From an uncultured Roseburia sp. (GTDB lineage Bacteria > Bacillota > Clostridia > Lachnospirales > Lachnospiraceae): a stretch of 64,000 nt of DNA. A program made the position numbers and the translations under genes. Shown piece after piece: positions 1-64,000 of the stretch (position 1 is the first letter of the stretch; every line of letters begins with the position of its first letter). Location: contig CAYPIB010000001.1 of assembly GCA_964410675.1 (NCBI GenBank), forward strand, positions 14,454 to 78,453, read 5' to 3'. The notes beneath the pieces are model-generated. The model made no database searches and was not told the origin of the DNA. It saw nothing but the letters and a program-made list of their open reading frames with translations.

Positions 1-30
1 TTAGAGTAATTAAAACATTTTTATGATATA

Positions 31-279
31 ACACTTCTCCTTTATTTAATTTCTCTTAATTAGGCGTTTGCAAAACCTATTTCTGAGTGTGGATTTCCCA
101 AACTGTACTTTGAAATGCCCTCTTTTCTATGGAAATGAGACCTTAAGGGGCTCCTAAAAGCATGAAGTCTTGCTGAATGCTTTTACGCTTAAGGGCTCAT
201 TGCAATGCTTAGAAAAACGGGCTTTCAAAGTACAGTTTGGGAGAGCCACACTCAGAAATCCGGCTTTCATTACTTAATC
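31..279 (-). repeat. Copy A of a ~250-nt intercistronic repeat unit: a long imperfect hairpin (arms 79-120 and 219-259) plus a Shine-Dalgarno block at the 31-45 end
   Basis: Aligns by eye over its whole length with 513-763. The arms ATTTCTGAGTGTGG..GCCC and GGGC..CCACACTCAGAAAT are reverse complements. Nested inner stems are AATGAGACCTTAAG/CTTAAGGGCTCATT and AAAAGCAT/ATGCTTTT. Confidence 0.85.
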
Positions 280-511
280 AATGGTGAAAATTCCTAAGCC
301 TTTCCTTATACTCCTTTGCAAGCTTCATATAATAACTCTGCTCCGTCTCCTTCATTTTCCCGTTCTGTATTTCTTCCTGCAAAATTTCTATATACTCTGC
401 TAAAGACATTTGCGCCGCATCCTTATAATTATTTTCAAAATTTGCCTGTATTGACTTCAACTTATCATTCAATTGCTTATTCTTCCCTTGCCTCCTGAGA
501 AAAATCATCAT
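278..511 (-). CDS. Hypothetical 77-aa Lys/Glu-rich protein, no family recognised, bracketed by the two hairpin repeats
   Basis: ORF track 278..514. The ATG at 511 lies 7 nt after AAAGGAG. Composition predicts a helical soluble protein with no TM segment. Confidence 0.5.
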   Translation of the reverse strand: MMIFLRRQGKNKQLNDKLKSIQANFENNYKDAAQMSLAEYIEILQEEIQNGKMKETEQSYYMKLAKEYKERLRNFHH

Positions 512-512
512 C

Positions 513-763
513 ACACTTCTCCTTTGTTTTATTTTCTTTTTTAGGCGTTTCCAAAACCTATTTCTGAGTGCGGCTCTCCCAAACTGTACTTTGAAATGCC
601 CTCTTTTCTATGGAAATGAGACATTAAGGGGCTCCTAAACGCATGAAGTCTTGCTGAATGCTTTTAGCACTTAAGGGCTCATTGCAATGTTCAGAAAAAC
701 GGGCTTTCAAAGTATTGTTTGGGAAAGCCGCACTCAGAAATCCGGCTTTCAAACCTACTTAAT
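513..763 (-). repeat. Copy B of the ~250-nt repeat unit (hairpin arms 560-601 and 701-741). It overlaps the ptsI stop codon.
   Basis: Same architecture as copy A. The ptsI TAG stop (755-757) lies inside the shared GATTAAGTA block. The shared AAAGGAGAAGTGT SD block sits at the other end. Confidence 0.85.
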
Positions 764-2365
764 CTCCCTTATCCTCTTCCTAAGCGGTAATATTAACGGC
801 GGTGATACTGAAATTTCATCGATATCCATCTTTAAAAATCTTTCAGTAAGTAAAATATCGGCACCTAGTTCACCACAAATCCCAACCTTTATCCCTTCCT
901 TATGACCATTTTGAATAACAATTTGAATTAATCTGAAAATCGCCTCATGATAAGCATCAAAGAATTGCTCCAGCTTTTCATTCTGTCTGTCAATGGCAAG
1001 TGTATACTGCGTCAGATCATTCGTTCCTATACTAAAGAAATCTACTTCCTTTGCCAAGAAGTCACTAATAAGCGCTGCCGCCGGAGTTTCAATCATAACT
1101 CCCTGTTCTATATTCCGATAAGAAATCTTTTCTTTTGTGAGTTCTTTTTTTACCTCCTCCAGCAGTTCCTTCACTTCGATTACTTCCTGCACCGAAATAA
1201 TCATTGGATATAAAATAGATATATTTCCAAAAGCACTTGCACGCAGAATGGCACGAAGCTGTGTTTTAAACATCTCTTTTCTTGTCAGGCAAACACGAAT
1301 TGCTCTGCATCCCATTGCTGGATTTTCCTCTTGCTCCAGCTTAAAATAATCTGCCTGTTTGTCCGCACCAATATCAAGCGTTCTAATTACAACTTTCTTT
1401 TCGCCCATTTTCTTGGCAGCTTCTTTATAAATAAGAAACTGCTCCTCTTCGGTCGGGTAATCAGATTTTTCTAAAAAAATAAATTCACTTCTAAAAAGGC
1501 CAATGCCCCCTGCATCATTATCTAAAACAGCCGTTAAATCGGATACATGACTAATATTGGCAAGCACATCTATTTTTTTACCCAATATCGTTATATTCTC
1601 TTTTCCTTTTAATTGCTTATATAAGTTTTGTTTTTCTAACTCTTTTTCTCTTTTTTCTTCGTATCGTTTCAGTGTTTTTTGATCCGGATCTATAAAAATC
1701 GTTCCGCTCTCGCCGTCTACAATACCTATTTTCCCATCCCATTCTGCATTAACATCCACATTAACCAGCCCGGGAATATTCATCATTCTTGTCAAAATTG
1801 CCGTATGTGAATTGGATGCACCTATTCTCGTAACAAAAGAAAGCACCTTATCTCTATCAAATTGTACCGTATCACTGGGTAATAAATTTTCGGCCACGAT
1901 GATAGATGGTTTTGTTAGAAAGTTAATATTTTTATGTCCTGTTAAATTATGAAGTATTCGGTCTGAAACATCCTTAATATCGGCAATCCGCGCTTTAAAG
2001 TACTCATCCTCCATATTCGAAAACATAGCTGAAAAATAATCGAGCGCACTTATGACTGCACACTCCGCATTCATGTTGTGTTGTTTTATTTTATTAATCG
2101 CAAAGTCATGATACTCTTCATCGGCAAGCATGATTGCATGTCCCTCAAAAATACGTGCGTTTGCCTCCCCCATTTCATTCAAAACTTTGTTATGGAGCTC
2201 TTTTATTTCCTTAAGTGCCTCTTGCTTTGCTTTTTCAAATCGTGTTACTTCTGCTTTTGTATCTTCGATTGGCTCACGATTAACAGCCTGTCGCTCCTTT
2301 GTATAAAAACTAATTGTACCAATCGCAATACCTTTAAAAATTGACTTACCATTATATATTTCCAT
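755..2365 (-). CDS. ptsI: Phosphoenolpyruvate-protein phosphotransferase (PTS enzyme I)
   Basis: Phospho-His region GASNSHTAILTRMMNIPG, a PEP-utilising C-terminal domain (IGTNDLTQY, GICGELGAD) and the expected length. The ORF is open to a GTG at 2401. I prefer the ATG at 2365, which follows GAGGA with a 7-nt spacer. Confidence 0.93.
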   Translation of the reverse strand: MEIYNGKSIFKGIAIGTISFYTKERQAVNREPIEDTKAEVTRFEKAKQEALKEIKELHNKVLNEMGEANARIFEGHAIMLADEEYHDFAINKIKQHNMNAECAVISALDYFSAMFSNMEDEYFKARIADIKDVSDRILHNLTGHKNINFLTKPSIIVAENLLPSDTVQFDRDKVLSFVTRIGASNSHTAILTRMMNIPGLVNVDVNAEWDGKIGIVDGESGTIFIDPDQKTLKRYEEKREKELEKQNLYKQLKGKENITILGKKIDVLANISHVSDLTAVLDNDAGGIGLFRSEFIFLEKSDYPTEEEQFLIYKEAAKKMGEKKVVIRTLDIGADKQADYFKLEQEENPAMGCRAIRVCLTRKEMFKTQLRAILRASAFGNISILYPMIISVQEVIEVKELLEEVKKELTKEKISYRNIEQGVMIETPAAALISDFLAKEVDFFSIGTNDLTQYTLAIDRQNEKLEQFFDAYHEAIFRLIQIVIQNGHKEGIKVGICGELGADILLTERFLKMDIDEISVSPPLILPLRKRIREIK

Positions 2366-2623
2366 ACTCTTATCCTCATTTAGCATTACTTTCTTTTTCA
2401 CTTGTGATACTATTATAAATTGTAACTGAAACTCTTTTATTTCTCAATTACAATATAACTTTTTCTTTACTTTTTTCTATTTACAATTCTATCCACTCTC
2501 ATTTACACTAATATTAAAGTTAGTGATTTGTTAATGTTTCACTTATCTTTACAAAGTCTTAATGTTAATATTTATATATTTGACTTATAATAAGGTATCA
2601 TTTTTTATTCAGGAGGTGATAAA

Positions 2624-5266
2624 GTGGCGGATATTTATTTAAATCAAGATAATAATGCTGACAAAAAGCGGGGACAACTTAAAATATTTTTTGGATATGC
2701 TGCCGGAGTCGGTAAAACATACTCTATGTTAAAAGCCGCTCATACTGCAAAACGTCATGGCATTGATGTGATTGCCGGTTATGTGGAAACTCACGAAAGA
2801 CCGCAGACCGCTGCTCTTCTTAATGGTTTGGAACAGCTTCCGCAAACGCCTTGCGAGTTAGATTTAGATGCTGTACTAAAACGAAATCCTCAATTAGTCA
2901 TTATTGATGAGCTTGCTCATACAAATGCCAAAGGATGCCGCCATGCAAAACGTTATCAAGATGTCGAGGAATTATTAAAAACCGGTATTAATGTTTATAC
3001 AACGGTAAATGTCCAGCATATTGAAAGCCTCAATGATATGGTAACTTCTATTACGGGCGTAATAGTTCAAGAAAGAATCCCGGATAAAGTTTTCGATTAT
3101 GCGACTCAGGTTGAACTTGTTGATATAGAACCGCAAGAATTAATAGAACGATTAACTGCCGGAAAAATTTATAAAACAGAAGCTCTAAAAGCTCTTGCTA
3201 ATTTTTTTAGCATTGAAAACTTAATTGCACTGCGTGAGATTGCCCTTAGAAGATGCGCTAATCGTGTAAATAAGATTTCCGAGATGGCAAGACTAAAAGG
3301 CAGCAGCGAGTATTTCACGGATGAACACATACTTGTCTGCCTCTCATCCTCCCCGACCAACCCAAAGATTATCCGCACTGCAGCAAGAATGGCGCATGCT
3401 TTTAAAGGAACCTTTACCGCTTTGTTTGTTGAAACACCCGAATTTTCTTCTATGAGTAAAGAAAATAAAAAAAGACTTCGTTCCAATATCCACCTTGCCG
3501 AGCAGCTTGGCGCTACGGTTGAAACAACTTATGGTGAGGATGCCGCTTTTCAGATTGCTGAATTTGCCCGGCTCTCCGGCGCTTCCAAAATAGTCGTCGG
3601 AAGAAATAATGTAAAAAGAAAATATTTTTTCAGTAAACCCTCTTTGACGGAGCGATTAACTGATTATGCCCCAAATTTAGATGTTTATATTATTCCCGAT
3701 ACAGAAACTTCCTTATATAAAGAAAAAAAGAAAAAGTTTAAAAAAGAGCAATTTGTACCAATGGATGTCCTAAAAAGTATTCTTATTTTATTAGCCGCTA
3801 CTATGATTGGTTTCCTCTTCTTTCAGTTTGGATTCAGTGAAGCTAATATTATGACTGTTTATATTTTAGGTGTTCTCTTTACTGCACTTATAACAACACA
3901 ACGTTTTTATGCTTTAATTTCATCTATCGTAAGTGTGCTGATTTTTAATTACTTGTTTACCGGAATTAGGTTTAGCTTCCGTTCTTACGAATCCGGTTAT
4001 CCGGCAACCTTTTTAACGATGTTTCTTTCTGCATTTATTACAGGTACTCTTGCCGTAAAGCTAAAACAGCATGCAAAACAGTCCGCACAGACTGCTTACC
4101 GTACTAAGGTGCTGCTTGATACGAATCAGCTCTTGCAGCAAGCGAAGGATAAAGACGAAATTATTTTGGTTACAGCAAGACAGTTAGTCAAACTTCTTGA
4201 TAAAGATATTATTTTTTATACTGCCCAAAAAGATCACTTAGCAAAACCTTGTATTTTTCCAACGCCGGACCACGAATCGAACGAAGACTATATAACTGTT
4301 AATGAGCAGGCAGTTGCTGCCTGGGTATTTAAAAATAATAAACATGCAGGTGCAACAACAGATACCCTTTCAAATTCAAAATGCCTTTATTTAGCCATTC
4401 GGGTAAATAATAATGTATATGGTGTTGTCGGTATTGTGCTTGAACATACCCCGCTTGAATCCTTTGAAAACAGCATTGTCCTCTCAATCTTAGGTGAATG
4501 TGCACTGGCGCTTGAAAACGAGCAGGTTGCTCAGGAAAAGGAACAGGCGGCTATTCTCGCTAAAAACGAACAGCTCCGTTCAAATCTTCTGCGTTCTATT
4601 TCGCATGATCTTAGAACTCCGCTTACTTCCATATCCGGAAATGCAGGAGTACTTTTATCAAATGAAGATGCTCTTAGTTCCTCAAAGAAAAAAGCGTTAT
4701 ACTCTGATATCTATGAGGATTCACTATGGCTGATCAACCTTGTGGAAAACCTTCTCTCCGTTACAAGGATTGAAGATGGAACAATGAATTTAACGTTCAC
4801 TGCTGAGCTTATCGATGAAGTTATTCGCGAATCACTGCATCATATCCGCCGAAAGAGTGAGGACTATCAAATTACAGTCCACGAGCCTGATGAGTATTTA
4901 TTGGCAAAGATGGATGCCCGCCTGATTGTGCAAGTCTTAATTAACCTTATAGACAATGCAATTAAATATACACCGAAAGGCTCTTCCATTATTATTACAT
5001 CGAGTAAGCAGGAAGACTTTGCCGTCATTGAAGTTGCCGATAACGGACCCGGAATCCAAAAGGAAGCCAAGCCACATATCTTTGAACTATTCTATACGGC
5101 TTCAACAAAAACGACTGACAGCCGAAGGGGGCTTGGTCTTGGACTCGCACTATGCAAATCCATCGTCAACGCTCATGGTGGTGAAATATCAGTCTGTGAT
5201 AACAAGCCCTGTGGGACTATTTTTCGTTTTACATTACCTGCTAAGGAGGTTAAAATTTATGAATAA
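2624..5266 (+). CDS. kdpD: Sensor histidine kinase KdpD (KdpD N-domain, Usp, 4 TM, GAF, HisKA, HATPase)
   Basis: Walker-like GYAAGVGKTYSM at the N-terminus, a central TM block, H-box SHDLRTPL, and DNGPGI and GLGLGLALC boxes. GTG start after AGGAGG. Confidence 0.93.
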   Translation: MADIYLNQDNNADKKRGQLKIFFGYAAGVGKTYSMLKAAHTAKRHGIDVIAGYVETHERPQTAALLNGLEQLPQTPCELDLDAVLKRNPQLVIIDELAHTNAKGCRHAKRYQDVEELLKTGINVYTTVNVQHIESLNDMVTSITGVIVQERIPDKVFDYATQVELVDIEPQELIERLTAGKIYKTEALKALANFFSIENLIALREIALRRCANRVNKISEMARLKGSSEYFTDEHILVCLSSSPTNPKIIRTAARMAHAFKGTFTALFVETPEFSSMSKENKKRLRSNIHLAEQLGATVETTYGEDAAFQIAEFARLSGASKIVVGRNNVKRKYFFSKPSLTERLTDYAPNLDVYIIPDTETSLYKEKKKKFKKEQFVPMDVLKSILILLAATMIGFLFFQFGFSEANIMTVYILGVLFTALITTQRFYALISSIVSVLIFNYLFTGIRFSFRSYESGYPATFLTMFLSAFITGTLAVKLKQHAKQSAQTAYRTKVLLDTNQLLQQAKDKDEIILVTARQLVKLLDKDIIFYTAQKDHLAKPCIFPTPDHESNEDYITVNEQAVAAWVFKNNKHAGATTDTLSNSKCLYLAIRVNNNVYGVVGIVLEHTPLESFENSIVLSILGECALALENEQVAQEKEQAAILAKNEQLRSNLLRSISHDLRTPLTSISGNAGVLLSNEDALSSSKKKALYSDIYEDSLWLINLVENLLSVTRIEDGTMNLTFTAELIDEVIRESLHHIRRKSEDYQITVHEPDEYLLAKMDARLIVQVLINLIDNAIKYTPKGSSIIITSSKQEDFAVIEVADNGPGIQKEAKPHIFELFYTASTKTTDSRRGLGLGLALCKSIVNAHGGEISVCDNKPCGTIFRFTLPAKEVKIYE

Positions 5267-5957
5267 GCACTTTGTATTAGTTGTGGAGGATGACACCGCT
5301 GTCCGCAACCTAATTACGACAACATTAGAGACAAATGATTATCGTTTTCAAGCGGCGCCAACCGGTGAAGCTGCCATTCTTGCGGCTGCTTCTCATAATC
5401 CTGAAATCGTATTACTAGACCTTGGGCTTCCCGATATTGACGGCATTGAAGTAATCAAAAAAATCAGAACCTGGTCGAATATGCCGATTATTGTAATCAG
5501 TGCCCGCAGTGAAGACATTGATAAAATTGAAGCATTAGATGCAGGAGCCGATGACTATCTAACAAAACCGTTTTCCGTTGAGGAGCTGCTCGCCAGACTG
5601 CGGGGCACTGTGCGCCGCCTAAGCTTTATGCAAAATGGTTTGGAAATCCAGCAGGCTGTCTTTATAAATGGAGACTTAAAAATTGATTATGCAGCAGGCT
5701 GCGTTTATTTAAATGATGAAGAATCACATCTCACACCAATTGAGTTTAAGCTTATCTGCCTTCTGGCCCGAAATGTTGGAAAGGTTCTGACACATACTTT
5801 TATAACAAAAGAAATATGGGGAACTACATGGGATACTGATGTTGCTTCCCTGCGTGTTTTTATGGCAACACTTCGTAAAAAAATCGAAAAAGACCCATCT
5901 GTGCCACAATATATTCAGACACATATCGGTATTGGATACCGCATGCTTAGATTGTAA
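5259..5957 (+). CDS. kdpE: OmpR-family response regulator KdpE
   Basis: Receiver domain (VVEDD, LLDLGLPDIDG, KP) plus a winged-helix C-terminus (LTPIEFKLI, GIGYRM). The ATG overlaps the kdpD stop by 8 nt. The track ORF from 4956 is an upstream extension inside kdpD. Confidence 0.93.
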   Translation: MNKHFVLVVEDDTAVRNLITTTLETNDYRFQAAPTGEAAILAAASHNPEIVLLDLGLPDIDGIEVIKKIRTWSNMPIIVISARSEDIDKIEALDAGADDYLTKPFSVEELLARLRGTVRRLSFMQNGLEIQQAVFINGDLKIDYAAGCVYLNDEESHLTPIEFKLICLLARNVGKVLTHTFITKEIWGTTWDTDVASLRVFMATLRKKIEKDPSVPQYIQTHIGIGYRMLRL

Positions 5958-5985
5958 CAAGAAACATACAAACCTATCATATAAA

Positions 5986-6058
5986 ATTGCAGGAAACTAT
6001 AACCCCATCTATAGTTTCCTGCAATCAAACCGTCTTAATTAATTAAGACTTAATTTTG
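5986..6058 (+). terminator. Two consecutive hairpins after kdpE
   Basis: A 16-bp stem ATTGCAGGAAACTATA / TATAGTTTCCTGCAAT (5986-6025), then the perfect palindrome GTCTTAATTAATTAAGAC (6032-6049), followed by a T-rich run. Confidence 0.6.
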
Positions 6059-6549
6059 TACACACATCACTGCCCCCACAGCTTTAAAATAATAAAATAT
6101 GTGTTACTTTATATTCATATACCAGGTGCTGCTACATTGCTTTTAACACAAATATCAAACAAACTTTCCCCACCTTATGCATTTCCAAGTGTTAAAAACA
6201 ATGTCCCCAAAAAGCAGTCAATTTCTACTCGCCAACAGCACCAAAAAGTATACTCCTTTCGACTTTTTTAAACACTTTTATCGTACTACTTTTTAATATA
6301 CTTCTAATTTAAGTCATATATAAAAACCAGCAGCCAAAAAATAAATAAATTTTTCCTTTGAGACTTATACCGAAATGGTAGAATAATAAAGTGAAAAACT
6401 ATTCACATGATAGAAATAGACACCCTCTATACCTGTTATCTAAACATACCCTAATTTCTACAATTCTGCCAAATGTATAGGTGTTCTAACTAATACTATA
6501 TTATTATTTTTATTATTTGTCAAGTTTTTCCATAACAGTACTTTTATCT

Positions 6550-7734
6550 TCAATTTATCAGAAAAAGTGAACTGTCATTTAAAATTTGCACACTATATAA
6601 AAATAAAACATCCGAATTTTCTTTCACATTCACAAGTTCTTCCACAACCGGACCCGCCAAATATCTTAAGTCAATTAAGGTTATTTTCTTATAGGAACCG
6701 GTTAATAACGGTGCTAAGCTGCTTGAAAAGGAATCCCTGAACAGAAAAAGTTCTTTCTCTGTTGCCGCATCCGGATTTTCAATAATTATAAGCGGCTGCG
6801 GCCCTCTTAAATAAACATCATATGGATCCGTTCCATCAAACAGCAATTCATCATACATTTCTCCCTCTTCCATCTGCATCGTTTTAGTATTAAAATAACT
6901 TACCTTACTATTTGACAAGCCGCTTGTTTGAAGACAAATGAGTTTTTCTGAAGAAAGGGGAAGCGCAGACTGGCCATAATATACTCCATAAAAGTTATCA
7001 AAAACCTGTTTGTTTACATCTCCCATAGATATTTCTTCAAAGTTCATTGCCTTGGATAATTGCCTCAAAACATCACCAAGCTTCTCTTGTTTCCAGTGTA
7101 TATCGGTTATATAAAAGCTTTCTGCCTTTAATACCTCTCTTAAATCAATATATTGAAAATCCGGCATTTTATCCGCTAAAATACGTTCTATCGTTTCGTA
7201 ATCTACCCTCGGATATCCTTGGTTCGTATTTACATAGGCCCCTTTATCCGGGATTACAGAATAATAAACATTTAAATGATCCGGCAGTAAATTTCGCATC
7301 TTTTTTATTTTCTCAGCAGACTGAGCAATGGAACGTTCATTTATCTTTAGCAATTTGTAAGCATTTCCATTGCTGACATATATTCCATGATTATCCTTTT
7401 GTCTAAAAAAATCATAGGCAGCATAAGCCTTTATTCTTCTAAAAAAATCTCTTCCAACAAAGTTATCCAAAGCATACTCTTCAAATTCAACGGCAAACTT
7501 TTCATTCCTTTTTCTTCTTCCTGCTCCTGTCTCAACTAAAAAATCCGGAAAGCTCTTCAAAACTCTTCTCTCACTCAAGGAAACTTCAGGTGCCTTGTAA
7601 TATAAATTTGCCATAAATCCTGCGCATAATAAAAAAAGGAAGAGAATGCCGCTTATATATGCGCAAATTTTTTCCGTCCTTTTTACTTTACTACTGCTTT
7701 CTATTATTTTATTAGTACTTCTATTTTTATTCAT
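6550..7734 (-). CDS. DHHW-family (AlgX/AlgJ-like SGNH) membrane-anchored protein, partner of the MBOAT
   Basis: N-terminal TM anchor and an ITDIHW motif (the D-H-H-W type signature). It sits immediately downstream of the MBOAT gene. Confidence 0.75.
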   Translation of the reverse strand: MNKNRSTNKIIESSSKVKRTEKICAYISGILFLFLLCAGFMANLYYKAPEVSLSERRVLKSFPDFLVETGAGRRKRNEKFAVEFEEYALDNFVGRDFFRRIKAYAAYDFFRQKDNHGIYVSNGNAYKLLKINERSIAQSAEKIKKMRNLLPDHLNVYYSVIPDKGAYVNTNQGYPRVDYETIERILADKMPDFQYIDLREVLKAESFYITDIHWKQEKLGDVLRQLSKAMNFEEISMGDVNKQVFDNFYGVYYGQSALPLSSEKLICLQTSGLSNSKVSYFNTKTMQMEEGEMYDELLFDGTDPYDVYLRGPQPLIIIENPDAATEKELFLFRDSFSSSLAPLLTGSYKKITLIDLRYLAGPVVEELVNVKENSDVLFLYSVQILNDSSLFLIN

Positions 7735-7746
7735 ACTTTATTTTCC

Positions 7747-9165
7747 TTAAAATCGAAAATATATAAACGGATTAAAAGAGCCATCAATTAAATATGCCGT
7801 AATCACACTAAGCAGTAAAAATATGCCAAGTGGTCTTGCCACAGCTTTAGTAACTCTTCCCTTACTGCTAAGCTGCAAATATTCTATTAGTCTCTTAGGA
7901 TAAGGAGTTGCTGCAATAATAGCAATCAAAATTGGCACTAGATAGCTTTTCAAGTAATAAACCGACCACGTTCCTACAATACCGTCCGTTCCTATTCCTA
8001 CTAAATACCCAATTCGCCTAACCGCCAGTGCAATGCTGTCAGCATCAAAGAATATCCATCCAATGATTAAAATCAACAAAATACCGATATGCCGAAAAAT
8101 TGCCGGTACCTTGTTCATAATATCATTAAAAACATACTTCTCAAGTAACAGCCATAACGCAAAGTACAGTCCCCAGAAAATAAAGTTCCATCCTGCCCCA
8201 TGCCAAAAGCCGGTTAAGAACCACACGAAAATTATATTAATAATATGTTTTAACATACCTTTTCTATTTCCGCCCATTGGGATATATACATAATCCCGAA
8301 ACCATGAGCCAAGTGTCATATGCCACCGCCGCCAAAATTCAGTTACACTCTTTGAAATATACGGATAATTAAAATTTTCCGGAAAATGAAAGCCAAATAT
8401 TTTTCCTAGTCCGATTGCCATGTCACTATATCCGGAAAAATCAAAATAAATCTGTAATGTAAAGCTTATTCCATAAAGCCATACAAACAATACACTGTTT
8501 TCTAAACCTTCCTTATAAAATTGACCTAATTCTCCGATTACGTTGGCCAGTAACACTTTTTTGGACAATCCAATGATAAATCGAAATGCCCCCTCCGAGA
8601 ACTGTTGCATCGTATGACTGCGGCATTTCAGTTCTTTTTCAACATCAGAATATCTTACAATCGGCCCGGCAATCAACTGAGGAAACAGTATGACATAACA
8701 TGCAAAGTCAAATAAGTTTTTTTGCAGCTTAATGCTTCCCCGATAAAGGTCTATCGTATAGCTTAAAATCTGAAATGTGTAAAAGCTGATTCCAATCGGC
8801 AGCACAAGCCGAAGCAAAGGCAGCTGCACCCCCCCAGGCATCATTTTGTTTAGATTCTCTAAAAAAAAATCGGCATACTTAAACAGGCATAACAGACCAA
8901 TGCATACTGCCACCGAGCCAATGAAAGCCGCCTTTGAACGTGAGACACTGCGATACTTATCAATGAGAAATCCAAAGCCCCATGCCACAACAATTGATGA
9001 AAGTATCAGCAAAATATAGCGCGGCTCTCCCCACGCATAGAATATAATGCTGGCAATTAACAAAACATAATTCTTCCCTTTAAAGGGGGTGATAAAGTAG
9101 AAAAAAAGAACAAGCGGAAGAAAATAATATAAAAATGTAATACTTGAAAATAACACAGTTCGCAC
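7747..9165 (-). CDS. MBOAT-family O-acyltransferase (AlgI/DltB-like)
   Basis: Polytopic membrane protein with the signature FWRRWHMTLGSWFRDYVYIPMGGNR and WHGAGWNF. GTG start. Confidence 0.92.
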   Translation of the reverse strand: MRTVLFSSITFLYYFLPLVLFFYFITPFKGKNYVLLIASIIFYAWGEPRYILLILSSIVVAWGFGFLIDKYRSVSRSKAAFIGSVAVCIGLLCLFKYADFFLENLNKMMPGGVQLPLLRLVLPIGISFYTFQILSYTIDLYRGSIKLQKNLFDFACYVILFPQLIAGPIVRYSDVEKELKCRSHTMQQFSEGAFRFIIGLSKKVLLANVIGELGQFYKEGLENSVLFVWLYGISFTLQIYFDFSGYSDMAIGLGKIFGFHFPENFNYPYISKSVTEFWRRWHMTLGSWFRDYVYIPMGGNRKGMLKHIINIIFVWFLTGFWHGAGWNFIFWGLYFALWLLLEKYVFNDIMNKVPAIFRHIGILLILIIGWIFFDADSIALAVRRIGYLVGIGTDGIVGTWSVYYLKSYLVPILIAIIAATPYPKRLIEYLQLSSKGRVTKAVARPLGIFLLLSVITAYLIDGSFNPFIYFRF

Positions 9166-9186
9166 CTGCCCCTTCTAAGTTACTCT

Positions 9187-9717
9187 TTATTTATTCCCAG
9201 AATAAAATTCATTAAATTCCCCTGCCGTATCTTTTGCAGCAGTTGTAAATCCTTTTTTAAGAGGCTCCACATTATCTTTAATCGTAGATACTAAAAAAAC
9301 ATAGCTTCCGCTTTCTACGACAAAGCTTTCATCAGGCATGACACAAATCCAGCGTCCCGAGTCAAAACCAGTTGCGATTAATTCTTTTACTTTGACTGCT
9401 GCATTAAAATCCTTACATTTAATAACTGCTGTTAAATGCGGTGTTGTTGTCATCGCAGCATTGGAAGCAAATGCATCCGTAACGAATTCATTAAACTCCT
9501 CTGCTGTCAGACCAAGATAGCTTGTACAAGTTTCTTCTGTAACCGGATCATCAAAGGTCATCCCAAGCTCTAAACCGGATTCCTTCATAATCTCGGCATG
9601 CACCTCCTGGGCAGAACCGGTAAACTGATCCTCCTTCGCCTTTTGATTCTGACATCCCACTAATAAAAATGTTATTGCTAACACCATTAAACTTACTACA
9701 TGAATTGACTTTTTCAT
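9187..9717 (-). CDS. Lipoprotein, DUF4358-like
   Basis: Signal peptide with lipobox LLVGC. Its size and position upstream of the MBOAT/DHHW pair fit the recurrent DUF4358 association (from memory). Confidence 0.6.
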   Translation of the reverse strand: MKKSIHVVSLMVLAITFLLVGCQNQKAKEDQFTGSAQEVHAEIMKESGLELGMTFDDPVTEETCTSYLGLTAEEFNEFVTDAFASNAAMTTTPHLTAVIKCKDFNAAVKVKELIATGFDSGRWICVMPDESFVVESGSYVFLVSTIKDNVEPLKKGFTTAAKDTAGEFNEFYSGNK

Positions 9718-9894
9718 ACTACCTCCGTTCTGCTGCTTAAATTTATTAAAATATGCTTCTATTATAATTCAAATAAATTCTACACTCAATACCTTCATTT
9801 TAATTATCATTACTTTTTCTTTTATTATTATTCATAATTATATTTATCTGTGTTATAATTATAAATATTTTTGGATGAATAGGGGATTATTAAA

Positions 9895-10968
9895 ATGCGT
9901 CAAAAAAAAGAAAAAATTTTAATGTATATATTAATTATTACAATTTTTTTATTTTGTTTTTATATAATGGAAACAAGATATAAATTTTCATTTATAACTT
10001 GTATTTTCATGGTTTTATCATTGGAAATAAGTTTATATATTACAGAAATAGGAACGCTTATTTTTAAACTTTTAAGTGGATATGAATTTTCTTATATTCG
10101 CTTTTATAAATTATTACTTATTAAGAAAAACGGTAAATTTTACTTTAAAATAGTTTCTCCAAAAGTACTACCCTACATAACCTTTTCAGTCCCTCCTGCT
10201 CCGTTCAATCGACCTAAACTAAATTTTTGTTTACAATATAGCGGATATATCGCTAATTTAATATTTTCAATATTCTTTTTATTTTTACATTTAATAAACT
10301 TCGGTAAATATTATACCGGGATGTTTTTTTGGGGTCTTACTGTTTCTAATTTTCTTTTTGTTTTTTTGGGATTTATTCTTTTATTTATAAACAAGAAAAA
10401 TAAATTTGATTATAGCATGTGGATTTATTTGCAAATTTACTACCAAGCATTAAATGGTGTAAGATATAAAAATATGCCGCCTGAATGGTTTTCTATTCCT
10501 CAAGGCAACAATTTAAATAATACTGTTGAGGCTGTTAATTCTGTATTCACACTTAACCGTATGATAGATGAATTTAATTTTAAAGAGGCTGGTGAAATAG
10601 GTTCCTATATACTTAGTCAATCTAATGCACTGAGTCAGAATATAATTTTAATTATTAAAATGGAACTGGCTTTCATAGATATCATCGCGGGAACTTACAC
10701 AACTAATATACACTTATATATTAAAAATAATATGAATCATTTATTAAATAATTCTTCTTTGGCTCCTAGTTCATACCGACTGCTATATGCTTACGAGCTC
10801 CTCGTAAATAATAACGAGCCTGCTGCAAATAGGTATCTTTATTATTTCGATAACGCAATAAAGAAGTATCCTTTTCTCGGTGAAGCAGAAACCGAGCTTG
10901 AACTGATTTCTTATATTCATCAAAAACACCATGAAAAACACCTTACTTTATCCCTGCCAAGGTCCTGA
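9895..10968 (+). CDS. Polytopic membrane protein with a C-terminal helical soluble domain, possibly a degenerate M50-like pseudo-protease
   Basis: Multiple TM segments. TEIGTLIFKLLSG resembles the HExGH-x7-G block of site-2 proteases, with both His replaced by Thr. SD AGGGGA precedes the ATG. Confidence 0.55.
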   Translation: MRQKKEKILMYILIITIFLFCFYIMETRYKFSFITCIFMVLSLEISLYITEIGTLIFKLLSGYEFSYIRFYKLLLIKKNGKFYFKIVSPKVLPYITFSVPPAPFNRPKLNFCLQYSGYIANLIFSIFFLFLHLINFGKYYTGMFFWGLTVSNFLFVFLGFILLFINKKNKFDYSMWIYLQIYYQALNGVRYKNMPPEWFSIPQGNNLNNTVEAVNSVFTLNRMIDEFNFKEAGEIGSYILSQSNALSQNIILIIKMELAFIDIIAGTYTTNIHLYIKNNMNHLLNNSSLAPSSYRLLYAYELLVNNNEPAANRYLYYFDNAIKKYPFLGEAETELELISYIHQKHHEKHLTLSLPRS

Positions 10969-11992
10969 CTCCAGGGATTCTTTTCACAATTTCATAGCAT
11001 AAAAATGTCAGTAAGATACTGCCGCACATAATTAAAATAACTTGAAGAAAAACAATATTCACAGCTTGTACAATAAAATAAGCAAGTGCAACAAGAATTG
11101 ACTGATGAAAAATATAGATGGGATACGATGCTGAATTTAAATATTTTGTTACTTTATTTTGAAAATTCAAATATTTTCTTCCCATCAGTAAAAGACTTAA
11201 AATGCCCATCCATCCAACAAAATTTACAAGCAAATCACCATAATAAGAAAATTTAAAATACGCAGCTACTAATACTGCCTCTGCTATAAAGAAAACAATA
11301 TAAATTATTATTTTAGATTTTTCCAGTTTCTTTATAATCTCGTCATTACTTAAAACATAATATCCCAGAAGATATAGTACAAGGTTTTTCCCGAGACTAA
11401 AACCGCCGAAATTACCAATAAAATACATTCCCCACACTAGCAAAAACATTCCACAAATCACAATATTGGGAAACTTCTCAATATGCCTGCTAACTTTTTT
11501 ATATGCAATTTTTCTTGTAATAACAAGGCTAAAAGTAGAGACAAGGAACAAAAACAATATAAACCACAAATGGCCCGGCGAAAAGCCGCCATCATATCCA
11601 CTAAAATCCGTCAAATGAGTGAAGAAATATAAAAGATTTTCTAAAAAGCTTCCTTCATAAGAAAAGAAAAACTTTCTGGCATAAAGTGTCTGAATCGGAA
11701 CGAGAAAAATAAGTCCGGCAATAAATGGAATGAGCAATTTCTTTACCCGTTCAGCTATGAACTCCCTTTGAGTTCGTTTTTCAAGTGCATATCTCGCACA
11801 CATCCCGGCTATCACAAACAAAATCGGCATAAACCAAGGATTTACAATGACGATGAAAGTACTAAGCAACCTGTTACCTCCCGGCCAGACATAAAACTTA
11901 GTGCCAAAATCATTGTAGACCATAAATGTATGTACCGGGAATAAAAGCATAATCATAAATATCCTTAAATTATCCAAATAAAATTTACGCAT
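10943..11992 (-). CDS. Acyltransferase family 3 (OatA-like) integral membrane protein
   Basis: N-terminus MRKFYLDNLRIFMIMLLFPVHT is typical of acyltransferase_3, with about 10 TM segments. The ATG at 11992 follows GGAAGGA. The track ORF extends to 12028. Confidence 0.85.
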   Translation of the reverse strand: MRKFYLDNLRIFMIMLLFPVHTFMVYNDFGTKFYVWPGGNRLLSTFIVIVNPWFMPILFVIAGMCARYALEKRTQREFIAERVKKLLIPFIAGLIFLVPIQTLYARKFFFSYEGSFLENLLYFFTHLTDFSGYDGGFSPGHLWFILFLFLVSTFSLVITRKIAYKKVSRHIEKFPNIVICGMFLLVWGMYFIGNFGGFSLGKNLVLYLLGYYVLSNDEIIKKLEKSKIIIYIVFFIAEAVLVAAYFKFSYYGDLLVNFVGWMGILSLLLMGRKYLNFQNKVTKYLNSASYPIYIFHQSILVALAYFIVQAVNIVFLQVILIMCGSILLTFLCYEIVKRIPGVRTLAGIK

Positions 11993-12009
11993 GTATATTT
12001 CCTTCCCAT

Positions 12010-14379
12010 CTAGTTTTGCAATACCCACTGCATTCGTCTAACCATTGTCCGAATCCGACTTTCATTCTGAATAACATACTGCCTTGTCTGTTTTAGAACT
12101 TGTGATACAAGGAGGCTCTCTTTTTCGCTTATTTCAAAATCAGAATACCGCGCTTTCATAAATACAGAAAAGCAGTCTGTAAAAGCTATTTTTGTCTCTC
12201 TTTCTAAGCCTTTTACTTGGCTGATCATAGTTGTAACTGTTTCATTTTGCTTAAAATGATAGTGTAAAGCAAGCAAGTAAAAAAGCAGTTCCTTCATATC
12301 CATTCTAATTCTTTCTCTGACATCTGACTTACTATATTTTCTTTTTCTACGTTCTATCTTAAAGATAAAAACAGAAAAACCAATCAAGACACCACCTAAC
12401 AATGCAATTACTGCTGCATTAACCGCCCATGCCGGACTTTTTCTTTCTGTCTCTTCTCCTGTAACATCGGTAGAATCAATTGGCTGTACATTTATTTGTG
12501 GTGTTGTATCATAAGTCTGTCCATTTGCACCCTCGATATTAGTTTGTGTCGACCAGTTGCCATGACTGCCTCCGTACCCCGGTGTCGCCTCCATAACAAT
12601 CCAGCCAAACCCGTTTAGATATACCTCTGTCCACGAATGTGCATTGCTGCCTAAAACTGCATAGTTCCCTTTACTGTCCGGTTTTATTAAAAAGCCTTCT
12701 ACATATCGGGAAGGAATCCCAATACAGCGGCTCATGACTGCCATGGCGGAAGCGAAATATGTACAATACCCTTTCTGTCCATCAAATAAAAAATAATCCA
12801 CAAAATCCTTATCCTTTGGTACACCACCTGGGTTTAGTGTATAAGGATACTGCCGCAAATATGCTTGAATCGCAAGCAGCTTATCATAATCGTTTTGGCA
12901 GTCCTTTGTTACTTGGGCCGCAAGCTCATAAATCCGCTTAGGTAAATTTTCCGGCAAATCCAAGTACTGTTTTTCAATATTTTCTTGCCTGTTTTTTATT
13001 TTATCAGCAAATTCGGTAGAGAAATATTTTTTCTGGATATGTGATGTTTGAAAGTATTGCTTAAATAATGTTTCAATCTCATTCGCTTCCCATACATCAG
13101 GATTTAACGTTTTATCATTTACTTCCTCTCGGTCTTCAGACCGTAAATATTCCTGTAATGCCGGATGATTTATATTCCACTCTAAAAAGTTAACATCATA
13201 TTCAGTATTTCTTTTTATAGATTTTTTAAATAAATAATTTCCATTAGAAAACTCATGTTCCCCATCTGTCGCTTTTAATCTTATATAACGGCTGTTTACC
13301 GGATAAAATATTGTTTTTGTTCTGAATCCGTCAAAAGTAACGGTTAAATTCAGACTGCTGCATAAATCGATGTTTTCTACTGCTTTACATTCACTCAAAT
13401 ACAAATAATAGATCCGTTCCATTAAATCCATGCTATAATCACTATCTTTCACAAAATCCTCATCACTATATATCCACTTTCTTCCTGAATATAAATCCTT
13501 TACAGCTCCTCTTATATAAACCGGTTCTTTATTTTTTTTACTTTGCTTAATAAAGAACATAGTTTCGTCAACATCTCCCCCCAGTCCGCCATCACCTTCT
13601 TCAAAGCCAAGGCTTTTTAAAGAGTATAAATCATCCTCACCATTATGCTGTATCCAATAGGAAAACTCCTCAAAAAAGCTATAAACTTCCGCCGCTGCAG
13701 CTTTTACACCCTTCCATTCTATCGGTTCCTTTGAAGCTGGAAATACGGCAGCAATCAATGCAAATATAACAACAATTGGAACTAATAGTATTGCCGCATT
13801 ACGATACTCTTCCCCCTTATTTTGATTACAATAATGATGTGACAGTTCTGTCATAACCGAACCAAAATATAATAAGAAAATACCTGCGGTTAATTTGGGA
13901 ACAGTTATTTCTAAAAAAACAGTTCTTATTAAAATAAAGCCAAAAAACAAAACCGTAAAAGCTCTTGTTTTCATATTTAAGCTTAATAAATAAAACCCAA
14001 TACTTGCAATCAGACAAAGCACTGCAATTACAAGCAAGCAATAGAAAGAGTTTATTTCTTCAATTTTATTTAAATAGTCTAAAAACCATTGGTACACTTT
14101 GTTTATTTGATTGCTATACGAAAAACCTTTCAGCTTGCCTATCATAAAAAATACCGCCGTCACTATAACAATCATAACGAACATAAAAGATTTGTTTTTA
14201 GAAGTTTGAAACAATAAAATTCCTGATGTAAAAATAATACACAAAAATAATATAATGAACAGATTAATTTCCAGCTTAAAATACGTATTACACGCATACA
14301 CAAAGCCTGCCGATGCCAAAACACTAAGGAAACCATGATACAATTGTCTCAATTTTTTACTTTCTAACCACTGAATCAT
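12010..14379 (-). CDS. Transglutaminase-domain membrane protein (B. subtilis YebA-like)
   Basis: N-terminal TM cluster. Transglutaminase core GYCTYFASAMAVMSRCIGIPSRYVEGF .. HSWTEVY .. MEATPG (a Cys-His-Asp-type triad), and a C-terminal TM segment. Confidence 0.88.
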   Translation of the reverse strand: MIQWLESKKLRQLYHGFLSVLASAGFVYACNTYFKLEINLFIILFLCIIFTSGILLFQTSKNKSFMFVMIVIVTAVFFMIGKLKGFSYSNQINKVYQWFLDYLNKIEEINSFYCLLVIAVLCLIASIGFYLLSLNMKTRAFTVLFFGFILIRTVFLEITVPKLTAGIFLLYFGSVMTELSHHYCNQNKGEEYRNAAILLVPIVVIFALIAAVFPASKEPIEWKGVKAAAAEVYSFFEEFSYWIQHNGEDDLYSLKSLGFEEGDGGLGGDVDETMFFIKQSKKNKEPVYIRGAVKDLYSGRKWIYSDEDFVKDSDYSMDLMERIYYLYLSECKAVENIDLCSSLNLTVTFDGFRTKTIFYPVNSRYIRLKATDGEHEFSNGNYLFKKSIKRNTEYDVNFLEWNINHPALQEYLRSEDREEVNDKTLNPDVWEANEIETLFKQYFQTSHIQKKYFSTEFADKIKNRQENIEKQYLDLPENLPKRIYELAAQVTKDCQNDYDKLLAIQAYLRQYPYTLNPGGVPKDKDFVDYFLFDGQKGYCTYFASAMAVMSRCIGIPSRYVEGFLIKPDSKGNYAVLGSNAHSWTEVYLNGFGWIVMEATPGYGGSHGNWSTQTNIEGANGQTYDTTPQINVQPIDSTDVTGEETERKSPAWAVNAAVIALLGGVLIGFSVFIFKIERRKRKYSKSDVRERIRMDMKELLFYLLALHYHFKQNETVTTMISQVKGLERETKIAFTDCFSVFMKARYSDFEISEKESLLVSQVLKQTRQYVIQNESRIRTMVRRMQWVLQN

Positions 14380-14388
14380 AATCTTCTC

Positions 14389-15573
14389 CTAACTATGCGC
14401 CGTTAAACGCTCCTTTACTTCTTCGTCCATTGCAATTTCTAAAATACGAATTTCTGTTTTTTTAATCAGTCTTAAAATATCTTCATTTCTTTCTTCCATC
14501 AAATAATAGACATAAATAATTGCAACATCCTGCCCCATATCTTTTAGATGGGCAAGGCTTTGATATAATTGACTCGTTAAACTATGGGTAATGACAAGGA
14601 TTGAATTATCTGTATACATACCTTTTTTACTGTCAAGCAATTCTCCTGCTGATACATCGGCACGAAAGTTAAGAGAAAAAGTACTTTCATAAAATCTTTG
14701 AAACTCCCTCAAATTCGAAATTTTCTCAGATATCGTTTGGGCCTGCATATAATTCAAGCTGCATGTCATGCCCTTAACACAATAAAAGTTCACTATTGCA
14801 ATCATAATTTCAAGTATTTTATCTTCTACAATAATTTTTTGACTTTCGCTTCCAAGGACTGGAGTAAATTCAGTATATATCTGAACCTCCGGCTCCGGAA
14901 TCTGGATATATTTTCTTGTCATCCACTCATTTCTCTTTGCTGAAGCTTTCCAATGAATCCTTTTTATACTATCGCCCCTGACATAATTTCTGACTTCCAT
15001 ATCAGGCTCATCATCACCACTCTTAGGAAAGAAGTGGATTTTATAATCGGAATCCGGAAACATGAGCGGAAACGTATCTATTTCTATAATTCTTGGCAAA
15101 ACCTGAATTGATAACTTCTCTTTAATTTTATAAGTCGTGCGAAATAAATATAAAAAATCAATAATTTCCACGGATTTTACACCAACATTATATTCTCCTC
15201 TATAATCACATGAAATTCTTGTTTTTACATCTATCTTCTGTTTTGGAAATAAGCAATATTCTTTCTTTTCATCGAGTTGGAATATTTTAGAATGATCATG
15301 AAAAAAATTAACTTTTATACTTTCAAATAATATAAATCCTTCATTCGCTAAATGAAAACCATATTCTGTCGTTTCACCTTTTACAATCTTTTTATTTTGC
15401 GTATATTGATACACTTTAAATGTTAAAAAAACAAAATTAGAATAACATAATGCCAATACCGGAATACATAAAGAAAAGTAAAAAAGTGCATATGAAATAG
15501 TGCCACCATAATTGCTGACTAAGATTCCACTCGCTATGATAAAGGCTGCTGCAAGTACCCTGTTTTTCCACAT
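14389..15573 (-). CDS. DUF58 domain protein
   Basis: Motif VRNYVRGDSIKRIHWKASAK, N-terminal TM helices, and a position between the MoxR ATPase and the transglutaminase gene. Confidence 0.85.
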   Translation of the reverse strand: MWKNRVLAAAFIIASGILVSNYGGTISYALFYFSLCIPVLALCYSNFVFLTFKVYQYTQNKKIVKGETTEYGFHLANEGFILFESIKVNFFHDHSKIFQLDEKKEYCLFPKQKIDVKTRISCDYRGEYNVGVKSVEIIDFLYLFRTTYKIKEKLSIQVLPRIIEIDTFPLMFPDSDYKIHFFPKSGDDEPDMEVRNYVRGDSIKRIHWKASAKRNEWMTRKYIQIPEPEVQIYTEFTPVLGSESQKIIVEDKILEIMIAIVNFYCVKGMTCSLNYMQAQTISEKISNLREFQRFYESTFSLNFRADVSAGELLDSKKGMYTDNSILVITHSLTSQLYQSLAHLKDMGQDVAIIYVYYLMEERNEDILRLIKKTEIRILEIAMDEEVKERLTAHS

Positions 15574-15588
15574 AATTAAATCCTCACT

Positions 15589-16518
15589 TTAAAAAACAGG
15601 AGTCTTTATCTTGTTTAAGATACCCGTTAAAATTCCTTCTACCGTTTGTTTGTTTAATAGTGCTTCGGAAGATATCATTAATCTGTGCGTTAGTATTGGC
15701 TTGACAACAAGTAAGATGTCCTCCGGTATGACAAAATCTCTTCCGCTCATATATGCTGCCGCCTGAGCCCCCCGAGTCAGACAAAGCATTGCTCTGGGAC
15801 TTGCACCAAGAACCAAGTCAGAACTTTCTCTTGTCCTTTTGATAATCGTAACAATATATTGAATTAAATCTTTATGTACTTGTATTTGGGAAACTTCCTC
15901 CTGCATTTTTAGAACTTCTTCCTCTGTAACAACCGGTAGAATTTCTTTCCACTTAGCCGAGGATAAAAAGCGGTGTATCATCTCCTTTTCTTCCTCTTCT
16001 TTTGGATATCCAATCGAAAGTCTCATAAAAAAACGATCCATCTGCGCTTCCGGCAATCGATATGTTCCCATATATTCTATTGGGTTCTGAGTTGCAATAA
16101 TCATAAACGGCTTAGGAATTTCATGCGTCTTTCCGTCTACGGTAACCTGTCCTTCTTCCATTGCCTCTAATAAGCTTGCCTGAGTCTTTGGAGATGTTCT
16201 GTTAATCTCATCTGCAAGCACTATATTATTCATGACCGCACCCTTTATAAATTCAAATTTTCCCGTATGCATATTATAAATAGAAGTTCCTGTAATATCA
16301 CTCGGAAGCGTATCCGGTGTAAACTGAATTCTATTGAAGCTGCATCCGACAGTATTCGCAAGTGCCACGGCAAGTGTAGTTTTTCCAACTCCCGGTACGT
16401 CCTCTAATAAAACATGACCCTTTGCAAGCAGTGAAATTAATACCCTGTTAATTACGTCTGGCTTTCCAACCAAAACCTTTTCCATATTCCGCTTCATTTT
16501 GTCAATATTATTTCTCAT
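15589..16518 (-). CDS. MoxR-family AAA+ ATPase
   Basis: Walker A GVGKTTLA, Walker B LADEINR, and ATQNPIE..GTYRLPEAQMDRF. I prefer the ATG at 16518. The track ORF starts at a TTG at 16551 with no SD. Confidence 0.92.
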   Translation of the reverse strand: MRNNIDKMKRNMEKVLVGKPDVINRVLISLLAKGHVLLEDVPGVGKTTLAVALANTVGCSFNRIQFTPDTLPSDITGTSIYNMHTGKFEFIKGAVMNNIVLADEINRTSPKTQASLLEAMEEGQVTVDGKTHEIPKPFMIIATQNPIEYMGTYRLPEAQMDRFFMRLSIGYPKEEEEKEMIHRFLSSAKWKEILPVVTEEEVLKMQEEVSQIQVHKDLIQYIVTIIKRTRESSDLVLGASPRAMLCLTRGAQAAAYMSGRDFVIPEDILLVVKPILTHRLMISSEALLNKQTVEGILTGILNKIKTPVF

Positions 16519-16678
16519 CTCCCATATTTCCCTTCTCTTTTTTACAAGCAATTAGTTTATTATAGCATAAATGCGTACATAGAAAAATAAATCTTTGTTA
16601 CTTTTTATTGTTTTACCGCACCAAATTAAGTATAATAAATTTAACTATTTACCAAATCAAAATAGAATGAGGATACCT

Positions 16679-17578
16679 ATGAAAATTAACCGACTGTTTG
16701 AAATTGTATATATTCTGCTTCATAAAAAAACAATGACTGCCAAGGAGCTTGCCGAGCGATTTGAAGTTTCCACGCGAACCATATATCGTGATATTGAGAC
16801 TTTGTCCATGGCCGGTATACCTGTCTATATGTCCGCAGGCAAAGGCGGCGGAATATCCATTATGGATGATTTTGTATTAAATAAGGCTCTTCTGACCGAT
16901 TCGGAAAAATCAGATATCCTCTCTTCCCTGCGGGCTGTAAATGCCATTAATTTTAATGAGACCAATTCTGCCGTTAAAAAATTAAGCAATCTATTTGGGG
17001 ATGGAAATACTGATTGGATAGAGGTTGATTTTTCTAATTGGTACAATTCTGAGAAGGAAGCAGAAACTTTTAATATATTAAGATCAGCCATACTTTCCAA
17101 GAAAATAGTAACCTTTACATATGCAAGCCAAAAAGGCGAAAGAACAAAAAGAAAGGTTGAACCACTGAGACTTTGTTTTAAAGGAATGTCTCGTTATTTG
17201 TATGCCTTTTGTCATATGCGTCAGGATTATCGCTTTTTTAAATTAAGCCGTATCAAAGACCTTGCCATTACAACCGAAGAGGTTGAGCGCAAAGTTTTGG
17301 GCCCGATTTTTCAAAATAACAGGGCCTTTGAAAAAGAAGAATATGTCAATCTAAAATTAAAACTTTCATCCGAAATAGCCTTTCGGGTATATGATGAATT
17401 TGATTCCTACACTCTTGATGAGGATGGCAGCTTTATCGTTGAAACTATATATCCAAAGGGTGAATGGATTTTTTCGTATATAGCATCATTTGGACATCAT
17501 TGTCAAGTGCTGGAGCCTGTCGAAATCAGTGAATATGTACAGAAAGAATTGTTGAAAATATTACGTAATTATTATTAA
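16679..17578 (+). CDS. YafY-type transcriptional regulator (HTH plus WYL domain)
   Basis: N-terminus MKINRLFEIVYILLHKKTMTAKELAERFEVSTRTIYRDIETL and a WYL-like block RYLYAFCHMRQDYRFFKLSRI. The ATG at 16679 follows GAGGA. Confidence 0.88.
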   Translation: MKINRLFEIVYILLHKKTMTAKELAERFEVSTRTIYRDIETLSMAGIPVYMSAGKGGGISIMDDFVLNKALLTDSEKSDILSSLRAVNAINFNETNSAVKKLSNLFGDGNTDWIEVDFSNWYNSEKEAETFNILRSAILSKKIVTFTYASQKGERTKRKVEPLRLCFKGMSRYLYAFCHMRQDYRFFKLSRIKDLAITTEEVERKVLGPIFQNNRAFEKEEYVNLKLKLSSEIAFRVYDEFDSYTLDEDGSFIVETIYPKGEWIFSYIASFGHHCQVLEPVEISEYVQKELLKILRNYY

Positions 17579-17645
17579 TATGACATACTGTTGGCATATT
17601 ACATGACTTATAATAGCGATATCAAATATATGGAGGTATCTTATT

Positions 17646-18086
17646 ATGAATTATGAAATTGTGAATCTTGAAGAGAAAATTGTTGTCGGGCTAAGTGCAG
17701 GTACAAGTAATTCAGATCCTAGGATGGGTGAAAAAATCACGAAACTTTGGACCGAATTATGCTATGACGGTGTTAAAAATCAAATTAAAAACAAAGTAAA
17801 CGATTTTGTCATTGGACTTTATTCCGATTACAGCGGAGATTCCTATATGGTAACTGCCGGAGCTGAAGTGTCGGAATCAGCAAATAGTGATATGACAACA
17901 AAAATAATTCCTGCCGGAAAATATGCCAAATTTTCTTTCCGTGGACATATGCAAAAAGCTGTGGCAGAAGCATGGCAGGCTATTTGGAAAATGGACCTAG
18001 ACAGAAGCTATACCGGTGATTTTGAGGAATATTTAGACAACAACTGGGAAAACGGAGATATTTGCATTTATATTGCCTTAAAGTAA
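17646..18086 (+). CDS. GyrI-like small-molecule-binding domain protein
   Basis: About 146 aa with N-terminus EIVNLEEKIVVGL and the tail GDFEEY. This is a typical effector-binding protein paired with YafY regulators. Confidence 0.7.
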   Translation: MNYEIVNLEEKIVVGLSAGTSNSDPRMGEKITKLWTELCYDGVKNQIKNKVNDFVIGLYSDYSGDSYMVTAGAEVSESANSDMTTKIIPAGKYAKFSFRGHMQKAVAEAWQAIWKMDLDRSYTGDFEEYLDNNWENGDICIYIALK

Positions 18087-18171
18087 TAACATCAGCATAT
18101 ATTACTACTTTTAGAAACATTATAAAGAGCAAGCATATTATATAAGCATAAATACTATTAAGAGGTTAATT

Positions 18172-18771
18172 ATGATTAATAATATTGCTGATGGCAGAGG
18201 AACAATATCACAAAGCGGCAATATCATGCGCGTCAATAATGCTCTTGTAGAAGAAGTGTCTTCTACAAGTCGAAATACTGGTTTTTTGCTGATTTCTCAT
18301 GCAGTCCCCAGACAAAACGGCATGGTTTCCATTGAGCTTCTCAGACTAAATATAGGTAGAAATACTGTTATTACAAATACACTGGGTATGCCGATGTGTC
18401 TATGTGACATCCGCGAGGGGATGTGGATTGATAGTGTATTTTCACCAATTATGACAAGAAGCAATCCGCCGCAATCCAATGCTTTTTTAATTGCGGCAAG
18501 AAGACAAGTACAGCCCCCGTCAAATGTTACAACCGACAGAGTCGCTATGGTTGATTTCAATAATGGTTATCTATATACCGGAAATGCACATAATATAAAC
18601 CGGCAAACGAAATTTGTTATCACGAATACTACTGTTATTCTTAATCGGAATGGAATTCCAATCAGTCTTCGTTTTATTCACCCCGGACAAATGGTAAGGA
18701 TAACTCATGCTAACTTCCAAACAGCGAGTATTCCACCACAGACAACTGCCTTTTTGGTGCAGCAGCTCTAA
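18172..18771 (+). CDS. Hypothetical protein with an internal tandem duplication
   Basis: SD AAGAGG precedes the start. Two ~75-aa halves both run VITNT..G.P..L..I..G..I......T.S.PPQ..AFL. No family recognised. Confidence 0.6.
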   Translation: MINNIADGRGTISQSGNIMRVNNALVEEVSSTSRNTGFLLISHAVPRQNGMVSIELLRLNIGRNTVITNTLGMPMCLCDIREGMWIDSVFSPIMTRSNPPQSNAFLIAARRQVQPPSNVTTDRVAMVDFNNGYLYTGNAHNINRQTKFVITNTTVILNRNGIPISLRFIHPGQMVRITHANFQTASIPPQTTAFLVQQL

Positions 18772-18806
18772 ATTCATTTTATTTGTAATTTATACAATCA
18801 GAAACT

Positions 18807-18863
18807 AAGCCGCTGACAAGAATTGATTTACTTCATATCAAAATCCAATTCTTATCGCGGCTT
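18807..18863. terminator. Long hairpin between convergent genes
   Basis: AAGCCGCTGACAAGAATTG .. CAATTCTTATCGCGGCTT, followed by a T-rich sequence. Confidence 0.6.
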
Positions 18864-18866
18864 TAT

Positions 18867-19829
18867 TTAAATTTCTTTTTCATTCTTTTTCTTAATCCAC
18901 TCCGTCGACACATCCATGGCGGCTCTGCATGCTCTTGTCTGATCAAGTGAATTGAGCATAACAAAATCATGAATAATAGCCTGAAAACGAAGTGCTGTAA
19001 CCGGAATACAGGCAAGACGCAGCTTTTCGGCAAATGCTTCGCCTTCATCTCTTAGTACATCTGCCTCACCATTCAAAACCATCGCCTCCGGAAGATTTTG
19101 AAGCTGCTCGATACCGGCGCGCAGCGGAGAAGCTGTAATTTGGCATCTATCCCTATTTGAAGTTGTATATTGATTCCAAAACCAAATCATTCCATCACGA
19201 TATAAATAATAATCTGATGCAAATTTACAATAGGACTCAGTATTAAAGCACGCATTTGTCACTGGGTAATATAGCAGCTGCTTATGAATCTTTGGTCCAT
19301 TTCTATATTTGGAGAGTAGTGCCATTGCAATTGTCATGTTTCCACCTACACTGTCTCCCGCTACTGTCAGCGTTCTGCAATTCATCTTTTTGCCCATGTG
19401 CAGCAATATTTCCTCCAACTTGCAAAGCACACTATAACACTGCTCTATTGCAGCCGGATACCGTGCTTCCGGAGAACGACTGTATTCCGGAAATACAACA
19501 ATACAACCTGTTCTTGCCGCTAACTCTCTGACTAGCTTTTCATGCGTGTGAAAGCTTCCAAACACCCAGCCTGCACCATGAATATAAAAAATCACATTTT
19601 CTGTACATCTGCCCTCCGGCTTTACTACATAAAGGGGAATTTTTCCCCAGTCTCCAGTCTGAAACATCATCGTATCTATTTGAGCCGGATATTTAAATAC
19701 AGGAGAATCCTGTGCCCTTTCCAGTATCTCACGCCCTTCTTCCGGCGGCAGCTGATATATCCGTGGTGGAATTGCACTTTGATTACAAACTTCTACTGCT
19801 TCCGGCTCTAATATTACCCTTCGCCTCAT
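18867..19829 (-). CDS. Alpha/beta hydrolase, hormone-sensitive-lipase-type esterase
   Basis: Oxyanion-hole block HGAGWVFG, nucleophile elbow GDSVGGN, and a C-terminal His region IIHDF. Confidence 0.88.
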   Translation of the reverse strand: MRRRVILEPEAVEVCNQSAIPPRIYQLPPEEGREILERAQDSPVFKYPAQIDTMMFQTGDWGKIPLYVVKPEGRCTENVIFYIHGAGWVFGSFHTHEKLVRELAARTGCIVVFPEYSRSPEARYPAAIEQCYSVLCKLEEILLHMGKKMNCRTLTVAGDSVGGNMTIAMALLSKYRNGPKIHKQLLYYPVTNACFNTESYCKFASDYYLYRDGMIWFWNQYTTSNRDRCQITASPLRAGIEQLQNLPEAMVLNGEADVLRDEGEAFAEKLRLACIPVTALRFQAIIHDFVMLNSLDQTRACRAAMDVSTEWIKKKNEKEI

Positions 19830-19884
19830 AAATAAACCTCAATAATTTTCTATTATTTATACAATATATTGACTATAGGTCCAA

Positions 19885-20496
19885 TTATATGATAGAAAAT
19901 ATTGAAACGACTGCCGAAAACATATTTGCTATGCCATGTATGGTCCAACTGGGTAAAATTGACCCATTGGCTTTTTGCTCGTTCGCATATCCGATACACC
20001 ACCCTATTGCTCCTGTAAATACAAGGACAAGAAATGCTTTGAAAGTACCCACAAGTGAAATAAACATAACCCCGTGCAACAGACCAAACAAAAGACTTTG
20101 TATGATATTAGCCGCACTAAAACCAAACTTGTTTGATAAACGCTTCAGCAGAAAACCTCTGAATAAGATTTCTTCTGAAAGTGCCGTATTAAAAAAAGCA
20201 TAAACAAAAGCAGCCGGTAACGCTCGAACTCCCATTCCTGAAAACTCTGACGTTGCTGTTTCCACACCTTTTAACATTGAAAGTATGAATACCGAAACAC
20301 CCATAAAACCAGCTACAACAATAATTACAAAATACCATATCTTTTTATCCCATTTCCCAAACTTTTTTAACCCTATCCACTGAAAAAAGGATATGCTTCT
20401 TCGTGCCATAAAAAACCACCATATAAAAGGAACAATAGAGAAAATTATAATTTGAATGGCACCACTAAGTAACTTATTGACAAATAAACTTAACAT
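19885..20496 (-). CDS. CPBP (CAAX/Abi) family intramembrane metalloprotease
   Basis: SEEILFRGFLL motif, later LLHG and a HG motif, and multiple TM segments. Confidence 0.85.
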   Translation of the reverse strand: MLSLFVNKLLSGAIQIIIFSIVPFIWWFFMARRSISFFQWIGLKKFGKWDKKIWYFVIIVVAGFMGVSVFILSMLKGVETATSEFSGMGVRALPAAFVYAFFNTALSEEILFRGFLLKRLSNKFGFSAANIIQSLLFGLLHGVMFISLVGTFKAFLVLVFTGAIGWCIGYANEQKANGSILPSWTIHGIANMFSAVVSIFSII

Positions 20497-20563
20497 AATA
20501 TTTTTCCTTTCAAATACTCAAGAACTAGATGCATGCCACCCAGAAATGAGTTTTCCAATAAAT

Positions 20564-20884
20564 CTATTCAAGAATAAGTGTTGCAAAAAGAGCGATTGCC
20601 CCAAGTGCCATAAATATCAGTGAAACCCCTGCCCGCTTTTTACGGGATGCCATTTGGGCTAGTTCTTCTTCGTTTATTGTAATTGGATATTTTCTCCTGC
20701 CAATGAGATATAATATGAGTCCTCCGCTGCTGTTATTTCCGCTTAGTGAAAACAGACCCCATAATTTTGGATGCTTTAGTCCTCTGCACTTAGCATCAAG
20801 CTCTGTTAATTTATAAATTTGATATGCTAGTGTAATCATCCCTAATAACATAATAAATACTATTATAATAAAATACCACTTCAT
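20564..20884 (-). CDS. Small two-TM membrane protein, PLDc_N-like
   Basis: PKLWGLFSL..GGLILYLIGRRK resembles the PLD-nuclease N-terminal membrane domain. It lies between the XRE regulator and the CPBP gene. Confidence 0.5.
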   Translation of the reverse strand: MKWYFIIIVFIMLLGMITLAYQIYKLTELDAKCRGLKHPKLWGLFSLSGNNSSGGLILYLIGRRKYPITINEEELAQMASRKKRAGVSLIFMALGAIALFATLILE

Positions 20885-20895
20885 AATATATCCTC

Positions 20896-21303
20896 CTAAA
20901 TTTTGCGTATTATCTGATAGAATAGTAAGGTTGTGCTAATCACTCCGATTGTAACACTACCTATCATTAAATAATGATTGCCAGCTATTAAGCCGTTGAA
21001 AAAAATGAAAAGAATTAATAGCATTACATTCAAGGCAATCGCTGATAAGAGTTTTTTATTGCTGCTTACAATATTGGTGCTTTCATCCAAATGTTTTATC
21101 ATCTCATTATCTCCTTTCAACAGTTTATCCAAGCTAATATGATAGAGTTCACTTAACTTTATCACGTTGACTATATCCGGAAAAGATTTCTCATTTTCCC
21201 AATTTGAAATCGTCTGTCTTGATACTTGTATTTCTTCTGAAACCTGCTCTTGGGTTAATCCCACATTTGCTCTTGCTGCTTTAAGCTTTTTCCCAATTTC
21301 CAT
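20896..21303 (-). CDS. XRE-family HTH regulator with a C-terminal membrane anchor
   Basis: MEIGKKLKAARANVGLTQEQVSEEIQVSRQTISNWENEKSFP, followed by two hydrophobic helices. The ATG at 21303 follows AAGGAGGAA. Confidence 0.88.
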   Translation of the reverse strand: MEIGKKLKAARANVGLTQEQVSEEIQVSRQTISNWENEKSFPDIVNVIKLSELYHISLDKLLKGDNEMIKHLDESTNIVSSNKKLLSAIALNVMLLILFIFFNGLIAGNHYLMIGSVTIGVISTTLLFYQIIRKI

Positions 21304-21490
21304 TTTGTTCCTCCTTGATTCCATCCTGCCATAGGTAGATATTTAAGTCTATCAAACTTCTTTTACAATACGCATTTTTACGTGTCAAAATTCTTTTGCA
21401 ATACAATATTATTCTAGCAATTTGCTTATTTTTACAAGTATAGCAAAAGAAACACCTCATATCAATTTTTAGTTCCTGGGGCACACTGAC

Positions 21491-21542
21491 GAGAAAAAAA
21501 TGAAAATCAGAGAGTCCCGGACTTTACAGCCCGGAACTCTCC
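21491..21542 (-). terminator. Hairpin plus T-run after the FGGY kinase gene
   Basis: GAGAGTCCCGGACT .. AGCCCGGAACTCTC is an imperfect stem. On the minus strand a T-rich tract follows it. Confidence 0.55.
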
Positions 21543-21585
21543 TCACCCATTAGCACACTAATATATAGAGAATCTCTATACCAAT

Positions 21586-23049
21586 TTAATTACAATATAA
21601 ATCCTTAATGGCAGGATATAACATTGTATATTTCAAATATTTCTCATCATATTTACGGACGAAGTTTTCATCCGGTAATATGCTTTCCTTTTGCTTTATA
21701 ATATTTTTGGCCGCTGTCTCTACATCTTTATATTCACCGCAGCCAACTGCTGCCAAGATAGCTCCGCCTAATGCTGGGCCTTCATCATTTTCCACTACAT
21801 TTACTTCTACATTTAGGACATTTGCAATGATTTTCTTCCAGAGTGAACTTTTAGCACCCCCACCACAAATATTGGTTTTTTTAATATTGATTCCCAATGC
21901 TTTGGATACCTCAAGCGAATCTCTTAATCCAAATGCAACCCCCTCTAGTACTGCCTGCGTCATATTTTCTCTTGTCGTATCCATACTCATTCCGCTAAAC
22001 ATTGCTCTTACATCAGGATTATTGTGCGGAGAACGTTCTCCCATCAGATATGGTAAGAAAAATACATTATTTTCACCAAGCTCTACAATATCTTTTTGCT
22101 CTGATTCATAATTTTTTGTCCTTATAATATCATTCATCCACCATTTATTACATGAGGCTGCACTCAGCATACATCCCATAAGATGATACTTTCCATCGGC
22201 ATGGGCAAATGAATGCAGCCCATAATTATGATCGACACTGAATTTATGATTTGTAATAAAAATTGTCCCTGATGTTCCCAAGGATATATTACACTTATGA
22301 TTGCCAACAGTACCAGTACCAACTGCTGCCGCTGCATTGTCACCGGCACCTGCCACAACACTTATTTGCCCCTGTAATCCTAATTCACTCATAATTTCGT
22401 CTTTCACTTGACCAACGATTTGATAACTCTCATGTAATTGGGGGAGCATCTCTTCTTTTATATTACATATAGTAAGCATTTCCTTTGACCAGCATTTATG
22501 CTTAACATCCATTAACAGCATTCCTGAGGCATCGGAATAATCTGTTGAAAAGGCTCCTGACAATCTATAAACTAAATAGTCCTTTGGCAGCATGATTTTG
22601 TTTATTCCAGCAAAATTTTTTGGCTCATTTTTTTGTAACCATAGTATTTTAGGAGCCGTAAAGCCAGCAAATGCTATATTAGCAGTATAGGAAGTTATCT
22701 TTTCTCTGCCAATTTCATTATTTAAATAATCGGTTTCGGCAGCAGTTCTTCCGTCGTTCCATAAAATCGCAGGACGGATTACTTGATCGTCTTGATCTAA
22801 TATAACAAGGCCATGCATTTGTCCGCCAATACCGATTCCGGCAATCTGGGTTTTATCATACTCCCCTACTAACTCCTTGATACCCTCAATACTTTTTTCA
22901 TACCAATCGTTAGGATTTTGCTCTGACCAGCCCGGTTTTGGAAAATATAACTTATATTCTTTAGAAACTTTATTTAAAATTTGACCATCTTTATCCATTA
23001 ATAAAAGTTTGACTGCCGAAGTTCCCAAATCAATACCAATATAAAGCAT
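21586..23049 (-). CDS. FGGY-family carbohydrate kinase, xylulokinase-like
   Basis: MLYIGIDLGTSAVKLLLMD, GGQMHGLV, and C-terminal GGGAKS. It resembles XylB, but substrate assignment is uncertain in this context. Confidence 0.88.
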   Translation of the reverse strand: MLYIGIDLGTSAVKLLLMDKDGQILNKVSKEYKLYFPKPGWSEQNPNDWYEKSIEGIKELVGEYDKTQIAGIGIGGQMHGLVILDQDDQVIRPAILWNDGRTAAETDYLNNEIGREKITSYTANIAFAGFTAPKILWLQKNEPKNFAGINKIMLPKDYLVYRLSGAFSTDYSDASGMLLMDVKHKCWSKEMLTICNIKEEMLPQLHESYQIVGQVKDEIMSELGLQGQISVVAGAGDNAAAAVGTGTVGNHKCNISLGTSGTIFITNHKFSVDHNYGLHSFAHADGKYHLMGCMLSAASCNKWWMNDIIRTKNYESEQKDIVELGENNVFFLPYLMGERSPHNNPDVRAMFSGMSMDTTRENMTQAVLEGVAFGLRDSLEVSKALGINIKKTNICGGGAKSSLWKKIIANVLNVEVNVVENDEGPALGGAILAAVGCGEYKDVETAAKNIIKQKESILPDENFVRKYDEKYLKYTMLYPAIKDLYCN

Positions 23050-23060
23050 AAGCTTTCCTC

Positions 23061-24536
23061 CTAATTAAATGGATTTTCAGTTAAGTACATCATACCCTTT
23101 GGCTGATTAAAGTTTATCTCATCCGGTATTACTCCAATATATTTAAATACTTCATATAAAATTTTCCCATGATGCCCAAATGCAACTGCCCCATGATGCG
23201 GATAATTCTTTTCTATTAATACATGTCGATAAAACCTTCCCATATCCGGAATTGCAAAGATACCGATTGCGCCAAACGATCTTGTTGCTACCGGAAGAAC
23301 TTCACCCTGTGCAATATATGCTCTCAGCTTTGCATCTGCTGTGCTTTGTAGTCTAAAGAAAGTTATTTCCCCCGGTATGATATCTCCTTCTAATGTTCCG
23401 TTCGTTACTTCCTCCGGCAGACTTCTTGCCATGATTTTTTGATTCCGCATTTCACAAGATGATAATTTAGTGGACGGTGTATTTCCACAATGGAATCCCA
23501 TAAAGGTATCTTTATGTGTGTAGTTAAATTTGTCTTTTATTTCCTCTTCGTATATATCCTTTGGCACTGAATTGTTAATATCCAATAACGTAACAGCATC
23601 CTCACTTATAACCGTACCGATAAATTCACTTAAAGCACCGTAAATATCAACCTCACATGACACCGGTATTCCCATTTTAGTAAGACGGCTATTAACATAA
23701 CAAGGAACAAAACCAAATTGGGTTTGAAAAGCCGGCCAGCATTTTCCTGCTATGGCAACAAAATCCCTGCTGCCCTGATGATCCTTCACCCAATCAAGAA
23801 GTGTTATTTCATATTGTGCTAATTTATTCAGAATCCCCGGTTTTTTATTGCCTGCACCTAACTCCTCTGCCATATCTTTTGCAACTTTTTCTATTCTTTT
23901 ATCGCCTTCATGATTTTTAAAAGATTCTAATAAATCTAATTCAGAGTTTTCTTCAATCTCAACACCTAAATTATATAACTGCTTAATCGGAGCATTGCAG
24001 GCTAAGAAATCTTGCGGACGCGGACCAAAGCTTATTATTTTAAGATTTCTCAGACCGATAATAGTTCTCGCGATACTTGTAAACTCCCAAATCATCTCGG
24101 CGCATTCTGCTGCTGTCCCAACCGGATATTCAGGTATATACGCTTTAAGATTACGAAGCTTTAAATTATAGCTGGCATTCAGCATACCACAGTAAGCGTC
24201 GCCCCTGTCATCCAGCAGCTTATCACCGGCCTCTTCTGCTGCCGCAATTACCATTGCCGGTCCATCAAATTCCTTTATTAATAAAGTTTCTGCGGATTCC
24301 GGTCCAAAGTTGCCCAGATATACTACTAAAGCATTACACTGCGCCTCCTTTATATCAGCAAGCGCCCTTCTCATATCCAATTCATTTTCAATGCAAATCG
24401 GGCATTTATAAATTTCCCCATATTTCTCTGTATAAGCTTGTACAACAGCATCTCTCCTATTTTCTGATAAGCTCATTGGAAAGCAGTCACGGCTGACTGC
24501 TACAATCGCTGTTTTTGCTTTTGGCATATTTTTCAT
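23061..24536 (-). CDS. L-fucose/L-arabinose isomerase-family protein
   Basis: About 490 aa. The pattern KTAIVAVSRDCFP..ALVVYLGNFGPE and the C-terminal sugar-isomerase-like region resemble COG2407-type isomerases. This is recognition by eye only. Confidence 0.65.
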   Translation of the reverse strand: MKNMPKAKTAIVAVSRDCFPMSLSENRRDAVVQAYTEKYGEIYKCPICIENELDMRRALADIKEAQCNALVVYLGNFGPESAETLLIKEFDGPAMVIAAAEEAGDKLLDDRGDAYCGMLNASYNLKLRNLKAYIPEYPVGTAAECAEMIWEFTSIARTIIGLRNLKIISFGPRPQDFLACNAPIKQLYNLGVEIEENSELDLLESFKNHEGDKRIEKVAKDMAEELGAGNKKPGILNKLAQYEITLLDWVKDHQGSRDFVAIAGKCWPAFQTQFGFVPCYVNSRLTKMGIPVSCEVDIYGALSEFIGTVISEDAVTLLDINNSVPKDIYEEEIKDKFNYTHKDTFMGFHCGNTPSTKLSSCEMRNQKIMARSLPEEVTNGTLEGDIIPGEITFFRLQSTADAKLRAYIAQGEVLPVATRSFGAIGIFAIPDMGRFYRHVLIEKNYPHHGAVAFGHHGKILYEVFKYIGVIPDEINFNQPKGMMYLTENPFN

Positions 24537-24540
24537 ATCA

Positions 24541-25497
24541 TTACCTCACATTTTTTATATTTAGTTTATTTACTATTTTATAATAGATTCCATCTGCATC
24601 CAGACCATATTTTTTCAAAAGTTCTTTTGCTGAACCTGATTCTCCATAAACATCCTCCATACCAATTTTGTGTACAGATACCGGATATTTTTCAGATAAT
24701 ACCTCACATACAGCACTTCCTAATCCTCCTATAACAGAATGCTCTTCAACTGTAAATATCTGTTTTGTTTCTTTGGCCGCCCTTACAATAACGGCCTCAT
24801 CGATTGGTTTGATTGTATGTATATTAATGACTCTTGCCTCTATCCCCAGCCCCGCTAACCTTTGTGCAGCTTCCAGTGAAAATGCGGCTTCTAAACCGGT
24901 TGCAATAATTGTAAGATCATTTCCCTCTCTTAATGTCACACCCTTGCCTAATTCAAAATGATAGCCGGTATTGTCATTTATGATTGGAGCCGCCATTCTG
25001 CTAAACCTCATATAAACAGGTCCTTTGTAATAATAAGCCGCTTCAACTGCTGCTTTTGCCTCTATATCATCAGAAGGATTTATGATAACCATCCCCGGTA
25101 TTGTTCTCATTAACGCAATATCTTCGTTGCACTGATGAGACGCGCCATCCTCTCCTACTGTTATTCCCCCATGAGTTGCTCCGATTTTTACATTAAGCTT
25201 CGGATAACCAATACTATTTCTTACTTGTTCAAATGCCCTTCCGGCGGCAAACATTGCAAAGGTACTTGCAAAGGGTATCCTTCCTGTTGCTGCAAGCCCT
25301 GCCGCAATCCCCATCATGTTACACTCTGCAATGCCGCAGTCAACATGTCTCTTAGGAAACTTTGCTTTAAATATGCTTGTCTTGGTCGCCATTGCTAAAT
25401 CGGCATCCAACACAATTAAATTATTATTACTTTTACCTAAATCAACTAAAGCATTACCATAGCTATCCCTTGTTGCTATTTTTTTTACATCTGACAA
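24541..25497 (-). CDS. Transketolase, C-terminal (pyrimidine-binding) subunit
   Basis: TRDSYGNALVDLG, DADLAMATKT, GIAECNMMGIAAGLA, HQCNEDIALMR. Overlaps the upstream subunit gene by 13 nt. Confidence 0.92.
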   Translation of the reverse strand: MSDVKKIATRDSYGNALVDLGKSNNNLIVLDADLAMATKTSIFKAKFPKRHVDCGIAECNMMGIAAGLAATGRIPFASTFAMFAAGRAFEQVRNSIGYPKLNVKIGATHGGITVGEDGASHQCNEDIALMRTIPGMVIINPSDDIEAKAAVEAAYYYKGPVYMRFSRMAAPIINDNTGYHFELGKGVTLREGNDLTIIATGLEAAFSLEAAQRLAGLGIEARVINIHTIKPIDEAVIVRAAKETKQIFTVEEHSVIGGLGSAVCEVLSEKYPVSVHKIGMEDVYGESGSAKELLKKYGLDADGIYYKIVNKLNIKNVR

Positions 25498-26948
25498 AGT
25501 AATTCACCTTCTTTCCTAAGCTCATTCATTGCTATTTCATATTCGTTATCATTAGGTGCCTTACCATGCCAATTTACATTGTTTTCCATAAAAGAAATTC
25601 CTTTTCCTTTTACTGTACCGGCAATAATTGCTGTTGGTTTATCTTTTATATTCCTGGCTTCTAAAAATGCTTCTTTTAATTGTTTAAAATCATGACCATT
25701 TACGTTAATTACATGAAAATTAAATGCTTTGAATTTATCAGAAATCGGATAGGGTGAACATATCTCTCCTATTTCACCATCTATCTGCAAATTATTGTTA
25801 TCTACAATGACGACAAGATTATCTAATTTCCTTGCACCGGCAAACATTGCCGCTTCCCACACCTGTCCCTCTTGCAGCTCTCCGTCTCCTAACAATGTAT
25901 AGACCCGGTAAACTGAGTTTGTCAGCTTTGCTGACAGCGCCATCCCTACCGCTGCTGAAATTCCTTGTCCCAGCGAACCACTGCTCATATCGACTCCCGG
26001 TATATGTTTCATATCCGGATGCCCTTGTAAATAAGAGCCTAATTGCCTTAAGGTTTTTAAATCCTCTATCGGAAAAAAACCACGGTATGCCAATGTTGAA
26101 TAGTATCCCGGTGCTGTATGCCCCTTTGATAATACAAATCTATCCCGATTACTAAAATCATTATTTTGGGGATTTATGTTCATCTCATCAAAATATAAAC
26201 ATGTAAATATATCTGCCGCAGACAATGAGCCGCCGGGATGACCAGACTTTGCATAATAAATGGAAGTTATAATTCCCTGTCTAATTTTATTCGCCATTGT
26301 TTGAAGTTCCACTTCGTTTAGTATGCACATAACTTCTGCCGTGACATTTTCCCCTTTTAATCCGCAAAAACTATTTTTAATATTTACGTCTTTATGTGAC
26401 AAAAGCCATTTATTTTTAGCAAACAGCATTTTCTCATCTAACTTATCCGGTTTTTCAATATGGTAATCCGTATTTGTTCCCTTTGGTAATATTACAATAC
26501 ATTTAAATCCCTTATCTTCTGCATTACAAGGAGCATAATGAAGTGTTGTTGAATATAGTTCAACACCAACTCCTTTCGGTATTAAAAAGGCTTCCACGTT
26601 TGAAGTCGCATAGGTTCCGTCTTCTTCTATATCCTGTCTCAGCCCCAGTATTAGTATCATATCAGTTACTGCAATATTGACTTCTGAGGACATATGATAT
26701 TCTAAAGCGTTTAACTTTTTATTTGTTCCAAGGCAATACCCTGCTTGTATCGGCAGACCGCCAAATACACCTTTTTCTAATTCCTTAGCTTCATCTAACT
26801 CTTCTAAGCTGTCTATGGACGGCACATATATGACATCATTAACATTTGTTGCATGTGTCATCTCCTTGATTAAACTTTCGAAATGATATTTCTTTAGTAT
26901 TCTTCCATATTTAACAAAATTCTCACTATTAATTTCATTAATAATCAT
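25485..26948 (-). CDS. Fusion protein: ~215-aa N-terminal DUF4867-like domain plus the transketolase N-terminal (TPP-binding) subunit
   Basis: From about aa 218, ANKIRQGIITSIYYAKSGHPGGSLSAADIF, LSKGHTAPGYY and LLGDGELQEGQVWEA match the split-transketolase N subunit. The preceding 215 aa (ENFVKYGRILKKYHFESLI...) are unrelated to it. The frame is continuous. The ATG at 26948 follows GGAGG. The track ORF starts at 26960. Confidence 0.85.
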   Translation of the reverse strand: MIINEINSENFVKYGRILKKYHFESLIKEMTHATNVNDVIYVPSIDSLEELDEAKELEKGVFGGLPIQAGYCLGTNKKLNALEYHMSSEVNIAVTDMILILGLRQDIEEDGTYATSNVEAFLIPKGVGVELYSTTLHYAPCNAEDKGFKCIVILPKGTNTDYHIEKPDKLDEKMLFAKNKWLLSHKDVNIKNSFCGLKGENVTAEVMCILNEVELQTMANKIRQGIITSIYYAKSGHPGGSLSAADIFTCLYFDEMNINPQNNDFSNRDRFVLSKGHTAPGYYSTLAYRGFFPIEDLKTLRQLGSYLQGHPDMKHIPGVDMSSGSLGQGISAAVGMALSAKLTNSVYRVYTLLGDGELQEGQVWEAAMFAGARKLDNLVVIVDNNNLQIDGEIGEICSPYPISDKFKAFNFHVINVNGHDFKQLKEAFLEARNIKDKPTAIIAGTVKGKGISFMENNVNWHGKAPNDNEYEIAMNELRKEGELLCQM

Positions 26949-27017
26949 ATTTTCCTCCATTAAATACTATAATCTTTACTTAAAGAATATCAATTTTTCA
27001 CTACTTTTTCTCGTCAG

Positions 27018-27047
27018 ATATTGCTATTTATTTATGAAATATTGCTA
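27018..27047. promoter_or_regulatory. Pair of direct repeats ATATTGCTA-N12-ATATTGCTA upstream of the transketolase operon (putative AraC-type operator)
   Basis: Exact 9-mers at 27018-27026 and 27039-27047, with 21-bp start-to-start spacing. The same motif pair recurs at 29341-29370. Confidence 0.6.
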
Positions 27048-27053
27048 ACATTA

Positions 27054-27092
27054 TAAAAAAGAAAAGTCCTTGCAATATCACAAAGACTTTTC
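27054..27092 (-). terminator. Rho-independent terminator after the GH3 gene
   Basis: GAAAAGTCCTTG .. CAAAGACTTTTC stem, followed on the minus strand by a T-run (plus-strand AAAAAA at 27055-27060). Confidence 0.7.
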
Positions 27093-27100
27093 TTTAACTA

Positions 27101-29212
27101 TTATATATTTATTTTATAGCATTCCTTACCGAGAAGTTCTTTTGTTCTTGCATCCGGTTGACCAAAACCAATATAAATAATTGCATTTTTACCATCTGCA
27201 CATTCTTCCCCATTTTCATTAATGGTATAAAACATCCGCGCCGGAATATTCATTAAAACATCTTTTTTATGACCGGATTTTACTGCAACTCTCTTAAATG
27301 ATGCTAATTTGTGATGTAACACTTCGTTTTTACTCTCTGTTACCTTTACATATATTTGTAACACTTCATGAGTATCTATATCGGTATCATTGCTAACCGA
27401 TATCTGCAATGCCGCTCCCTCTTTTGCTGCTTCCACGTAGCTTACTTCGTTAACCATTTTTACTTGATTGATTTGTAATTGCCCATATGTTAAGCCATAT
27501 CCAAACGGATACAACGGCGCCTTCTCAATATACTTATAAGTTCTCCCTTTCATACTGTAATCGGTAAACTCTGCCATCCCCTCTAAATCCTTATATATTG
27601 TAATTGGCAGCTTCCCACTTGGCTGCTGTTTGCCAAAAATTATTTCAGCAATTTGTTTGCCGCCTCTTCCTCCGGGATACCATGCTTGTAATATTCCGTT
27701 TGCATGTTCTGAGCTATAACATAAATCCATTGCACTTCCTGCCATAACACAAAGAATAAATGGAACTTTAGTCCGGACAATTGCTTCTAATAATCTAAGC
27801 TGCGAATCCGGAAATTGTAAATCAATTTTATCACCTGACGCATCTGAATTACCGGTATCTCCTTCTTCACCTTCTAATGTCTCATCAAGTCCTAAGCATA
27901 ATACAACTAAATCCGAATGATTCGCAATCGTAACTGCCTCAGACAGCCGATCATCCGGTCTTGCTAAATCTTCCTTTCTATTCTTATATAAGTGGCAGCC
28001 TTCGGAATACAATACTCTAATATCCTCTCCTGCCTCATCCAAAATACCGTCAAGTACGGTAATATATTTTGAAGACGTACCATAGTAATTTCCGATTAGT
28101 GCTCTGCGGCTGTTAGCATTTGGTCCGATTACGCCAATCCTTTTTACCTTTTCTCTATTTAGCGGCAGTATTCCATCATTTTTTAACATGACTATACTTT
28201 CACAGGCTGCTCTTTCTGCTAATTCTAAATGCTCCTTACACTCTACTTTCTCATATGGAATATGATCGAATTTAGTCTCATCAAACATTCCTAATACCAT
28301 CCGGGTCGTAAACAATCTAACTGCTGATTTTTTTATTGTCTCCTCTTTCACTAATCCTTCATTATAGGCACTTACTATTCTTTCATACGTACAGCCGCAA
28401 TTTAAATCACAGCCCATCTCCAATGCCAATTTCACCGATTCTTCCGGCCTGCTTGTTACCTTATGTTTTTCATGGAAATCTCTGATAGCCCAACAGTCTG
28501 AAACATAGTGGCCAATAAATTCCCACTTTCCTCTCAAAATCTCATTCATCAGCATCGGATGTGCACAGCAGGGATCACCGTTCGTCCGATTGTATGCTCC
28601 CATAACTGCTTCCACACCCCCATCCTTTACACACATTTCAAAGGCTGGTAAATAAGTTTCCCATAAATCCTTCAATGATGCCTCTGCATCAAAATAATGC
28701 CTCATTTCCTCCGGTCCTGAATGTACTGCAAAGTGTTTTGCACATGCCGCGGTTAGCATATATTCATCTTCACCTTGCAAGCCTTTGATAAATGCTACAC
28801 CTAACTTTCCGCTTAGATACGGATCCTCTCCATAAGTCTCATGTCCTCTTCCCCATCTTGGATCTCTAAAGATATTAACATTAGGCGACCACAATGTCAG
28901 ACCTTTATATATATCTCTGTCACCCTGTTTCGAAGCTTCATTATATTTTGCTCTTGCTTCTATAGCAACAGCCCTGCCTACTTGACTTAATAATTCTTCG
29001 TCAAATGTTGCTCCCAAACCGATTGCCTGCGGAAACACAGTCGCAGTACCTGCCCTTGCTACACCATGCAGTCCTTCATTCCACCAGTTATATTCAGGAA
29101 TGCCCAGCCTTTCAATTGCAGGTGCATCGAATTTAAGCTGCGAAGCCATTTCCTCAATTGTCATTTTTTCTACTAACTCCGTTGCTCTTTTGATTGCTTT
29201 TTTTCTATCCAT
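27101..29212 (-). CDS. Glycoside hydrolase family 3 (beta-xylosidase/beta-glucosidase type), cytoplasmic
   Basis: YNWWNEGLHGV, KHFAVHSGPE, a nucleophile region GHYVSDCWA, and a C-terminal Fn3-like domain. No signal peptide. Confidence 0.9.
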   Translation of the reverse strand: MDRKKAIKRATELVEKMTIEEMASQLKFDAPAIERLGIPEYNWWNEGLHGVARAGTATVFPQAIGLGATFDEELLSQVGRAVAIEARAKYNEASKQGDRDIYKGLTLWSPNVNIFRDPRWGRGHETYGEDPYLSGKLGVAFIKGLQGEDEYMLTAACAKHFAVHSGPEEMRHYFDAEASLKDLWETYLPAFEMCVKDGGVEAVMGAYNRTNGDPCCAHPMLMNEILRGKWEFIGHYVSDCWAIRDFHEKHKVTSRPEESVKLALEMGCDLNCGCTYERIVSAYNEGLVKEETIKKSAVRLFTTRMVLGMFDETKFDHIPYEKVECKEHLELAERAACESIVMLKNDGILPLNREKVKRIGVIGPNANSRRALIGNYYGTSSKYITVLDGILDEAGEDIRVLYSEGCHLYKNRKEDLARPDDRLSEAVTIANHSDLVVLCLGLDETLEGEEGDTGNSDASGDKIDLQFPDSQLRLLEAIVRTKVPFILCVMAGSAMDLCYSSEHANGILQAWYPGGRGGKQIAEIIFGKQQPSGKLPITIYKDLEGMAEFTDYSMKGRTYKYIEKAPLYPFGYGLTYGQLQINQVKMVNEVSYVEAAKEGAALQISVSNDTDIDTHEVLQIYVKVTESKNEVLHHKLASFKRVAVKSGHKKDVLMNIPARMFYTINENGEECADGKNAIIYIGFGQPDARTKELLGKECYKINI

Positions 29213-29340
29213 TTTGTATCCCTCTTTATGATTAAATATTTTAATATAAATAAACCATTTTAAATCTGAGCATGCTCTTCTTTTATTTTAAAATTGGTTT
29301 ATAATAATGATAGGCATTTTTCTGCATAAACTCATCTCAA

Positions 29341-29370
29341 ATATTGCTATAAACTTAACTAATATTGCTA
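29341..29370. promoter_or_regulatory. Pair of direct repeats ATATTGCTA-N12-ATATTGCTA in the divergent GH3/AraC intergenic region
   Basis: Exact 9-mers at 29341-29349 and 29362-29370, with 21-bp spacing, identical to the pair at 27018-27047. Confidence 0.6.
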
Positions 29371-29511
29371 ATATTTAAAATACATCTTTTGTTTTTTTTA
29401 AAAACTTTATAAAATTAGGATAGAAGGGAAATTCATAAAATATTCAAGGTATTCAATTATTCATATGTCACTATAAATTTTTTACTATTTGAGTTTAAGG
29501 GGGATTGTCAT

Positions 29512-30465
29512 ATGAGAAATATGAAAGAAAAATCAAGCGGAGAAACACCGATACTATACAGGCAGCCTTTTAATGACTTTCCAGGCAGAACTGTGATCGA
29601 CAATATTGAAAACGTCAATTTTATGAAAAAGTCTAAAATGCGTTTTTGGTACAATAATCAAACCGAAGAATATGGTACTCATTGGCATGATGCCATGGAA
29701 ATTATTATTCCAATAGAAGAATCCTATAATGTTAATATAAATGATAAACTATTTAACATTAAAGAAAATGAAATATTATTTATTCCTTGCGGTGCCACTC
29801 ATTCTATCTGCACCCATGAATTCGGGGCTAGATTTATTTACCTTATCGATGTTTCGTTATTTTACCAGCTTTCAGATTTTCAGATGCTGTCATCACTTTT
29901 CATGCAGCCATTTTCATTTTCTAAAAACTCGCACCCTTATATATATGATAAACTCTATTCAAGATTTATGAAAATGAATAAAATCTATTTTTCAGGAGAT
30001 ATCTTTTGGGAGTTTTCTATTTACTCACTTTTAATGGAAATATTTACAGCAATCGGAATCAGTCAATTTAAAAGTATCAATACGAATACCCAGCCTTCAA
30101 AGCAAGTGGAATATTATGAAAAATTTTCTAATTTATTATATTATATTGACACTCACTATAATGAAAATTTAACGTTAGAATATATGGCTGATTTAGCCGG
30201 ATTTTCTAAATTTCATTTTTCCCGATTGTTTAAGCAGTATACGAATTATACATTTTATGATTACCTTTGCTATAAGCGCATTCAAGCCTCACAAGCTTTA
30301 TTATCTACTCATATATCCATTACTGAAATCGCATTTCAAACCGGCTTTAATAACCTTTCAACATTTTGCAGAACATTTAAAAAATACGTTAATTGTTCTC
30401 CTACAGAATATCGAAATACCTCTGAGCAGCTGATGCAGGCAAATAATAATTTATGCGAATTGTAA
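29512..30465 (+). CDS. AraC-family transcriptional regulator (cupin sensor plus double HTH)
   Basis: N-terminal cupin-like region (WHDAMEIIIP). C-terminal LTLEYMADLAGFSKFHFSRLFKQYT .. ITEIAFQTGFNNLSTFCRTFKKY. Confidence 0.92.
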   Translation: MRNMKEKSSGETPILYRQPFNDFPGRTVIDNIENVNFMKKSKMRFWYNNQTEEYGTHWHDAMEIIIPIEESYNVNINDKLFNIKENEILFIPCGATHSICTHEFGARFIYLIDVSLFYQLSDFQMLSSLFMQPFSFSKNSHPYIYDKLYSRFMKMNKIYFSGDIFWEFSIYSLLMEIFTAIGISQFKSINTNTQPSKQVEYYEKFSNLLYYIDTHYNENLTLEYMADLAGFSKFHFSRLFKQYTNYTFYDYLCYKRIQASQALLSTHISITEIAFQTGFNNLSTFCRTFKKYVNCSPTEYRNTSEQLMQANNNLCEL

Positions 30466-30496
30466 CTTATATATTAAGTGGTTTGTGAAACTTATA

Positions 30497-30545
30497 AAGG
30501 ACTATCACACTTGTTAAAAATTTAGTGAGACAGTCCTTATTTTAT
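30497..30545. terminator. Hairpin between convergent araC-like and permease genes
   Basis: AAGGACTATCACAC .. GTGAGACAGTCCTT, followed by ATTTTAT. Confidence 0.55.
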
Positions 30546-30565
30546 ATCATTATTAAAATTTTGTA

Positions 30566-31408
30566 TTATCCTTTGACACTGCCGAGTGCTACACCTTCTA
30601 TGATGTATTTGGATAAGATTAAATATACGATAATTAATGGTAATACCGTTAATGTTAATCCTAAATAAACAGAACCATACTCTGTTTTATATATATCTCC
30701 GCGAAGCAGGCTGACCATAATCGGCATTGTATATTTATCTTTATTTGTCAGTAGTACTAAAGGAGTAAACAAGTTGTTCCAGCTTGAAACAAAACTAAAA
30801 ATAGCTTGTGTTGCAAGCGCAGGTTTTAAAATCGGAAGTGCAATTGTATTAAATATTCTAAACTCATTTGCACCATCTATTCTTGCAGAATGGACAACCT
30901 CTAATGATAAAGATGGCTGTATATACTGTCTCATAAAGAATACCATCGATGGAGAGGCGATTGCAGGCAAAATCAGCATCATTAAATTATTTGTCAGATG
31001 AACACGATATACCATTTGATAAAATCCTATCATGGTGATTTGTGCCGGGATCATCATAATAGCCATGACAAAGCTAAAAAATGGTCCTTTCAGCCTCCAT
31101 TCATAAACGACTAATGCATAAGCAGTTAAGGCAGAAAAATATACCGCACAAGCAGTTGAGCCTACTGATATAATGACTGAATTGGCAAATCCTACTATCG
31201 GATTAAAGCTCTTTCCAAGGAGAATTAATAAATTTTTGAGCGTATAACTTGAAGGGAGTAATGAAATAGCATGCTGTTGAATTTCTGTTGTCGATCTTGT
31301 GGCATTTACAATCATAATCCAAAATGGCAAAATGCTTAATATTGCTAAACATATACATACTATATATATGATTACTTTTATTAATTTAGTTGTTCTATTC
31401 TTTAACAA
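30566..31408 (-). CDS. Carbohydrate ABC transporter permease (MalG-like)
   Basis: Six TM segments and an EAA-like loop ARIDGANEFRIFNTIALPILKPA. The probable TTG start directly abuts the upstream stop codon. Confidence 0.9.
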   Translation of the reverse strand: MLKNRTTKLIKVIIYIVCICLAILSILPFWIMIVNATRSTTEIQQHAISLLPSSYTLKNLLILLGKSFNPIVGFANSVIISVGSTACAVYFSALTAYALVVYEWRLKGPFFSFVMAIMMIPAQITMIGFYQMVYRVHLTNNLMMLILPAIASPSMVFFMRQYIQPSLSLEVVHSARIDGANEFRIFNTIALPILKPALATQAIFSFVSSWNNLFTPLVLLTNKDKYTMPIMVSLLRGDIYKTEYGSVYLGLTLTVLPLIIVYLILSKYIIEGVALGSVKG

Positions 31409-32377
31409 TTACCTCCCCTCCCTTCTATATTTTCTCTGCATTTTTATATACCTTTTTAACTTCTCTTCCTCTTTATCCCTAAGTAAGAAAAACATAATTG
31501 CTGATAAAATAGCAATAACGACAAACATGATCATACTGGCTGCTGCTGCCCTATTATACATATAGCTGCCGCTAAAGGCTTGATTATAAATAAATACACT
31601 TGTTGTAAGGGTCGCATTATCCGGTCCCCCTAATAAGAATAATTTTGGAATATCAAACATATTTAAGCCGCCGATTAAGCTCGTAACAAGAGTAAAGAGC
31701 AAGATTGTTTTAATATTTGGTATCGTTATAAAGAAAAAAGTCTGAACTCTGTTTGCCCCATCTACCTCTGCTGATTCAAATATTTCCGGACTAATGCCAA
31801 GGACACCTGAAATAAGAATGATCATAGTGTAGCCATACCACATCCAAAATTGAATAAAAGCCACAATTCCTTGGGACAAGTCCTTATTTATTAAAAATTT
31901 TATTGGTTCATCTGTTATTCCAAATCTCATGAACAAATCATTGACCGGTCCCATTGGATATCCAAAGAGTGAATTAAATAGTATCGCTATTGTAGCTGCA
32001 GTAATAATATTGGGCATATAAAACAGAACTTTAAAGATTCCCTGTCCTTTTATCTTACTTCGTTTATCTGTAAACCACGCTGTCAGCAATAATGCTATTA
32101 CAATTTGAGGAATAAAGTTACTAATCCATATTTTTACTGTATTCCAAAGGGCCGTCTTAAAAGATGGGTTTACGAGAACATGCTTAAAGTTCTGAAACGG
32201 ATCCTCTAAAAAGTGAAACGATGTAGCTCCCAAACCTTTAAAGTCTGTAAATCCAATTACAGCTGTATATATAATTGGATACAGGGAAAAAATCAAAAAG
32301 GTAATTACAAAAGGAATACAGAATATGTAACCGTATTTCGCATATTTTGCATTTCCCAATTGTTTTTTACGTTTCAT
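31409..32377 (-). CDS. Carbohydrate ABC transporter permease (MalF-like)
   Basis: EAA loop AEVDGANRVQTFFFITIPNIK. The ATG at 32377 lies 8 nt after GGAGG. It has an unusual basic C-terminal tail. Confidence 0.9.
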   Translation of the reverse strand: MKRKKQLGNAKYAKYGYIFCIPFVITFLIFSLYPIIYTAVIGFTDFKGLGATSFHFLEDPFQNFKHVLVNPSFKTALWNTVKIWISNFIPQIVIALLLTAWFTDKRSKIKGQGIFKVLFYMPNIITAATIAILFNSLFGYPMGPVNDLFMRFGITDEPIKFLINKDLSQGIVAFIQFWMWYGYTMIILISGVLGISPEIFESAEVDGANRVQTFFFITIPNIKTILLFTLVTSLIGGLNMFDIPKLFLLGGPDNATLTTSVFIYNQAFSGSYMYNRAAAASMIMFVVIAILSAIMFFLLRDKEEEKLKRYIKMQRKYRREGR

Positions 32378-32421
32378 TGTATCCACCTCCGCTTTCCATT
32401 ATTTTATTTTTAGTACTTGAT

Positions 32422-32460
32422 TTAAAAAAGAGGCGGATATATTTAAGCTATTCCGCCTCT
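32422..32460 (-). terminator. Intra-operon hairpin plus T-run between the binding-protein and permease genes
   Basis: AGAGGCGGA .. TCCGCCTCT stem, followed on the minus strand by TTTTTT (plus-strand A-run 32424-32429). Confidence 0.7.
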
Positions 32461-32494
32461 TATATAAGACTTTAAAATATTAAATAATGATAAT

Positions 32495-33928
32495 CTACTC
32501 TACTACAATATCCAGATTATCCGTAACCTGTTGTTTGAAGTCTGCAATTGCCTGTTCACGGTCTTTATTTCCTGCTGTATATTCACGTACTTGCTCACGC
32601 CAAAACTTATTAATTGTCTCATCATATTGGGTTAAGTTTTTGCCGTTTGCAAATTGGTTAGCCGGAACAAATACATCAAACATATTCTGGCCGCCTAAGA
32701 ACTCAACACTACCATCAGATTTTGCCATTACTGTACCACTGCCGACACAGTCTTTTGTACCGCCTTCGCCGTTAAGCGTTCCGTTCGCCCACTTATATTG
32801 AAGCCCTTCTTCTGTATTATCTAAAGTAATCCATTCAATAATATCGCCAATTGCTTCCTTCTTTTCAGAATCTTTATTTGCCAGTAACCAAGTACCGCCC
32901 CAGAAGAAACCAACCGGTGATTCACAAACCGCCCAATCACCATATGTACCTTCACCAACTGCTTCACCACCACAGTTAGGTGCCAATGTATAGTTAATTA
33001 ACCATGCCGGACCAAAAAATCCAAATATTTCTTGGCTTCCTTCACCCTTCATGTCTGCAAACCATGCATCCTGCCAATCCTCTGTATCATTGTGGTAACC
33101 ATTGTCTTTTAATTCCTTTGATAAATCTAAGAAAGCCTCTCTCTTTGGATCAATCGTTAACTTTCCATCTTGGATCCATCCCTGACTGGAGCTATTTTCT
33201 ACTGCATGCCAGATATCCCCATCACCTGATACAATACCATAATTTTTTGCCTTCAGCTCTTCTGCCGCTTTGTAAAATTGATCCCATTCGCCTGAGCCTG
33301 AACCAATTTTTTTAGCAATTTCAGCCGGGTCATCAGTACCCCATACGTCTTTTGCAATAGAACGGCGGTAGATAAATGCTCCACCTGTTGCCTGATATCC
33401 CAGTCCTACTACATCTCCGCTTTCATTCGTTCCTATATCAACAGAGTATTGAGCAATTTCTGACTCCTTAATTGCTGTATCAATATCAATACCAAGATCT
33501 TTATATGGTGCGGCATAAGAAGAAGCATCACCCTTTGAATATTTAAGGATAAAAGCTGCCTCTGCACAATAAATGTCAGGTGCATCCTTTCCGCCTGCTG
33601 ATAATGCCTGATCAAGTGCCGGCTGATAAGCACCATCCGTTGTCGCAATAATAGTTGTATTAATTTCATAACCAAAATCAGGATGTGCTTCCTTATACTT
33701 CTCAATCATCTTTGGAACTTCATCTGTAAATGACCATAAATTAATGACTTCTTTCCCTTTTTTAGAAGTGTCATCCTGTTCTTCCGTTGTTGCATCTGTA
33801 GTTTCCTCTGTAGTACCCTCTTCCATACTAGGTTCTGTACTAACTGTGTTTTCTGTATTACCTCCACACCCCGCTAACGTTGAGGCTAAAAGGCACATAC
33901 ACAAAGCTCTTGCAATTAGTTTTCTCAT
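32495..33928 (-). CDS. Extracellular solute-binding lipoprotein of the sugar ABC transporter
   Basis: Lipobox LAGCGG followed by an acidic/Thr-rich linker. The size and Trp/Gly-rich pattern are typical of family-1 sugar SBPs. Confidence 0.88.
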   Translation of the reverse strand: MRKLIARALCMCLLASTLAGCGGNTENTVSTEPSMEEGTTEETTDATTEEQDDTSKKGKEVINLWSFTDEVPKMIEKYKEAHPDFGYEINTTIIATTDGAYQPALDQALSAGGKDAPDIYCAEAAFILKYSKGDASSYAAPYKDLGIDIDTAIKESEIAQYSVDIGTNESGDVVGLGYQATGGAFIYRRSIAKDVWGTDDPAEIAKKIGSGSGEWDQFYKAAEELKAKNYGIVSGDGDIWHAVENSSSQGWIQDGKLTIDPKREAFLDLSKELKDNGYHNDTEDWQDAWFADMKGEGSQEIFGFFGPAWLINYTLAPNCGGEAVGEGTYGDWAVCESPVGFFWGGTWLLANKDSEKKEAIGDIIEWITLDNTEEGLQYKWANGTLNGEGGTKDCVGSGTVMAKSDGSVEFLGGQNMFDVFVPANQFANGKNLTQYDETINKFWREQVREYTAGNKDREQAIADFKQQVTDNLDIVVE

Positions 33929-34044
33929 TTTTCTTCCTCCTTATTCTACTCTACTCAGTTGATAAACAGTTACCTAACACAGCAAAAATTTCCTTGCCTG
34001 CGATATTGTTATTTTATTATAACTATACCAAAGTTGCTTCCCAC

Positions 34045-34074
34045 TTATTGCTATTGTTTATACACTTTTTGCTA
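34045..34074. promoter_or_regulatory. Degenerate copy of the 21-bp-spaced repeat pair (TTATTGCTA-N12-TTTTTGCTA) upstream of the SBP gene
   Basis: 9-mers at 34045-34053 and 34066-34074 share the TTGCTA core and the 21-bp spacing of the two exact pairs. Confidence 0.45.
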
Positions 34075-34253
34075 ATAAGAAACTTTTTTCACACGAAACT
34101 TGGTTAATATTGTATAATATTTTTATAATTCAATTAATTTGTATTGCATTTATCCAAATATTTATTGTGTAAAATCACTTTTTTATACAAAAACTACAAG
34201 CGGCTTACATGGCAACTTTTGTATTATACACCATGCACGATAGGAGGAATATT

Positions 34254-34889
34254 ATGAATGATTTTTTCAATCCAGACAAACCTTTCAATCGTTATTTAGC
34301 GAAATTTTTTGATTTAATACTTTTAAATATCATTTTCTTAATAAGCTGTATTCCTGTTTTTACAATTGGAGCATCAATCACTGCATTATATTCTATTACA
34401 TTTAAAATGCTGAAAGATGAGGATTCTGATTTATTAAGAAGATATATAAAAGCATTTAAAATGAATATTAAACAGGCCACTATTTTATGGATTCCAATAC
34501 TTTTTATTTTTATATTCTTTTTGGCTGATTTATATATCATTTATGGGTTAATCAATCCTTCCTATAGAATACTTCAATATCCGGTTTGGTTTATTATTAT
34601 AATATTGCATTGCATCGCTATGTATATTTTTCCATTGTTATCATACTTTAATAGTAATAACAAGCTGTTAATAAAAAATGCCGTATTTATGAGCATCGGT
34701 CATTTTCCGACAACATTAATCTTCTTAATCGTTCATGTTGTAATTTTTAGTATGTGTATTTCCATTCCCAATTTTATAATTATTATTTTTAGTTTCGCAT
34801 TATTTTTTGGATTTTCTTCTCTTACATACGCTTACTCCTTTTTATTTCAGAATATCTTCAAAAAACATATGAATCAGCCTCTAACTTAA
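34254..34889 (+). CDS. YesL-family (DUF624) membrane protein
   Basis: MNDFFNPDKPFNRYLAKFFDLILLNIIFLISCIPVFTIGASITALY is the typical YesL N-terminus. The ATG at 34254 follows TAGGAGGAA. Confidence 0.85.
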   Translation: MNDFFNPDKPFNRYLAKFFDLILLNIIFLISCIPVFTIGASITALYSITFKMLKDEDSDLLRRYIKAFKMNIKQATILWIPILFIFIFFLADLYIIYGLINPSYRILQYPVWFIIIILHCIAMYIFPLLSYFNSNNKLLIKNAVFMSIGHFPTTLIFLIVHVVIFSMCISIPNFIIIIFSFALFFGFSSLTYAYSFLFQNIFKKHMNQPLT

Positions 34890-35349
34890 CAGCAAATTTA
34901 AATAGTCAATAATCCTGCAGATTCCGCTGCGCCCATATCACCGGATTGCTCCGGATGTATCGTATTTGCCTCCAGCTTCGCAGGATGCTTGTCTATATCA
35001 ATATCCTTTTCCTTTACATACGTTGATAATAATTCGGTATCTTCCTCTTTAACTACAGTATTATTCACTAAAGCTAAGCAAATAGAGGGCTCCTTTTTAC
35101 CTTCCACTTATGTTATCTTTGTATCATAATTTATAGATTTTTCTTATGCAACTGAATCTATGCTAAAATTGTTATTGAATTTAACAGTTATTGCTAGTTA
35201 AATACCTATTATAATTTATTTAAAATTCACATACAGGATAAATTGTCAAATTATTCATTTGTTATTCCTTTTTTATCACACAACTGTTATAATGTTATAT
35301 AACTTGATAGTTTATTAGGTAACTTGCTGATTTATGACGGGAGGCCATA

Positions 35350-37566
35350 TTGAAAACCAAAAGAGATAAAACTATTAAAAATGTCTTAATCTTTTTTCTG
35401 CTTTTTTCAGGTGTAGTACTTGCCTTGTTTCTTTATGCCCACAATCTGAAAAAGCAATTAAACGAAAATATTAATACTACACTAAAAGAAATATCAGAAC
35501 AAAGTGTCATTACAATTGAAAATGAAGTTAAATCCGAATTCTATCTTATTGAAGAAATTGCATCAAGATTAAGTTATGAACAGCCTTTTAATATTGACGA
35601 ATCGATGGAATATCTAAAACATATTTGTAAAAGATATACTTTTAAACAAATGGGTATTAGATACAAAGACGGAACCACCTATACTACTGATGATATCATG
35701 CTGGACTTAAGTTACAGTGTAATTTTTGATCCCGTCTTTCAAGGTGAAACCATTGTATCTGATTGTAAATATGATAAAATTGATAATGAACAAATAATTA
35801 TATATGCAACCTCTATAAAGGAAAACGGTGAAGTGATCGCTTCTCTTTTTGCAACCTTCACCATTGAAAATTTTAGAGATTTAATGTCCGTAAATACTTT
35901 TAACAACTCTGGATACTCCTATATTGTGAAACAAAATGGTGATACCGTAATTGATTCTGTCCATCCGATTAGTTTTGTAAATATGACTAATATCCTTAAA
36001 TCAATTAGTGAAGCCGATAAAAATAATGTGGAATGCTGTGCTGAATTACAAAAAAATATGAATGCCAGAAAATCCGGAGACATTATTTTTACAAATAAAA
36101 TCGATAAATATCTTTATTATACTCCTCTGGGTGTTAACGACTGGTATCTTATGAACGTAGTACCAAAATCAGTTGCCGAAAAAAGTGTGTCTGTAGTTAT
36201 GTTAATGACATATGCACTTTGCACCGTTGTAGCCTTAATTTCGGTTTTATTTATGCTTTATTTAATAAACTTAGAAAAAAAGAAGCGGGAATCAGTTCAT
36301 AAAATTTTATATATAGATCCATTAACCGAAGGCAAATCTTATACTAAATTTTCTATTGATACTACTTTAAGCCTGAAGCAGCATAAAGAAAAAGCGGCAT
36401 ACCTTGTAATGGATTTAGATAATTTTAATCTTATTAGTGAAGTATATGGACATGAGGCCGGAAATAATATAATTAAGTATATTCACGAAACAATAAAACA
36501 GTTTGCTCCGGAAACAATGGAGTTTGCCAGACGTGTCGCAGATAATTTTGTTGCATTAATTTACTATGATACAAAAGAAAAATTATTAGAAGATTTAACA
36601 GAATTTTGTAATGTTATTCAAGAAAATCAGCCATGGTATAAAAATGAGTATATTATAAAACCTAAAATCGGTGTTTATTTTATCGACGATCACAATGAAA
36701 ATTTACAAAGAATAGAGAATTTAGCTTCTATCGCCAGAACTTCCATTAACGATAATCATGAACAGCTTGTCGCCTTCTATGAAGACTTTTATAAGGATCA
36801 ATTATTATATAATAAGCAGTTGGAAGATCAAATGGAAATTGCTTTTAAGAATGATGAGTTTGTACCATTTTTTCAGCCAAAGTATGATACTCAGTCACAG
36901 CAGATTATTGGTGCTGAAGCATTGGCCAGATGGATAAAACCGGATCAAACAATTATATCCCCGGGTGTTTTTATACCGCTCGCCGAAAGCAACGGTTTTG
37001 TCGTTAAACTTGACAGCATGATGTTTAGAAAAGTATGCGAAAGACAGAGAGAATTATTAGATAAGGGTTATAAACCTGTTCCTATATCAGTAAACCTATC
37101 CCGTCAGGTTCTTTATAACAGGCAGTTTATTAATGAATATACCGATATTGTAAAAAAATACAATATTCCGCCTGATTTAGTTCAGCTTGAGATTACCGAA
37201 AGTACAATGTTTGAAAATCAAGATGAGTTTAAGTATATTATTGATGAGCTTCACGAGCATGGTTTTAAAATATTAATGGATGACTTTGGTGTTGGTTATT
37301 CTTCCCTTCAAATGCTTAAGTCGATACCAATTGATGTAATGAAACTAGATAAAAGTTTTGTTAATGACTATAACGATACTAAAAGCCGAAAAATATTGGT
37401 TGGAGTTATCAATCTTGCCAAAACATTGGACATTGCCGTCATCGCAGAAGGTGTTGAAACAAAAGACCAGTATGAATTTTTAAAGGAAATGTGCTGTAAT
37501 GCCATTCAAGGATTCTATTTTGCAAAACCAATGCCTTTTAATGAATTCCTTAAGAAACTAGAGTAA
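35350..37566 (+). CDS. Membrane c-di-GMP phosphodiesterase: Cache-like sensor, degenerate GGDEF, intact EAL
   Basis: Two TM segments flank a ~250-aa extracytoplasmic domain. The GGDEF position reads RVADNF. EAL-domain motifs are present: GAEALARW, SVNLS, LEITES, DDFGVGYSS, KLDKSF, EGVET and QGFYFAKP. TTG start after GGGAGG. Confidence 0.88.
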   Translation: MKTKRDKTIKNVLIFFLLFSGVVLALFLYAHNLKKQLNENINTTLKEISEQSVITIENEVKSEFYLIEEIASRLSYEQPFNIDESMEYLKHICKRYTFKQMGIRYKDGTTYTTDDIMLDLSYSVIFDPVFQGETIVSDCKYDKIDNEQIIIYATSIKENGEVIASLFATFTIENFRDLMSVNTFNNSGYSYIVKQNGDTVIDSVHPISFVNMTNILKSISEADKNNVECCAELQKNMNARKSGDIIFTNKIDKYLYYTPLGVNDWYLMNVVPKSVAEKSVSVVMLMTYALCTVVALISVLFMLYLINLEKKKRESVHKILYIDPLTEGKSYTKFSIDTTLSLKQHKEKAAYLVMDLDNFNLISEVYGHEAGNNIIKYIHETIKQFAPETMEFARRVADNFVALIYYDTKEKLLEDLTEFCNVIQENQPWYKNEYIIKPKIGVYFIDDHNENLQRIENLASIARTSINDNHEQLVAFYEDFYKDQLLYNKQLEDQMEIAFKNDEFVPFFQPKYDTQSQQIIGAEALARWIKPDQTIISPGVFIPLAESNGFVVKLDSMMFRKVCERQRELLDKGYKPVPISVNLSRQVLYNRQFINEYTDIVKKYNIPPDLVQLEITESTMFENQDEFKYIIDELHEHGFKILMDDFGVGYSSLQMLKSIPIDVMKLDKSFVNDYNDTKSRKILVGVINLAKTLDIAVIAEGVETKDQYEFLKEMCCNAIQGFYFAKPMPFNEFLKKLE

Positions 37567-37569
37567 AAT

Positions 37570-37603
37570 CAGTCCTCTTTATATTCTAAAGAGGACTGTT
37601 TTA
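37570..37603 (+). terminator. Rho-independent terminator
   Basis: CAGTCCTCTTTA .. TAAAGAGGACTG, followed by TTTTAT. Confidence 0.8.
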
Positions 37604-37642
37604 TATCAAGAGTACAGTATTCTTAATAAGAATGAATGCTTC

Positions 37643-39040
37643 TTATTTTCTATTTTTTAATTGAAGAAGTGATACAAAAGAAGTGTTTTTGGGCCGTATA
37701 GTTTTGGAATCCTTAAAAAAATCTTTTGTTAACTTTACAATTGTTGAAGTCAATGCAAACATTGCAATTAGGTTTGGAACCGCCATGAGTCCATTAAATA
37801 AATCTGCAAGCTCCCATACTACATCAACCTCTGCAATACATCCAACAAAGACTAATAATACAAATATTATTTGGTAAGCTGCGACTGCCTTTCTTCCTGC
37901 AATATACTCTAATGCCTTTTCAGCATAATAATACCAAGCGATTATAGTAGCAAATGCAAAAAGTACCAGACCAATTGATACTACATACTGTCCACCCGGA
38001 ATTGCATTTTGAAATGCTGTTAATGATATTTCTGTACCATCCAAACTAGAATCATTCCATAACCCGCTAGTAATAATTACTAATGCTGTAATTGTGCACA
38101 TCACTATTGTATCAAAAAACACTTCAAAAGCCCCCCAGCATCCTTGCCTTGCCGGATGATCCGTATTGGCTGCAGCATGTGCTATAGGTGCAGAACCTAG
38201 CCCTGCTTCATTTGTAAAGACTCCTCTGGCAACACCAATTCTAGCCGCATATAACATTGTGGAACCAGCAAATCCTCCTACTGCAGCCGTTCCCGTAAAA
38301 GCATCTTTTATAATCATCATGAATGCCCCAGGTATCTTATTAAAATTTATTATTAACACAATAACAGCAACAATAATATACATAATCGCCATAAATGGAA
38401 CTAATCTCTCTGCTACTACTGAAATTCTCTTTATACCTCCAATGATTACAAGGCTTACTAAAATCGCTAATACGATTCCTGTTATAGCGACAGGAATTTT
38501 AAAGGCTGACTCCAGTCCACCGGATACAGCGTTAGCCTGCACCATATTTCCAACACCAAAAGAAGCTATGACTGCAAATATACAGAATAAAACAGCCGTT
38601 TTTTTCCAACCAAGCCCTTTGCTGATATAATACATTGGTCCGCCCACATATTCATTTTTATCATTCTTTTCTCTATAAGCTACCGCTAAAGTACTTTCAC
38701 AAAATTTTGTAACCATTCCTAAAACAGCACATATCCACATCCAAAAAATAGAACCCGGACCGCCGATACTGATAGCTATTGCAATTCCAACAATATTACC
38801 GGTTCCAACAGTAGCTGCCAAAGCCGTACATACTGCTTGAAAAGGTGTAATCGTTCCTTCTTCATTATTTACTTGCTTTTTAAAAATAGTCTTTAGTGTA
38901 TTTGCCATAACGGTTCCAAAACGAGTAAAAATTATTCCCTTTGTACGAATTGTCAAATAAAGTCCTGTTCCTAACATTAAAACAAGCATGGGAATCCCCC
39001 ATATAACATTATCGTTTAACCAAACTATCGCTTTTAGCAT
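37643..39040 (-). CDS. Alanine/glycine:cation symporter (AGCS family)
   Basis: GTGNIVGIAIAISIGGPGSIFWMW and TNEAGLGSAPIAHAAA signatures, with about 11 TM segments. Confidence 0.92.
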   Translation of the reverse strand: MLKAIVWLNDNVIWGIPMLVLMLGTGLYLTIRTKGIIFTRFGTVMANTLKTIFKKQVNNEEGTITPFQAVCTALAATVGTGNIVGIAIAISIGGPGSIFWMWICAVLGMVTKFCESTLAVAYREKNDKNEYVGGPMYYISKGLGWKKTAVLFCIFAVIASFGVGNMVQANAVSGGLESAFKIPVAITGIVLAILVSLVIIGGIKRISVVAERLVPFMAIMYIIVAVIVLIINFNKIPGAFMMIIKDAFTGTAAVGGFAGSTMLYAARIGVARGVFTNEAGLGSAPIAHAAANTDHPARQGCWGAFEVFFDTIVMCTITALVIITSGLWNDSSLDGTEISLTAFQNAIPGGQYVVSIGLVLFAFATIIAWYYYAEKALEYIAGRKAVAAYQIIFVLLVFVGCIAEVDVVWELADLFNGLMAVPNLIAMFALTSTIVKLTKDFFKDSKTIRPKNTSFVSLLQLKNRK

Positions 39041-39305
39041 TACGTTTCCTCCATAAACTTAAGTATAGTTTATAAACATGTTGTGTTCATTACTATTATG
39101 TTTATATTTATAAAATAACAAAAAAATAGAAAGGATTTAGATGCGTAAGCAAAATTTGCCAACTCAAAACTCTTTCTTTTCACATATAAATTAATCATTA
39201 TATTAACATAATTCATTAATGAATACAATTTTATTTTCAAATCCGCATACAATATCCCACTAATAATATCACCTCTTGGTAATACTTCACCAAGAGGTAT
39301 GTCAA

Positions 39306-40013
39306 TTAAATATTAATATTTGCTTTCTTTGCTTGACTGCATAAATCACGCACATTTAATGTGTAGGATTTTCCATCTTTGTAAAAATGTGTACCGCATT
39401 GTCTAAATTCAAAGTGAACATTTTGAGCGATACATTGTTCCCGTATGAAAAGTACCCACTCATAATCAAGAGTTCTGGCATTTCTGTCCGACTCTCCTCC
39501 AACGACTACTAACTCAATATCCTCAAGATACTGCTCGATGTTTATTCTCGCAATGAGCGGTTGGCAGATAATATTCTTGTGCTTAATAGGAAGTTCCTTG
39601 AAAATAGACAATCTGTAATCTGCTCTGTCTTGATTTTCAACTGTGCAGCCAACGGTAACATTATCATAACCATTTCCCCAGTTTTCGGGAATACATTCCA
39701 TAAACCGTTCAATCCGCTTTGTGAGAAAGATGAAATTCAAATCAGAACGCTCCTTTATCATTTGCCAGCATTCTTCTCTCCAAGCATCCGCATCCTCGAT
39801 TAAAAAATCGGTAGAAAAACAAAAATACACCATTTGTCCTGACTTCATCTTATAAGCTCCTGATTTGTTCGTTGCAACAGGAGCATAAAAATTGTCCGTT
39901 TTTATAATGTTCTTCGTTTCAATCCCTCGTTTAAAATCACCTTTATGAATATAGCAATACTTACAGCCTTCACTATATCTTTGACAACCACGCCACGGGT
40001 TCCACATCGCCAT
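39306..40013 (-). CDS. DUF5131 (phage Gp37/Gp68 family) protein
   Basis: N-terminus MWNPWRGCQRYSEGCKYCY matches the family hallmark W-N-P-x-x-G-C-x6-C-x2-C-Y. A 10-bp hairpin ACCTCTTGGT/ACCAAGAGGT lies at 39271-39298, just downstream. Confidence 0.8.
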   Translation of the reverse strand: MAMWNPWRGCQRYSEGCKYCYIHKGDFKRGIETKNIIKTDNFYAPVATNKSGAYKMKSGQMVYFCFSTDFLIEDADAWREECWQMIKERSDLNFIFLTKRIERFMECIPENWGNGYDNVTVGCTVENQDRADYRLSIFKELPIKHKNIICQPLIARINIEQYLEDIELVVVGGESDRNARTLDYEWVLFIREQCIAQNVHFEFRQCGTHFYKDGKSYTLNVRDLCSQAKKANINI

Positions 40014-40030
40014 ATAAAAACCTCATTTGA

Positions 40031-40822
40031 TTATTCTAAGTTCATTTGATATACTTTGACATAATCAATTTCAAATTTGTTATTTTCATTTTTAATGTTT
40101 TCTAAATCATATAAATTTAGCATTAATTGCATCGGATAGTTTGGAATTTGTTTAATACTATTTATCAAAGTTCCATTTATATAGAAATCAATCGAATCAG
40201 GTTTCCAATCTATCGCATAGACATTCCATTCCTTGGTATTTAAATCAAATTCTTGTTCATAAAAACAATCACTTAAAGAGGTATCTCCGAAAGGATGCAC
40301 TCCATAGCCAATAACTGCTTTGTCTTTTTGAGTATTATAACCTTTTAACTCAAAAATGCATATTTCTGCAGATTGCTCCCTTGTTTCCTCAATACCAATC
40401 AACCACAATGCCGCAACATTCTCTTTAGAAAGTTTGCATTTGGCGCGAAACTCTATATAGCCAAATAGTGGTGCAACCTTAAGTTCTTTATCTTGAGCTT
40501 CTCGAACCACCAGTCCCTTTTTAAAATGATGCTGCCCCTTCTTGCTGCCAACCTGTCCAGAAAGTACTCCCGTTTGAAGGTTTGAAACCCTTACCCCGCC
40601 ATTGTATTCCGGACACCATGGTTTTTGTTCATCAGAAATATATAATGATAAAATACTGTCCCTAATGATATACGATGGTCTGGATGCTTCTCTGCTGCTC
40701 CACTGAGGTAAATAGAATGGAAACCAATAATTATCATTAAGCTTATTCTCTAAAAAATCATCGTACATAATTAGTTCATATTTTTCTTTTTCCATACAAT
40801 TTAACATATTACCTTGCCCCAT
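40031..40822 (-). CDS. GH16-like (concanavalin-fold) protein, cytoplasmic
   Basis: WPALW-type block AALWLIG and a catalytic-strand analogue EICIFELKG (canonical is E-x-D-x-x-E). No signal peptide. Strong SD AGGAGG. Confidence 0.65.
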   Translation of the reverse strand: MGQGNMLNCMEKEKYELIMYDDFLENKLNDNYWFPFYLPQWSSREASRPSYIIRDSILSLYISDEQKPWCPEYNGGVRVSNLQTGVLSGQVGSKKGQHHFKKGLVVREAQDKELKVAPLFGYIEFRAKCKLSKENVAALWLIGIEETREQSAEICIFELKGYNTQKDKAVIGYGVHPFGDTSLSDCFYEQEFDLNTKEWNVYAIDWKPDSIDFYINGTLINSIKQIPNYPMQLMLNLYDLENIKNENNKFEIDYVKVYQMNLE

Positions 40823-40838
40823 ATTGTCCTCCTATTCC

Positions 40839-41162
40839 TTAAACTACGATTTTAAAGTCAACAAAGATATATAGGAATAGAAGCATTGCAGCAACGGTTA
40901 AAATCGTCAGTAATACGCCTTTTAATAATGACAAAAACATTCCTTTTTTCCATCTTCTCGATAACTTTATAACCGCATCTGCTTCTTTTAAATTTTGTTC
41001 TATATGCATATCTGGTATAGCTTGATTCATTGCTTCCAATTCAGCTTTACAGCCTTCACATCCTGCAAGATGTTCCTCGACCATCACTTTGCTTTCATTG
41101 CTGCATATATCGTCATGGTACAAGGGAAGTAAGTCCCCGATAACCTCACATGATAGTTTCAT
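40839..41162 (-). CDS. Anti-sigma factor, zf-HC2 type with one TM segment
   Basis: MKLSCEVIGDLLPLYHDDICS..HLAGCEGCKAEL. The ATG overlaps the sigma-factor stop codon (ATGA overlap). It has a C-terminal TM helix. Confidence 0.85.
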   Translation of the reverse strand: MKLSCEVIGDLLPLYHDDICSNESKVMVEEHLAGCEGCKAELEAMNQAIPDMHIEQNLKEADAVIKLSRRWKKGMFLSLLKGVLLTILTVAAMLLFLYIFVDFKIVV

Positions 41163-41632
41163 TTCATCGCCTCCTGTAATTGTTTTTTTGCCCTGTAAAA
41201 AATCAATCTCGCCCAACTGTCTGTTTTTTCGAACAGTTCCCCGATTTGAAAAAATGACAGTTCTCCAAATACTCTCAATGTAAACACTTCTTTATACGGC
41301 TCCTTCAAATTGTGAAGTAAAATGTGCAACTGCCGTATCGCTTCTTTATCAAGATAATCTGTTTCTAAATTGAGCGTGGTATCAGATAAATTTGTATCCA
41401 AGTCCGATACGATTCGTTTTTGTTTTAGATAAAGCGTAAAATATGTGTTTTTTGCAATCTGGCAAAGCCATACATATAATTTACAAGTTCCGTTAAACTT
41501 GTCAATGTGATGCATCGCTTTAAAAAAGGTTTCCTGTGTAACCTCTTCTGTAATTGCTTCATCCCGACTGAGAGATAAAACATATTGATACACATCCGCA
41601 AAGTGCTTCTCATATATTTCGCCGAAATCCAT
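41159..41632 (-). CDS. ECF-type RNA polymerase sigma-70 factor
   Basis: Region 2 (FADVYQYVLSLSRDEAITEEVTQETFFKA) and region 4 (PYKEVFTLRVFGELSFFQIGELF). The ATG at 41632 follows GGAGGTGA. Confidence 0.9.
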   Translation of the reverse strand: MDFGEIYEKHFADVYQYVLSLSRDEAITEEVTQETFFKAMHHIDKFNGTCKLYVWLCQIAKNTYFTLYLKQKRIVSDLDTNLSDTTLNLETDYLDKEAIRQLHILLHNLKEPYKEVFTLRVFGELSFFQIGELFEKTDSWARLIFYRAKKQLQEAMK

Positions 41633-41731
41633 CACTTTCTCACCTCCAAGTATAAGACTGGGCATTACCAAAAGCGTTTCAAACTATATTATAAAATTTC
41701 TATCCAATTACCATAACACTAAGAAAATCAG

Positions 41732-42361
41732 CTAAAAAATGCACAATGATAGGACAATAACGAATACACATTGAGTCGCTACGGCCGCAATTGGAAATGT
41801 GCCGGTTAAATAAAGTTTTATAAAATATGCAGGTAAATGCAATAAGACAAACAATATTGTAGATATAATATTTGCCTTTCTCTCTGATACAAATGCCGAT
41901 AATGCGTTTAATCCCCATCCCCGATAAACAAGCTCTTCAACAAATGCTACCATAACAAATGTTGGGAAATGCTTGTAAAAATTGAACGTTGGATTTATCC
42001 AAAAACCTCCATGATTAAAAAACATTGCACCTAAAGTATATATAATAATAATTGCTACTGTAATAATAAACGGTTTCATGTGGGGTTTATTTGTAAAAAG
42101 CTGTTTCCATGTTGTAGGAATATCTTTAGCATATAGCTTTAATAGAATGATTGCAGGAACAGCCCATAAAAACCGACTGATAAAATCATATATGTAATTT
42201 ATCAGACTGCCTCTCTGTGTGCCGAAAAAAAGTCTCGTATAATTCCAGGCATTTGTCACCATCGCCCATAACACTACAAACATAATAAGTGAAATGATGA
42301 CCTTCCTAAAAGATAATTGATAAGCCTTTTGTTGTGTACTATTCTTCAATTGATTTCTCAT
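41732..42361 (-). CDS. CPBP (CAAX/Abi) family intramembrane protease
   Basis: FVEELVYRGWGLN motif, later LLHLP, and multiple TM segments. Overlaps the TetR gene end by 23 nt. Confidence 0.82.
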   Translation of the reverse strand: MRNQLKNSTQQKAYQLSFRKVIISLIMFVVLWAMVTNAWNYTRLFFGTQRGSLINYIYDFISRFLWAVPAIILLKLYAKDIPTTWKQLFTNKPHMKPFIITVAIIIIYTLGAMFFNHGGFWINPTFNFYKHFPTFVMVAFVEELVYRGWGLNALSAFVSERKANIISTILFVLLHLPAYFIKLYLTGTFPIAAVATQCVFVIVLSLCIF

Positions 42362-43022
42362 TTCTATTGCCTCCCAGCATCATAAGAACTGTTTCGCAAA
42401 GGGTATCGAATAATCCGATAACATCTTGCGAACCTTTTGTCTGATTAAAATTAACAGAATTTTTGAATCGCATATCATGTAATAAAATACCATCACAACT
42501 GGCTGAAACAAAGGAAGCTATTTTATAAAGCGGCATGACTGGTTTAAAATAACCGCTTTCAATGTGTTTCATTGCAAAAGTAAATGCTAATTCAAGTGCA
42601 GAATGATTACTTTCTTTGACTTTTAATCCATTTTGTATTTTTTCTCCCCGTTTTGGGTAAGCCTCATACAGCATCAAAAGCTCAAAGCGAATTTTACTGA
42701 ACAAACTGGACGAGTGATTTATATATTGTGCAAGGCATAAAAACGCCTCACGGATTACCTCTTCCGGCTTAAGTTCCTGATTCAGTATATCTTTTAATTT
42801 ATCTTTGTAATCAATGCTTCTAAAGGAACGGTTATGAACATCTATAATAATCTCATCTATATCCTTAAAATATCGATAAATTGCCCCTTGACTGAACCCT
42901 GCATGGTCAATAATATCCTGCATGGTTACTGCAAATAAAGGTTTTTTCATGAAGACCTCAAATGCGGCATCTAATATTTGATTTTTTTTAGAATCCAAAT
43001 ATTCCTTACTTACCTTTGGCAC
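42339..43022 (-). CDS. TetR/AcrR-family transcriptional regulator
   Basis: N-terminal HTH ILDAAFEVFMKKPLFAVTMQDIIDHAGFSQGAIYRYF. Confidence 0.9.
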   Translation of the reverse strand: MPKVSKEYLDSKKNQILDAAFEVFMKKPLFAVTMQDIIDHAGFSQGAIYRYFKDIDEIIIDVHNRSFRSIDYKDKLKDILNQELKPEEVIREAFLCLAQYINHSSSLFSKIRFELLMLYEAYPKRGEKIQNGLKVKESNHSALELAFTFAMKHIESGYFKPVMPLYKIASFVSASCDGILLHDMRFKNSVNFNQTKGSQDVIGLFDTLCETVLMMLGGNRNEKSIEE

Positions 43023-43234
43023 AAAAACATCTCCTTAATTAAAATGAAACATGATTCATTTTTATTTTACTCGCTAAAAAGGACTTCGTCAATAATTTTT
43101 TGTATCGTTTTACAAAGTATAGGTAGATTATCAATAATACCTCTTCATGTTATAATCTAATAAAATTTCAGGTAAATATTTTTTTGTTTACTGAGATGTG
43201 TTAATATATATTTATTAAAATTAGGAGGTCATAT

Positions 43235-43732
43235 ATGTTTAGAGAAATGCGAAGAAAAAAACAGCTTTTACCTGAAGAACTGACAGAGCAGATTATGAAC
43301 AAGGGAATAACAGGTGTCTTAGGTGTAACAGGTGATGACGGTTATCCATATACCGTTCCGGTGAACTATGTCTATGAGAACCGAATTATCTACTTTCATT
43401 GTGCTAAATCCGGTCATAAGCTCGATGCCATTAGAAATGACAACAAGGTGTCCTTCTGTGTAATTGAAAAAGAGGATGTTATTCCAGAAAAATTTACAGC
43501 CTGTTTCAGAAGTGCCATTGCGTTTGGCACAGCATCAGAAATTACCGATGATGATGAAAAACTGCGGATGATGCGTCTGCTAAACAATAAATACTCTCCC
43601 GGTCTTGATGAAGACGGTGAAAAAGCAATTCAAAGAGAATGGAATATTCTATGCGTTATCAAAATTAATGTTGAGCACCTGACTGGAAAAGAAGGCATCG
43701 AGCTTGTGAAGCAACGTAAAAAGGTAGAGTAA
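43235..43732 (+). CDS. Pyridoxamine 5'-phosphate oxidase-family (Nim-like) flavoprotein
   Basis: MFREMRRKKQLLPEE..GVLGVTGDDGYPYTVPVNYVY..IYFHCAKSGHK is a typical PNPOx split-barrel pattern. Confidence 0.85.
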   Translation: MFREMRRKKQLLPEELTEQIMNKGITGVLGVTGDDGYPYTVPVNYVYENRIIYFHCAKSGHKLDAIRNDNKVSFCVIEKEDVIPEKFTACFRSAIAFGTASEITDDDEKLRMMRLLNNKYSPGLDEDGEKAIQREWNILCVIKINVEHLTGKEGIELVKQRKKVE

Positions 43733-43851
43733 AGATAACGTGTTACCATAAAAAAATCCGACTGGCTGTTACACCAATCGGCTGCGAGAAATATAGTATT
43801 ATTGTTAAGGGGAATTTACAATCTGCTTAGTTTGCCTTTGTTATGCAGAGA

Positions 43852-44319
43852 TTAACTTTTTAAAAGCGTTTCTAAATCCGCTATAGTCACATCCATACGT
43901 TTGGAAATTTCCTCCATTGACATTCCAGAATCAAGGAAACGCTTTACAACCATCTTCATATTCTCGCCAACTTCAATAATATGTCCATCCAAATCGTAAA
44001 AGCGTATCGAGCGTTGACCCCATCCTGCTTCTTTAACGCCCTCACCCATATACCTAATATCATCACGCTGCTCTAATTTGGCAATAAAATCATCAAAATC
44101 GTCTTCCTCGAAGTACAACTCCATATTATGGGGTTCCTTCAATACGCTTTCCTTCGGAATATTTAACAGCCAATCAAATTCCTGCTGCAAAGAAAGCCCA
44201 CCATAAAAAGAGAGGTTAATCCCATAATCTTGAAACACTTTAAGTTCAAATAAATCCTCATAGAATTTTCTTGCAAGTTTTACATCGCTTACAGCAATGC
44301 AGATACCATGATATTTCAT
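43852..44319 (-). CDS. VOC (glyoxalase/bleomycin-resistance) family protein
   Basis: MKYHGICIAVSDVKLARKFYEDLF .. RFYDLDGHIIEV. The ATG at 44319 follows AAAGGAG. The track ORF extends to 44421. Confidence 0.8.
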   Translation of the reverse strand: MKYHGICIAVSDVKLARKFYEDLFELKVFQDYGINLSFYGGLSLQQEFDWLLNIPKESVLKEPHNMELYFEEDDFDDFIAKLEQRDDIRYMGEGVKEAGWGQRSIRFYDLDGHIIEVGENMKMVVKRFLDSGMSMEEISKRMDVTIADLETLLKS

Positions 44320-44585
44320 AATATTTGCTCCTTTATTTTTTAATATTATTAGATAATTATGAAACTCATTTCTGGTAGGGAGAATCTCATCCAAGCCGCC
44401 ACGCAGAAATGAGTTTTGCAATTATCTATTAAGTTTTATATCTCTTAAGTGAGATTATATCATCTTTTCATGGATTGTGCCTCAGTTTTTTACCATTAGC
44501 TCTACGAAAATCTGCTTCAAGAGACCACAAAAGTCATTCTCCCATGTTCGTAAAATCATCCTCTTTACTGAAATAAGCTTGCAAG

Positions 44586-44921
44586 TTATTTATCAGTTGA
44601 GGATGGCTTTATCCAACATATTGTATTGGCTAAAACTGCCACAACTGCTATTGTTCCGAACAAGCCCCACGGAATAATCCAAGAAATAGCCGAGGGCATT
44701 TCAAATCGATAAAATGTTGCTGTACCAAAAATTATTGCCAGCATACTTGTACCGCCACCTACAACACGACAAAGTCTTTTTTTATTATATCTTTGCTTTT
44801 GCTCTTTACTTGCCGTATTGAACCCTGCTATTAAGAAACTGCCTTTTCCCATTAGTAAAACAATTGATATTGCTGCAAGTATAGCAACAACAAGCCAAGG
44901 TACCCATATTGGTGCATTCAT
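44586..44921 (-). CDS. DUF3784-like small membrane protein
   Basis: GKGSFLIAGFNTASKEQKQRYNKKRL between TM helices matches the DUF3784 pattern (from memory). Confidence 0.65.
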   Translation of the reverse strand: MNAPIWVPWLVVAILAAISIVLLMGKGSFLIAGFNTASKEQKQRYNKKRLCRVVGGGTSMLAIIFGTATFYRFEMPSAISWIIPWGLFGTIAVVAVLANTICWIKPSSTDK

Positions 44922-44933
44922 TGTTATGTCCTC

Positions 44934-45497
44934 CTATTCGTCATTTGCGTGTTTGGCGTTATCGGTCAAAAGTTTTTTTGCTTCTTCGCACCATTCTAAA
45001 TAAGTGCGATATGTTTTTACACCAAATTCCACGGTAAGCAGATAGTACTTATGTGCGGTGTCATCGATAATTCTGTCTTTAAGTACTTTTTCAGTGCCCA
45101 ATAGATATGGCAATTCTTTTTCTATCTTTTCTTGAAATGCTTCAATGTGTGTTATTGCCTGTTCCGCACCTTGATCATTGCCAAAAAATAGTTTGAGCAA
45201 AGTTTCATAACGAATCTCATCCTTTTCAGCCGGCAGCTTGAGCCACTTTCTTAAGTAATCTCGACCATCATCCGTTATGGTATATATTAACTTATTTCGC
45301 TTGTTACCCATGTCCTCTCTTTTGGTTGCTAAACCCCGACTAACTAAATCACTTAAGGTAGGGTATATACTACCATAACTTGCACCCCAAAAATATTTTA
45401 ATGTTGTATCCATCCTTTTCTTTATCTCATACCCTGTTAATTCTTCATGACTTAATAAACCTAAAATTACACAATCAAGCTTTTTTACTGTTGCCAT
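44934..45497 (-). CDS. PadR-family transcriptional regulator
   Basis: LDCVILGLLSHEELTGYEIKKRMD..FWGASYGSIYPTLSDLVSRGL. I prefer the ATG at 45497. It overlaps the upstream gene end. Confidence 0.88.
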   Translation of the reverse strand: MATVKKLDCVILGLLSHEELTGYEIKKRMDTTLKYFWGASYGSIYPTLSDLVSRGLATKREDMGNKRNKLIYTITDDGRDYLRKWLKLPAEKDEIRYETLLKLFFGNDQGAEQAITHIEAFQEKIEKELPYLLGTEKVLKDRIIDDTAHKYYLLTVEFGVKTYRTYLEWCEEAKKLLTDNAKHANDE

Positions 45498-46239
45498 TAT
45501 TGATTCCCTTTCTTTTGCGCATTCCATACGACAGAACATTTTTAGGACAATTATCAATGCAGGCTCCGCATTGAATACATTCCAAATCTTTAATGTTCCC
45601 ATCCTTTATTGCATTTACAATATTGACCCCCATAGGACATGCTTTATTGCATTTGCCGCAAGAAATGCAATTTACGCTCTCTTTGACCTTTATATGCAAT
45701 CCTGGCAAGTGTAAGAGCCTGCGAAGTTTTGTTCCAAGTACCATGAAAGGAGCCATCCAACAAAAATAGTGACAGAAAATCCGTTTTCCGAACAAGACGG
45801 CTGGTATAAAAATCAGGCTTACAATACCATAATAGATGACATAACTTTGAATGGATAAAACAGAAATTCCATGCTTAGTCTCAAATAAAAAATCAACTGC
45901 TACAATTTCTCCTTTATGAAAATAGCTAAGAGCAACTGAGGTCAACCAAATACCCCATATTATGTACTTGATGCTATTTTTCCAACCCTGCTTTGGACTT
46001 TTTTCATTGATTACAAATGTACATTCCTGCAAGCCTCCCGCAGGGCAAAGATACGCACAAAAAAATCTTCCAAATGGAATAGAAAGAATAAACATCAATG
46101 CAAACACGATAAAACTGCCGTTGATTATTCCACTTAACCCTGCATTAATTATGAGTGCCGGACTAAAATAATAGAGCGTAATCGGGAATAACAACAAAGA
46201 TATTATTATAGATAATTTTCTGATATTCTGCCTTTTCAT
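45475..46239 (-). CDS. Membrane 4Fe-4S ferredoxin-type protein (NapH/MauN-like)
   Basis: TM helices with FCAYLCPAGG, and two clusters CISCGKCNKACP and CIQCGACIDNCP. Confidence 0.82.
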   Translation of the reverse strand: MKRQNIRKLSIIISLLLFPITLYYFSPALIINAGLSGIINGSFIVFALMFILSIPFGRFFCAYLCPAGGLQECTFVINEKSPKQGWKNSIKYIIWGIWLTSVALSYFHKGEIVAVDFLFETKHGISVLSIQSYVIYYGIVSLIFIPAVLFGKRIFCHYFCWMAPFMVLGTKLRRLLHLPGLHIKVKESVNCISCGKCNKACPMGVNIVNAIKDGNIKDLECIQCGACIDNCPKNVLSYGMRKRKGINNGNSKKA

Positions 46240-46323
46240 AAATCACTCCTATCTATCAGTCTGATAGCTTTAGTCAAGTATTTTCTTCATACGTGTACTT
46301 AAATATCAAATTTCTCTAACTCA

Positions 46324-47226
46324 TTAAAAATTATAATTTAATTCAAGGCTTTTATATGATATTTTTAAATCGCTAATTATTTTTTCTCTAGCCTTTTCAA
46401 GCTCTAAGGCTACATCATGACTAATTTTACTCTGAAGCGATACCCGAACTTTAATATGCATACCTACTTTGAATATTTCACATCTCTTTTTCTTTACAAT
46501 TTTATTCAAATATTTATCTACAATTGCATCAATGTTTTTCTTAATTATTACATCATCGGTAGTGCCGCCTAATAATTCCCTGAAGGCACAGATAAGCACC
46601 TTTATAGGTAGTTTTAAAGATACTAAAGCAAGAATAAATGTAATAAAAAAATCACCTGTGTAATAAAAAAATCCTAAAGACCCATTTACATCAACGAAAT
46701 AGAGAAATGCGACTGCGACCCCTATCCCTAACGATTGCAGTCCATCAATTAAATTTGATTTAGATTCTGCGGTTAGAATTGTACTTGTATGATTAATTTT
46801 TTTATTTTGAATGATATTATAAAATCCAAGTCCAAAACATAAAATTACCATGCTGATAGTGTATGGCAGTACTGGTCCGATATTCATTGGCTTGCCTGTT
46901 CCATAAACAAAATATTCGTATGCGGGTATTGCAGTTCCCACGACAGATATGACTAATAACGATAGTGTGAGTAAGGATTTGAAAATTGCATATAATGGCT
47001 CTAAAAAGTAAAGACCATCAGGAAATGAAATTGTTCTTTTATTACTGACTTTATTAATGACAACTGCCACTATTGTTGAAATAAAAGCAATGAAGGAAAA
47101 AAAGCAGTCCAAAAACAGAGCTTGAATATGTGTAACGGCAAATACCCAAATGCCTGCTCCAGCAATAATAAAATTTAATATGGAACTTACAATTAATGAT
47201 TTTCTTTCTATATCTTTTTGTGTCAT
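46324..47226 (-). CDS. Cation-diffusion-facilitator-like membrane protein (metal site apparently degenerate)
   Basis: Six-TM core plus a C-terminal alpha/beta domain, as in CDF transporters. The TM2 block reads ALFLDCFFSFIA where A-D-x-x-H-x-x-x-D is expected. Confidence 0.6.
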   Translation of the reverse strand: MTQKDIERKSLIVSSILNFIIAGAGIWVFAVTHIQALFLDCFFSFIAFISTIVAVVINKVSNKRTISFPDGLYFLEPLYAIFKSLLTLSLLVISVVGTAIPAYEYFVYGTGKPMNIGPVLPYTISMVILCFGLGFYNIIQNKKINHTSTILTAESKSNLIDGLQSLGIGVAVAFLYFVDVNGSLGFFYYTGDFFITFILALVSLKLPIKVLICAFRELLGGTTDDVIIKKNIDAIVDKYLNKIVKKKRCEIFKVGMHIKVRVSLQSKISHDVALELEKAREKIISDLKISYKSLELNYNF

Positions 47227-47346
47227 AATTCCTCCATTAAGATAAACGACTTATGTTTACTTACCTTATATACTGTATAAACTTGCCAATATTATCTTAG
47301 AATTAGATACAAACTTTGATAAAATGCTGTATCTGGCTTAAAGCGT

Positions 47347-47380
47347 AAAATAAGCGCATCACTTTGATATGATACGCTTA
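47347..47380 (-). terminator. Hairpin downstream of ppdK
   Basis: AAGCGCATCA .. TGATACGCTT stem (47352-47379), flanked by A- and T-rich runs on both sides. Confidence 0.6.
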
Positions 47381-47392
47381 TTTTTATTTTTA

Positions 47393-50014
47393 CTATTTTT
47401 GTTTCAACGCTGCCTGCGCCGCAGAAAGCCTTGCAATCGGTACGCGGAATGGTGAACAGGAAACATAATCAAGTCCAACATTATGACAGAATTCCACACT
47501 GGATGGATCACCGCCATGTTCCCCACAAATACCAAGCATAATATCAGGTCTTGCACTGCGTCCTTTTTTTGCAGCAACTTCAACTAATTTACCAACGCCG
47601 TTCTGGTCAATTTTTGCAAATGGATCAGATTCATAAATTTTAGTTTTATAATAAGAATCTAAGAATTTGCCGGCATCATCTCTTGAAAATCCAAATGTCA
47701 TCTGCGTCAAGTCATTTGTGCCGAAGGAGAAAAATTCTGCCTCCTCTGCAATTTCATCGGCCGTAAGTGCTGCTCTTGGAATTTCAATCATCGTACCAAT
47801 CTGATACGCAATAGCAGAACCCTTCTCTGCCTTTACCTCTTCTGCCGTCTGCACAACAATATCCTTAACATATTTTAATTCTCTCTTTTCGCCAACGAGA
47901 GGTATCATCATTTCAGGAATGATTTGAAAGCCCTTTTCCTCCTGCACTTCAATTGCAGCTTCCATAATTGCTCTTGTCTGCATACGTGCAATTTCGGGAT
48001 AGGTAACCGCAAGCCGACAGCCTCTATGTCCCATCATCGGATTAAATTCATGCAAAGAATCACATGTTGCCTTTACGTCAGCCACACTAATTCCCATCTG
48101 GTTAGCAAGCTCTGCAATATCCTTTTCCTCAGTCGGAACAAATTCATGAAGCGGAGGATCTAAAAATCTGATTGTTACAGGCTTGCCTTCCATAACCTCA
48201 TAAATAGATTTAAAATCGCCCTTTTGATATGGAATTAATTCATTTAATGCTGCTTCTCTTTCCTCCTGTGTGTTTGATAAAATCATGATTCTAATTTTAG
48301 CAATTCGATCCGGATCAAAGAACATATGCTCCGTCCTGCACAGACCAATTCCTTCTGCACCAAGCTTTAATGCATTTAGCGCATCTGCCGGACTGTCAGC
48401 GTTTGTACGTACTTTGAGCATTCTGAATTTATCCGCAAGAGACATAATCCGATCAAAGTTTCCGCCAATAGTTGCTTCAACTGTTTTAATATCACCTTTG
48501 TAAATTTTTCCGGTTGAACCATCGAGAGAAATATAGTCTCCCTCATTAAATATGTGACCGCCTAAAGAAAATGTTTTATCTTTTTCACTTATTTTAATTT
48601 CACCGCATCCGGAAACGCAGCAAGTCCCCATCCCTCTGGCAACAACTGCCGCATGAGAAGTCATACCGCCTCTAACGGTTAAAATACCTTTAGAAGCATT
48701 CATACCTTCTATATCCTCAGGTGAAGTCTCTAACCGAACCAGAATAACTCTTTCGCCGCGATCACCTGCATTTTTAGCATCATCTGCAGTAAAGTAAACT
48801 CTTCCTCCCGCAGCACCAGGTGATGCAGGAAGCGCTGAACCGATTACTTCGCCCTCCTTCAAAGCAACCTTATCAAACATTGGGTGAAGCAGCTGGTCAA
48901 GTGATTTTGCATCTATACGAAGCACTGCTTCTTCTTCTGATATCTTTCCTTCGTCTATTAAATCACAAGCAATCTGCAGTGCCGCTGCTGCCGTTCTTTT
49001 TCCGCTCCTTGTCTGTAAAAAGTAAAGCTTCTTATCTTCAATTGTAAATTCCATATCCTGCATATCACGATAATGTGCTTCCAGTTTATTGGCTATTTCA
49101 ATAAATTGCTCATAACATTCCGGTAAGTCCTCTTCGAGCTTTGAAATTGGCATTGGTGTACGGATTCCTGCCACAACATCCTCGCCCTGAGCATTAATTA
49201 AATATTCTCCATAAATAAGCCTTTCACCGGTAGAAGGATTTCTTGTAAATGCTACACCCGTTCCTGATGTATCTCCCATATTACCAAATACCATCGCCTG
49301 AACATTTACTGCTGTCCCCCAGTCACCCGGTATATCATTCATACGTCTGTATATAATAGCTCTCTCATTATCCCAAGAGCGGAAAACAGCTTTAACAGCC
49401 TCCATCAGCTGTTCCCTTGGCTCCTGCGGAAAATCAGTTCCCATTTTTTCTTTGTATATCCCTTTAAATTTTGCAATGACCTCTTTTAAATCATCTGCAG
49501 TTAAATCATTATCGTATTTAGCTCCCTTACTCTCTTTTGTTTCTTCTAAAACTTGGTCAAAATAAAACTTTGGAATTTCCATTACGACGTCTGAAAACAT
49601 CTGAATAAATCGACGGTAAGAATCGTATGCAAATCTTGGATTTCCTGTATTTTTAGCAAATCCATCTACTGCTGTATCATTAAGTCCTAAGTTTAGAATG
49701 GTATCCATCATTCCCGGCATAGAAGCCCTTGATCCGGACCGCACGGATACTAACAATGGATTTTCATTATCTCCAAACTTTTTTCCTTGCTTTTCTTCCA
49801 GTTTAGCTAATGCATCAAAAATCTGACTGCATATTTCATCTGAAACTACCTTATTCTGCTTATAATAATCGGTACAAGCCTCTGTAGTCACTGTAAATCC
49901 CTGTGGAATCGGAAGTCCCAAATTTGTCATTTCTGCCAGATTGGCTCCCTTCCCCCCTAACAAATTGCGCATATCTGCATTTCCTTCTTCAAACAAATAC
50001 ACCCATTTTACCAT
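47393..50014 (-). CDS. ppdK: Pyruvate, phosphate dikinase
   Basis: 873 aa. Motifs GGKGANLAEM, catalytic His GGMTSHAAVVARGMG, RTNADSP, GLCRTEHMF and LGICGEHGGDP. Confidence 0.96.
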   Translation of the reverse strand: MVKWVYLFEEGNADMRNLLGGKGANLAEMTNLGLPIPQGFTVTTEACTDYYKQNKVVSDEICSQIFDALAKLEEKQGKKFGDNENPLLVSVRSGSRASMPGMMDTILNLGLNDTAVDGFAKNTGNPRFAYDSYRRFIQMFSDVVMEIPKFYFDQVLEETKESKGAKYDNDLTADDLKEVIAKFKGIYKEKMGTDFPQEPREQLMEAVKAVFRSWDNERAIIYRRMNDIPGDWGTAVNVQAMVFGNMGDTSGTGVAFTRNPSTGERLIYGEYLINAQGEDVVAGIRTPMPISKLEEDLPECYEQFIEIANKLEAHYRDMQDMEFTIEDKKLYFLQTRSGKRTAAAALQIACDLIDEGKISEEEAVLRIDAKSLDQLLHPMFDKVALKEGEVIGSALPASPGAAGGRVYFTADDAKNAGDRGERVILVRLETSPEDIEGMNASKGILTVRGGMTSHAAVVARGMGTCCVSGCGEIKISEKDKTFSLGGHIFNEGDYISLDGSTGKIYKGDIKTVEATIGGNFDRIMSLADKFRMLKVRTNADSPADALNALKLGAEGIGLCRTEHMFFDPDRIAKIRIMILSNTQEEREAALNELIPYQKGDFKSIYEVMEGKPVTIRFLDPPLHEFVPTEEKDIAELANQMGISVADVKATCDSLHEFNPMMGHRGCRLAVTYPEIARMQTRAIMEAAIEVQEEKGFQIIPEMMIPLVGEKRELKYVKDIVVQTAEEVKAEKGSAIAYQIGTMIEIPRAALTADEIAEEAEFFSFGTNDLTQMTFGFSRDDAGKFLDSYYKTKIYESDPFAKIDQNGVGKLVEVAAKKGRSARPDIMLGICGEHGGDPSSVEFCHNVGLDYVSCSPFRVPIARLSAAQAALKQK

Positions 50015-50176
50015 AAACCAATATCTCCCTTCACATTCGCACTTGCGTGATTTTGGGATAAGTATAACACGATTTGTCTAATATCGCACTCATTTGGTTT
50101 TTTAATTTAAACTTTTTGTTAATTTACACAAATATTTTTAGACTATTTATGCAATTTTGCTAAAATATCATTATAC

Positions 50177-51340
50177 TTATACTAATAATTTTATAAATAC
50201 CTTCTTAACGTAATCCTTGTAAACAGCCTTTATAACATCTGCACCATATAAAATGTCAACACTTCCAATTTTGGCACCATCTAATGTATAAACTGCTTCT
50301 CCTGCCTTATCACCCATTTTTATTGGTGCTGTAACTGTTTCCGGTACTTTTATTTCTTTCTGAACCAGTTCCATGTTTTTTCCATTCACATCCAAATACT
50401 GAAATGTTCCTGCATAGGTAATCGGAACACTGTCATCAACTCCCCCTGTGACCGCTTTCTCACCTAAATTGTCTTTGTTTTCATCTTTATAAACGTTACT
50501 CACTGAAAATCCATAGTTTAACAGTTTGATTGCATCCTGAAACCGCACCTTATAGTCAGGTGCCTTCATAATGACTGCTATTAAATCAATATCATCCCTT
50601 GTTGCAGTTGCTGCCAGACAATATTTAGCAGCATTTGTGGAGCCAGTTTTTAAACCGGTAGCATATTCATATTGCTTCATTAGTTTATTCGTGCTTGAGA
50701 GAGTAAAATTACTTGATCCCTTTGCCGTAACATGTGTAATGTCCTCCATCCAGATTTTTGTATAATTAAAAACCTCCGGATGCTTCACCGTTAATTCTCT
50801 TGACATCAAAGCAACATCTTTCGCTGTTGTCATATGTCCTTCTGAGTCCGATAAGCCGCAGCAGTCTTCAAAGGATGTATTCGTCATACCAAGCTCCTTT
50901 GCTCTTTGATTCATCAGCTTGACAAATTCCTCTTCACTGCCTGCTATGTGTTCTGCCATGACAACAGAGGCATCATTACCGCTTGCAACTGCAATACACT
51001 TTATTAATGTATCTACCGTTTGTATCTCACCTTCTTCTAAAAATACTTGAGAACCTCCCATAGACTTTGCAAATGCACTCGTTACAACCTCATCTGTAAG
51101 TTTAATTTTTCCCGCATCAAGTGCCTCAAATATTAGAAGAAGAGACATAATCTTCGTAATACTTGCAGGATGAACCCTTTCCTCAGAATTTTTTTCATAA
51201 ATTACCTGCCCTGTAGAAGCCTCCATTAATAAAACCGAAGGTGCTGCTATATCAATTGCAATTTCTTCTGCATAAGCTGCATTTCCAAAATGTAAAAATA
51301 TAATGACAGGGGTAAGTAACGCTGCTATTATTCTCTTCAT
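50177..51340 (-). CDS. Serine-type D-Ala-D-Ala carboxypeptidase (PBP5/DacB-like)
   Basis: Signal peptide, SxxK (ASITKIMS), SGN (ASGNDAS), KTG (LKTGST), and a C-terminal PBP5 domain. Confidence 0.9.
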   Translation of the reverse strand: MKRIIAALLTPVIIFLHFGNAAYAEEIAIDIAAPSVLLMEASTGQVIYEKNSEERVHPASITKIMSLLLIFEALDAGKIKLTDEVVTSAFAKSMGGSQVFLEEGEIQTVDTLIKCIAVASGNDASVVMAEHIAGSEEEFVKLMNQRAKELGMTNTSFEDCCGLSDSEGHMTTAKDVALMSRELTVKHPEVFNYTKIWMEDITHVTAKGSSNFTLSSTNKLMKQYEYATGLKTGSTNAAKYCLAATATRDDIDLIAVIMKAPDYKVRFQDAIKLLNYGFSVSNVYKDENKDNLGEKAVTGGVDDSVPITYAGTFQYLDVNGKNMELVQKEIKVPETVTAPIKMGDKAGEAVYTLDGAKIGSVDILYGADVIKAVYKDYVKKVFIKLLV

Positions 51341-51381
51341 ACACTCTTTCCATCCATATTTTGCTTGTTACTATACATAAT

Positions 51382-51412
51382 AAAAAAAGCAGGAGAATAT
51401 TCCTGCTTTTTG
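51382..51412. terminator. Bidirectional-looking terminator hairpin
   Basis: AAAAAAAGCAGGA .. TCCTGCTTTTT. Confidence 0.75.
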
Positions 51413-51478
51413 CGTTTTTACTTGTCCCTTTTGAATTTTATTTTATATTTGAATTATAATTATATTTTTAATAATTTT

Positions 51479-52111
51479 TTATTTTATATTTTTACGAAAA
51501 CGAATTTTCATATAACTTATAATTTCTTCAATACAGCCATCAAATCCTAACTTACTGCTATTTAAGCATAGGTCATAATTTCTGGCATCATTCCACTCTC
51601 TGCCCGTATAATAATGATAATATTCCGCTCTCTGCTTATCGGTTTTAGCAATATACTTCTCAACATCCTTGTCTTCTAGACCGATGCGTTCCTTTGCTTT
51701 TTCAAGACTGAATTCCTGATCCGCATGTACAAATACACGAATCACATTCGGATAGTCTTTTAATACAAAATCCGCACACCTGCCGATAATAACACAGGAT
51801 TCCGTCTCGGCCAGCTCGCGAATCACCTTAGCCTGATAATTAAACAAATTATCATGCGATGAAAAATTATCACTTTCCGGCGGAATCAGTTGTCCTTCAT
51901 ATATATTTTTAATTATGCGTCTAAGCGGACTGGTTTTTAAATGCTCATCAGCTTCTCCAAACAACCCTTCCGAAATACCGCTTTCATCAGAGGCTAACCG
52001 CATTAATTCTCTGTCATAACAATGAATACCGAGCTGCTTTGCAAGCTCCTTTCCAATTGTTCTACCGCCGCTTCCGTAGTGTCTGGCAATGGTAATCACA
52101 TAGTTATCCAT
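51479..52111 (-). CDS. Cytidylate-kinase-like family protein (AAA_17/28-type P-loop)
   Basis: MDNYVITIARHYGSGGRTIGKELAKQLG. The ATG at 52111 follows GGAGGGA. Confidence 0.8.
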   Translation of the reverse strand: MDNYVITIARHYGSGGRTIGKELAKQLGIHCYDRELMRLASDESGISEGLFGEADEHLKTSPLRRIIKNIYEGQLIPPESDNFSSHDNLFNYQAKVIRELAETESCVIIGRCADFVLKDYPNVIRVFVHADQEFSLEKAKERIGLEDKDVEKYIAKTDKQRAEYYHYYTGREWNDARNYDLCLNSSKLGFDGCIEEIISYMKIRFRKNIK

Positions 52112-52130
52112 AAGAAATCCCTCCAATTCT

Positions 52131-52841
52131 TTATTCTCCTAAATAAGCTTTTTTAATTTCATTATTATTCATTAACTCTTTTGCATCACCGGAAAGAACA
52201 ATATTTCCAGTTTCTAAAACATACGCCCTGTCGGCAATAGATAATGCTTTTTTTGCATTTTGCTCTACTAAAAGCACCGTTGTTCCGGAATCACTGACAT
52301 CTTTTATTATATTAAAAATCTCATTGACAAAAATTGGGGAAAGTCCCATTGATGGTTCATCCATTAAAATAATCGACGGATGGCTCATCAGTGCTCTTCC
52401 CATCGCAAGCATCTGCTGCTCACCACCGCTAAGCGTTCCTGCCAGCTGCTTTCTGCGCTCCTTCAATCTAGGAAATCGGGAAAATACAATTTCCATCGTC
52501 TCTTCTATCTCTTGCTTACTCGTCCGGGTATAAGCACCCATTAACAAATTTTCATATACTGACAGCTGTGCAAATACACGTCTTCCTTCGGGAACATGAG
52601 CCATACCAAGTGAAACAATTTTATGACCCGGTATTTTTGTTATATCTTTTCCTTCAAAAAAAACGGTACCGCTGCTGGCCTGAATCAAACCGGTAACAGT
52701 ATGGAGAATTGTTGTCTTGCCTGCACCGTTTGCGCCGATTAAAGCAATAACCTCTCCTTTATTTACTTCAAAATCTATGCCCTTGACTGCCTGTATCATA
52801 CCATAATGTACTTGCAATCCCTTAACTTCCAACATTGCCAT
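52131..52841 (-). CDS. livF: Branched-chain amino-acid ABC transporter ATP-binding protein LivF
   Basis: Walker A GANGAGKTT, signature LSGGEQQML, Walker B ILMDEPS, and the tail AYLG. Confidence 0.92.
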   Translation of the reverse strand: MAMLEVKGLQVHYGMIQAVKGIDFEVNKGEVIALIGANGAGKTTILHTVTGLIQASSGTVFFEGKDITKIPGHKIVSLGMAHVPEGRRVFAQLSVYENLLMGAYTRTSKQEIEETMEIVFSRFPRLKERRKQLAGTLSGGEQQMLAMGRALMSHPSIILMDEPSMGLSPIFVNEIFNIIKDVSDSGTTVLLVEQNAKKALSIADRAYVLETGNIVLSGDAKELMNNNEIKKAYLGE

Positions 52842-52853
52842 GCATATAGCCTC

Positions 52854-53612
52854 CTATTCGCCCAAATAAGCAGTAATAACTGCTTTATTGTTTAATACCT
52901 CACTAGTCTCACCTTGTGCCAGTACCTCGCCAAAATTCAGCACTGTAAGCTTCTCACAAATACCGGATACCAGTTTCATATCATGTTCGATTAAGAGAAT
53001 AGTCATTTCAAAATTATCCCGTACAAAGCGAATCGTATCCATCAGCTCACCTGTCTCATTCGGATTCATCCCCGCTGCCGGTTCATCTAATAAAAGAAGC
53101 TTTGGATTTGTTGCCAGCGCCCTTGCAATTTCTAATTTTCTCTGTTTCCCGTATGGAAGGTTTGCCGCTAATAAATCAGCTTCCTCTTCTAAACCAAATA
53201 CCTTCAAGATTTCTAAGGCTTTTTCATTCATTTCTTTTTCTACTTTAAAATATCTTGGCAGCTTCAAAATGCCTTCGATGGTAGAATATGAATACTGATT
53301 ATGAAGCCCGGCTTTTACATTGTCAAGCACACTCATCTCTTTAAACAGACGAATATTTTGAAAGGTTCTGGCTATTCCAGCCTTATTTACTTCAATGTTA
53401 TTTTTGGCAGTAATATTTTTGCCGTCAAGAACAACCTTTCCCTCATCCGGCTTATAAACACCGGTAAGCAAGTTAAACATAGTTGTTTTCCCGGCGCCGT
53501 TTGGTCCAATTAAACCATACAGCTCGCCTTTTTCAATGCTGATTCCAAATTTATTTACTGCTCTTAGTCCCCCAAAAGAGATGCCTAAGTTACTTACTTC
53601 TAAAAGTGCCAT
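52854..53612 (-). CDS. livG: Branched-chain amino-acid ABC transporter ATP-binding protein LivG
   Basis: GPNGAGKTT, LPYGKQRKLEIARAL, LLLDEPAAG, and the tail AYLGE. Confidence 0.92.
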   Translation of the reverse strand: MALLEVSNLGISFGGLRAVNKFGISIEKGELYGLIGPNGAGKTTMFNLLTGVYKPDEGKVVLDGKNITAKNNIEVNKAGIARTFQNIRLFKEMSVLDNVKAGLHNQYSYSTIEGILKLPRYFKVEKEMNEKALEILKVFGLEEEADLLAANLPYGKQRKLEIARALATNPKLLLLDEPAAGMNPNETGELMDTIRFVRDNFEMTILLIEHDMKLVSGICEKLTVLNFGEVLAQGETSEVLNNKAVITAYLGE

Positions 53613-53615
53613 ATC

Positions 53616-54689
53616 TTAAACCTCCTCTTTCGCTTTCGTTATGCGTCGCTTGAAGCTTTCTTTAGAAAGATAGCGTTCTCTAAATTCTTTTGCCTTCGGA
53701 CTCCAATTAAAGAGCATCATCGCAATTAAAACAATCGAGTAAATAAGCATACGATAATCATTGAGTCCACGAAGCAGCTCTGGAAGCAGTGTCAAAATAA
53801 CAGCCGCAATAATAGAGCCTCTCATATTTCCAATTCCGCCTAATACAACAAATACAAGAATCATGATTGACATATTATATCCAAAGTTTTTTGGAAGTGC
53901 CACCAAACTTGAAAGATTATGTGCGTAAAGGACACCGCCAATACCGGCAAAAGCAGCGGATATCGAAAATGCAAGTAACTTATATTTTGTAATATTAATT
54001 CCGATTGATTCAGCCGCAATACGGTTGTCACGGATTGACATAACTGCGCGTCCGGTTCTTGACTGAATAAAGTTAGTAATAACAAGAAACGTAATGAAAA
54101 CAAGAATTGCTCCAATAATAAAATTAGAATCATTTGGAGTGCCCGTAATTCCTTGTGCACCTTTAATCAGTATTTCTCCATCCGGTTCCATATTTAAAGA
54201 CATCAAATCTTTCATCGAAAAATGAAATCCCTTACTGTCACGGCCAAGATATATTACATTCATAAAGTTTTTAATAATTTCGCCAAAAGCTAATGTTACA
54301 ATTGCTAAATAGTCACCCTTTAAACGCAGTACCGGAATTCCGATGATTAGTCCACATAAACCAGCTGCTGCTGCACCTACTAATATTGCCAGAAAAAACC
54401 TCAATCCACTGTTAGGAATGGATAGAAACGTACATTTACTAAAAAGAGCACTGGCAAATGCACCGACACACATAAATCCTGCATGCCCAAGGCTCAGCTC
54501 TCCTAATATACCAACAGTCAGGTTTAGAGACATCGCTAATATAACATACGTACAAATCGGTACTAAAAGTCCCATCATCAAGCTTGAGAGTGCCCCTGCT
54601 CCTACTAATACGAGAACGATAAGGGCGGCAAGTATAATCATAGATGCCGTAATAAGATTACTTTTTGTTTGTTTGCTCAAATTCTTCAT
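53616..54689 (-). CDS. livM: Branched-chain amino-acid ABC transporter permease LivM
   Basis: Polytopic protein with GELSLGHAGFMCVGA and GGIGNMRGSI blocks. Confidence 0.9.
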   Translation of the reverse strand: MKNLSKQTKSNLITASMIILAALIVLVLVGAGALSSLMMGLLVPICTYVILAMSLNLTVGILGELSLGHAGFMCVGAFASALFSKCTFLSIPNSGLRFFLAILVGAAAAGLCGLIIGIPVLRLKGDYLAIVTLAFGEIIKNFMNVIYLGRDSKGFHFSMKDLMSLNMEPDGEILIKGAQGITGTPNDSNFIIGAILVFITFLVITNFIQSRTGRAVMSIRDNRIAAESIGINITKYKLLAFSISAAFAGIGGVLYAHNLSSLVALPKNFGYNMSIMILVFVVLGGIGNMRGSIIAAVILTLLPELLRGLNDYRMLIYSIVLIAMMLFNWSPKAKEFRERYLSKESFKRRITKAKEEV

Positions 54690-54703
54690 CTTCCTCTCCT
54701 CTC

Positions 54704-55585
54704 TCAGACTTTTTCCTGAATATTCTTACCAAGAATACCGGTTGGTTTTACTAAGAGAACAACAATTAGTACACCAAATACAATTGCATCTGATAACTGA
54801 GATGAAATATATGCTTTTCCTAAGCTTTCGATAATGCCAAGCAAAATGCCGCCGATAAATGCTCCCGGAATGGAACCAATACCGCCAAACACAGCCGCAA
54901 CAAAGGCTTTGATACCCGGCATCGAACCTGTATATGGATTTAATGTAGAATAGGCTGAGCATAAAAGAACACCGGCAATTGCTGCCAGAGCAGACCCAAT
55001 CGCAAAAGTAAGGGCGATTGTCCCATTGACATTAATTCCCATAAGCTGTGCAGCGCCTTTATCTTCTGAAACAGCAAGCATGGCTCTGCCGGCCTTAGAT
55101 TTTTTAATAAACAACGTAAGACAAATCATAATAACAATACAAACTAATACCGTTACAATTGTTAATGCCGGTATTTGTAGTTTTCCATCTGCTAACACAA
55201 GCGGTGGTGCTGTTACGACTGACTGGAATGATTTCGGAGAAGCTCCGAATATTAAAAGTGCAATATTTTGCAGCAAATAGCTGACACCAATCGCTGTAAT
55301 TAAAACTGCAAGCGGGGATGCCATTCGAAGCGGTTTATATGCCACCTTCTCAATTGTAACTCCTAGAACAGTACAAACGGCCATTGCAATAAGGATGCCA
55401 AGTAATGGATGCATTCCCAGACTGCTCACAGTCATAAATACCATATAGCCGCCAATCATAATGACATCGCCATGTGCAAAATTCAACATTTTTGCAATAC
55501 CATAAACCATTGTATATCCAAGCGCGATAATTGCGTATACACTGCCCAAACTTATACCATTTACCAAATAGGTTATAAAACTCAT
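54704..55585 (-). CDS. livH: Branched-chain amino-acid ABC transporter permease LivH
   Basis: MSFITYLVNGISLGSVYAIIALGYTMVYGIAKMLNFAHGD. The ATG at 55585 follows AGAAAGGTG. The track ORF extends upstream to 55678. Confidence 0.9.
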   Translation of the reverse strand: MSFITYLVNGISLGSVYAIIALGYTMVYGIAKMLNFAHGDVIMIGGYMVFMTVSSLGMHPLLGILIAMAVCTVLGVTIEKVAYKPLRMASPLAVLITAIGVSYLLQNIALLIFGASPKSFQSVVTAPPLVLADGKLQIPALTIVTVLVCIVIMICLTLFIKKSKAGRAMLAVSEDKGAAQLMGINVNGTIALTFAIGSALAAIAGVLLCSAYSTLNPYTGSMPGIKAFVAAVFGGIGSIPGAFIGGILLGIIESLGKAYISSQLSDAIVFGVLIVVLLVKPTGILGKNIQEKV

Positions 55586-55652
55586 AGTATACACCTTTCT
55601 TTCTAAAATCTTTACCTCGTGACAGTATAGCATACTTTTATTTATTTTTCTA

Positions 55653-55687
55653 CAAAAAAAAGAGGAACTGCGTGGCAATTCCTCTCT
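55653..55687 (-). terminator. Intra-operon hairpin plus T-run between the liv binding-protein gene and livH
   Basis: AGAGGAA .. TTCCTCT stem (55661-55687), with a plus-strand A-run at 55654-55660 that reads as a T-run on the minus strand. Confidence 0.6.
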
Positions 55688-55709
55688 GAATCCTTAATGA
55701 CAAAATCAT

Positions 55710-56879
55710 TTACATTGCTTTATAAACACCGTTTTCAATAATAACTGCTTTAGGTGCTTTATTTGGTTCACCGTCAGCTGTCCATGTCATACCTTCACCG
55801 GTTAGGCCATTAACGGTAATTTCAACCATTGCAGTCTTTAAAGCATCACATATATCGGATGCACTCATATCCGTTGTAATAGCTGCTTTTTCAGCTGCTG
55901 CTTTGATTGTATAAATAGCATCATAAGCATCCGCTGCAAATTGGTTTGGAACTTCATTAAAAGCTTTTTTGTAAGCCGTTACAAAACTCTGTGTTAATTC
56001 ATCCGGTGCATCTGCTGCAAATGGTGTTAACAGCATAACGCCTTCGGCTAAAGATAAATCAAACTTTTCAACCGTTAAAAGTCCGTCTAAGCCATCACAT
56101 CCGAAGAAATCCGGAGTAAAGCCCACTGCTTTTGCCTGCGCTAAAATTAAAGCTGCTTCATTGTAATAAATTGGCAGAAATACTAATTCCGCACCACTAT
56201 CCTTTGCCTTTTGAAGCTGCACGTTGAAATCCTTATTGCTGTCTGCTGTAAATGCTTCCGTACTAACTACTTCAATATTCTGATTTTTAGCCTCTTCTGC
56301 AAATGTCTGATAAATACCACTGGAATAGACCGAAGAACTATCATAAATAACCGCAACCTTAGTTGCTAAATTATGCTCACCGATATACTGCGCTGATGCT
56401 TTCCCTTGATTTGGATCCGCAAAACAAATACGAAAGGCATTGTCATGCTGTATACATTCAACTGCTGAACCTGATGGTGTCAGCTGGAATATATTATCCT
56501 GTGATGATTTTTCAACAACTGCGATACAAGGTGTACTTGTTACGGTACCCATAAGCATCTGCATGTTCCAGTCCTTAAGTGTATTATATGCATTTACGGA
56601 CTTCTCAGCATCACTTTCATCATCCTGATAATTAAACACTAATTGCTCGCCATTCACACCGCCTGCCGCATTGATTTCATCTACTGCAAGCTGAGCACCA
56701 TTTTTAACTGCAATACCATAAATTGCGTTATCGCCCGTTGTTGGTCCAATACCGCCAATCTTAAAACCATCTCCGCTATTTGTGCCGCCGTCTGCTTCAG
56801 ATGTTTTATTTTGGCATCCAGTCAATAACGCGGCCGCCAAAGAAACACAGAGCAACACCCCGATTAATCTCTTTTTCAT
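55710..56879 (-). CDS. Branched-chain amino-acid ABC transporter substrate-binding lipoprotein (LivJ/K-like)
   Basis: Lipobox LLTGCQN. The Peripla_BP_6-like pattern includes IGGIGPTTGDNAIYG and AVDEINAAGGVNG. Confidence 0.9.
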   Translation of the reverse strand: MKKRLIGVLLCVSLAAALLTGCQNKTSEADGGTNSGDGFKIGGIGPTTGDNAIYGIAVKNGAQLAVDEINAAGGVNGEQLVFNYQDDESDAEKSVNAYNTLKDWNMQMLMGTVTSTPCIAVVEKSSQDNIFQLTPSGSAVECIQHDNAFRICFADPNQGKASAQYIGEHNLATKVAVIYDSSSVYSSGIYQTFAEEAKNQNIEVVSTEAFTADSNKDFNVQLQKAKDSGAELVFLPIYYNEAALILAQAKAVGFTPDFFGCDGLDGLLTVEKFDLSLAEGVMLLTPFAADAPDELTQSFVTAYKKAFNEVPNQFAADAYDAIYTIKAAAEKAAITTDMSASDICDALKTAMVEITVNGLTGEGMTWTADGEPNKAPKAVIIENGVYKAM

Positions 56880-56961
56880 AAAATTCTCCTCCTAAATAAA
56901 AAGTTCTCATTGAGTTTTTATAGAAGTCATCATAAAATAAATAAAAATTTTTGTCAATGGT

Positions 56962-57552
56962 TTACCATTTCGCCCGAAACATTTGGTATGACTCTTTTAC
57001 TTTTTCTTTGTAGTTTTTTACATTAATATCAAGTGCCCGGAATAAGTGAAATGTAAAGTCAATTGCATAACATAACATAATAACATTGCATGCAATAATT
57101 CCGATCTTTGTCGGTATATTGTCTACAGCGTTTAATAGTGCCTTATGTAAGAAATTGACAATAATAACTGCATACAATCCCCATGCCACCGAACTCTCTA
57201 TACAGATAAGTCCTTTATAATTAAATGGTTTTTTACTATAATCCCACCATACATTTCCCAGCACCTTCGCCATAAGTATTCCAACTAAATACTCAAATAA
57301 CGTGGCTGCCAATGCCCCGGCTGCATAGAGTATAAATAAATGCTTTGACAAAGGATGTAAGATTAAATATCCTAATACTCCGCCAAACCCATAAATCGGG
57401 CAAATGGGACTGGCCGCAAATCCTCTGTTTGTTAATTTTTTATTGCAGATAGACATATAGGTAGATTCAACCAACCATCCAAGCATGCTATATACAATAA
57501 AGCACTGTACCAGTTGTAATACATCTGTTCCCAAAATCTCTTTTGTCCACAT
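56962..57552 (-). CDS. Membrane protein of the putative ABC-transporter type IV / DUF1113 family
   Basis: FIVYSMLGWLVESTYMSICNKKLTNRGFAASPICPIYGFGG is typical of that family (from memory). The ATG at 57552 follows GGAGAGTGGAG. Confidence 0.65.
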   Translation of the reverse strand: MWTKEILGTDVLQLVQCFIVYSMLGWLVESTYMSICNKKLTNRGFAASPICPIYGFGGVLGYLILHPLSKHLFILYAAGALAATLFEYLVGILMAKVLGNVWWDYSKKPFNYKGLICIESSVAWGLYAVIIVNFLHKALLNAVDNIPTKIGIIACNVIMLCYAIDFTFHLFRALDINVKNYKEKVKESYQMFRAKW

Positions 57553-57618
57553 ATCTCCACTCTCCTGTCTTTTTCGCAAGTGTAAATATCTTATAATCAA
57601 TATATTAAATTATTTCTG

Positions 57619-57651
57619 CAAAAAGTCCTTGGACAGAGACGACCAAGGACT
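57619..57651 (-). terminator. Rho-independent terminator of rpsU
   Basis: AGTCCTTGG .. CCAAGGACT stem, followed on the minus strand by TTTTT. Confidence 0.85.
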
Positions 57652-57660
57652 TGTACTTTA

Positions 57661-57837
57661 CTAGTTAAATTTACGTTTTCTTGCTGCTTCAGATTTTTTC
57701 TTACGTCTTACACTTGGTTTTTCGTAATGTTCTCTTTTACGAATCTCTTGCTGAATACCAGCCTTAGCACAGCTTCTTTTAAAACGGCGTAAAGCGCTAT
57801 CTAAAGTCTCATTATCTTTTACGATTACATTTGACAT
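57661..57837 (-). CDS. rpsU: 30S ribosomal protein S21
   Basis: Not in the ORF track because it is 58 aa. My translation is [58 protein letters not shown] with a TAG stop. SD GGGAGGTTAGG. Confidence 0.93.
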
Positions 57838-57920
57838 AAATCCACACCTAACCTCCCTTCAGTCCCTTCAAGCAATACGACTGATTGGGTATTTTTTTCA
57901 CACTAACATGTGCAAATAAA

Positions 57921-57948
57921 ATTATAGCATAATATTCCTATTCGTCAA
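57921..57948 (-). promoter_or_regulatory. Sigma-A-type promoter of rpsU
   Basis: On the minus strand, TTGACG, a 16-nt spacer, then TATAAT, about 80 nt upstream of the rpsU ATG. Confidence 0.7.
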
Positions 57949-58058
57949 GTATTTTTTTGAAAATTGTCTTATTTTTCTAATTAAGATATGATAAAGTCCA
58001 ATAATCCCACAAAATTTTGTGTCACTCTCTTTCTAAAGCCACACTTGCTCATTATAAA

Positions 58059-60911
58059 TTAGTATAATAAACCTCCTTCTTCTCTTTTTGAAATAAGATC
58101 GGAGAGTGTTCGGTAAAGTTGGTAAGGATCAATCGGTTTTGCTAAATGTGCATTCATGCCTGCTGCCTTGCTCTTATCCATATCCTCCTCAAATGCATTC
58201 GCTGTCATTGCTATAATCGGGATAGTTTTTGCATCCTCATTACTCATATGACGAATATTTACTGTTGCCTGCAGTCCATCCATAATCGGCATACGGATAT
58301 CCATTAATATGGCATCATAATATCCCGGTGCTTTGCCCGTAAACATTTCAATTGCCCTTAATCCATTCTCGGCAGACTCAATTTTAAATCCTTTTTCTTC
58401 CAGCAGCATTGTTGCCACTTCAACATTAATTGGATGATCTTCTACGAGAAGAAGGCGTCTTCCGCTAAAATTAAACTCCTCATCAGCTTCTTCCAGCTCA
58501 GCAGTATTGTCCTTTTCGCTGAGAGCTTTTGAAAACGCAGATACTAATGTAGATTTCATCATCGGCTTAGAAATCAGTAAATTTACTCCGGCCTTTTTAG
58601 CTTCATGTTCAATTGCCATCCAATCATAAGCCGTTATAATGATAATCGTCACTTCTTCTCCAACAATCCTTCGAATACGCCTTGCCGTTTCAACTCCATC
58701 CATCTCAGGCATTTTCCAATCGATAAGAATCATATCAAAGTATTTCTTATCCTCCCACATCTGGCTTACACGTCTCACTGCTTTCTGCCCGCTGTCAACC
58801 CATTCTGCCGTAACACCCATTTCTTTTAGTGTTATAACTGCATTTTCACAAACAAGAATGTCGTCATCTACAACAAGTGTTTTTAAATTATCAAATACAT
58901 ACTGTTTCTTTTTACGCTTTTTCTGCATTTCAACGGTCGTGCCCAAATTCACGTCAATCGTAAATTCTGTGCCAACTCCCTTTATGGATCTGGCAACAAT
59001 TTGACCATTCATCATATCAACTACATTTTTAGCAATCGCAAGTCCCAAGCCGGTTCCGTTATATTGTGATGTTGTTCCGCTGCTCTCCTGCATAAAAGGA
59101 TCAAACATTTTTTGAATAAATTCTTCTTCAATGCCGATACCCGTGTCATTAATAATAAATCGCATTGTTACATCTTTTTCTCTTCTTGATTTTTCTTGTA
59201 CTGAAAAAGTGACTTTTCCCCCATCCTTCGTAAATTTAATTCCATTGGAGAGGATATTAATAAGTACCTGCTGCAGCTTCATCGCATCGCCGATATAATA
59301 ATCATCTATTGTTGGGTTTACAATACACTCAAACTCTATGTTTTTAGCCCTTGCCTGAGCAAAGCAAATCGAGTTAATCCCGTTTAAGAATTCATCCATT
59401 GCTATCTCGGCAGTATTTAAAAACATCTTGCCGCTTTCAATCCTGGACATATCTAAAATATCATTAATAAGCGATAATAAAAATCTTGATGAAATACCTA
59501 TCTTAGAAATACACTCTTCTATCTGCTCATCACTGCCAATTGCTTGGGCGGCAATCGTCGTCATACCGATAATCGCATTCAGAGGTGTCCTGATTTCGTG
59601 ACTCATTCGGGACAGGAAATCTGACTTTGCTGCATTTGCATGCTGCGCCGCTTTAAGTGCTGCTGCTAAAGCCTCTAATTGTTTCTGCTCCTGCTCGTAT
59701 ATCTTTGTAATATCAATTTTAAAGCAAATAAGATCTCTTTTATCGTTGTTTAAATATGTGAATTTCCAACGCTTCCGTTCCAGCTTTCCAGTATTTTCAT
59801 TTAAAACACTGAATGCGCACGAATGAGTCTCATTTCTTTCCAGTTCCTTAATAATTGTCTCAAGAGCCATCTTTTCTTTACATTCCGCTTTGTCTTCCGG
59901 AACGATCTGTTCTAATATTGAATGAAGAACACTACTTCCAAATTTACTTCCTACTTCAAATGGAGTATTTACATTTTCGTTATTAATACTTGCGATAATC
60001 TCATCATGCTCAATATTAATAATTGATATCGTATCAAAGTTTTGCTCCATTACACTATTCATAATAATTTCAGACATTTTCTCATCTGTTATATCCCGAA
60101 TATCAAACAAGCACATCATATTTCCTGTTATCGGATTATTCACAAACTTTTGGGTCGCCCGTAAGAAACGGCTGTTACTGCCATCAATCCTTCTTTCGTA
60201 ATCATAGGTATGGTACTGCACTCCTTGGTAACAAATATTTTTAATATTTTCCAGCTCAAATAACCGCTCAAATTCTTCCTTATATGCCGGTAAACAATCT
60301 TTTGACGCTTTTTTTATAACATCGCTATACTGACTTGGCAATTCTTCTGTAAATTTATATTCATAGCTTCTAGCCCAGTTTTCTACTTTTCCGGTATTTA
60401 CATTAACTAATATAGCAAGAAACGTTTTTGTATCATCAAATAAATAGTCAAATCCAATCTGCTGCTGATAACGGGCATGCAGCTCATTCATTGATGACAT
60501 ATTGCGATAAAGAAAGGTATCGTAATCACCGGTCAAATTGGAATCACTGTCAGTAATACGCGTAATATGGTGATAATACTTATCCGCACCTACTATTGTA
60601 TTAAACATAATTGGAACATAATCGCCGTATTTATTTAGAATAACGCCCTTTACTAAAACTGCTTCACTGCTCAATCGGTTCTTAAAAGCTTCTTTCACTG
60701 TATCTTTATATTCCGGCGGGATATTACTCCACAAGCTCTTGCCGATAAATCCCTTCATTTCTTCTAGTGTGTAATGAAGCATATGGGCAAGTGATTCATT
60801 AAAATCAGTAATTGTATTTGCCTCATCCTTTTCACATACAACGAGACTACTTGTCATAACGCTCGTCTGAGGGATAATATTTTTATTCAACTCTTTTGTT
60901 GTATGTACCAT
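58059..60911 (-). CDS. Soluble hybrid sensor histidine kinase (PAS repeats, HisKA, HATPase, two receiver domains)
   Basis: H-box SHEIRTPLNAIIGM, NGIKFT, DTGIGI, GTGLGLAI. Receivers with ILIDWKMPEMDG and ILMDIRMPIMDG. No obvious TM segment. The ATG at 60911 follows TAGGAGG. Confidence 0.92.
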   Translation of the reverse strand: MVHTTKELNKNIIPQTSVMTSSLVVCEKDEANTITDFNESLAHMLHYTLEEMKGFIGKSLWSNIPPEYKDTVKEAFKNRLSSEAVLVKGVILNKYGDYVPIMFNTIVGADKYYHHITRITDSDSNLTGDYDTFLYRNMSSMNELHARYQQQIGFDYLFDDTKTFLAILVNVNTGKVENWARSYEYKFTEELPSQYSDVIKKASKDCLPAYKEEFERLFELENIKNICYQGVQYHTYDYERRIDGSNSRFLRATQKFVNNPITGNMMCLFDIRDITDEKMSEIIMNSVMEQNFDTISIINIEHDEIIASINNENVNTPFEVGSKFGSSVLHSILEQIVPEDKAECKEKMALETIIKELERNETHSCAFSVLNENTGKLERKRWKFTYLNNDKRDLICFKIDITKIYEQEQKQLEALAAALKAAQHANAAKSDFLSRMSHEIRTPLNAIIGMTTIAAQAIGSDEQIEECISKIGISSRFLLSLINDILDMSRIESGKMFLNTAEIAMDEFLNGINSICFAQARAKNIEFECIVNPTIDDYYIGDAMKLQQVLINILSNGIKFTKDGGKVTFSVQEKSRREKDVTMRFIINDTGIGIEEEFIQKMFDPFMQESSGTTSQYNGTGLGLAIAKNVVDMMNGQIVARSIKGVGTEFTIDVNLGTTVEMQKKRKKKQYVFDNLKTLVVDDDILVCENAVITLKEMGVTAEWVDSGQKAVRRVSQMWEDKKYFDMILIDWKMPEMDGVETARRIRRIVGEEVTIIIITAYDWMAIEHEAKKAGVNLLISKPMMKSTLVSAFSKALSEKDNTAELEEADEEFNFSGRRLLLVEDHPINVEVATMLLEEKGFKIESAENGLRAIEMFTGKAPGYYDAILMDIRMPIMDGLQATVNIRHMSNEDAKTIPIIAMTANAFEEDMDKSKAAGMNAHLAKPIDPYQLYRTLSDLISKREEGGLLY

Positions 60912-61090
60912 TTTTAAGCCTCCTACCAAATATTTTGTTGTAGTGCCTTAAATACTTTTTTATATTATTAATATTATAATCTATATTGTAATAATTATCA
61001 ATTTCATTGTCGATAAAAGTCGAAAAAAAGACAGTTCTCTTGTATAAAAATACCATAGTCTCTCTCGTCGGAATACTGTGGCACTTTTTA

Positions 61091-61270
61091 TTAGTATTTT
61101 ATTACAATATTATATTGAATTGCCTGCTGGGCATAGGAAAAATCATCATACCCGCTTAAAAATGCAATCTGCATGGTAGGACGTATTTCTCGCACTGCTC
61201 TGGCAAGCTCAATGCCCGACATAAAAGGCATCCGGACATCGGTCAATAAAAGATCCGGTTCCAGCTTTAT
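61091..61270 (-). pseudogene. Remnant of a response-regulator receiver domain (YesN/AraC-type RR fragment)
   Basis: Minus-strand translation [53 protein letters not shown] matches the middle of a receiver domain. There is an in-frame stop immediately upstream, no N-terminal beta1/acidic pocket, and no output domain. Confidence 0.75.
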
Positions 61271-61439
61271 TTATTTATATTAGGGGTACGAAAGTCGTTT
61301 CGTAATTGCACGCTAATTTATTAAAAATGGAAAAATATTGAAAGCTAATTTGAATTAGGTTATTTTGTCTTTTGCTATAATTAAACACTCCATTATAACA
61401 CCAGACTTTTTCCGTATGTTATCATAGCTTAATGAGGAG

Positions 61440-62189
61440 GTGTTTATCATTGAAACGTATAAAACGGCGCAAATAGCAAAAATAATAGGCGTACACCCCA
61501 ATACCGTTCGGCTCTACGAAGAATTAAAGCTTATCCCAAAGCCGGAGCGTGCGGAAAATGGCTATCGGGTTTTTAACGAATTGCATATAGAGATTATGGC
61601 GCTTGCCCGGATTGCTTTTCAAATTGAGGTTTTACAAAACGGTTTGCGAAAAAAGATTGTGGATATGGTTAAAGTCGCAGCCGCCGGTGATTTTGATACT
61701 GCCCTTGCTATAACGGACGAATACTTGTTACAGGTGCGCCGCGAACAGAAAAACGCCAAGGAAGCAGTCGAAATTGTAAAGCAAATCTTATTCGGCAAAT
61801 CTCTTTCAAGCCCCTTGCGTTTAAAAAGAAACGAAGCGGCAAAGTTTCTGAACATTTCAATGGACACCTTGCGTAATTGGGAATTGAATGGGTTGCTTAC
61901 AGTAAAGCGCATGGAAAACGGTTATCGGATATATACAAATGAGGATATTGACCGGCTGAAAATTATTCGTTCCTTGCGGTGTGCAAACTATTCATTAGAA
62001 GCGATATTGCACATGCTCTCGGTACTTTCGACAGACCCGGACGCGGATATTGAAAGGGTGTTGGATACCCCACAGCCAGACGAGGAAATTATTTCAGTCT
62101 ATGATAAACTGCTTACCTCTCTGAAATTGGCTGAAGGAAATGCAAAGACCATGCGTACCATGCTCCGCAATCTAAAAAGAAGATATTAA
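61440..62189 (+). CDS. MerR-family regulator with two tandem MerR-type HTH domains
   Basis: HTH 1 is YKTAQIAKIIGVHPNTVRLYEELKLIPKPERAENGYRVF. HTH 2 is LKRNEAAKFLNISMDTLRNWELNGLLTVKRMENGYRIYTNEDIDRLKIIRSLR. The start is uncertain: the GTG at 61440 abuts the SD GAGGAGG, and in-frame ATC/ATT codons at 61446/61449 have better spacing. Confidence 0.8.
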   Translation: MFIIETYKTAQIAKIIGVHPNTVRLYEELKLIPKPERAENGYRVFNELHIEIMALARIAFQIEVLQNGLRKKIVDMVKVAAAGDFDTALAITDEYLLQVRREQKNAKEAVEIVKQILFGKSLSSPLRLKRNEAAKFLNISMDTLRNWELNGLLTVKRMENGYRIYTNEDIDRLKIIRSLRCANYSLEAILHMLSVLSTDPDADIERVLDTPQPDEEIISVYDKLLTSLKLAEGNAKTMRTMLRNLKRRY

Positions 62190-62258
62190 AGTCTCCATTT
62201 TACCACCAACCTTTTCGTTGGTGGTATTCTTGTTTAATCAAGAAAAGGAGGTATTACT

Positions 62259-62978
62259 ATGGAGGAAGTAATCAAAGCCGCTCAGCTTACCAAATCCTAT
62301 GGAAAGCTGCTTGCGGTAGATAAGATAACCTTATCGGTCAAGCGAGGCACAGTGTTTGGGCTGCTTGGCGCAAATGGTGCGGGAAAAAGCACGACTATAG
62401 AATGTCTTTTGGGAACCAAAATGCCGGACAGCGGGACTGTATCCATTTTGGGAATGAACCCGAGCAAAGACAGAAAACAGTTATTTGAACATGTAGGCGT
62501 TCAGTTTCAGGAAGCCAATTATCAAGAGAAAATTACAGTGGGTGAGCTTTGCGAAGTCACAGCGTCACTTTACAAGACCACAGCGGATTATCTTACTTTA
62601 CTAAAGCAATTTGGGATTGAGAACAAAATTAAAAATCTTGTAAGCGAGCTTTCGGGCGGGGAACGCCAACGGCTCTTTATCGTTCTTGCCCTTATCCCTG
62701 ATCCCGAAGTTGTGTTTTTGGACGAGCTTACCACTGGGCTTGATGCAAGGGCAAGGCGGGATGTTTGGAAAAGCCTGTCCGAATTGAAATCACAGGGTTT
62801 GACGATTCTGCTGACCTCTCACTTTATGGACGAGGTGGATGTTTTGTGTGATGAAATATGTATTCTCAAACATGGGAAAATTGTATTTTACGGCACAGTA
62901 CGCGAAGCGATAGAAACAAGCCATTGCAAAAATTTTGAGGACGCTTATCTTTGGTATGCAGACGAGGAGGAAATATAA
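62259..62978 (+). CDS. ABC transporter ATP-binding protein (ABC-2 exporter type)
   Basis: Walker A GANGAGKST, signature LSGGERQRL, Walker B VFLDELTTGLD. SD AAGGAGG. Confidence 0.92.
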   Translation: MEEVIKAAQLTKSYGKLLAVDKITLSVKRGTVFGLLGANGAGKSTTIECLLGTKMPDSGTVSILGMNPSKDRKQLFEHVGVQFQEANYQEKITVGELCEVTASLYKTTADYLTLLKQFGIENKIKNLVSELSGGERQRLFIVLALIPDPEVVFLDELTTGLDARARRDVWKSLSELKSQGLTILLTSHFMDEVDVLCDEICILKHGKIVFYGTVREAIETSHCKNFEDAYLWYADEEEI

Positions 62979-62979
62979 T

Positions 62980-63723
62980 ATGAAGTCATTTGGTACAATG
63001 CTCAAAACAGAGTTGAAGCTTTCCTTGCGCGGTATGGATATGTTTATTTTCGCAATCTGTATGCCGCTTGTGGTATTGATTATTCTTGGGATTATCTATG
63101 GGAACAGTCCGGCATTCCCGGGGGCTGGCTACACCTTTTTGCAGCAGTCATTTGGTGCACTGGCTTCCATAGCGATATGCGCCGGGGGCATGATGGGCCT
63201 TCCCCTTGTCGTATCGGATTACAGGAGCAAAAAAGTATTGAAACGGTTTCAGGTAACACCGGTAAGTCCGGCCCGGATTTTAATGGTACAGGCAGCAATC
63301 TACACGCTTTATTCGCTTGTTTCCCTTGTCCTGCTTTATGTAGTTGCAAAGCTCTTTTTCGGATTTTCCTTTTCCGGTTCATGGCTTCACTTCATAGGCG
63401 GCTACGTTTTAGTCATGCTGTCGATTTTCAGTATCGGTATGATGGTAGGCGGGATTGCCCCCAACACCAAAATCGCCGGGGTAATCGCAAGCATTTTGTA
63501 TTTTCCCATGCTGATTTTTTCGGGCGCAACTTTGCCCTATGAGGTTATGCCGGCGGCGCTTCAAAAAGCAGCAGATGTTTTACCGTTGACACAGGGAATT
63601 AAATTGCTCAAATCCACGTCGCTCGGATTGCCAATAGGCGATATGATACTTCCGTTTATCGTAATGGCCGGTCTTGCTATTATTTGCCTTGGCATTTCTA
63701 TCAAGTTTTTCAAGTGGGAGTAG
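62980..63723 (+). CDS. ABC-2 family transporter permease
   Basis: Six TM helices. The ATG at 62980 lies 1 nt after the ATPase stop codon and is preceded by GAGGAGGAA. The track ORF from 62935 is an upstream extension. Confidence 0.85.
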   Translation: MKSFGTMLKTELKLSLRGMDMFIFAICMPLVVLIILGIIYGNSPAFPGAGYTFLQQSFGALASIAICAGGMMGLPLVVSDYRSKKVLKRFQVTPVSPARILMVQAAIYTLYSLVSLVLLYVVAKLFFGFSFSGSWLHFIGGYVLVMLSIFSIGMMVGGIAPNTKIAGVIASILYFPMLIFSGATLPYEVMPAALQKAADVLPLTQGIKLLKSTSLGLPIGDMILPFIVMAGLAIICLGISIKFFKWE

Positions 63724-63750
63724 TTTAATAGCCCCTCCCATTTTAAGCGG

Positions 63751-63788
63751 CACGGCGGTACAGTGATAGTATCGCCGTGTTGTTTTTA
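63751..63788 (+). terminator. Rho-independent terminator of the MerR/ABC module
   Basis: CACGGCG .. CGCCGTG stem, followed by TTGTTTTTA. Confidence 0.7.
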
Positions 63789-63825
63789 TATCCATTCATA
63801 CGTTTAATTTTCATAGTGGATTATT

Positions 63826-64000
63826 TTAAAAATTAATTTCTGTCAGCTTATTTATGTAGTCCTGCATCTTTTCATCAATCGAAGGTCCGTCCTCTTTAAA
63901 GGATACTTTAATTACATAATCCTTATATCGATGTACATAGATATTTGCCGTCTGTGCTGCAAAATCCTCCAGCTTCTCTTTTACGGGTTTTGAGGCATCA
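63826..64000 (-). CDS. 3' end of an unidentified gene that continues beyond the window
   Basis: The minus-strand frame is open from the window edge to a TAA at 63826-63828 (..ANIYVHRYKDYVIKVSFKEDGPSIDEKMQDYINKLTEINF). No family recognised. Confidence 0.4.
   Translation of the reverse strand, partial: DASKPVKEKLEDFAAQTANIYVHRYKDYVIKVSFKEDGPSIDEKMQDYINKLTEINF

Follow-up and report, generated by a model that had tools for sequence, protein, structure and literature searches.

The two long hairpin-forming repeats that accompany ptsI in the 64-kb stretch of DNA analysed here (the window; G+C 36%) probably belong to a new family of MITE-like repeats of gut Clostridia, non-coding and palindromic over their full length. 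This reading is based on their small size, lack of coding capacity, inverted ends and TA flanks, on the dispersal of homologs beside unrelated genes, on insertion polymorphism, and on the existence of deletion derivatives. A sequence-only reading of the same DNA had offered a structured intercistronic RNA, a MITE-like palindromic mobile element and a novel non-coding RNA as candidates, of which we now favor the second. If correct, this adds a repeat family to the Lachnospiraceae-like gut Clostridia, a group in which mobile non-coding DNA is so far little described.

The ptsI locus and its two repeat copies

Along the minus strand, on which the genes of the locus lie, ptsI is followed by copy B, a ribosome-binding site, the 77-aa ORF and finally copy A. 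The repeats had earlier been placed downstream of ptsI, which is right as to position, but with the genes on the minus strand. The ptsI gene (PTS enzyme I, 543 aa; 755-2386, minus strand; 100% identical to P0018) ends in a TAG codon at 755-757 that forms the junction with copy B (544-755, minus strand), a palindromic element delimited by its sequence, inverted-repeat arms, fold and this stop-codon junction. Copy A (63-270, minus strand) was delimited by repeat, arms and fold, and has TA flanks at 61-62 and 271-272. Between the copies lies the 77-aa ORF (278-511, minus strand), which encodes a conserved small protein with no Pfam domain and whose ribosome-binding site, AAGGAG (519-524, minus strand), is found 19 nt past the end of copy B. 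In other Lachnospiraceae the homologs of this ORF have a glycerate kinase gene on one side and a DUF6472 gene on the other. That the hairpin is a leader belonging to the 77-aa ORF was considered and rejected, because distant homologs of the ORF directly follow the glycerate kinase gene with no hairpin.

When the repeat unit was compared with the window by blastn, copies A (28-279) and B (510-764) were 90.6% identical over 256 nt, which bears out the earlier statement that two units of ~250 nt align end to end. A repeat search recovered them as a direct-repeat pair with a spacing of 481-482, and they are the sole long repeats in the 64 kb; the covariance model R1 (see below) found no further copy there either. 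By blastn, each unit can also be aligned with its own reverse complement (74-76% identity over ~190 nt), and the repeat search located complementary arms at 79-125/213-259 in copy A (87% complementary) and at 547-606/695-754 in copy B (78%). RNA folding gives one imperfect hairpin of ~95 bp per copy, with energies of -106.2 kcal/mol (z -11.5) for copy A and -101.6 kcal/mol (z -8.9) for copy B; none of 200 shuffles was as stable in either case. The long hairpins noticed in the sequence-only reading are therefore there, but were drawn too short: the palindrome runs further out, from ~63 to 270 in copy A and from ~544 to 755 in copy B.

The element has no coding capacity (longest open stretch in six frames, 44 codons). 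Its six-frame translation gave no match among 5.8 billion proteins, a collection in which the window's own copies are likewise not called as genes. No sigma-70-like promoter was detected by a scan inside or between the copies and, as had been claimed before, a terminator scan of positions 1-800 found no canonical T-run terminator. An intrinsic terminator has a short GC-rich stem followed directly by a U-tract. The element does not: in the fold of copy B the lower end of the stem is rich in AU, and all that comes after it is UUUU, paired with an upstream AAAG. Given co-directional genes and neither promoter nor canonical terminator in or between the copies, both copies are probably co-transcribed with ptsI and the 77-aa ORF.

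Do the two copies by themselves show that pairing is maintained? The compensated pair singled out previously, T90:A248 in copy A against C571:G730 in copy B, has the coordinates given for it, and comparison with relatives shows T:A to be the ancestral state, so that both sides changed in copy B. The remaining stem differences are mostly one-sided, making this single pair thin evidence when taken alone. One pair went from C.T to C-G, another from C.A to U.G by two independent single changes, and two pairs are broken in copy B.

Homologs beside unrelated genes

An nhmmer profile of copies A and B, run over 1.4 Mb of loci, matched one locus (E = 7e-4), L079, from the Lachnospiraceae MAG LOHA17_bin.039, whose PtsI is 59% identical to that of the window. 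A second L079 copy was found with a core-only profile. The two lie 2.6 kb apart in different flanks and form hairpins of ~230-250 nt, with folds of -107.9 kcal/mol (z -13) for copy 1 and -109.7 kcal/mol (z -11) for copy 2. Copy 1 follows ptsI by ~180 nt and is upstream of a chemotaxis-receptor-like gene (read from the sequence, with no domain search); copy 2 is between a histidine kinase gene (also read from the sequence) and a response-regulator gene (identified by Pfam). Only an apical core of ~95 nt can be aligned between the window and L079 copies, the outer stems being unrelated in sequence.

R1 is a covariance model of this apical core. With cmsearch the core of copy B (599-702, plus strand, hence antisense to ptsI) receives 93 bits on the plus strand as against 16 bits on the minus strand, and that of copy A (118-220, plus strand) 90 as against 23 bits. 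The L079 copies score 104 and 107 bits. Across 1.19 Mb of ptsI neighborhoods R1 gave no further copy, and among 67 other ptsI loci the element is present at one. The idea that the hairpin is a conserved feature following ptsI in Lachnospiraceae was accordingly rejected; relatives have ordinary terminators there, and the homolog occurs only in L079.

A blastn search of a phage collection with the L079 hairpin matched MT840076, which R1 confirms at 51.8 bits and whose hairpin is larger still (~340 nt, -166.5 kcal/mol, z -15.9). Used as a query in turn, the MT840076 copy led to another five scaffolds, all belonging to the same Mexican faecal data set. The six scaffolds, which may stem from more than one genome, carry at least seven copies that are 74-92% identical and have unrelated flanks; four of the copies sit at scaffold ends. 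All are labelled 'UNVERIFIED Bacteriophage sp.' yet encode ordinary bacterial genes (a GNAT acetyltransferase, LiaF, LytTR, EPSP synthase, RecD2 helicase, serine dehydratase and Fe-alcohol dehydrogenase). The genes that adjoin the copies encode EPSP synthase, RecD2 helicase, serine dehydratase, Fe-alcohol dehydrogenase and a DUF4097 protein. By locus, R1 gave 52 bits for L141, 50 bits for L142 and 33-34 bits for L143 and L145, which are deletion variants: the apical stem is gone and part of one arm is missing in each.

The core is thus found in three lineages, namely the window clade, the L079 MAG and the six human-faecal scaffolds, in contexts that are mixed: some copies follow a stop codon, some precede the start of a gene, and some lie between genes that converge or diverge. 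The earlier reading had held that many copies at unrelated loci with target-site duplications would mark a MITE. The faecal lineage fits this description, with its at least seven copies at unrelated loci, conserved inverted ends and flanking TA as a candidate duplication.

Searches of other kinds returned no relatives. No Rfam family reached its gathering threshold anywhere in the window, nor for the L079 and L141 copies, and even with E values up to 10 no family matched copies A and B; sub-threshold matches to generic microRNA hairpins were all that appeared in these searches. The sequence-only reading had recognized no Rfam family, and nothing in these results rises above noise. The identities 6S RNA, SRP RNA, hammerhead ribozyme and ssoA single-strand origin were dropped for want of an Rfam match and because motifs or ends are wrong. 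Exact seeds from the outer arms had no matches in GTDB representative genomes, 29 in JGI metagenomes (all chance by blastn) and one in IMG/VR (chance), where five further patterns (ends, core and faecal-type ends) gave either no matches or chance matches only. By blastn, copy A matched nothing in the phage and plasmid collections, and the L079 and L141 hairpins nothing in the plasmid collection. A literature search by keyword and sequence string found no published description of the element.

Element ends and comparison with known repeats

On the minus strand, copy B is bounded by TA on both sides (TA^GGTTTGAAAGCCGGATTTC ... GAAATAGGTTTTGGAAACGCC^TA, where a caret marks the element boundary). 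It begins inside the ptsI stop codon (ATT AAG TA^G GTTTGAAAGCCGG), the first base of the element being the G of TAG, and ends with GGAAACGCC^TA. The faecal copies have a comparable anatomy. Their left end reads TA^ACCCGGAGTT and one terminus AATCTGC-N15-AAACTCCGGTT; among copies the ends take the form A(A/C)CCGGAGTT and AAACTCCGGTT, and a TA lies within 0-1 nt at all eight faecal ends examined. Copy B has TA^GG...CC^TA, and its AAGCCGGATTTC resembles the faecal AACCCGGAGTTC. The L079 copies have no clear flanking TA. They differ from each other in the outermost ~10 nt, each remaining palindromic to the tip, which is the opposite of what is predicted for ends bound by a transposase.

Prokaryotic MITEs are 50-800 bp, non-coding and mainly intergenic, with terminal inverted repeats of at least 10-15 bp and short flanking repeats (PMC11602168). 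The element, at 208-376 bp across the family and with its longest open stretch as given above, is within this size range, non-coding and intergenic, with inverted ends and short flanking repeats. Inverted repeats of this length are conserved among the faecal copies, with the caveat that the outermost ~10 nt differ between the two L079 copies. Related genomes differ in insertion: L122 lacks the element, and L031-L033 lack copy A. Taking 2-10 bp as the length of a target-site duplication, the TA at copy ends is a candidate duplication only. The element differs from a typical MITE in that its arms covary between copies rather than staying conserved. Neither a cognate transposase nor a parent insertion sequence that shares its ends was found in the window, L079 or L141-L146, and the 64 kb of the window contain only the two local copies; both observations count against the MITE reading.

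In its behavior the element resembles several short repeats of other bacteria. The Correia elements of Neisseria (CREE/NEMIS) are short, non-coding, intergenic near gene ends and co-transcribed; they have inverted ends of 26 bp that pair into a hairpin, flanking TA, a central IHF-binding site and internal-deletion variants, in a total of 105-155 bp. Inverted ends, TA flanks, a non-coding sequence, a location near gene ends and deletion variants are shared with the element. There is no sequence relationship, the host phylum is another, the element is longer (210-375 bp), and it is palindromic over its whole length rather than only at the ends, with a center more conserved than the ends. In this last respect it is more like ERIC/IRU, a 127-bp whole-length imperfect palindrome with a conserved central core, which is intergenic, transcribed and found in either orientation. 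ERIC is known only from Enterobacteria and Vibrio, and effects on how stable the flanking mRNA is have been reported for it. Sequence and size differ here too, and neither a stop-codon junction nor TA flanks are known as ERIC features. Among Firmicutes, bcr1 (Bacillus cereus group), RUP and BOX (both Streptococcus pneumoniae) are non-coding hairpin repeats of 107-200 bp with conserved ends that are found mostly at gene 3' ends or between genes and are co-transcribed; RUP duplicates TA. The element, likewise a non-coding Firmicute repeat forming a stable hairpin at gene 3' ends or in intergenic regions, has no sequence similarity to these; its stem is far longer than theirs, and it has an apical domain that is conserved.

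A long hairpin that has a conserved tip and a bias in orientation could also be a site acting at the level of DNA: a single-strand origin, an attC-like site, or the hairpin of an IS200/IS605- or REP/RAYT-type transposon, the orientation then following the direction of replication. Beside the copy in L141 are a RelB/ParE pair and a tyrosine recombinase gene that is disrupted, and in the window the small ORF lies between two direct copies in the manner of a cassette. We regard this as very unlikely. The gene lists show no integrase, Rep, RAYT or TnpA gene beside the window or L079 copies, and the plasmid collection had no match. The ends are inverted repeats with TA (TA^GGTTTG and TA^ACCGGAG) and not the R'/R'' boxes of attC (RYYYAAC/GTTRRRY), and in relatives a hairpin precedes the ORF but none follows it, the reverse of what an ORF-attC cassette requires. 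An integron attC site or gene cassette was thus rejected, the window ORF list also being free of integrase genes.

Stop-codon junctions and orientation

Read in the sense of the gene before it, the element begins precisely at that gene's native stop codon in five of seven proximal ends. The five genes are ptsI and those for EPSP synthase, RecD2 helicase, serine dehydratase and Fe-alcohol dehydrogenase. That the stops are native is indicated for the alcohol dehydrogenase by a Pfam match that reaches its last residue at the junction, and for PtsI by an alignment in which its C-terminus matches that of relatives without the element (the Pfam domains of PtsI are listed for L120). In a sixth case the junction TAA has mutated, and the reading frame of the gene continues for 12 nt within the element. 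The core is antisense to the adjoining gene in every one of these six copies. In L079 the core is sense, and the two copies are separated from the stop codon by 30 nt and ~180 nt.

Insertion targeted to TA would not by itself predict either the in-frame junctions or the bias in orientation; as a rough estimate, 5-10% of insertions would be expected to land on the TA of a stop codon. On the MITE-like reading, copies A and B would be transcribed together with ptsI and the 77-aa ORF, and each would form an imperfect RNA hairpin of ~95 bp. By analogy with other repeats, this hairpin could serve as a 3'-end barrier, as a partial terminator, or as a target for a double-strand-specific RNase (RNase III), and might uncouple ptsI from downstream genes. 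Correia, ERIC and BOX elements are reported to have effects of this sort. The apical core of ~95 nt is probably needed for the propagation of the element itself or for protein binding.

A bolder proposal, which we think rather improbable, makes the element a mobile '3'-end module': a hairpin with a conserved apical RNA domain of ~95 nt that would land, or be retained, exactly at native stop codons and in one orientation, would supply the TAA or TAG from its own end, and would thereby equip housekeeping genes (ptsI, aroA, recD2, sdaA, adh) with a different transcript end, one bearing a defined structure that binds a protein or RNase. Were it true, gut Clostridia would have a transposable element of post-transcriptional control.

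A conserved center and covarying arms

The core was compared in five copies from three lineages, where 89.7% of cells form pairs and both sides have changed in 14 of 31 pairs. These values were not attained in any of 500 shuffles, and no slid control had more than three covarying pairs; the alignment was fitted to the model and represents only three independent lineages. The two L079 copies provide a second comparison, being 93% identical in the core and 64% in either arm. In these arms nine pairs have changed on both sides and are still paired. The contention of the sequence-only reading that pairing itself is maintained is thereby upheld, on evidence going far beyond the single pair from which it was drawn.

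Does this make the element an RNA? Two-sided changes are no proof of RNA function, as correction of one arm by the other in a DNA palindrome gives the same pattern. A center more conserved than the ends, with covarying arms, would be explained by selection on the hairpin, and would be explained equally by arm-to-arm correction with no function in RNA. That said, these features fit a selected structure better than they fit a decaying MITE and count against the reading that we prefer. Together with the stop-codon junctions and the orientation bias, they keep alive the view that the element is a functional structured RNA module of 3' UTRs or intercistronic regions, with an active apical core (a protein-binding or RNase-processing domain set on a long stem), which has spread because it is useful.

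We consider this view unlikely, though it has real points in its favor. The core is kept in three lineages with its pairing intact as the basal stems diverge, nine compensations occur in arms as different as those of L079, and six copies share one orientation relative to the abutting gene, with the junction at the stop codon. The gene-sense strand also folds better in three of the four window and L079 copies. Against it, the L079 cores have the opposite orientation relative to their flanking genes, and counts of G-U versus A-C pairs, which should point to the functional strand, are inconsistent between copies, the faecal ones included. Copies lacking the apical core persist (L143 and L145), one close relative (L031) keeps only a 19-bp stem at the same site, and gene contexts are heterogeneous. 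The covariation, moreover, comes from the model-fitted alignment of three lineages described above.

The most likely nature of the element is therefore still that of a palindromic MITE-like repeat and not of a new class of RNA. If so, it carries a warning, namely that what looks like a striking 'structured RNA with covariation' may in truth be a palindrome in the DNA; and its three odd traits (conserved center, stop-codon junctions and fixed orientation) could reveal how repeats of this kind rewire the 3' ends of core metabolic genes such as ptsI.

Presence, decay and duplication among close relatives

The lineage is thinly sampled. PtsI homologs are 100%, 94% and 81% identical to that of the window and then fall to 61% or less, the best GTDB representative genome having 60%. 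L120, a Logan contig from the same strain as the window, ends 78 nt into the hairpin; a repetitive palindrome, if that is what the element is, would explain such assembly breaks at the ptsI-element locus.

Three relatives whose ptsI DNA is ~93% identical to the window (L031, L032 and L121) have a short hairpin with a 19-bp stem at the site of copy B. This short form is the long form minus exactly the stretch between two AGCC repeats. Another relative, L033, has the long form at this site. At the site of copy A, none of L031, L032, L121 and L033 has an element. L122 (PtsI 81% identical) lacks both the element and the small ORF; its ptsI is succeeded directly by a promoter region that has two LexA-type boxes, and then by a radical-SAM gene.

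These relatives bear on the simplest alternative, that the hairpin is an over-grown ptsI terminator, purely local, which was duplicated in tandem and never moved. The hairpin does occupy the place where relatives have ordinary terminators after ptsI, the short form in L031 resembles a hairpin followed by UUUU, and copy A is a local duplicate. The homologous cores beside unrelated genes in two other lineages contradict this alternative, the element is absent from L122, and its structure is not that of a terminator as set out above; we consider it extremely improbable.

How did the MITE-like repeat come to be present twice in the window? Copy A is enclosed by duplicated flanks. The first (28-62, minus strand; seen in the A/B alignment, with a repeat of 28-52 against 510-534) contains a relic of the ribosome-binding site of the 77-aa ORF, AAGGAGAAGTGT (31-42, minus strand), with no usable start codon. 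The second, ATTAAGTA (271-278, minus strand), equals the last two codons of ptsI plus the TA of its stop codon, and comes after the TGA of the 77-aa ORF. These passengers show that copy A did not arise by a transposition of its own: the entire B locus was copied as a segment. The 3' arm of copy A shares alleles with the ptsI-site copy of L033 and not with copy B (GGGAAATCCACAC versus GGGAGAGCCGCAC), which suggests that copy A was copied from a diverged allele or underwent later conversion.

The small ORF and the flanking hairpins

The 77-aa ORF between copies A and B (278-511, minus strand) is a member of a family of small proteins of 77-84 aa that share about 50% identity (L034-L052) and in which no Pfam domain was found. 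In other Lachnospiraceae the gene of this family has a glycerate kinase gene immediately ahead of it and a DUF6472 gene behind it, and in the window clade it is relocated behind ptsI. A relative whose PtsI is 81% identical (L122) does not have the ORF at the position behind ptsI.

The arm of copy A by the stop codon of the ORF (213-259) and the arm of copy B by its start (560-606) are 89% complementary to each other, whereas the copies' own arms are less so (87% and 78% within the two copies). The two arms could pair in the transcript across the 77-aa ORF, looping it out; alternatively, their complementarity may be a mere record of recombination between the copies.

Three relatives with ptsI DNA about 93% identical to that of the window carry a short form of the element (L031 1486-1541, L032 857-912, L121 5662-5717). 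This is what remains of the long hairpin when precisely the stretch from one AGCC repeat to another is deleted, and its 19-bp stem is still perfect. The short form is a textbook slipped-mispairing deletion of a long palindrome.

Across the whole window (1-64000) there are no tRNA genes and no Rfam families at the gathering threshold. In the Lachnospiraceae MAG L079 a -10-like box precedes both element copies (11745-11775, plus strand, and 14600-14625, minus strand): one is TATGAT, with TTTACA lying 18 nt ahead of it, and the other is TATAAT without a mismatch. From these boxes, transcription might proceed into the hairpin and the gene downstream. No comparable box was found ahead of copy A or copy B of the window on either strand.

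Assembly breaks and scaffolds labeled as phage

Short-read assemblies repeatedly break inside the element, as at the end of the same-strain Logan contig L120 (11710), at the starts of L033 (a relative with the long form at the B site), L142, L144 and L146, and at the end of L143. Because of this, MAGs are likely to under-represent element copies and the sequence next to them.

The human faecal virome scaffolds L141-L146 (MT840076, MT839189, MT836425, MT837551, MT839895 and MT837144) are labeled 'UNVERIFIED: Bacteriophage sp.' in GenBank. Their genes are ordinary bacterial chromosomal ones (EPSP synthase, RecD2, serine dehydratase, Fe-ADH, aminotransferase, LiaF, LytTR and RelB/ParE), and no phage genes were found among the ORFs scanned; the scaffolds probably represent DNA of bacteria that was carried along into the virome. 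L146 also has a separate 77-nt palindrome (3144-3219; 88% self-complementary) that matches the covariance model of the apical core weakly (14 bits, E 0.2). This could be a hairpin with no relation to the family, or a relative that has degraded heavily.

LexA sites beyond the start of the window

In relatives, a gene for a 453-aa radical-SAM/HHH protein comes after ptsI or after the small ORF, and its promoter region holds GAACATATGTAC and GAACGTAAGTTC, two LexA sites that resemble Cheo boxes (L031 1868-1925, L033 404-440, L122 4369-4410). The sites were read in these relatives; in the source genome the region is just beyond the start of the window. The next gene in L122 encodes a DUF4130 protein, and the two genes look like an SOS-regulated DNA-repair pair.

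Follow-up and report, generated by a model that had tools for sequence, protein, structure and literature searches.

Phased direct repeats as predicted operators of an AraC-family regulator at a xylose and xylo-oligosaccharide locus of an uncultured Roseburia

INTRODUCTION

Three intergenic regions of a carbohydrate locus in an uncultured Roseburia sp. each carry a pair of TTGCTA repeats, and a gene for an AraC-family protein lies among them. Are these pairs the operators of that protein, joining the neighbouring transcription units into one regulon, as the original prediction held? Lachnospiraceae are major fermenters of xylan and xylo-oligosaccharides (XOS) in the gut and rumen. Clostridia encode AraC-family carbohydrate regulators that are predicted activators acting on large-spacer tandem repeats upstream of promoters (PMC8579813). 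We examined the repeats in the window, the whole 64-kb stretch of DNA that was analysed, in the 2.89-Mb genome and in other Lachnospiraceae genera. On sequence evidence, we consider it probable, at about 80%, that the three pairs are operators of the regulator encoded at 29512-30465.

RESULTS

Repeat pairs are rare and confined largely to one locus

The pattern TTGCTA-N15-TTGCTA has three exact matches in the window, all on the plus strand (27021-27047, 29344-29370 and 34048-34074), compared with 0.04 expected from shuffled sequences. The 21-bp start-to-start spacing first noticed here is exact in all three pairs, which share one orientation (plus strand for TTGCTA), and the degenerate pair is present as described, with TTATTGCTA at 34045 and TTTTTGCTA at 34066. 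The nonamer ATATTGCTA does begin at 27018, 27039, 29341 and 29362 on the plus strand, but the window contains six copies and not the four originally counted (1.6 expected). The two lone copies, at 31339 (plus strand, within a permease gene) and 51646 (minus strand), have half-site scores below 11 and no partner, and are taken as chance. Across the whole genome there are 1683 TTGCTA cores and only four pairs at 21-bp spacing, three of them inside the window and the fourth on another contig in a G+C-richer context; at all other spacings between 7 and 60 bp, the whole assembly has 0 to 3 pairs each.

The TTGCTA pairs are thus real, but their functional reading would be on the minus strand, where TAGCAA faces the genes. 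When read on the regulated genes' strand, every window site consists of two copies, phased by 21 bp, of a 17-bp half-site close to TAGCAATATTTGTAAAG, with information content spanning positions 1 to 17; the direct repeat stands, and its conserved unit is this half-site instead of a 6- or 9-mer. At site 1, the distal half-site TAGCAATATTTCATAAA (27031..27047, minus strand) scores 15.0 and belongs to an exact TTGCTA-N15-TTGCTA pair, and the proximal half-site TAGCAATATCTGACGAG (27010..27026, minus strand) scores 19.1, giving a pair score of 34.1 and the second rank in the genome. Site 2 is the best pair in the genome at 41.0, its distal half-site TAGCAATATTAGTTAAG (29354..29370, minus strand) scoring 20.0 and its proximal half-site TAGCAATATTTGAGATG (29333..29349, minus strand) 21.0. 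The third-ranked pair, at 31.1, is site 3, with a distal half-site TAGCAAAAAGTGTATAA (34058..34074, minus strand; score 13.8) that is identical in Hungatella sp. UBA5385 and a proximal half-site TAGCAATAAGTGGGAAG (34037..34053, minus strand; score 17.3). With the full matrix, the next best pair in the whole genome scores 20.0, and these three are the only pairs above 21, which rules out a motif common at unrelated sites. A matrix built from the sites of other genomes alone ranks the window sites first, second and fourth genome-wide; those external sites were found through similarity to the window core, making the matrix test only partly independent, and their gene context and -10 spacing are independent of that search. 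The control set, 105 kb of carbohydrate loci taken from 29 other genera, yields no pair with the weight matrix.

Each site precedes one transcription unit

Each of the three sites lies upstream of one minus-strand transcription unit, and Pfam and NCBIfam bear out the gene assignments first made for the locus. Operon 1 (21586..26948, minus strand) consists of overlapping or abutting genes for a DUF4867-TktN fusion (25485-26948), TktC (24541-25497), a FucI-family isomerase (23061-24536), all by Pfam, and the xylulokinase XylB (21586-23049; NCBIfam XylB, 581 bits versus a cutoff of 380). Its first gene most likely starts at the ATG at 26948, not at 26960, and a ribosome binding site, GGAGG, is found ahead of that ATG at 26953-26957. 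The GH3 glycosidase gene (27101..29212, minus strand), with Pfam GH3 N, GH3 C and Fn3-like domains, is closest to the beta-xylosidase Xyl3A, its best NCBIfam match at 720 bits, which is below the cutoff. An intrinsic terminator after the GH3 gene (27058..27095, minus strand), with a 17-bp stem followed by a T-run, sets it apart from site 1 and operon 1. The ABC importer operon (30566..33928, minus strand) encodes a solute-binding protein (SBP; 32495-33928) and two permeases (31409-32386 and 30566-31408; Pfam BPD_transp_1 in both), and orthologues of the importer, 70-89% identical, lie downstream of the same motif in other genera. Divergent from it is a gene for a DUF624/MusI-family membrane protein (34209..34889, plus strand; Pfam DUF624, NCBIfam MusI_fam), which is a possible member of the regulon; a DUF624 gene is also found downstream of a like site in locus L095. 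XylA and a GH10 xylanase are absent from this genome.

The sites keep a fixed distance to predicted -10 boxes

In 20 of 22 sites, a TAnnnT box resembling a -10 element begins exactly 38 nt past the proximal half-site's first base. By this offset rule, the predicted -10 boxes of the window, all on the minus strand, are TATTCT for operon 1 (26984..26989, preceded by TGa), TATCAT for the GH3 gene (29307..29312) and TAAAAT for the ABC operon (34011..34016), the last within the block conserved in Hungatella. With this offset, a bound protein would span about -70 to -33 and overlap the -35 region, and such a fixed distance fits an AraC/XylS-type activator. Each operator has two direct half-sites of about 17 bp spaced about 21 bp apart, a phasing that recurs in more than 20 sites outside the window, and its proximal half-site overlaps or abuts the -35 region as positioned from the predicted -10 box. 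Judged by its sequence, this is the geometry of a classical AraC/XylS class II activator; activation of this class, as by XylS at Pm, depends on exact phasing. Operon 1 may also be expressed independently of the activator, because a sigma-70-like consensus promoter (TTGATA-16-TATAGT, 26993-26966) overlaps its predicted -10 box at site 1.

Could the adjacent AraC-family protein bind here chiefly to repress, or in a dual role, occluding the -35 region when inducer is absent? The overlap of the proximal half-site with the -35 region could equally occlude RNA polymerase, the near-consensus promoter overlapped by site 1 would suit such a role, and E. coli AraC, which represses without arabinose, is a precedent. 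We nevertheless judge it improbable. The -35 regions are poor, and in 20 of 22 promoters the distance from the site to the -10 box does not vary by a single base pair, as is expected of protein-polymerase contact and not of steric blocking. Our search found no distal looping half-site, and sugar-catabolic AraC/XylS members of such geometry are activators (PMC8579813).

The candidate regulator belongs to the AraC family

The candidate activator is a 317-aa protein (29512..30465, plus strand), encoded divergently from the GH3 gene, with a weak cupin/AraC_binding N-domain and two HTH motifs. Its HTH_AraC (E=1.8e-22, two stretches) and HTH_18 (E=3.2e-22) matches are both above the Pfam cutoffs, and its PDB matches are SoxS, Rob, MarA and the AraC DNA-binding domain. 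The N-terminal part matches AraC_binding at E=0.005 (17 bits, below the 21.1 cutoff) and Cupin_2 at E=0.15, and most homologues of 45-54% identity have precomputed PF02311/PF07883 matches. Orthology to E. coli AraC was rejected (NF007860 AraC, 53.5 bits versus a cutoff of 208); by sequence the protein is a member of the AraC family and not an AraC orthologue. Its HTH1 recognition region, GFSK(F/Y)HF(S/T)RLFK, is kept across motif-bearing loci. A homologue at E<=1e-50 is found in all six genomes picked by the motif, versus 5 of 61 relatives at E<=1e-30.

The motif recurs ahead of xylan genes in other genera

As sought in the original prediction, the site is conserved upstream of orthologous genes. 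The SBP promoter of Hungatella sp. UBA5385 is identical to that of the window at 76 of 78 positions in the stretch that comprises the site and its -10 box, whereas the flanks diverge and the sequence upstream of the site is not conserved. Further SBP and GH3 sites occur in other Lachnospiraceae. More than 14 loci from other genera of the Lachnospiraceae contain the same motif in the same orientation, ahead of an SBP operon (G097) and of genes for GH3 (G027, G015, L095), GH11 (G249), GH10 (L096, L097, L009, G136), GH8 with GH43 (L008, L010, L016) and a GDSL esterase with GH43 (G015); nearly all of these loci adjoin homologues of the regulator, 35-83% identical. Counting permeases and the kinase XylB, the linked genes point to xylan utilisation, with the xylan/XOS assignment made by sequence family. 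The orders GH3<->AraC<-permeases<-SBP or GH10-MCP-AraC<-ABC are retained around orthologues of about 50% identity.

It is very improbable that the sites lack a dedicated binder and are promoter cassettes that were duplicated or spread horizontally, or chance repeats in AT-rich sequence. The ABC operon proteins are 86-89% identical to those of a different genus, which suggests horizontal transfer, the promoter is also alike, and the regulator is missing from same-genus genomes. However, the three window sites share the half-site positions and the -10 box only, their spacers and flanks differing, the motif recurs ahead of non-homologous xylan genes in many genera, and 0.04 pairs were expected. 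The pair counts, the -10 spacing and the gap in matrix scores largely refute this explanation.

Across 151 genera, a geometry-constrained pattern gives about 68 matches versus about 13 in reversed-sequence controls. The plain 14-base pattern TTGCTAT-N14-TTGCTAA has no family-wide enrichment (34 matches in 401 genera, with a similar number in controls); most of its matches are within coding sequence, and only the intergenic ones adjoining xylan genes are informative. One match (G412, locus L081) is a tandem repeat of about 42 bp between ruvB and a U32 peptidase gene, ending 18 bp ahead of the start codon, and was judged unrelated. No 21-bp-phased site was found in G012, where a regulator 40% identical adjoins XylB, in L005 or in L006/L085, and the orthologous GH3<->AraC spacer of L098 (143 bp) has no recognisable site. 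The loci of DUF4867 orthologues in 29 other genera contain no site either, and site 1 is thus read as a lineage-specific recruitment, not a conserved trait of the operon.

The motif is apparently common to homologues of just 35-43% identity (45-51% in the DNA-binding domain), a breadth unusual for one specificity that leaves room for a different, conserved binder. An unlinked Lachnospiraceae-conserved factor, for instance a response regulator with AraC-type output or some other binder of direct repeats, would then occupy the sites, and the adjacent AraC gene would be merely co-located. The low identity of local AraC homologues at motif-bearing loci (35-50%; in G027 the nearest is 35% identical) favours such a factor, as do the G097 and G249 sites, which have no adjacent homologue and lie on other contigs, far from any. 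Against it, at 10 of the 13 loci fetched purely by regulator similarity a site lies no more than a few kb away, in most cases inside the divergent spacer, and no other regulator gene recurs at those loci. The window genome, moreover, encodes a single protein of the regulator's subfamily at E<=1e-30 and has exactly three sites. We therefore hold an unlinked binder to be unlikely and retain the linked AraC-family protein as the preferred one.

DISCUSSION

A motif that is rare in the genome, conserved, linked to the regulator and fixed in its distance to the -10 box supports, at the sequence level, the AraC regulon first proposed. We infer from sequence that the regulator binds these sites, that it activates and does not repress, and where transcription starts and which inducer acts. 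Each 17-bp half-site would be contacted by both HTH motifs of one monomer, first at the AGCAA box and then, roughly one helical turn on, at the conserved G at positions 12 and 17. A dimer would cover about -70 to -33 of each promoter. The proximal half-site overlaps a poor -35 region and keeps a constant spacing to a TAnnnT -10 box that often has a TG upstream, an arrangement that would give class II activation like that at araBAD or Pm. The inducer, probably xylose or a xylo-oligosaccharide, would bind the N-terminal cupin-like domain, and the inducer-bound regulator would recruit RNA polymerase and turn on all three units. These encode the XOS ABC importer, the beta-xylosidase-like GH3 enzyme and the route from xylose to the pentose phosphates (FucI-family isomerase, XylB and a split transketolase that includes a DUF4867 domain).

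The proposed mechanism is textbook AraC/XylS in its classical design and no surprise to a specialist. It resembles E. coli AraC at araI (I1-I2) of araBAD in its cupin-type N-domain (a weak match here) and two C-terminal HTH motifs, in two 17-bp direct half-sites with 21-bp phasing, the proximal one overlapping the -35 region, and in a regulator gene divergent from the target operon of a sugar-catabolic system. The araI half-site begins TAGC, as does the present one, but the rest differs, and no distal O2-like looping site was found here. In further contrast to E. coli AraC, sequence identity does not extend beyond the HTH region, the host is a Firmicute, the targets are xylan/XOS genes, and each genome has from three to many promoters. 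XylS at Pm of the Pseudomonas putida TOL plasmid, RhaS and MelR likewise bind direct repeats 21 bp apart, and at Pm, as in class II, the proximal repeat overlaps the -35 region by a few bp, with occupancy from about -70 to -35 (here predicted). These activators differ from the predicted system here in an unrelated effector and pathway and another half-site sequence. E. coli XylR and the Firmicute ROK-type XylR also control xylose uptake and catabolism, but the former has a sensor domain like a periplasmic binding protein, the latter is a repressor acting on palindromes, and neither is orthologous to the present regulator.

PecR, PecR2 and HemR of Caldicellulosiruptor, with predicted regulons, are local AraC-family regulators of poly- and oligosaccharide loci in Clostridia; they are inferred activators whose large-spacer tandem repeats precede promoter elements (Rodionov et al. 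2021, PMC8579813). Their regulons, however, are pectin-related, with xylan there under XynR (PMC8579813), whereas the present host family is Lachnospiraceae and the motif is different. The hybrid two-component systems of Bacteroidetes xylan PULs also combine an AraC-type HTH output with 21-bp direct repeats adjoining promoters (PMC10766802); they differ in being fused to a membrane sensor kinase, in contrast to the soluble cupin-AraC protein here, and in their GTTAC-type core and -33/-7 promoters.

Literature searches turned up nothing specific for Lachnospiraceae, either on this motif or on a xylan regulator of the AraC type. In the TSS paper on C. phytofermentans, a xylan-cluster motif appears only in a figure, and neither TAGCAA nor TTGCTA is present in the supplements. 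A 2024 review of bacterial hemicellulase regulation mentions no Lachnospiraceae, and its list includes no soluble xylan regulator of the AraC type for which an operator is defined (PMC10766802). The operator seems undescribed, and xylan genes across the Lachnospiraceae share it.

The conserved operator and its fixed geometry provide a sequence-based finder of xylan/XOS genes in isolates and MAGs, useful for annotating Lachnospiraceae xylan regulons, and one that would cover non-obvious members such as the DUF4867-transketolase/FucI-like operon. They also offer a candidate inducible promoter-regulator pair for genetic tools in Lachnospiraceae, and, for a genome without xylose isomerase, a hint from the regulon at the function of DUF4867. 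Somewhat short of even odds, and put forward tentatively, is a broader reading in which one AraC-type lineage governs a family-wide master xylan regulon of Lachnospiraceae that has, here, captured a pentose operon. If true, this lineage would have diverged to 35-83% identity while keeping one half-site and a promoter geometry rigid to the base pair, and its regulon would span GH10, GH11, GH8, GH43, GH3, esterases and XOS importers in gut and rumen genera. Capture of the unconventional pentose operon would then place DUF4867 and the FucI-like enzyme in xylose catabolism.

Repeat pairs and the predicted operator motif

The pattern TTGCTA-N15-TTGCTA matches the window three times, at 27021, 29344 and 34048, on the + strand each time, compared to an expected count of 0.04 from dinucleotide-preserving shuffles. 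The complete assembly (2.89 Mb, 207 contigs, 37% G+C) contains 1683 TTGCTA cores, yet it has just four pairs spaced by 21 bp, three of which are the window's sites; all other spacings from 7 to 60 bp have zero to three pairs each. Because three matches stand against 0.04 expected, and because three of the genome's four 21-bp pairs fall in the window, the repeat pairs are real and far beyond chance, and the original prediction's observation of them is confirmed by both the shuffles and the assembly-wide spacing count. The same prediction had counted four copies of the nonamer ATATTGCTA; those copies exist, but the window's total is six, and the extra two (31339 and 51646) are single, without a partner.

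The three pairs lie upstream of a catabolic operon (site 1), a GH3 gene (site 2) and an ABC importer operon (site 3). All of these units are on the minus strand, and the functional reading is therefore TAGCAA, towards the genes. Aligned in gene orientation, 26 half-sites yield the 17-bp consensus TAGCAATATTTGTAAAG, with information maxima at AGCAA (positions 2-6), G12 and G17. The maxima are separated by roughly one turn of the helix, a distance that we infer to fit a single AraC-type monomer contacting DNA with both of its HTH motifs. When a matrix built exclusively from other genomes' sites is run over every position of the window's genome, the window sites come 1st, 2nd and 4th, a ranking that is only partly independent, since the external sites were picked by similarity to the window's core; their gene context and -10 spacing are independent of that search. 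The matrix from all sites gives the three window pairs scores of 41.0, 34.1 and 31.1, with 20.0 for the runner-up.

At 35180-35196 on the minus strand, between the DUF624 and Cache-EAL genes, is an isolated strong half-site (TAGCAATAACTGTTAAA, score 19.5). Its sole partner is a TAACAA core at a 22-bp spacing, and it has neither a TAnnnT hexamer at offset 38 (counted from the first base of the half-site) nor a downstream gene on its strand. Either decay of a former site or chance may explain it.

Gene context and promoter geometry

The gene calls that accompanied the original prediction agree with Pfam and NCBIfam. The minus strand encodes a xylulokinase (XylB equivalog, 581 bits versus a cutoff of 380), a FucI-family isomerase, both transketolase subunits (C and N), a GH3 enzyme that matches the beta-xylosidase Xyl3A best, and an ABC binding protein with two permeases, while the plus strand carries the AraC-family gene (29512-30465), our candidate regulator, and a DUF624/MusI-family gene. 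Downstream of the GH3 gene is a strong terminator (27095-27058), and site 1 therefore belongs to a separate promoter. The catabolic operon's first gene probably starts at the ATG at 26948, with the RBS GGAGG upstream, rather than at 26960.

Of 22 sites, drawn from 14 loci, 20 have a TAnnnT hexamer that begins exactly 38 nt past base 1 of the proximal half-site, the one nearer to the regulated gene; each other offset accounts for at most 3 of the 22 sites, and a TG dinucleotide is often found directly 5' of the hexamer. The window has three corresponding predicted -10 boxes, each on the minus strand: TATTCT (26989-26984), TATCAT (29312-29307) and TAAAAT (34016-34011). If the hexamer is taken as the -10 box, the distal half-site would span about -70 to -54 and the proximal one about -49 to -33, overlapping a poor -35 region, a predicted layout that is the same as the class II arrangement of AraC araI and XylS Pm. 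The textbook design of AraC/XylS activators has direct 17-bp half-sites in a 21-bp phase that overlap the -35, and the predicted window operators share the half-site length, the phase and the overlap. Similar tandem-repeat sites have been predicted for Caldicellulosiruptor AraC-family carbohydrate regulators (PMC8579813) and for Bacteroidetes AraC-output hybrid sensors (PMC10766802). A weak point is the near-consensus sigma-70-like promoter that overlaps site 1.

The region 29250-29300 contains an inverted repeat, AAACCAATTTTAAAA...TTTTAAAATGGTTT, enclosing the palindrome GAGCATGCTC (29268-29277). Given the predicted -10 box at 29312-29307, it would fall within the ~88-nt 5' UTR of the GH3 mRNA, and may act as a stem-loop in the RNA or as a second operator; its sequence is unlike the cre sequence given in PMC5171806.

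Conservation across the Lachnospiraceae

The closest orthologous locus is found in Hungatella sp. UBA5385, where the regulator is 83% identical and the ABC proteins are 86-89% identical. The binding-protein promoters of the two genomes agree at 76 of 78 positions, in a block that extends from 5 bp 5' of the distal TAGCAA to ~10 bp beyond the predicted -10 box, and upstream of this block conservation between them is nil. Comparative footprinting, which had been proposed as a check, finds the site and predicted -10 box kept and the upstream flank diverged; the block is a clean phylogenetic footprint of the predicted promoter.

Four further loci, fetched solely via ~50%-identity regulator homologues, show the synteny GH3<->AraC<-permeases<-SBP or GH10-MCP-AraC<-ABC, and carry the repeat pair in unchanged orientation upstream of SBP, GH3 and GH10 genes. 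Together with the Hungatella SBP promoter, they establish that the motif is conserved upstream of orthologous genes. A family scan with one genome per genus added intergenic sites upstream of an SBP operon (genome G097, 78% identity), a GH3 gene (G027) and a GH11 xylanase (G249), and loci with 35-43%-identity homologues have sites before GH8+GH43, GH10, GDSL esterase+GH43, GH3 and large binding proteins. All site targets to which an annotation could be assigned relate to xylan. The orthologous GH3<->AraC spacer of one locus, L098, has no site. Across 151 genera, the geometry-constrained pattern has about 68 matches versus about 13 in reversed-sequence controls, and its high-scoring intergenic matches lie beside GH10, esterase, SBP, permease or AraC genes. 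As a negative control, 105 kb around DUF4867 genes from 29 other genera contained no sites, so that the proposed placement of the catabolic operon under the regulator is specific to the window's lineage.

L095, an orthologous locus of ~51% identity, lacks the ABC operon, whose promoter, operator pair, RBS and ATGAAAAAAA start remnant persist at 11000-11120, between the regulator's terminator and a DUF624 gene; the ABC genes were apparently deleted recently, with the regulated promoter left as an orphan. The GH10 promoter of locus L096 (5782-5850) has three TAGCAA boxes with spacings of 31 and 21 bp, and the extra upstream half-site, three helical turns off, may give cooperative or alternative binding. 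In L081 (genome G412), a ~42-bp tandem-repeat array with TTGCTA/TTGCTT cores at 9850-10010 separates ruvB from a U32 peptidase gene and stops 18 bp short of the start codon; it resembles the motif and is probably unrelated.

Linkage of the motif to the regulator

When loci were chosen by regulator similarity alone, 10 of 13 contained the site, usually in the spacer adjoining the regulator gene. Conversely, all six genomes picked through the motif encode a regulator homologue at E<=1e-50, and only 5 among 61 relatives, with the genome of the window included, encode one at E<=1e-30. The window's genome has one protein of the regulator's subfamily and exactly three sites. In motif-bearing loci the first recognition region, GFSK(F/Y)HF(S/T)RLFK, is kept, and it is more divergent in three loci without the site. 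The motif is apparently common to homologues down to 35% identity; with such broad sharing, either DNA specificity has been kept to an unusual degree in the regulator lineage, or another protein binds the sites, which we consider less likely. The motif's rarity, conservation, regulator linkage and fixed distance to the predicted -10 box support the original interpretation of a putative AraC-family regulon.

A conserved degenerate pair, CGGCAAAA-N..-T(C/G)GCAATTAA, occurs just upstream of the regulator gene in L096 (9931-9968) and in locus L097 (about 9900-9950). It faces away from the regulator gene, has TAAAAT at offset 39, and may serve in autoregulation or as an antisense promoter.

Hungatella belongs to another GTDB genus, and its regulator gene is not beside a GH3 gene; none of seven genomes from the window's own genus has a regulator homologue at E<=1e-30. 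The 83-89% protein identity to a different genus, combined with the absence from these seven genomes, suggests that the regulator and ABC module (29512-33928) was acquired horizontally. At 53 bits versus a cutoff of 208, the regulator does not qualify as an E. coli AraC orthologue. Our search of published papers found no description of the operator or of a soluble Lachnospiraceae AraC-type xylan regulator. In practice the finding is of moderate value, useful in annotation and tool-building, and it carries low surprise.

A putative route for xylo-oligosaccharide use

In the window, DUF4867 forms a fusion with the transketolase N subunit (25485-26960, minus strand). It has a match in 176 of 401 sampled Lachnospiraceae genera and, among the matches listed, is nearly always a stand-alone protein of about 210 aa. 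Its predicted co-regulation with XylB, shared by the FucI-like enzyme, hints that one or the other acts in xylose conversion. Searches of the window's genome found neither XylA (TIGR02630) nor GH10, and the organism therefore looks like a xylo-oligosaccharide scavenger. Xylo-oligosaccharides would be imported through the ABC system and then cleaved by the GH3 enzyme, and the sugar isomerised by a non-canonical enzyme, the FucI-like protein or DUF4867; XylB would phosphorylate the product, and transketolase would give entry to the pentose-phosphate pathway. The inducer would be xylose or xylo-oligosaccharides.
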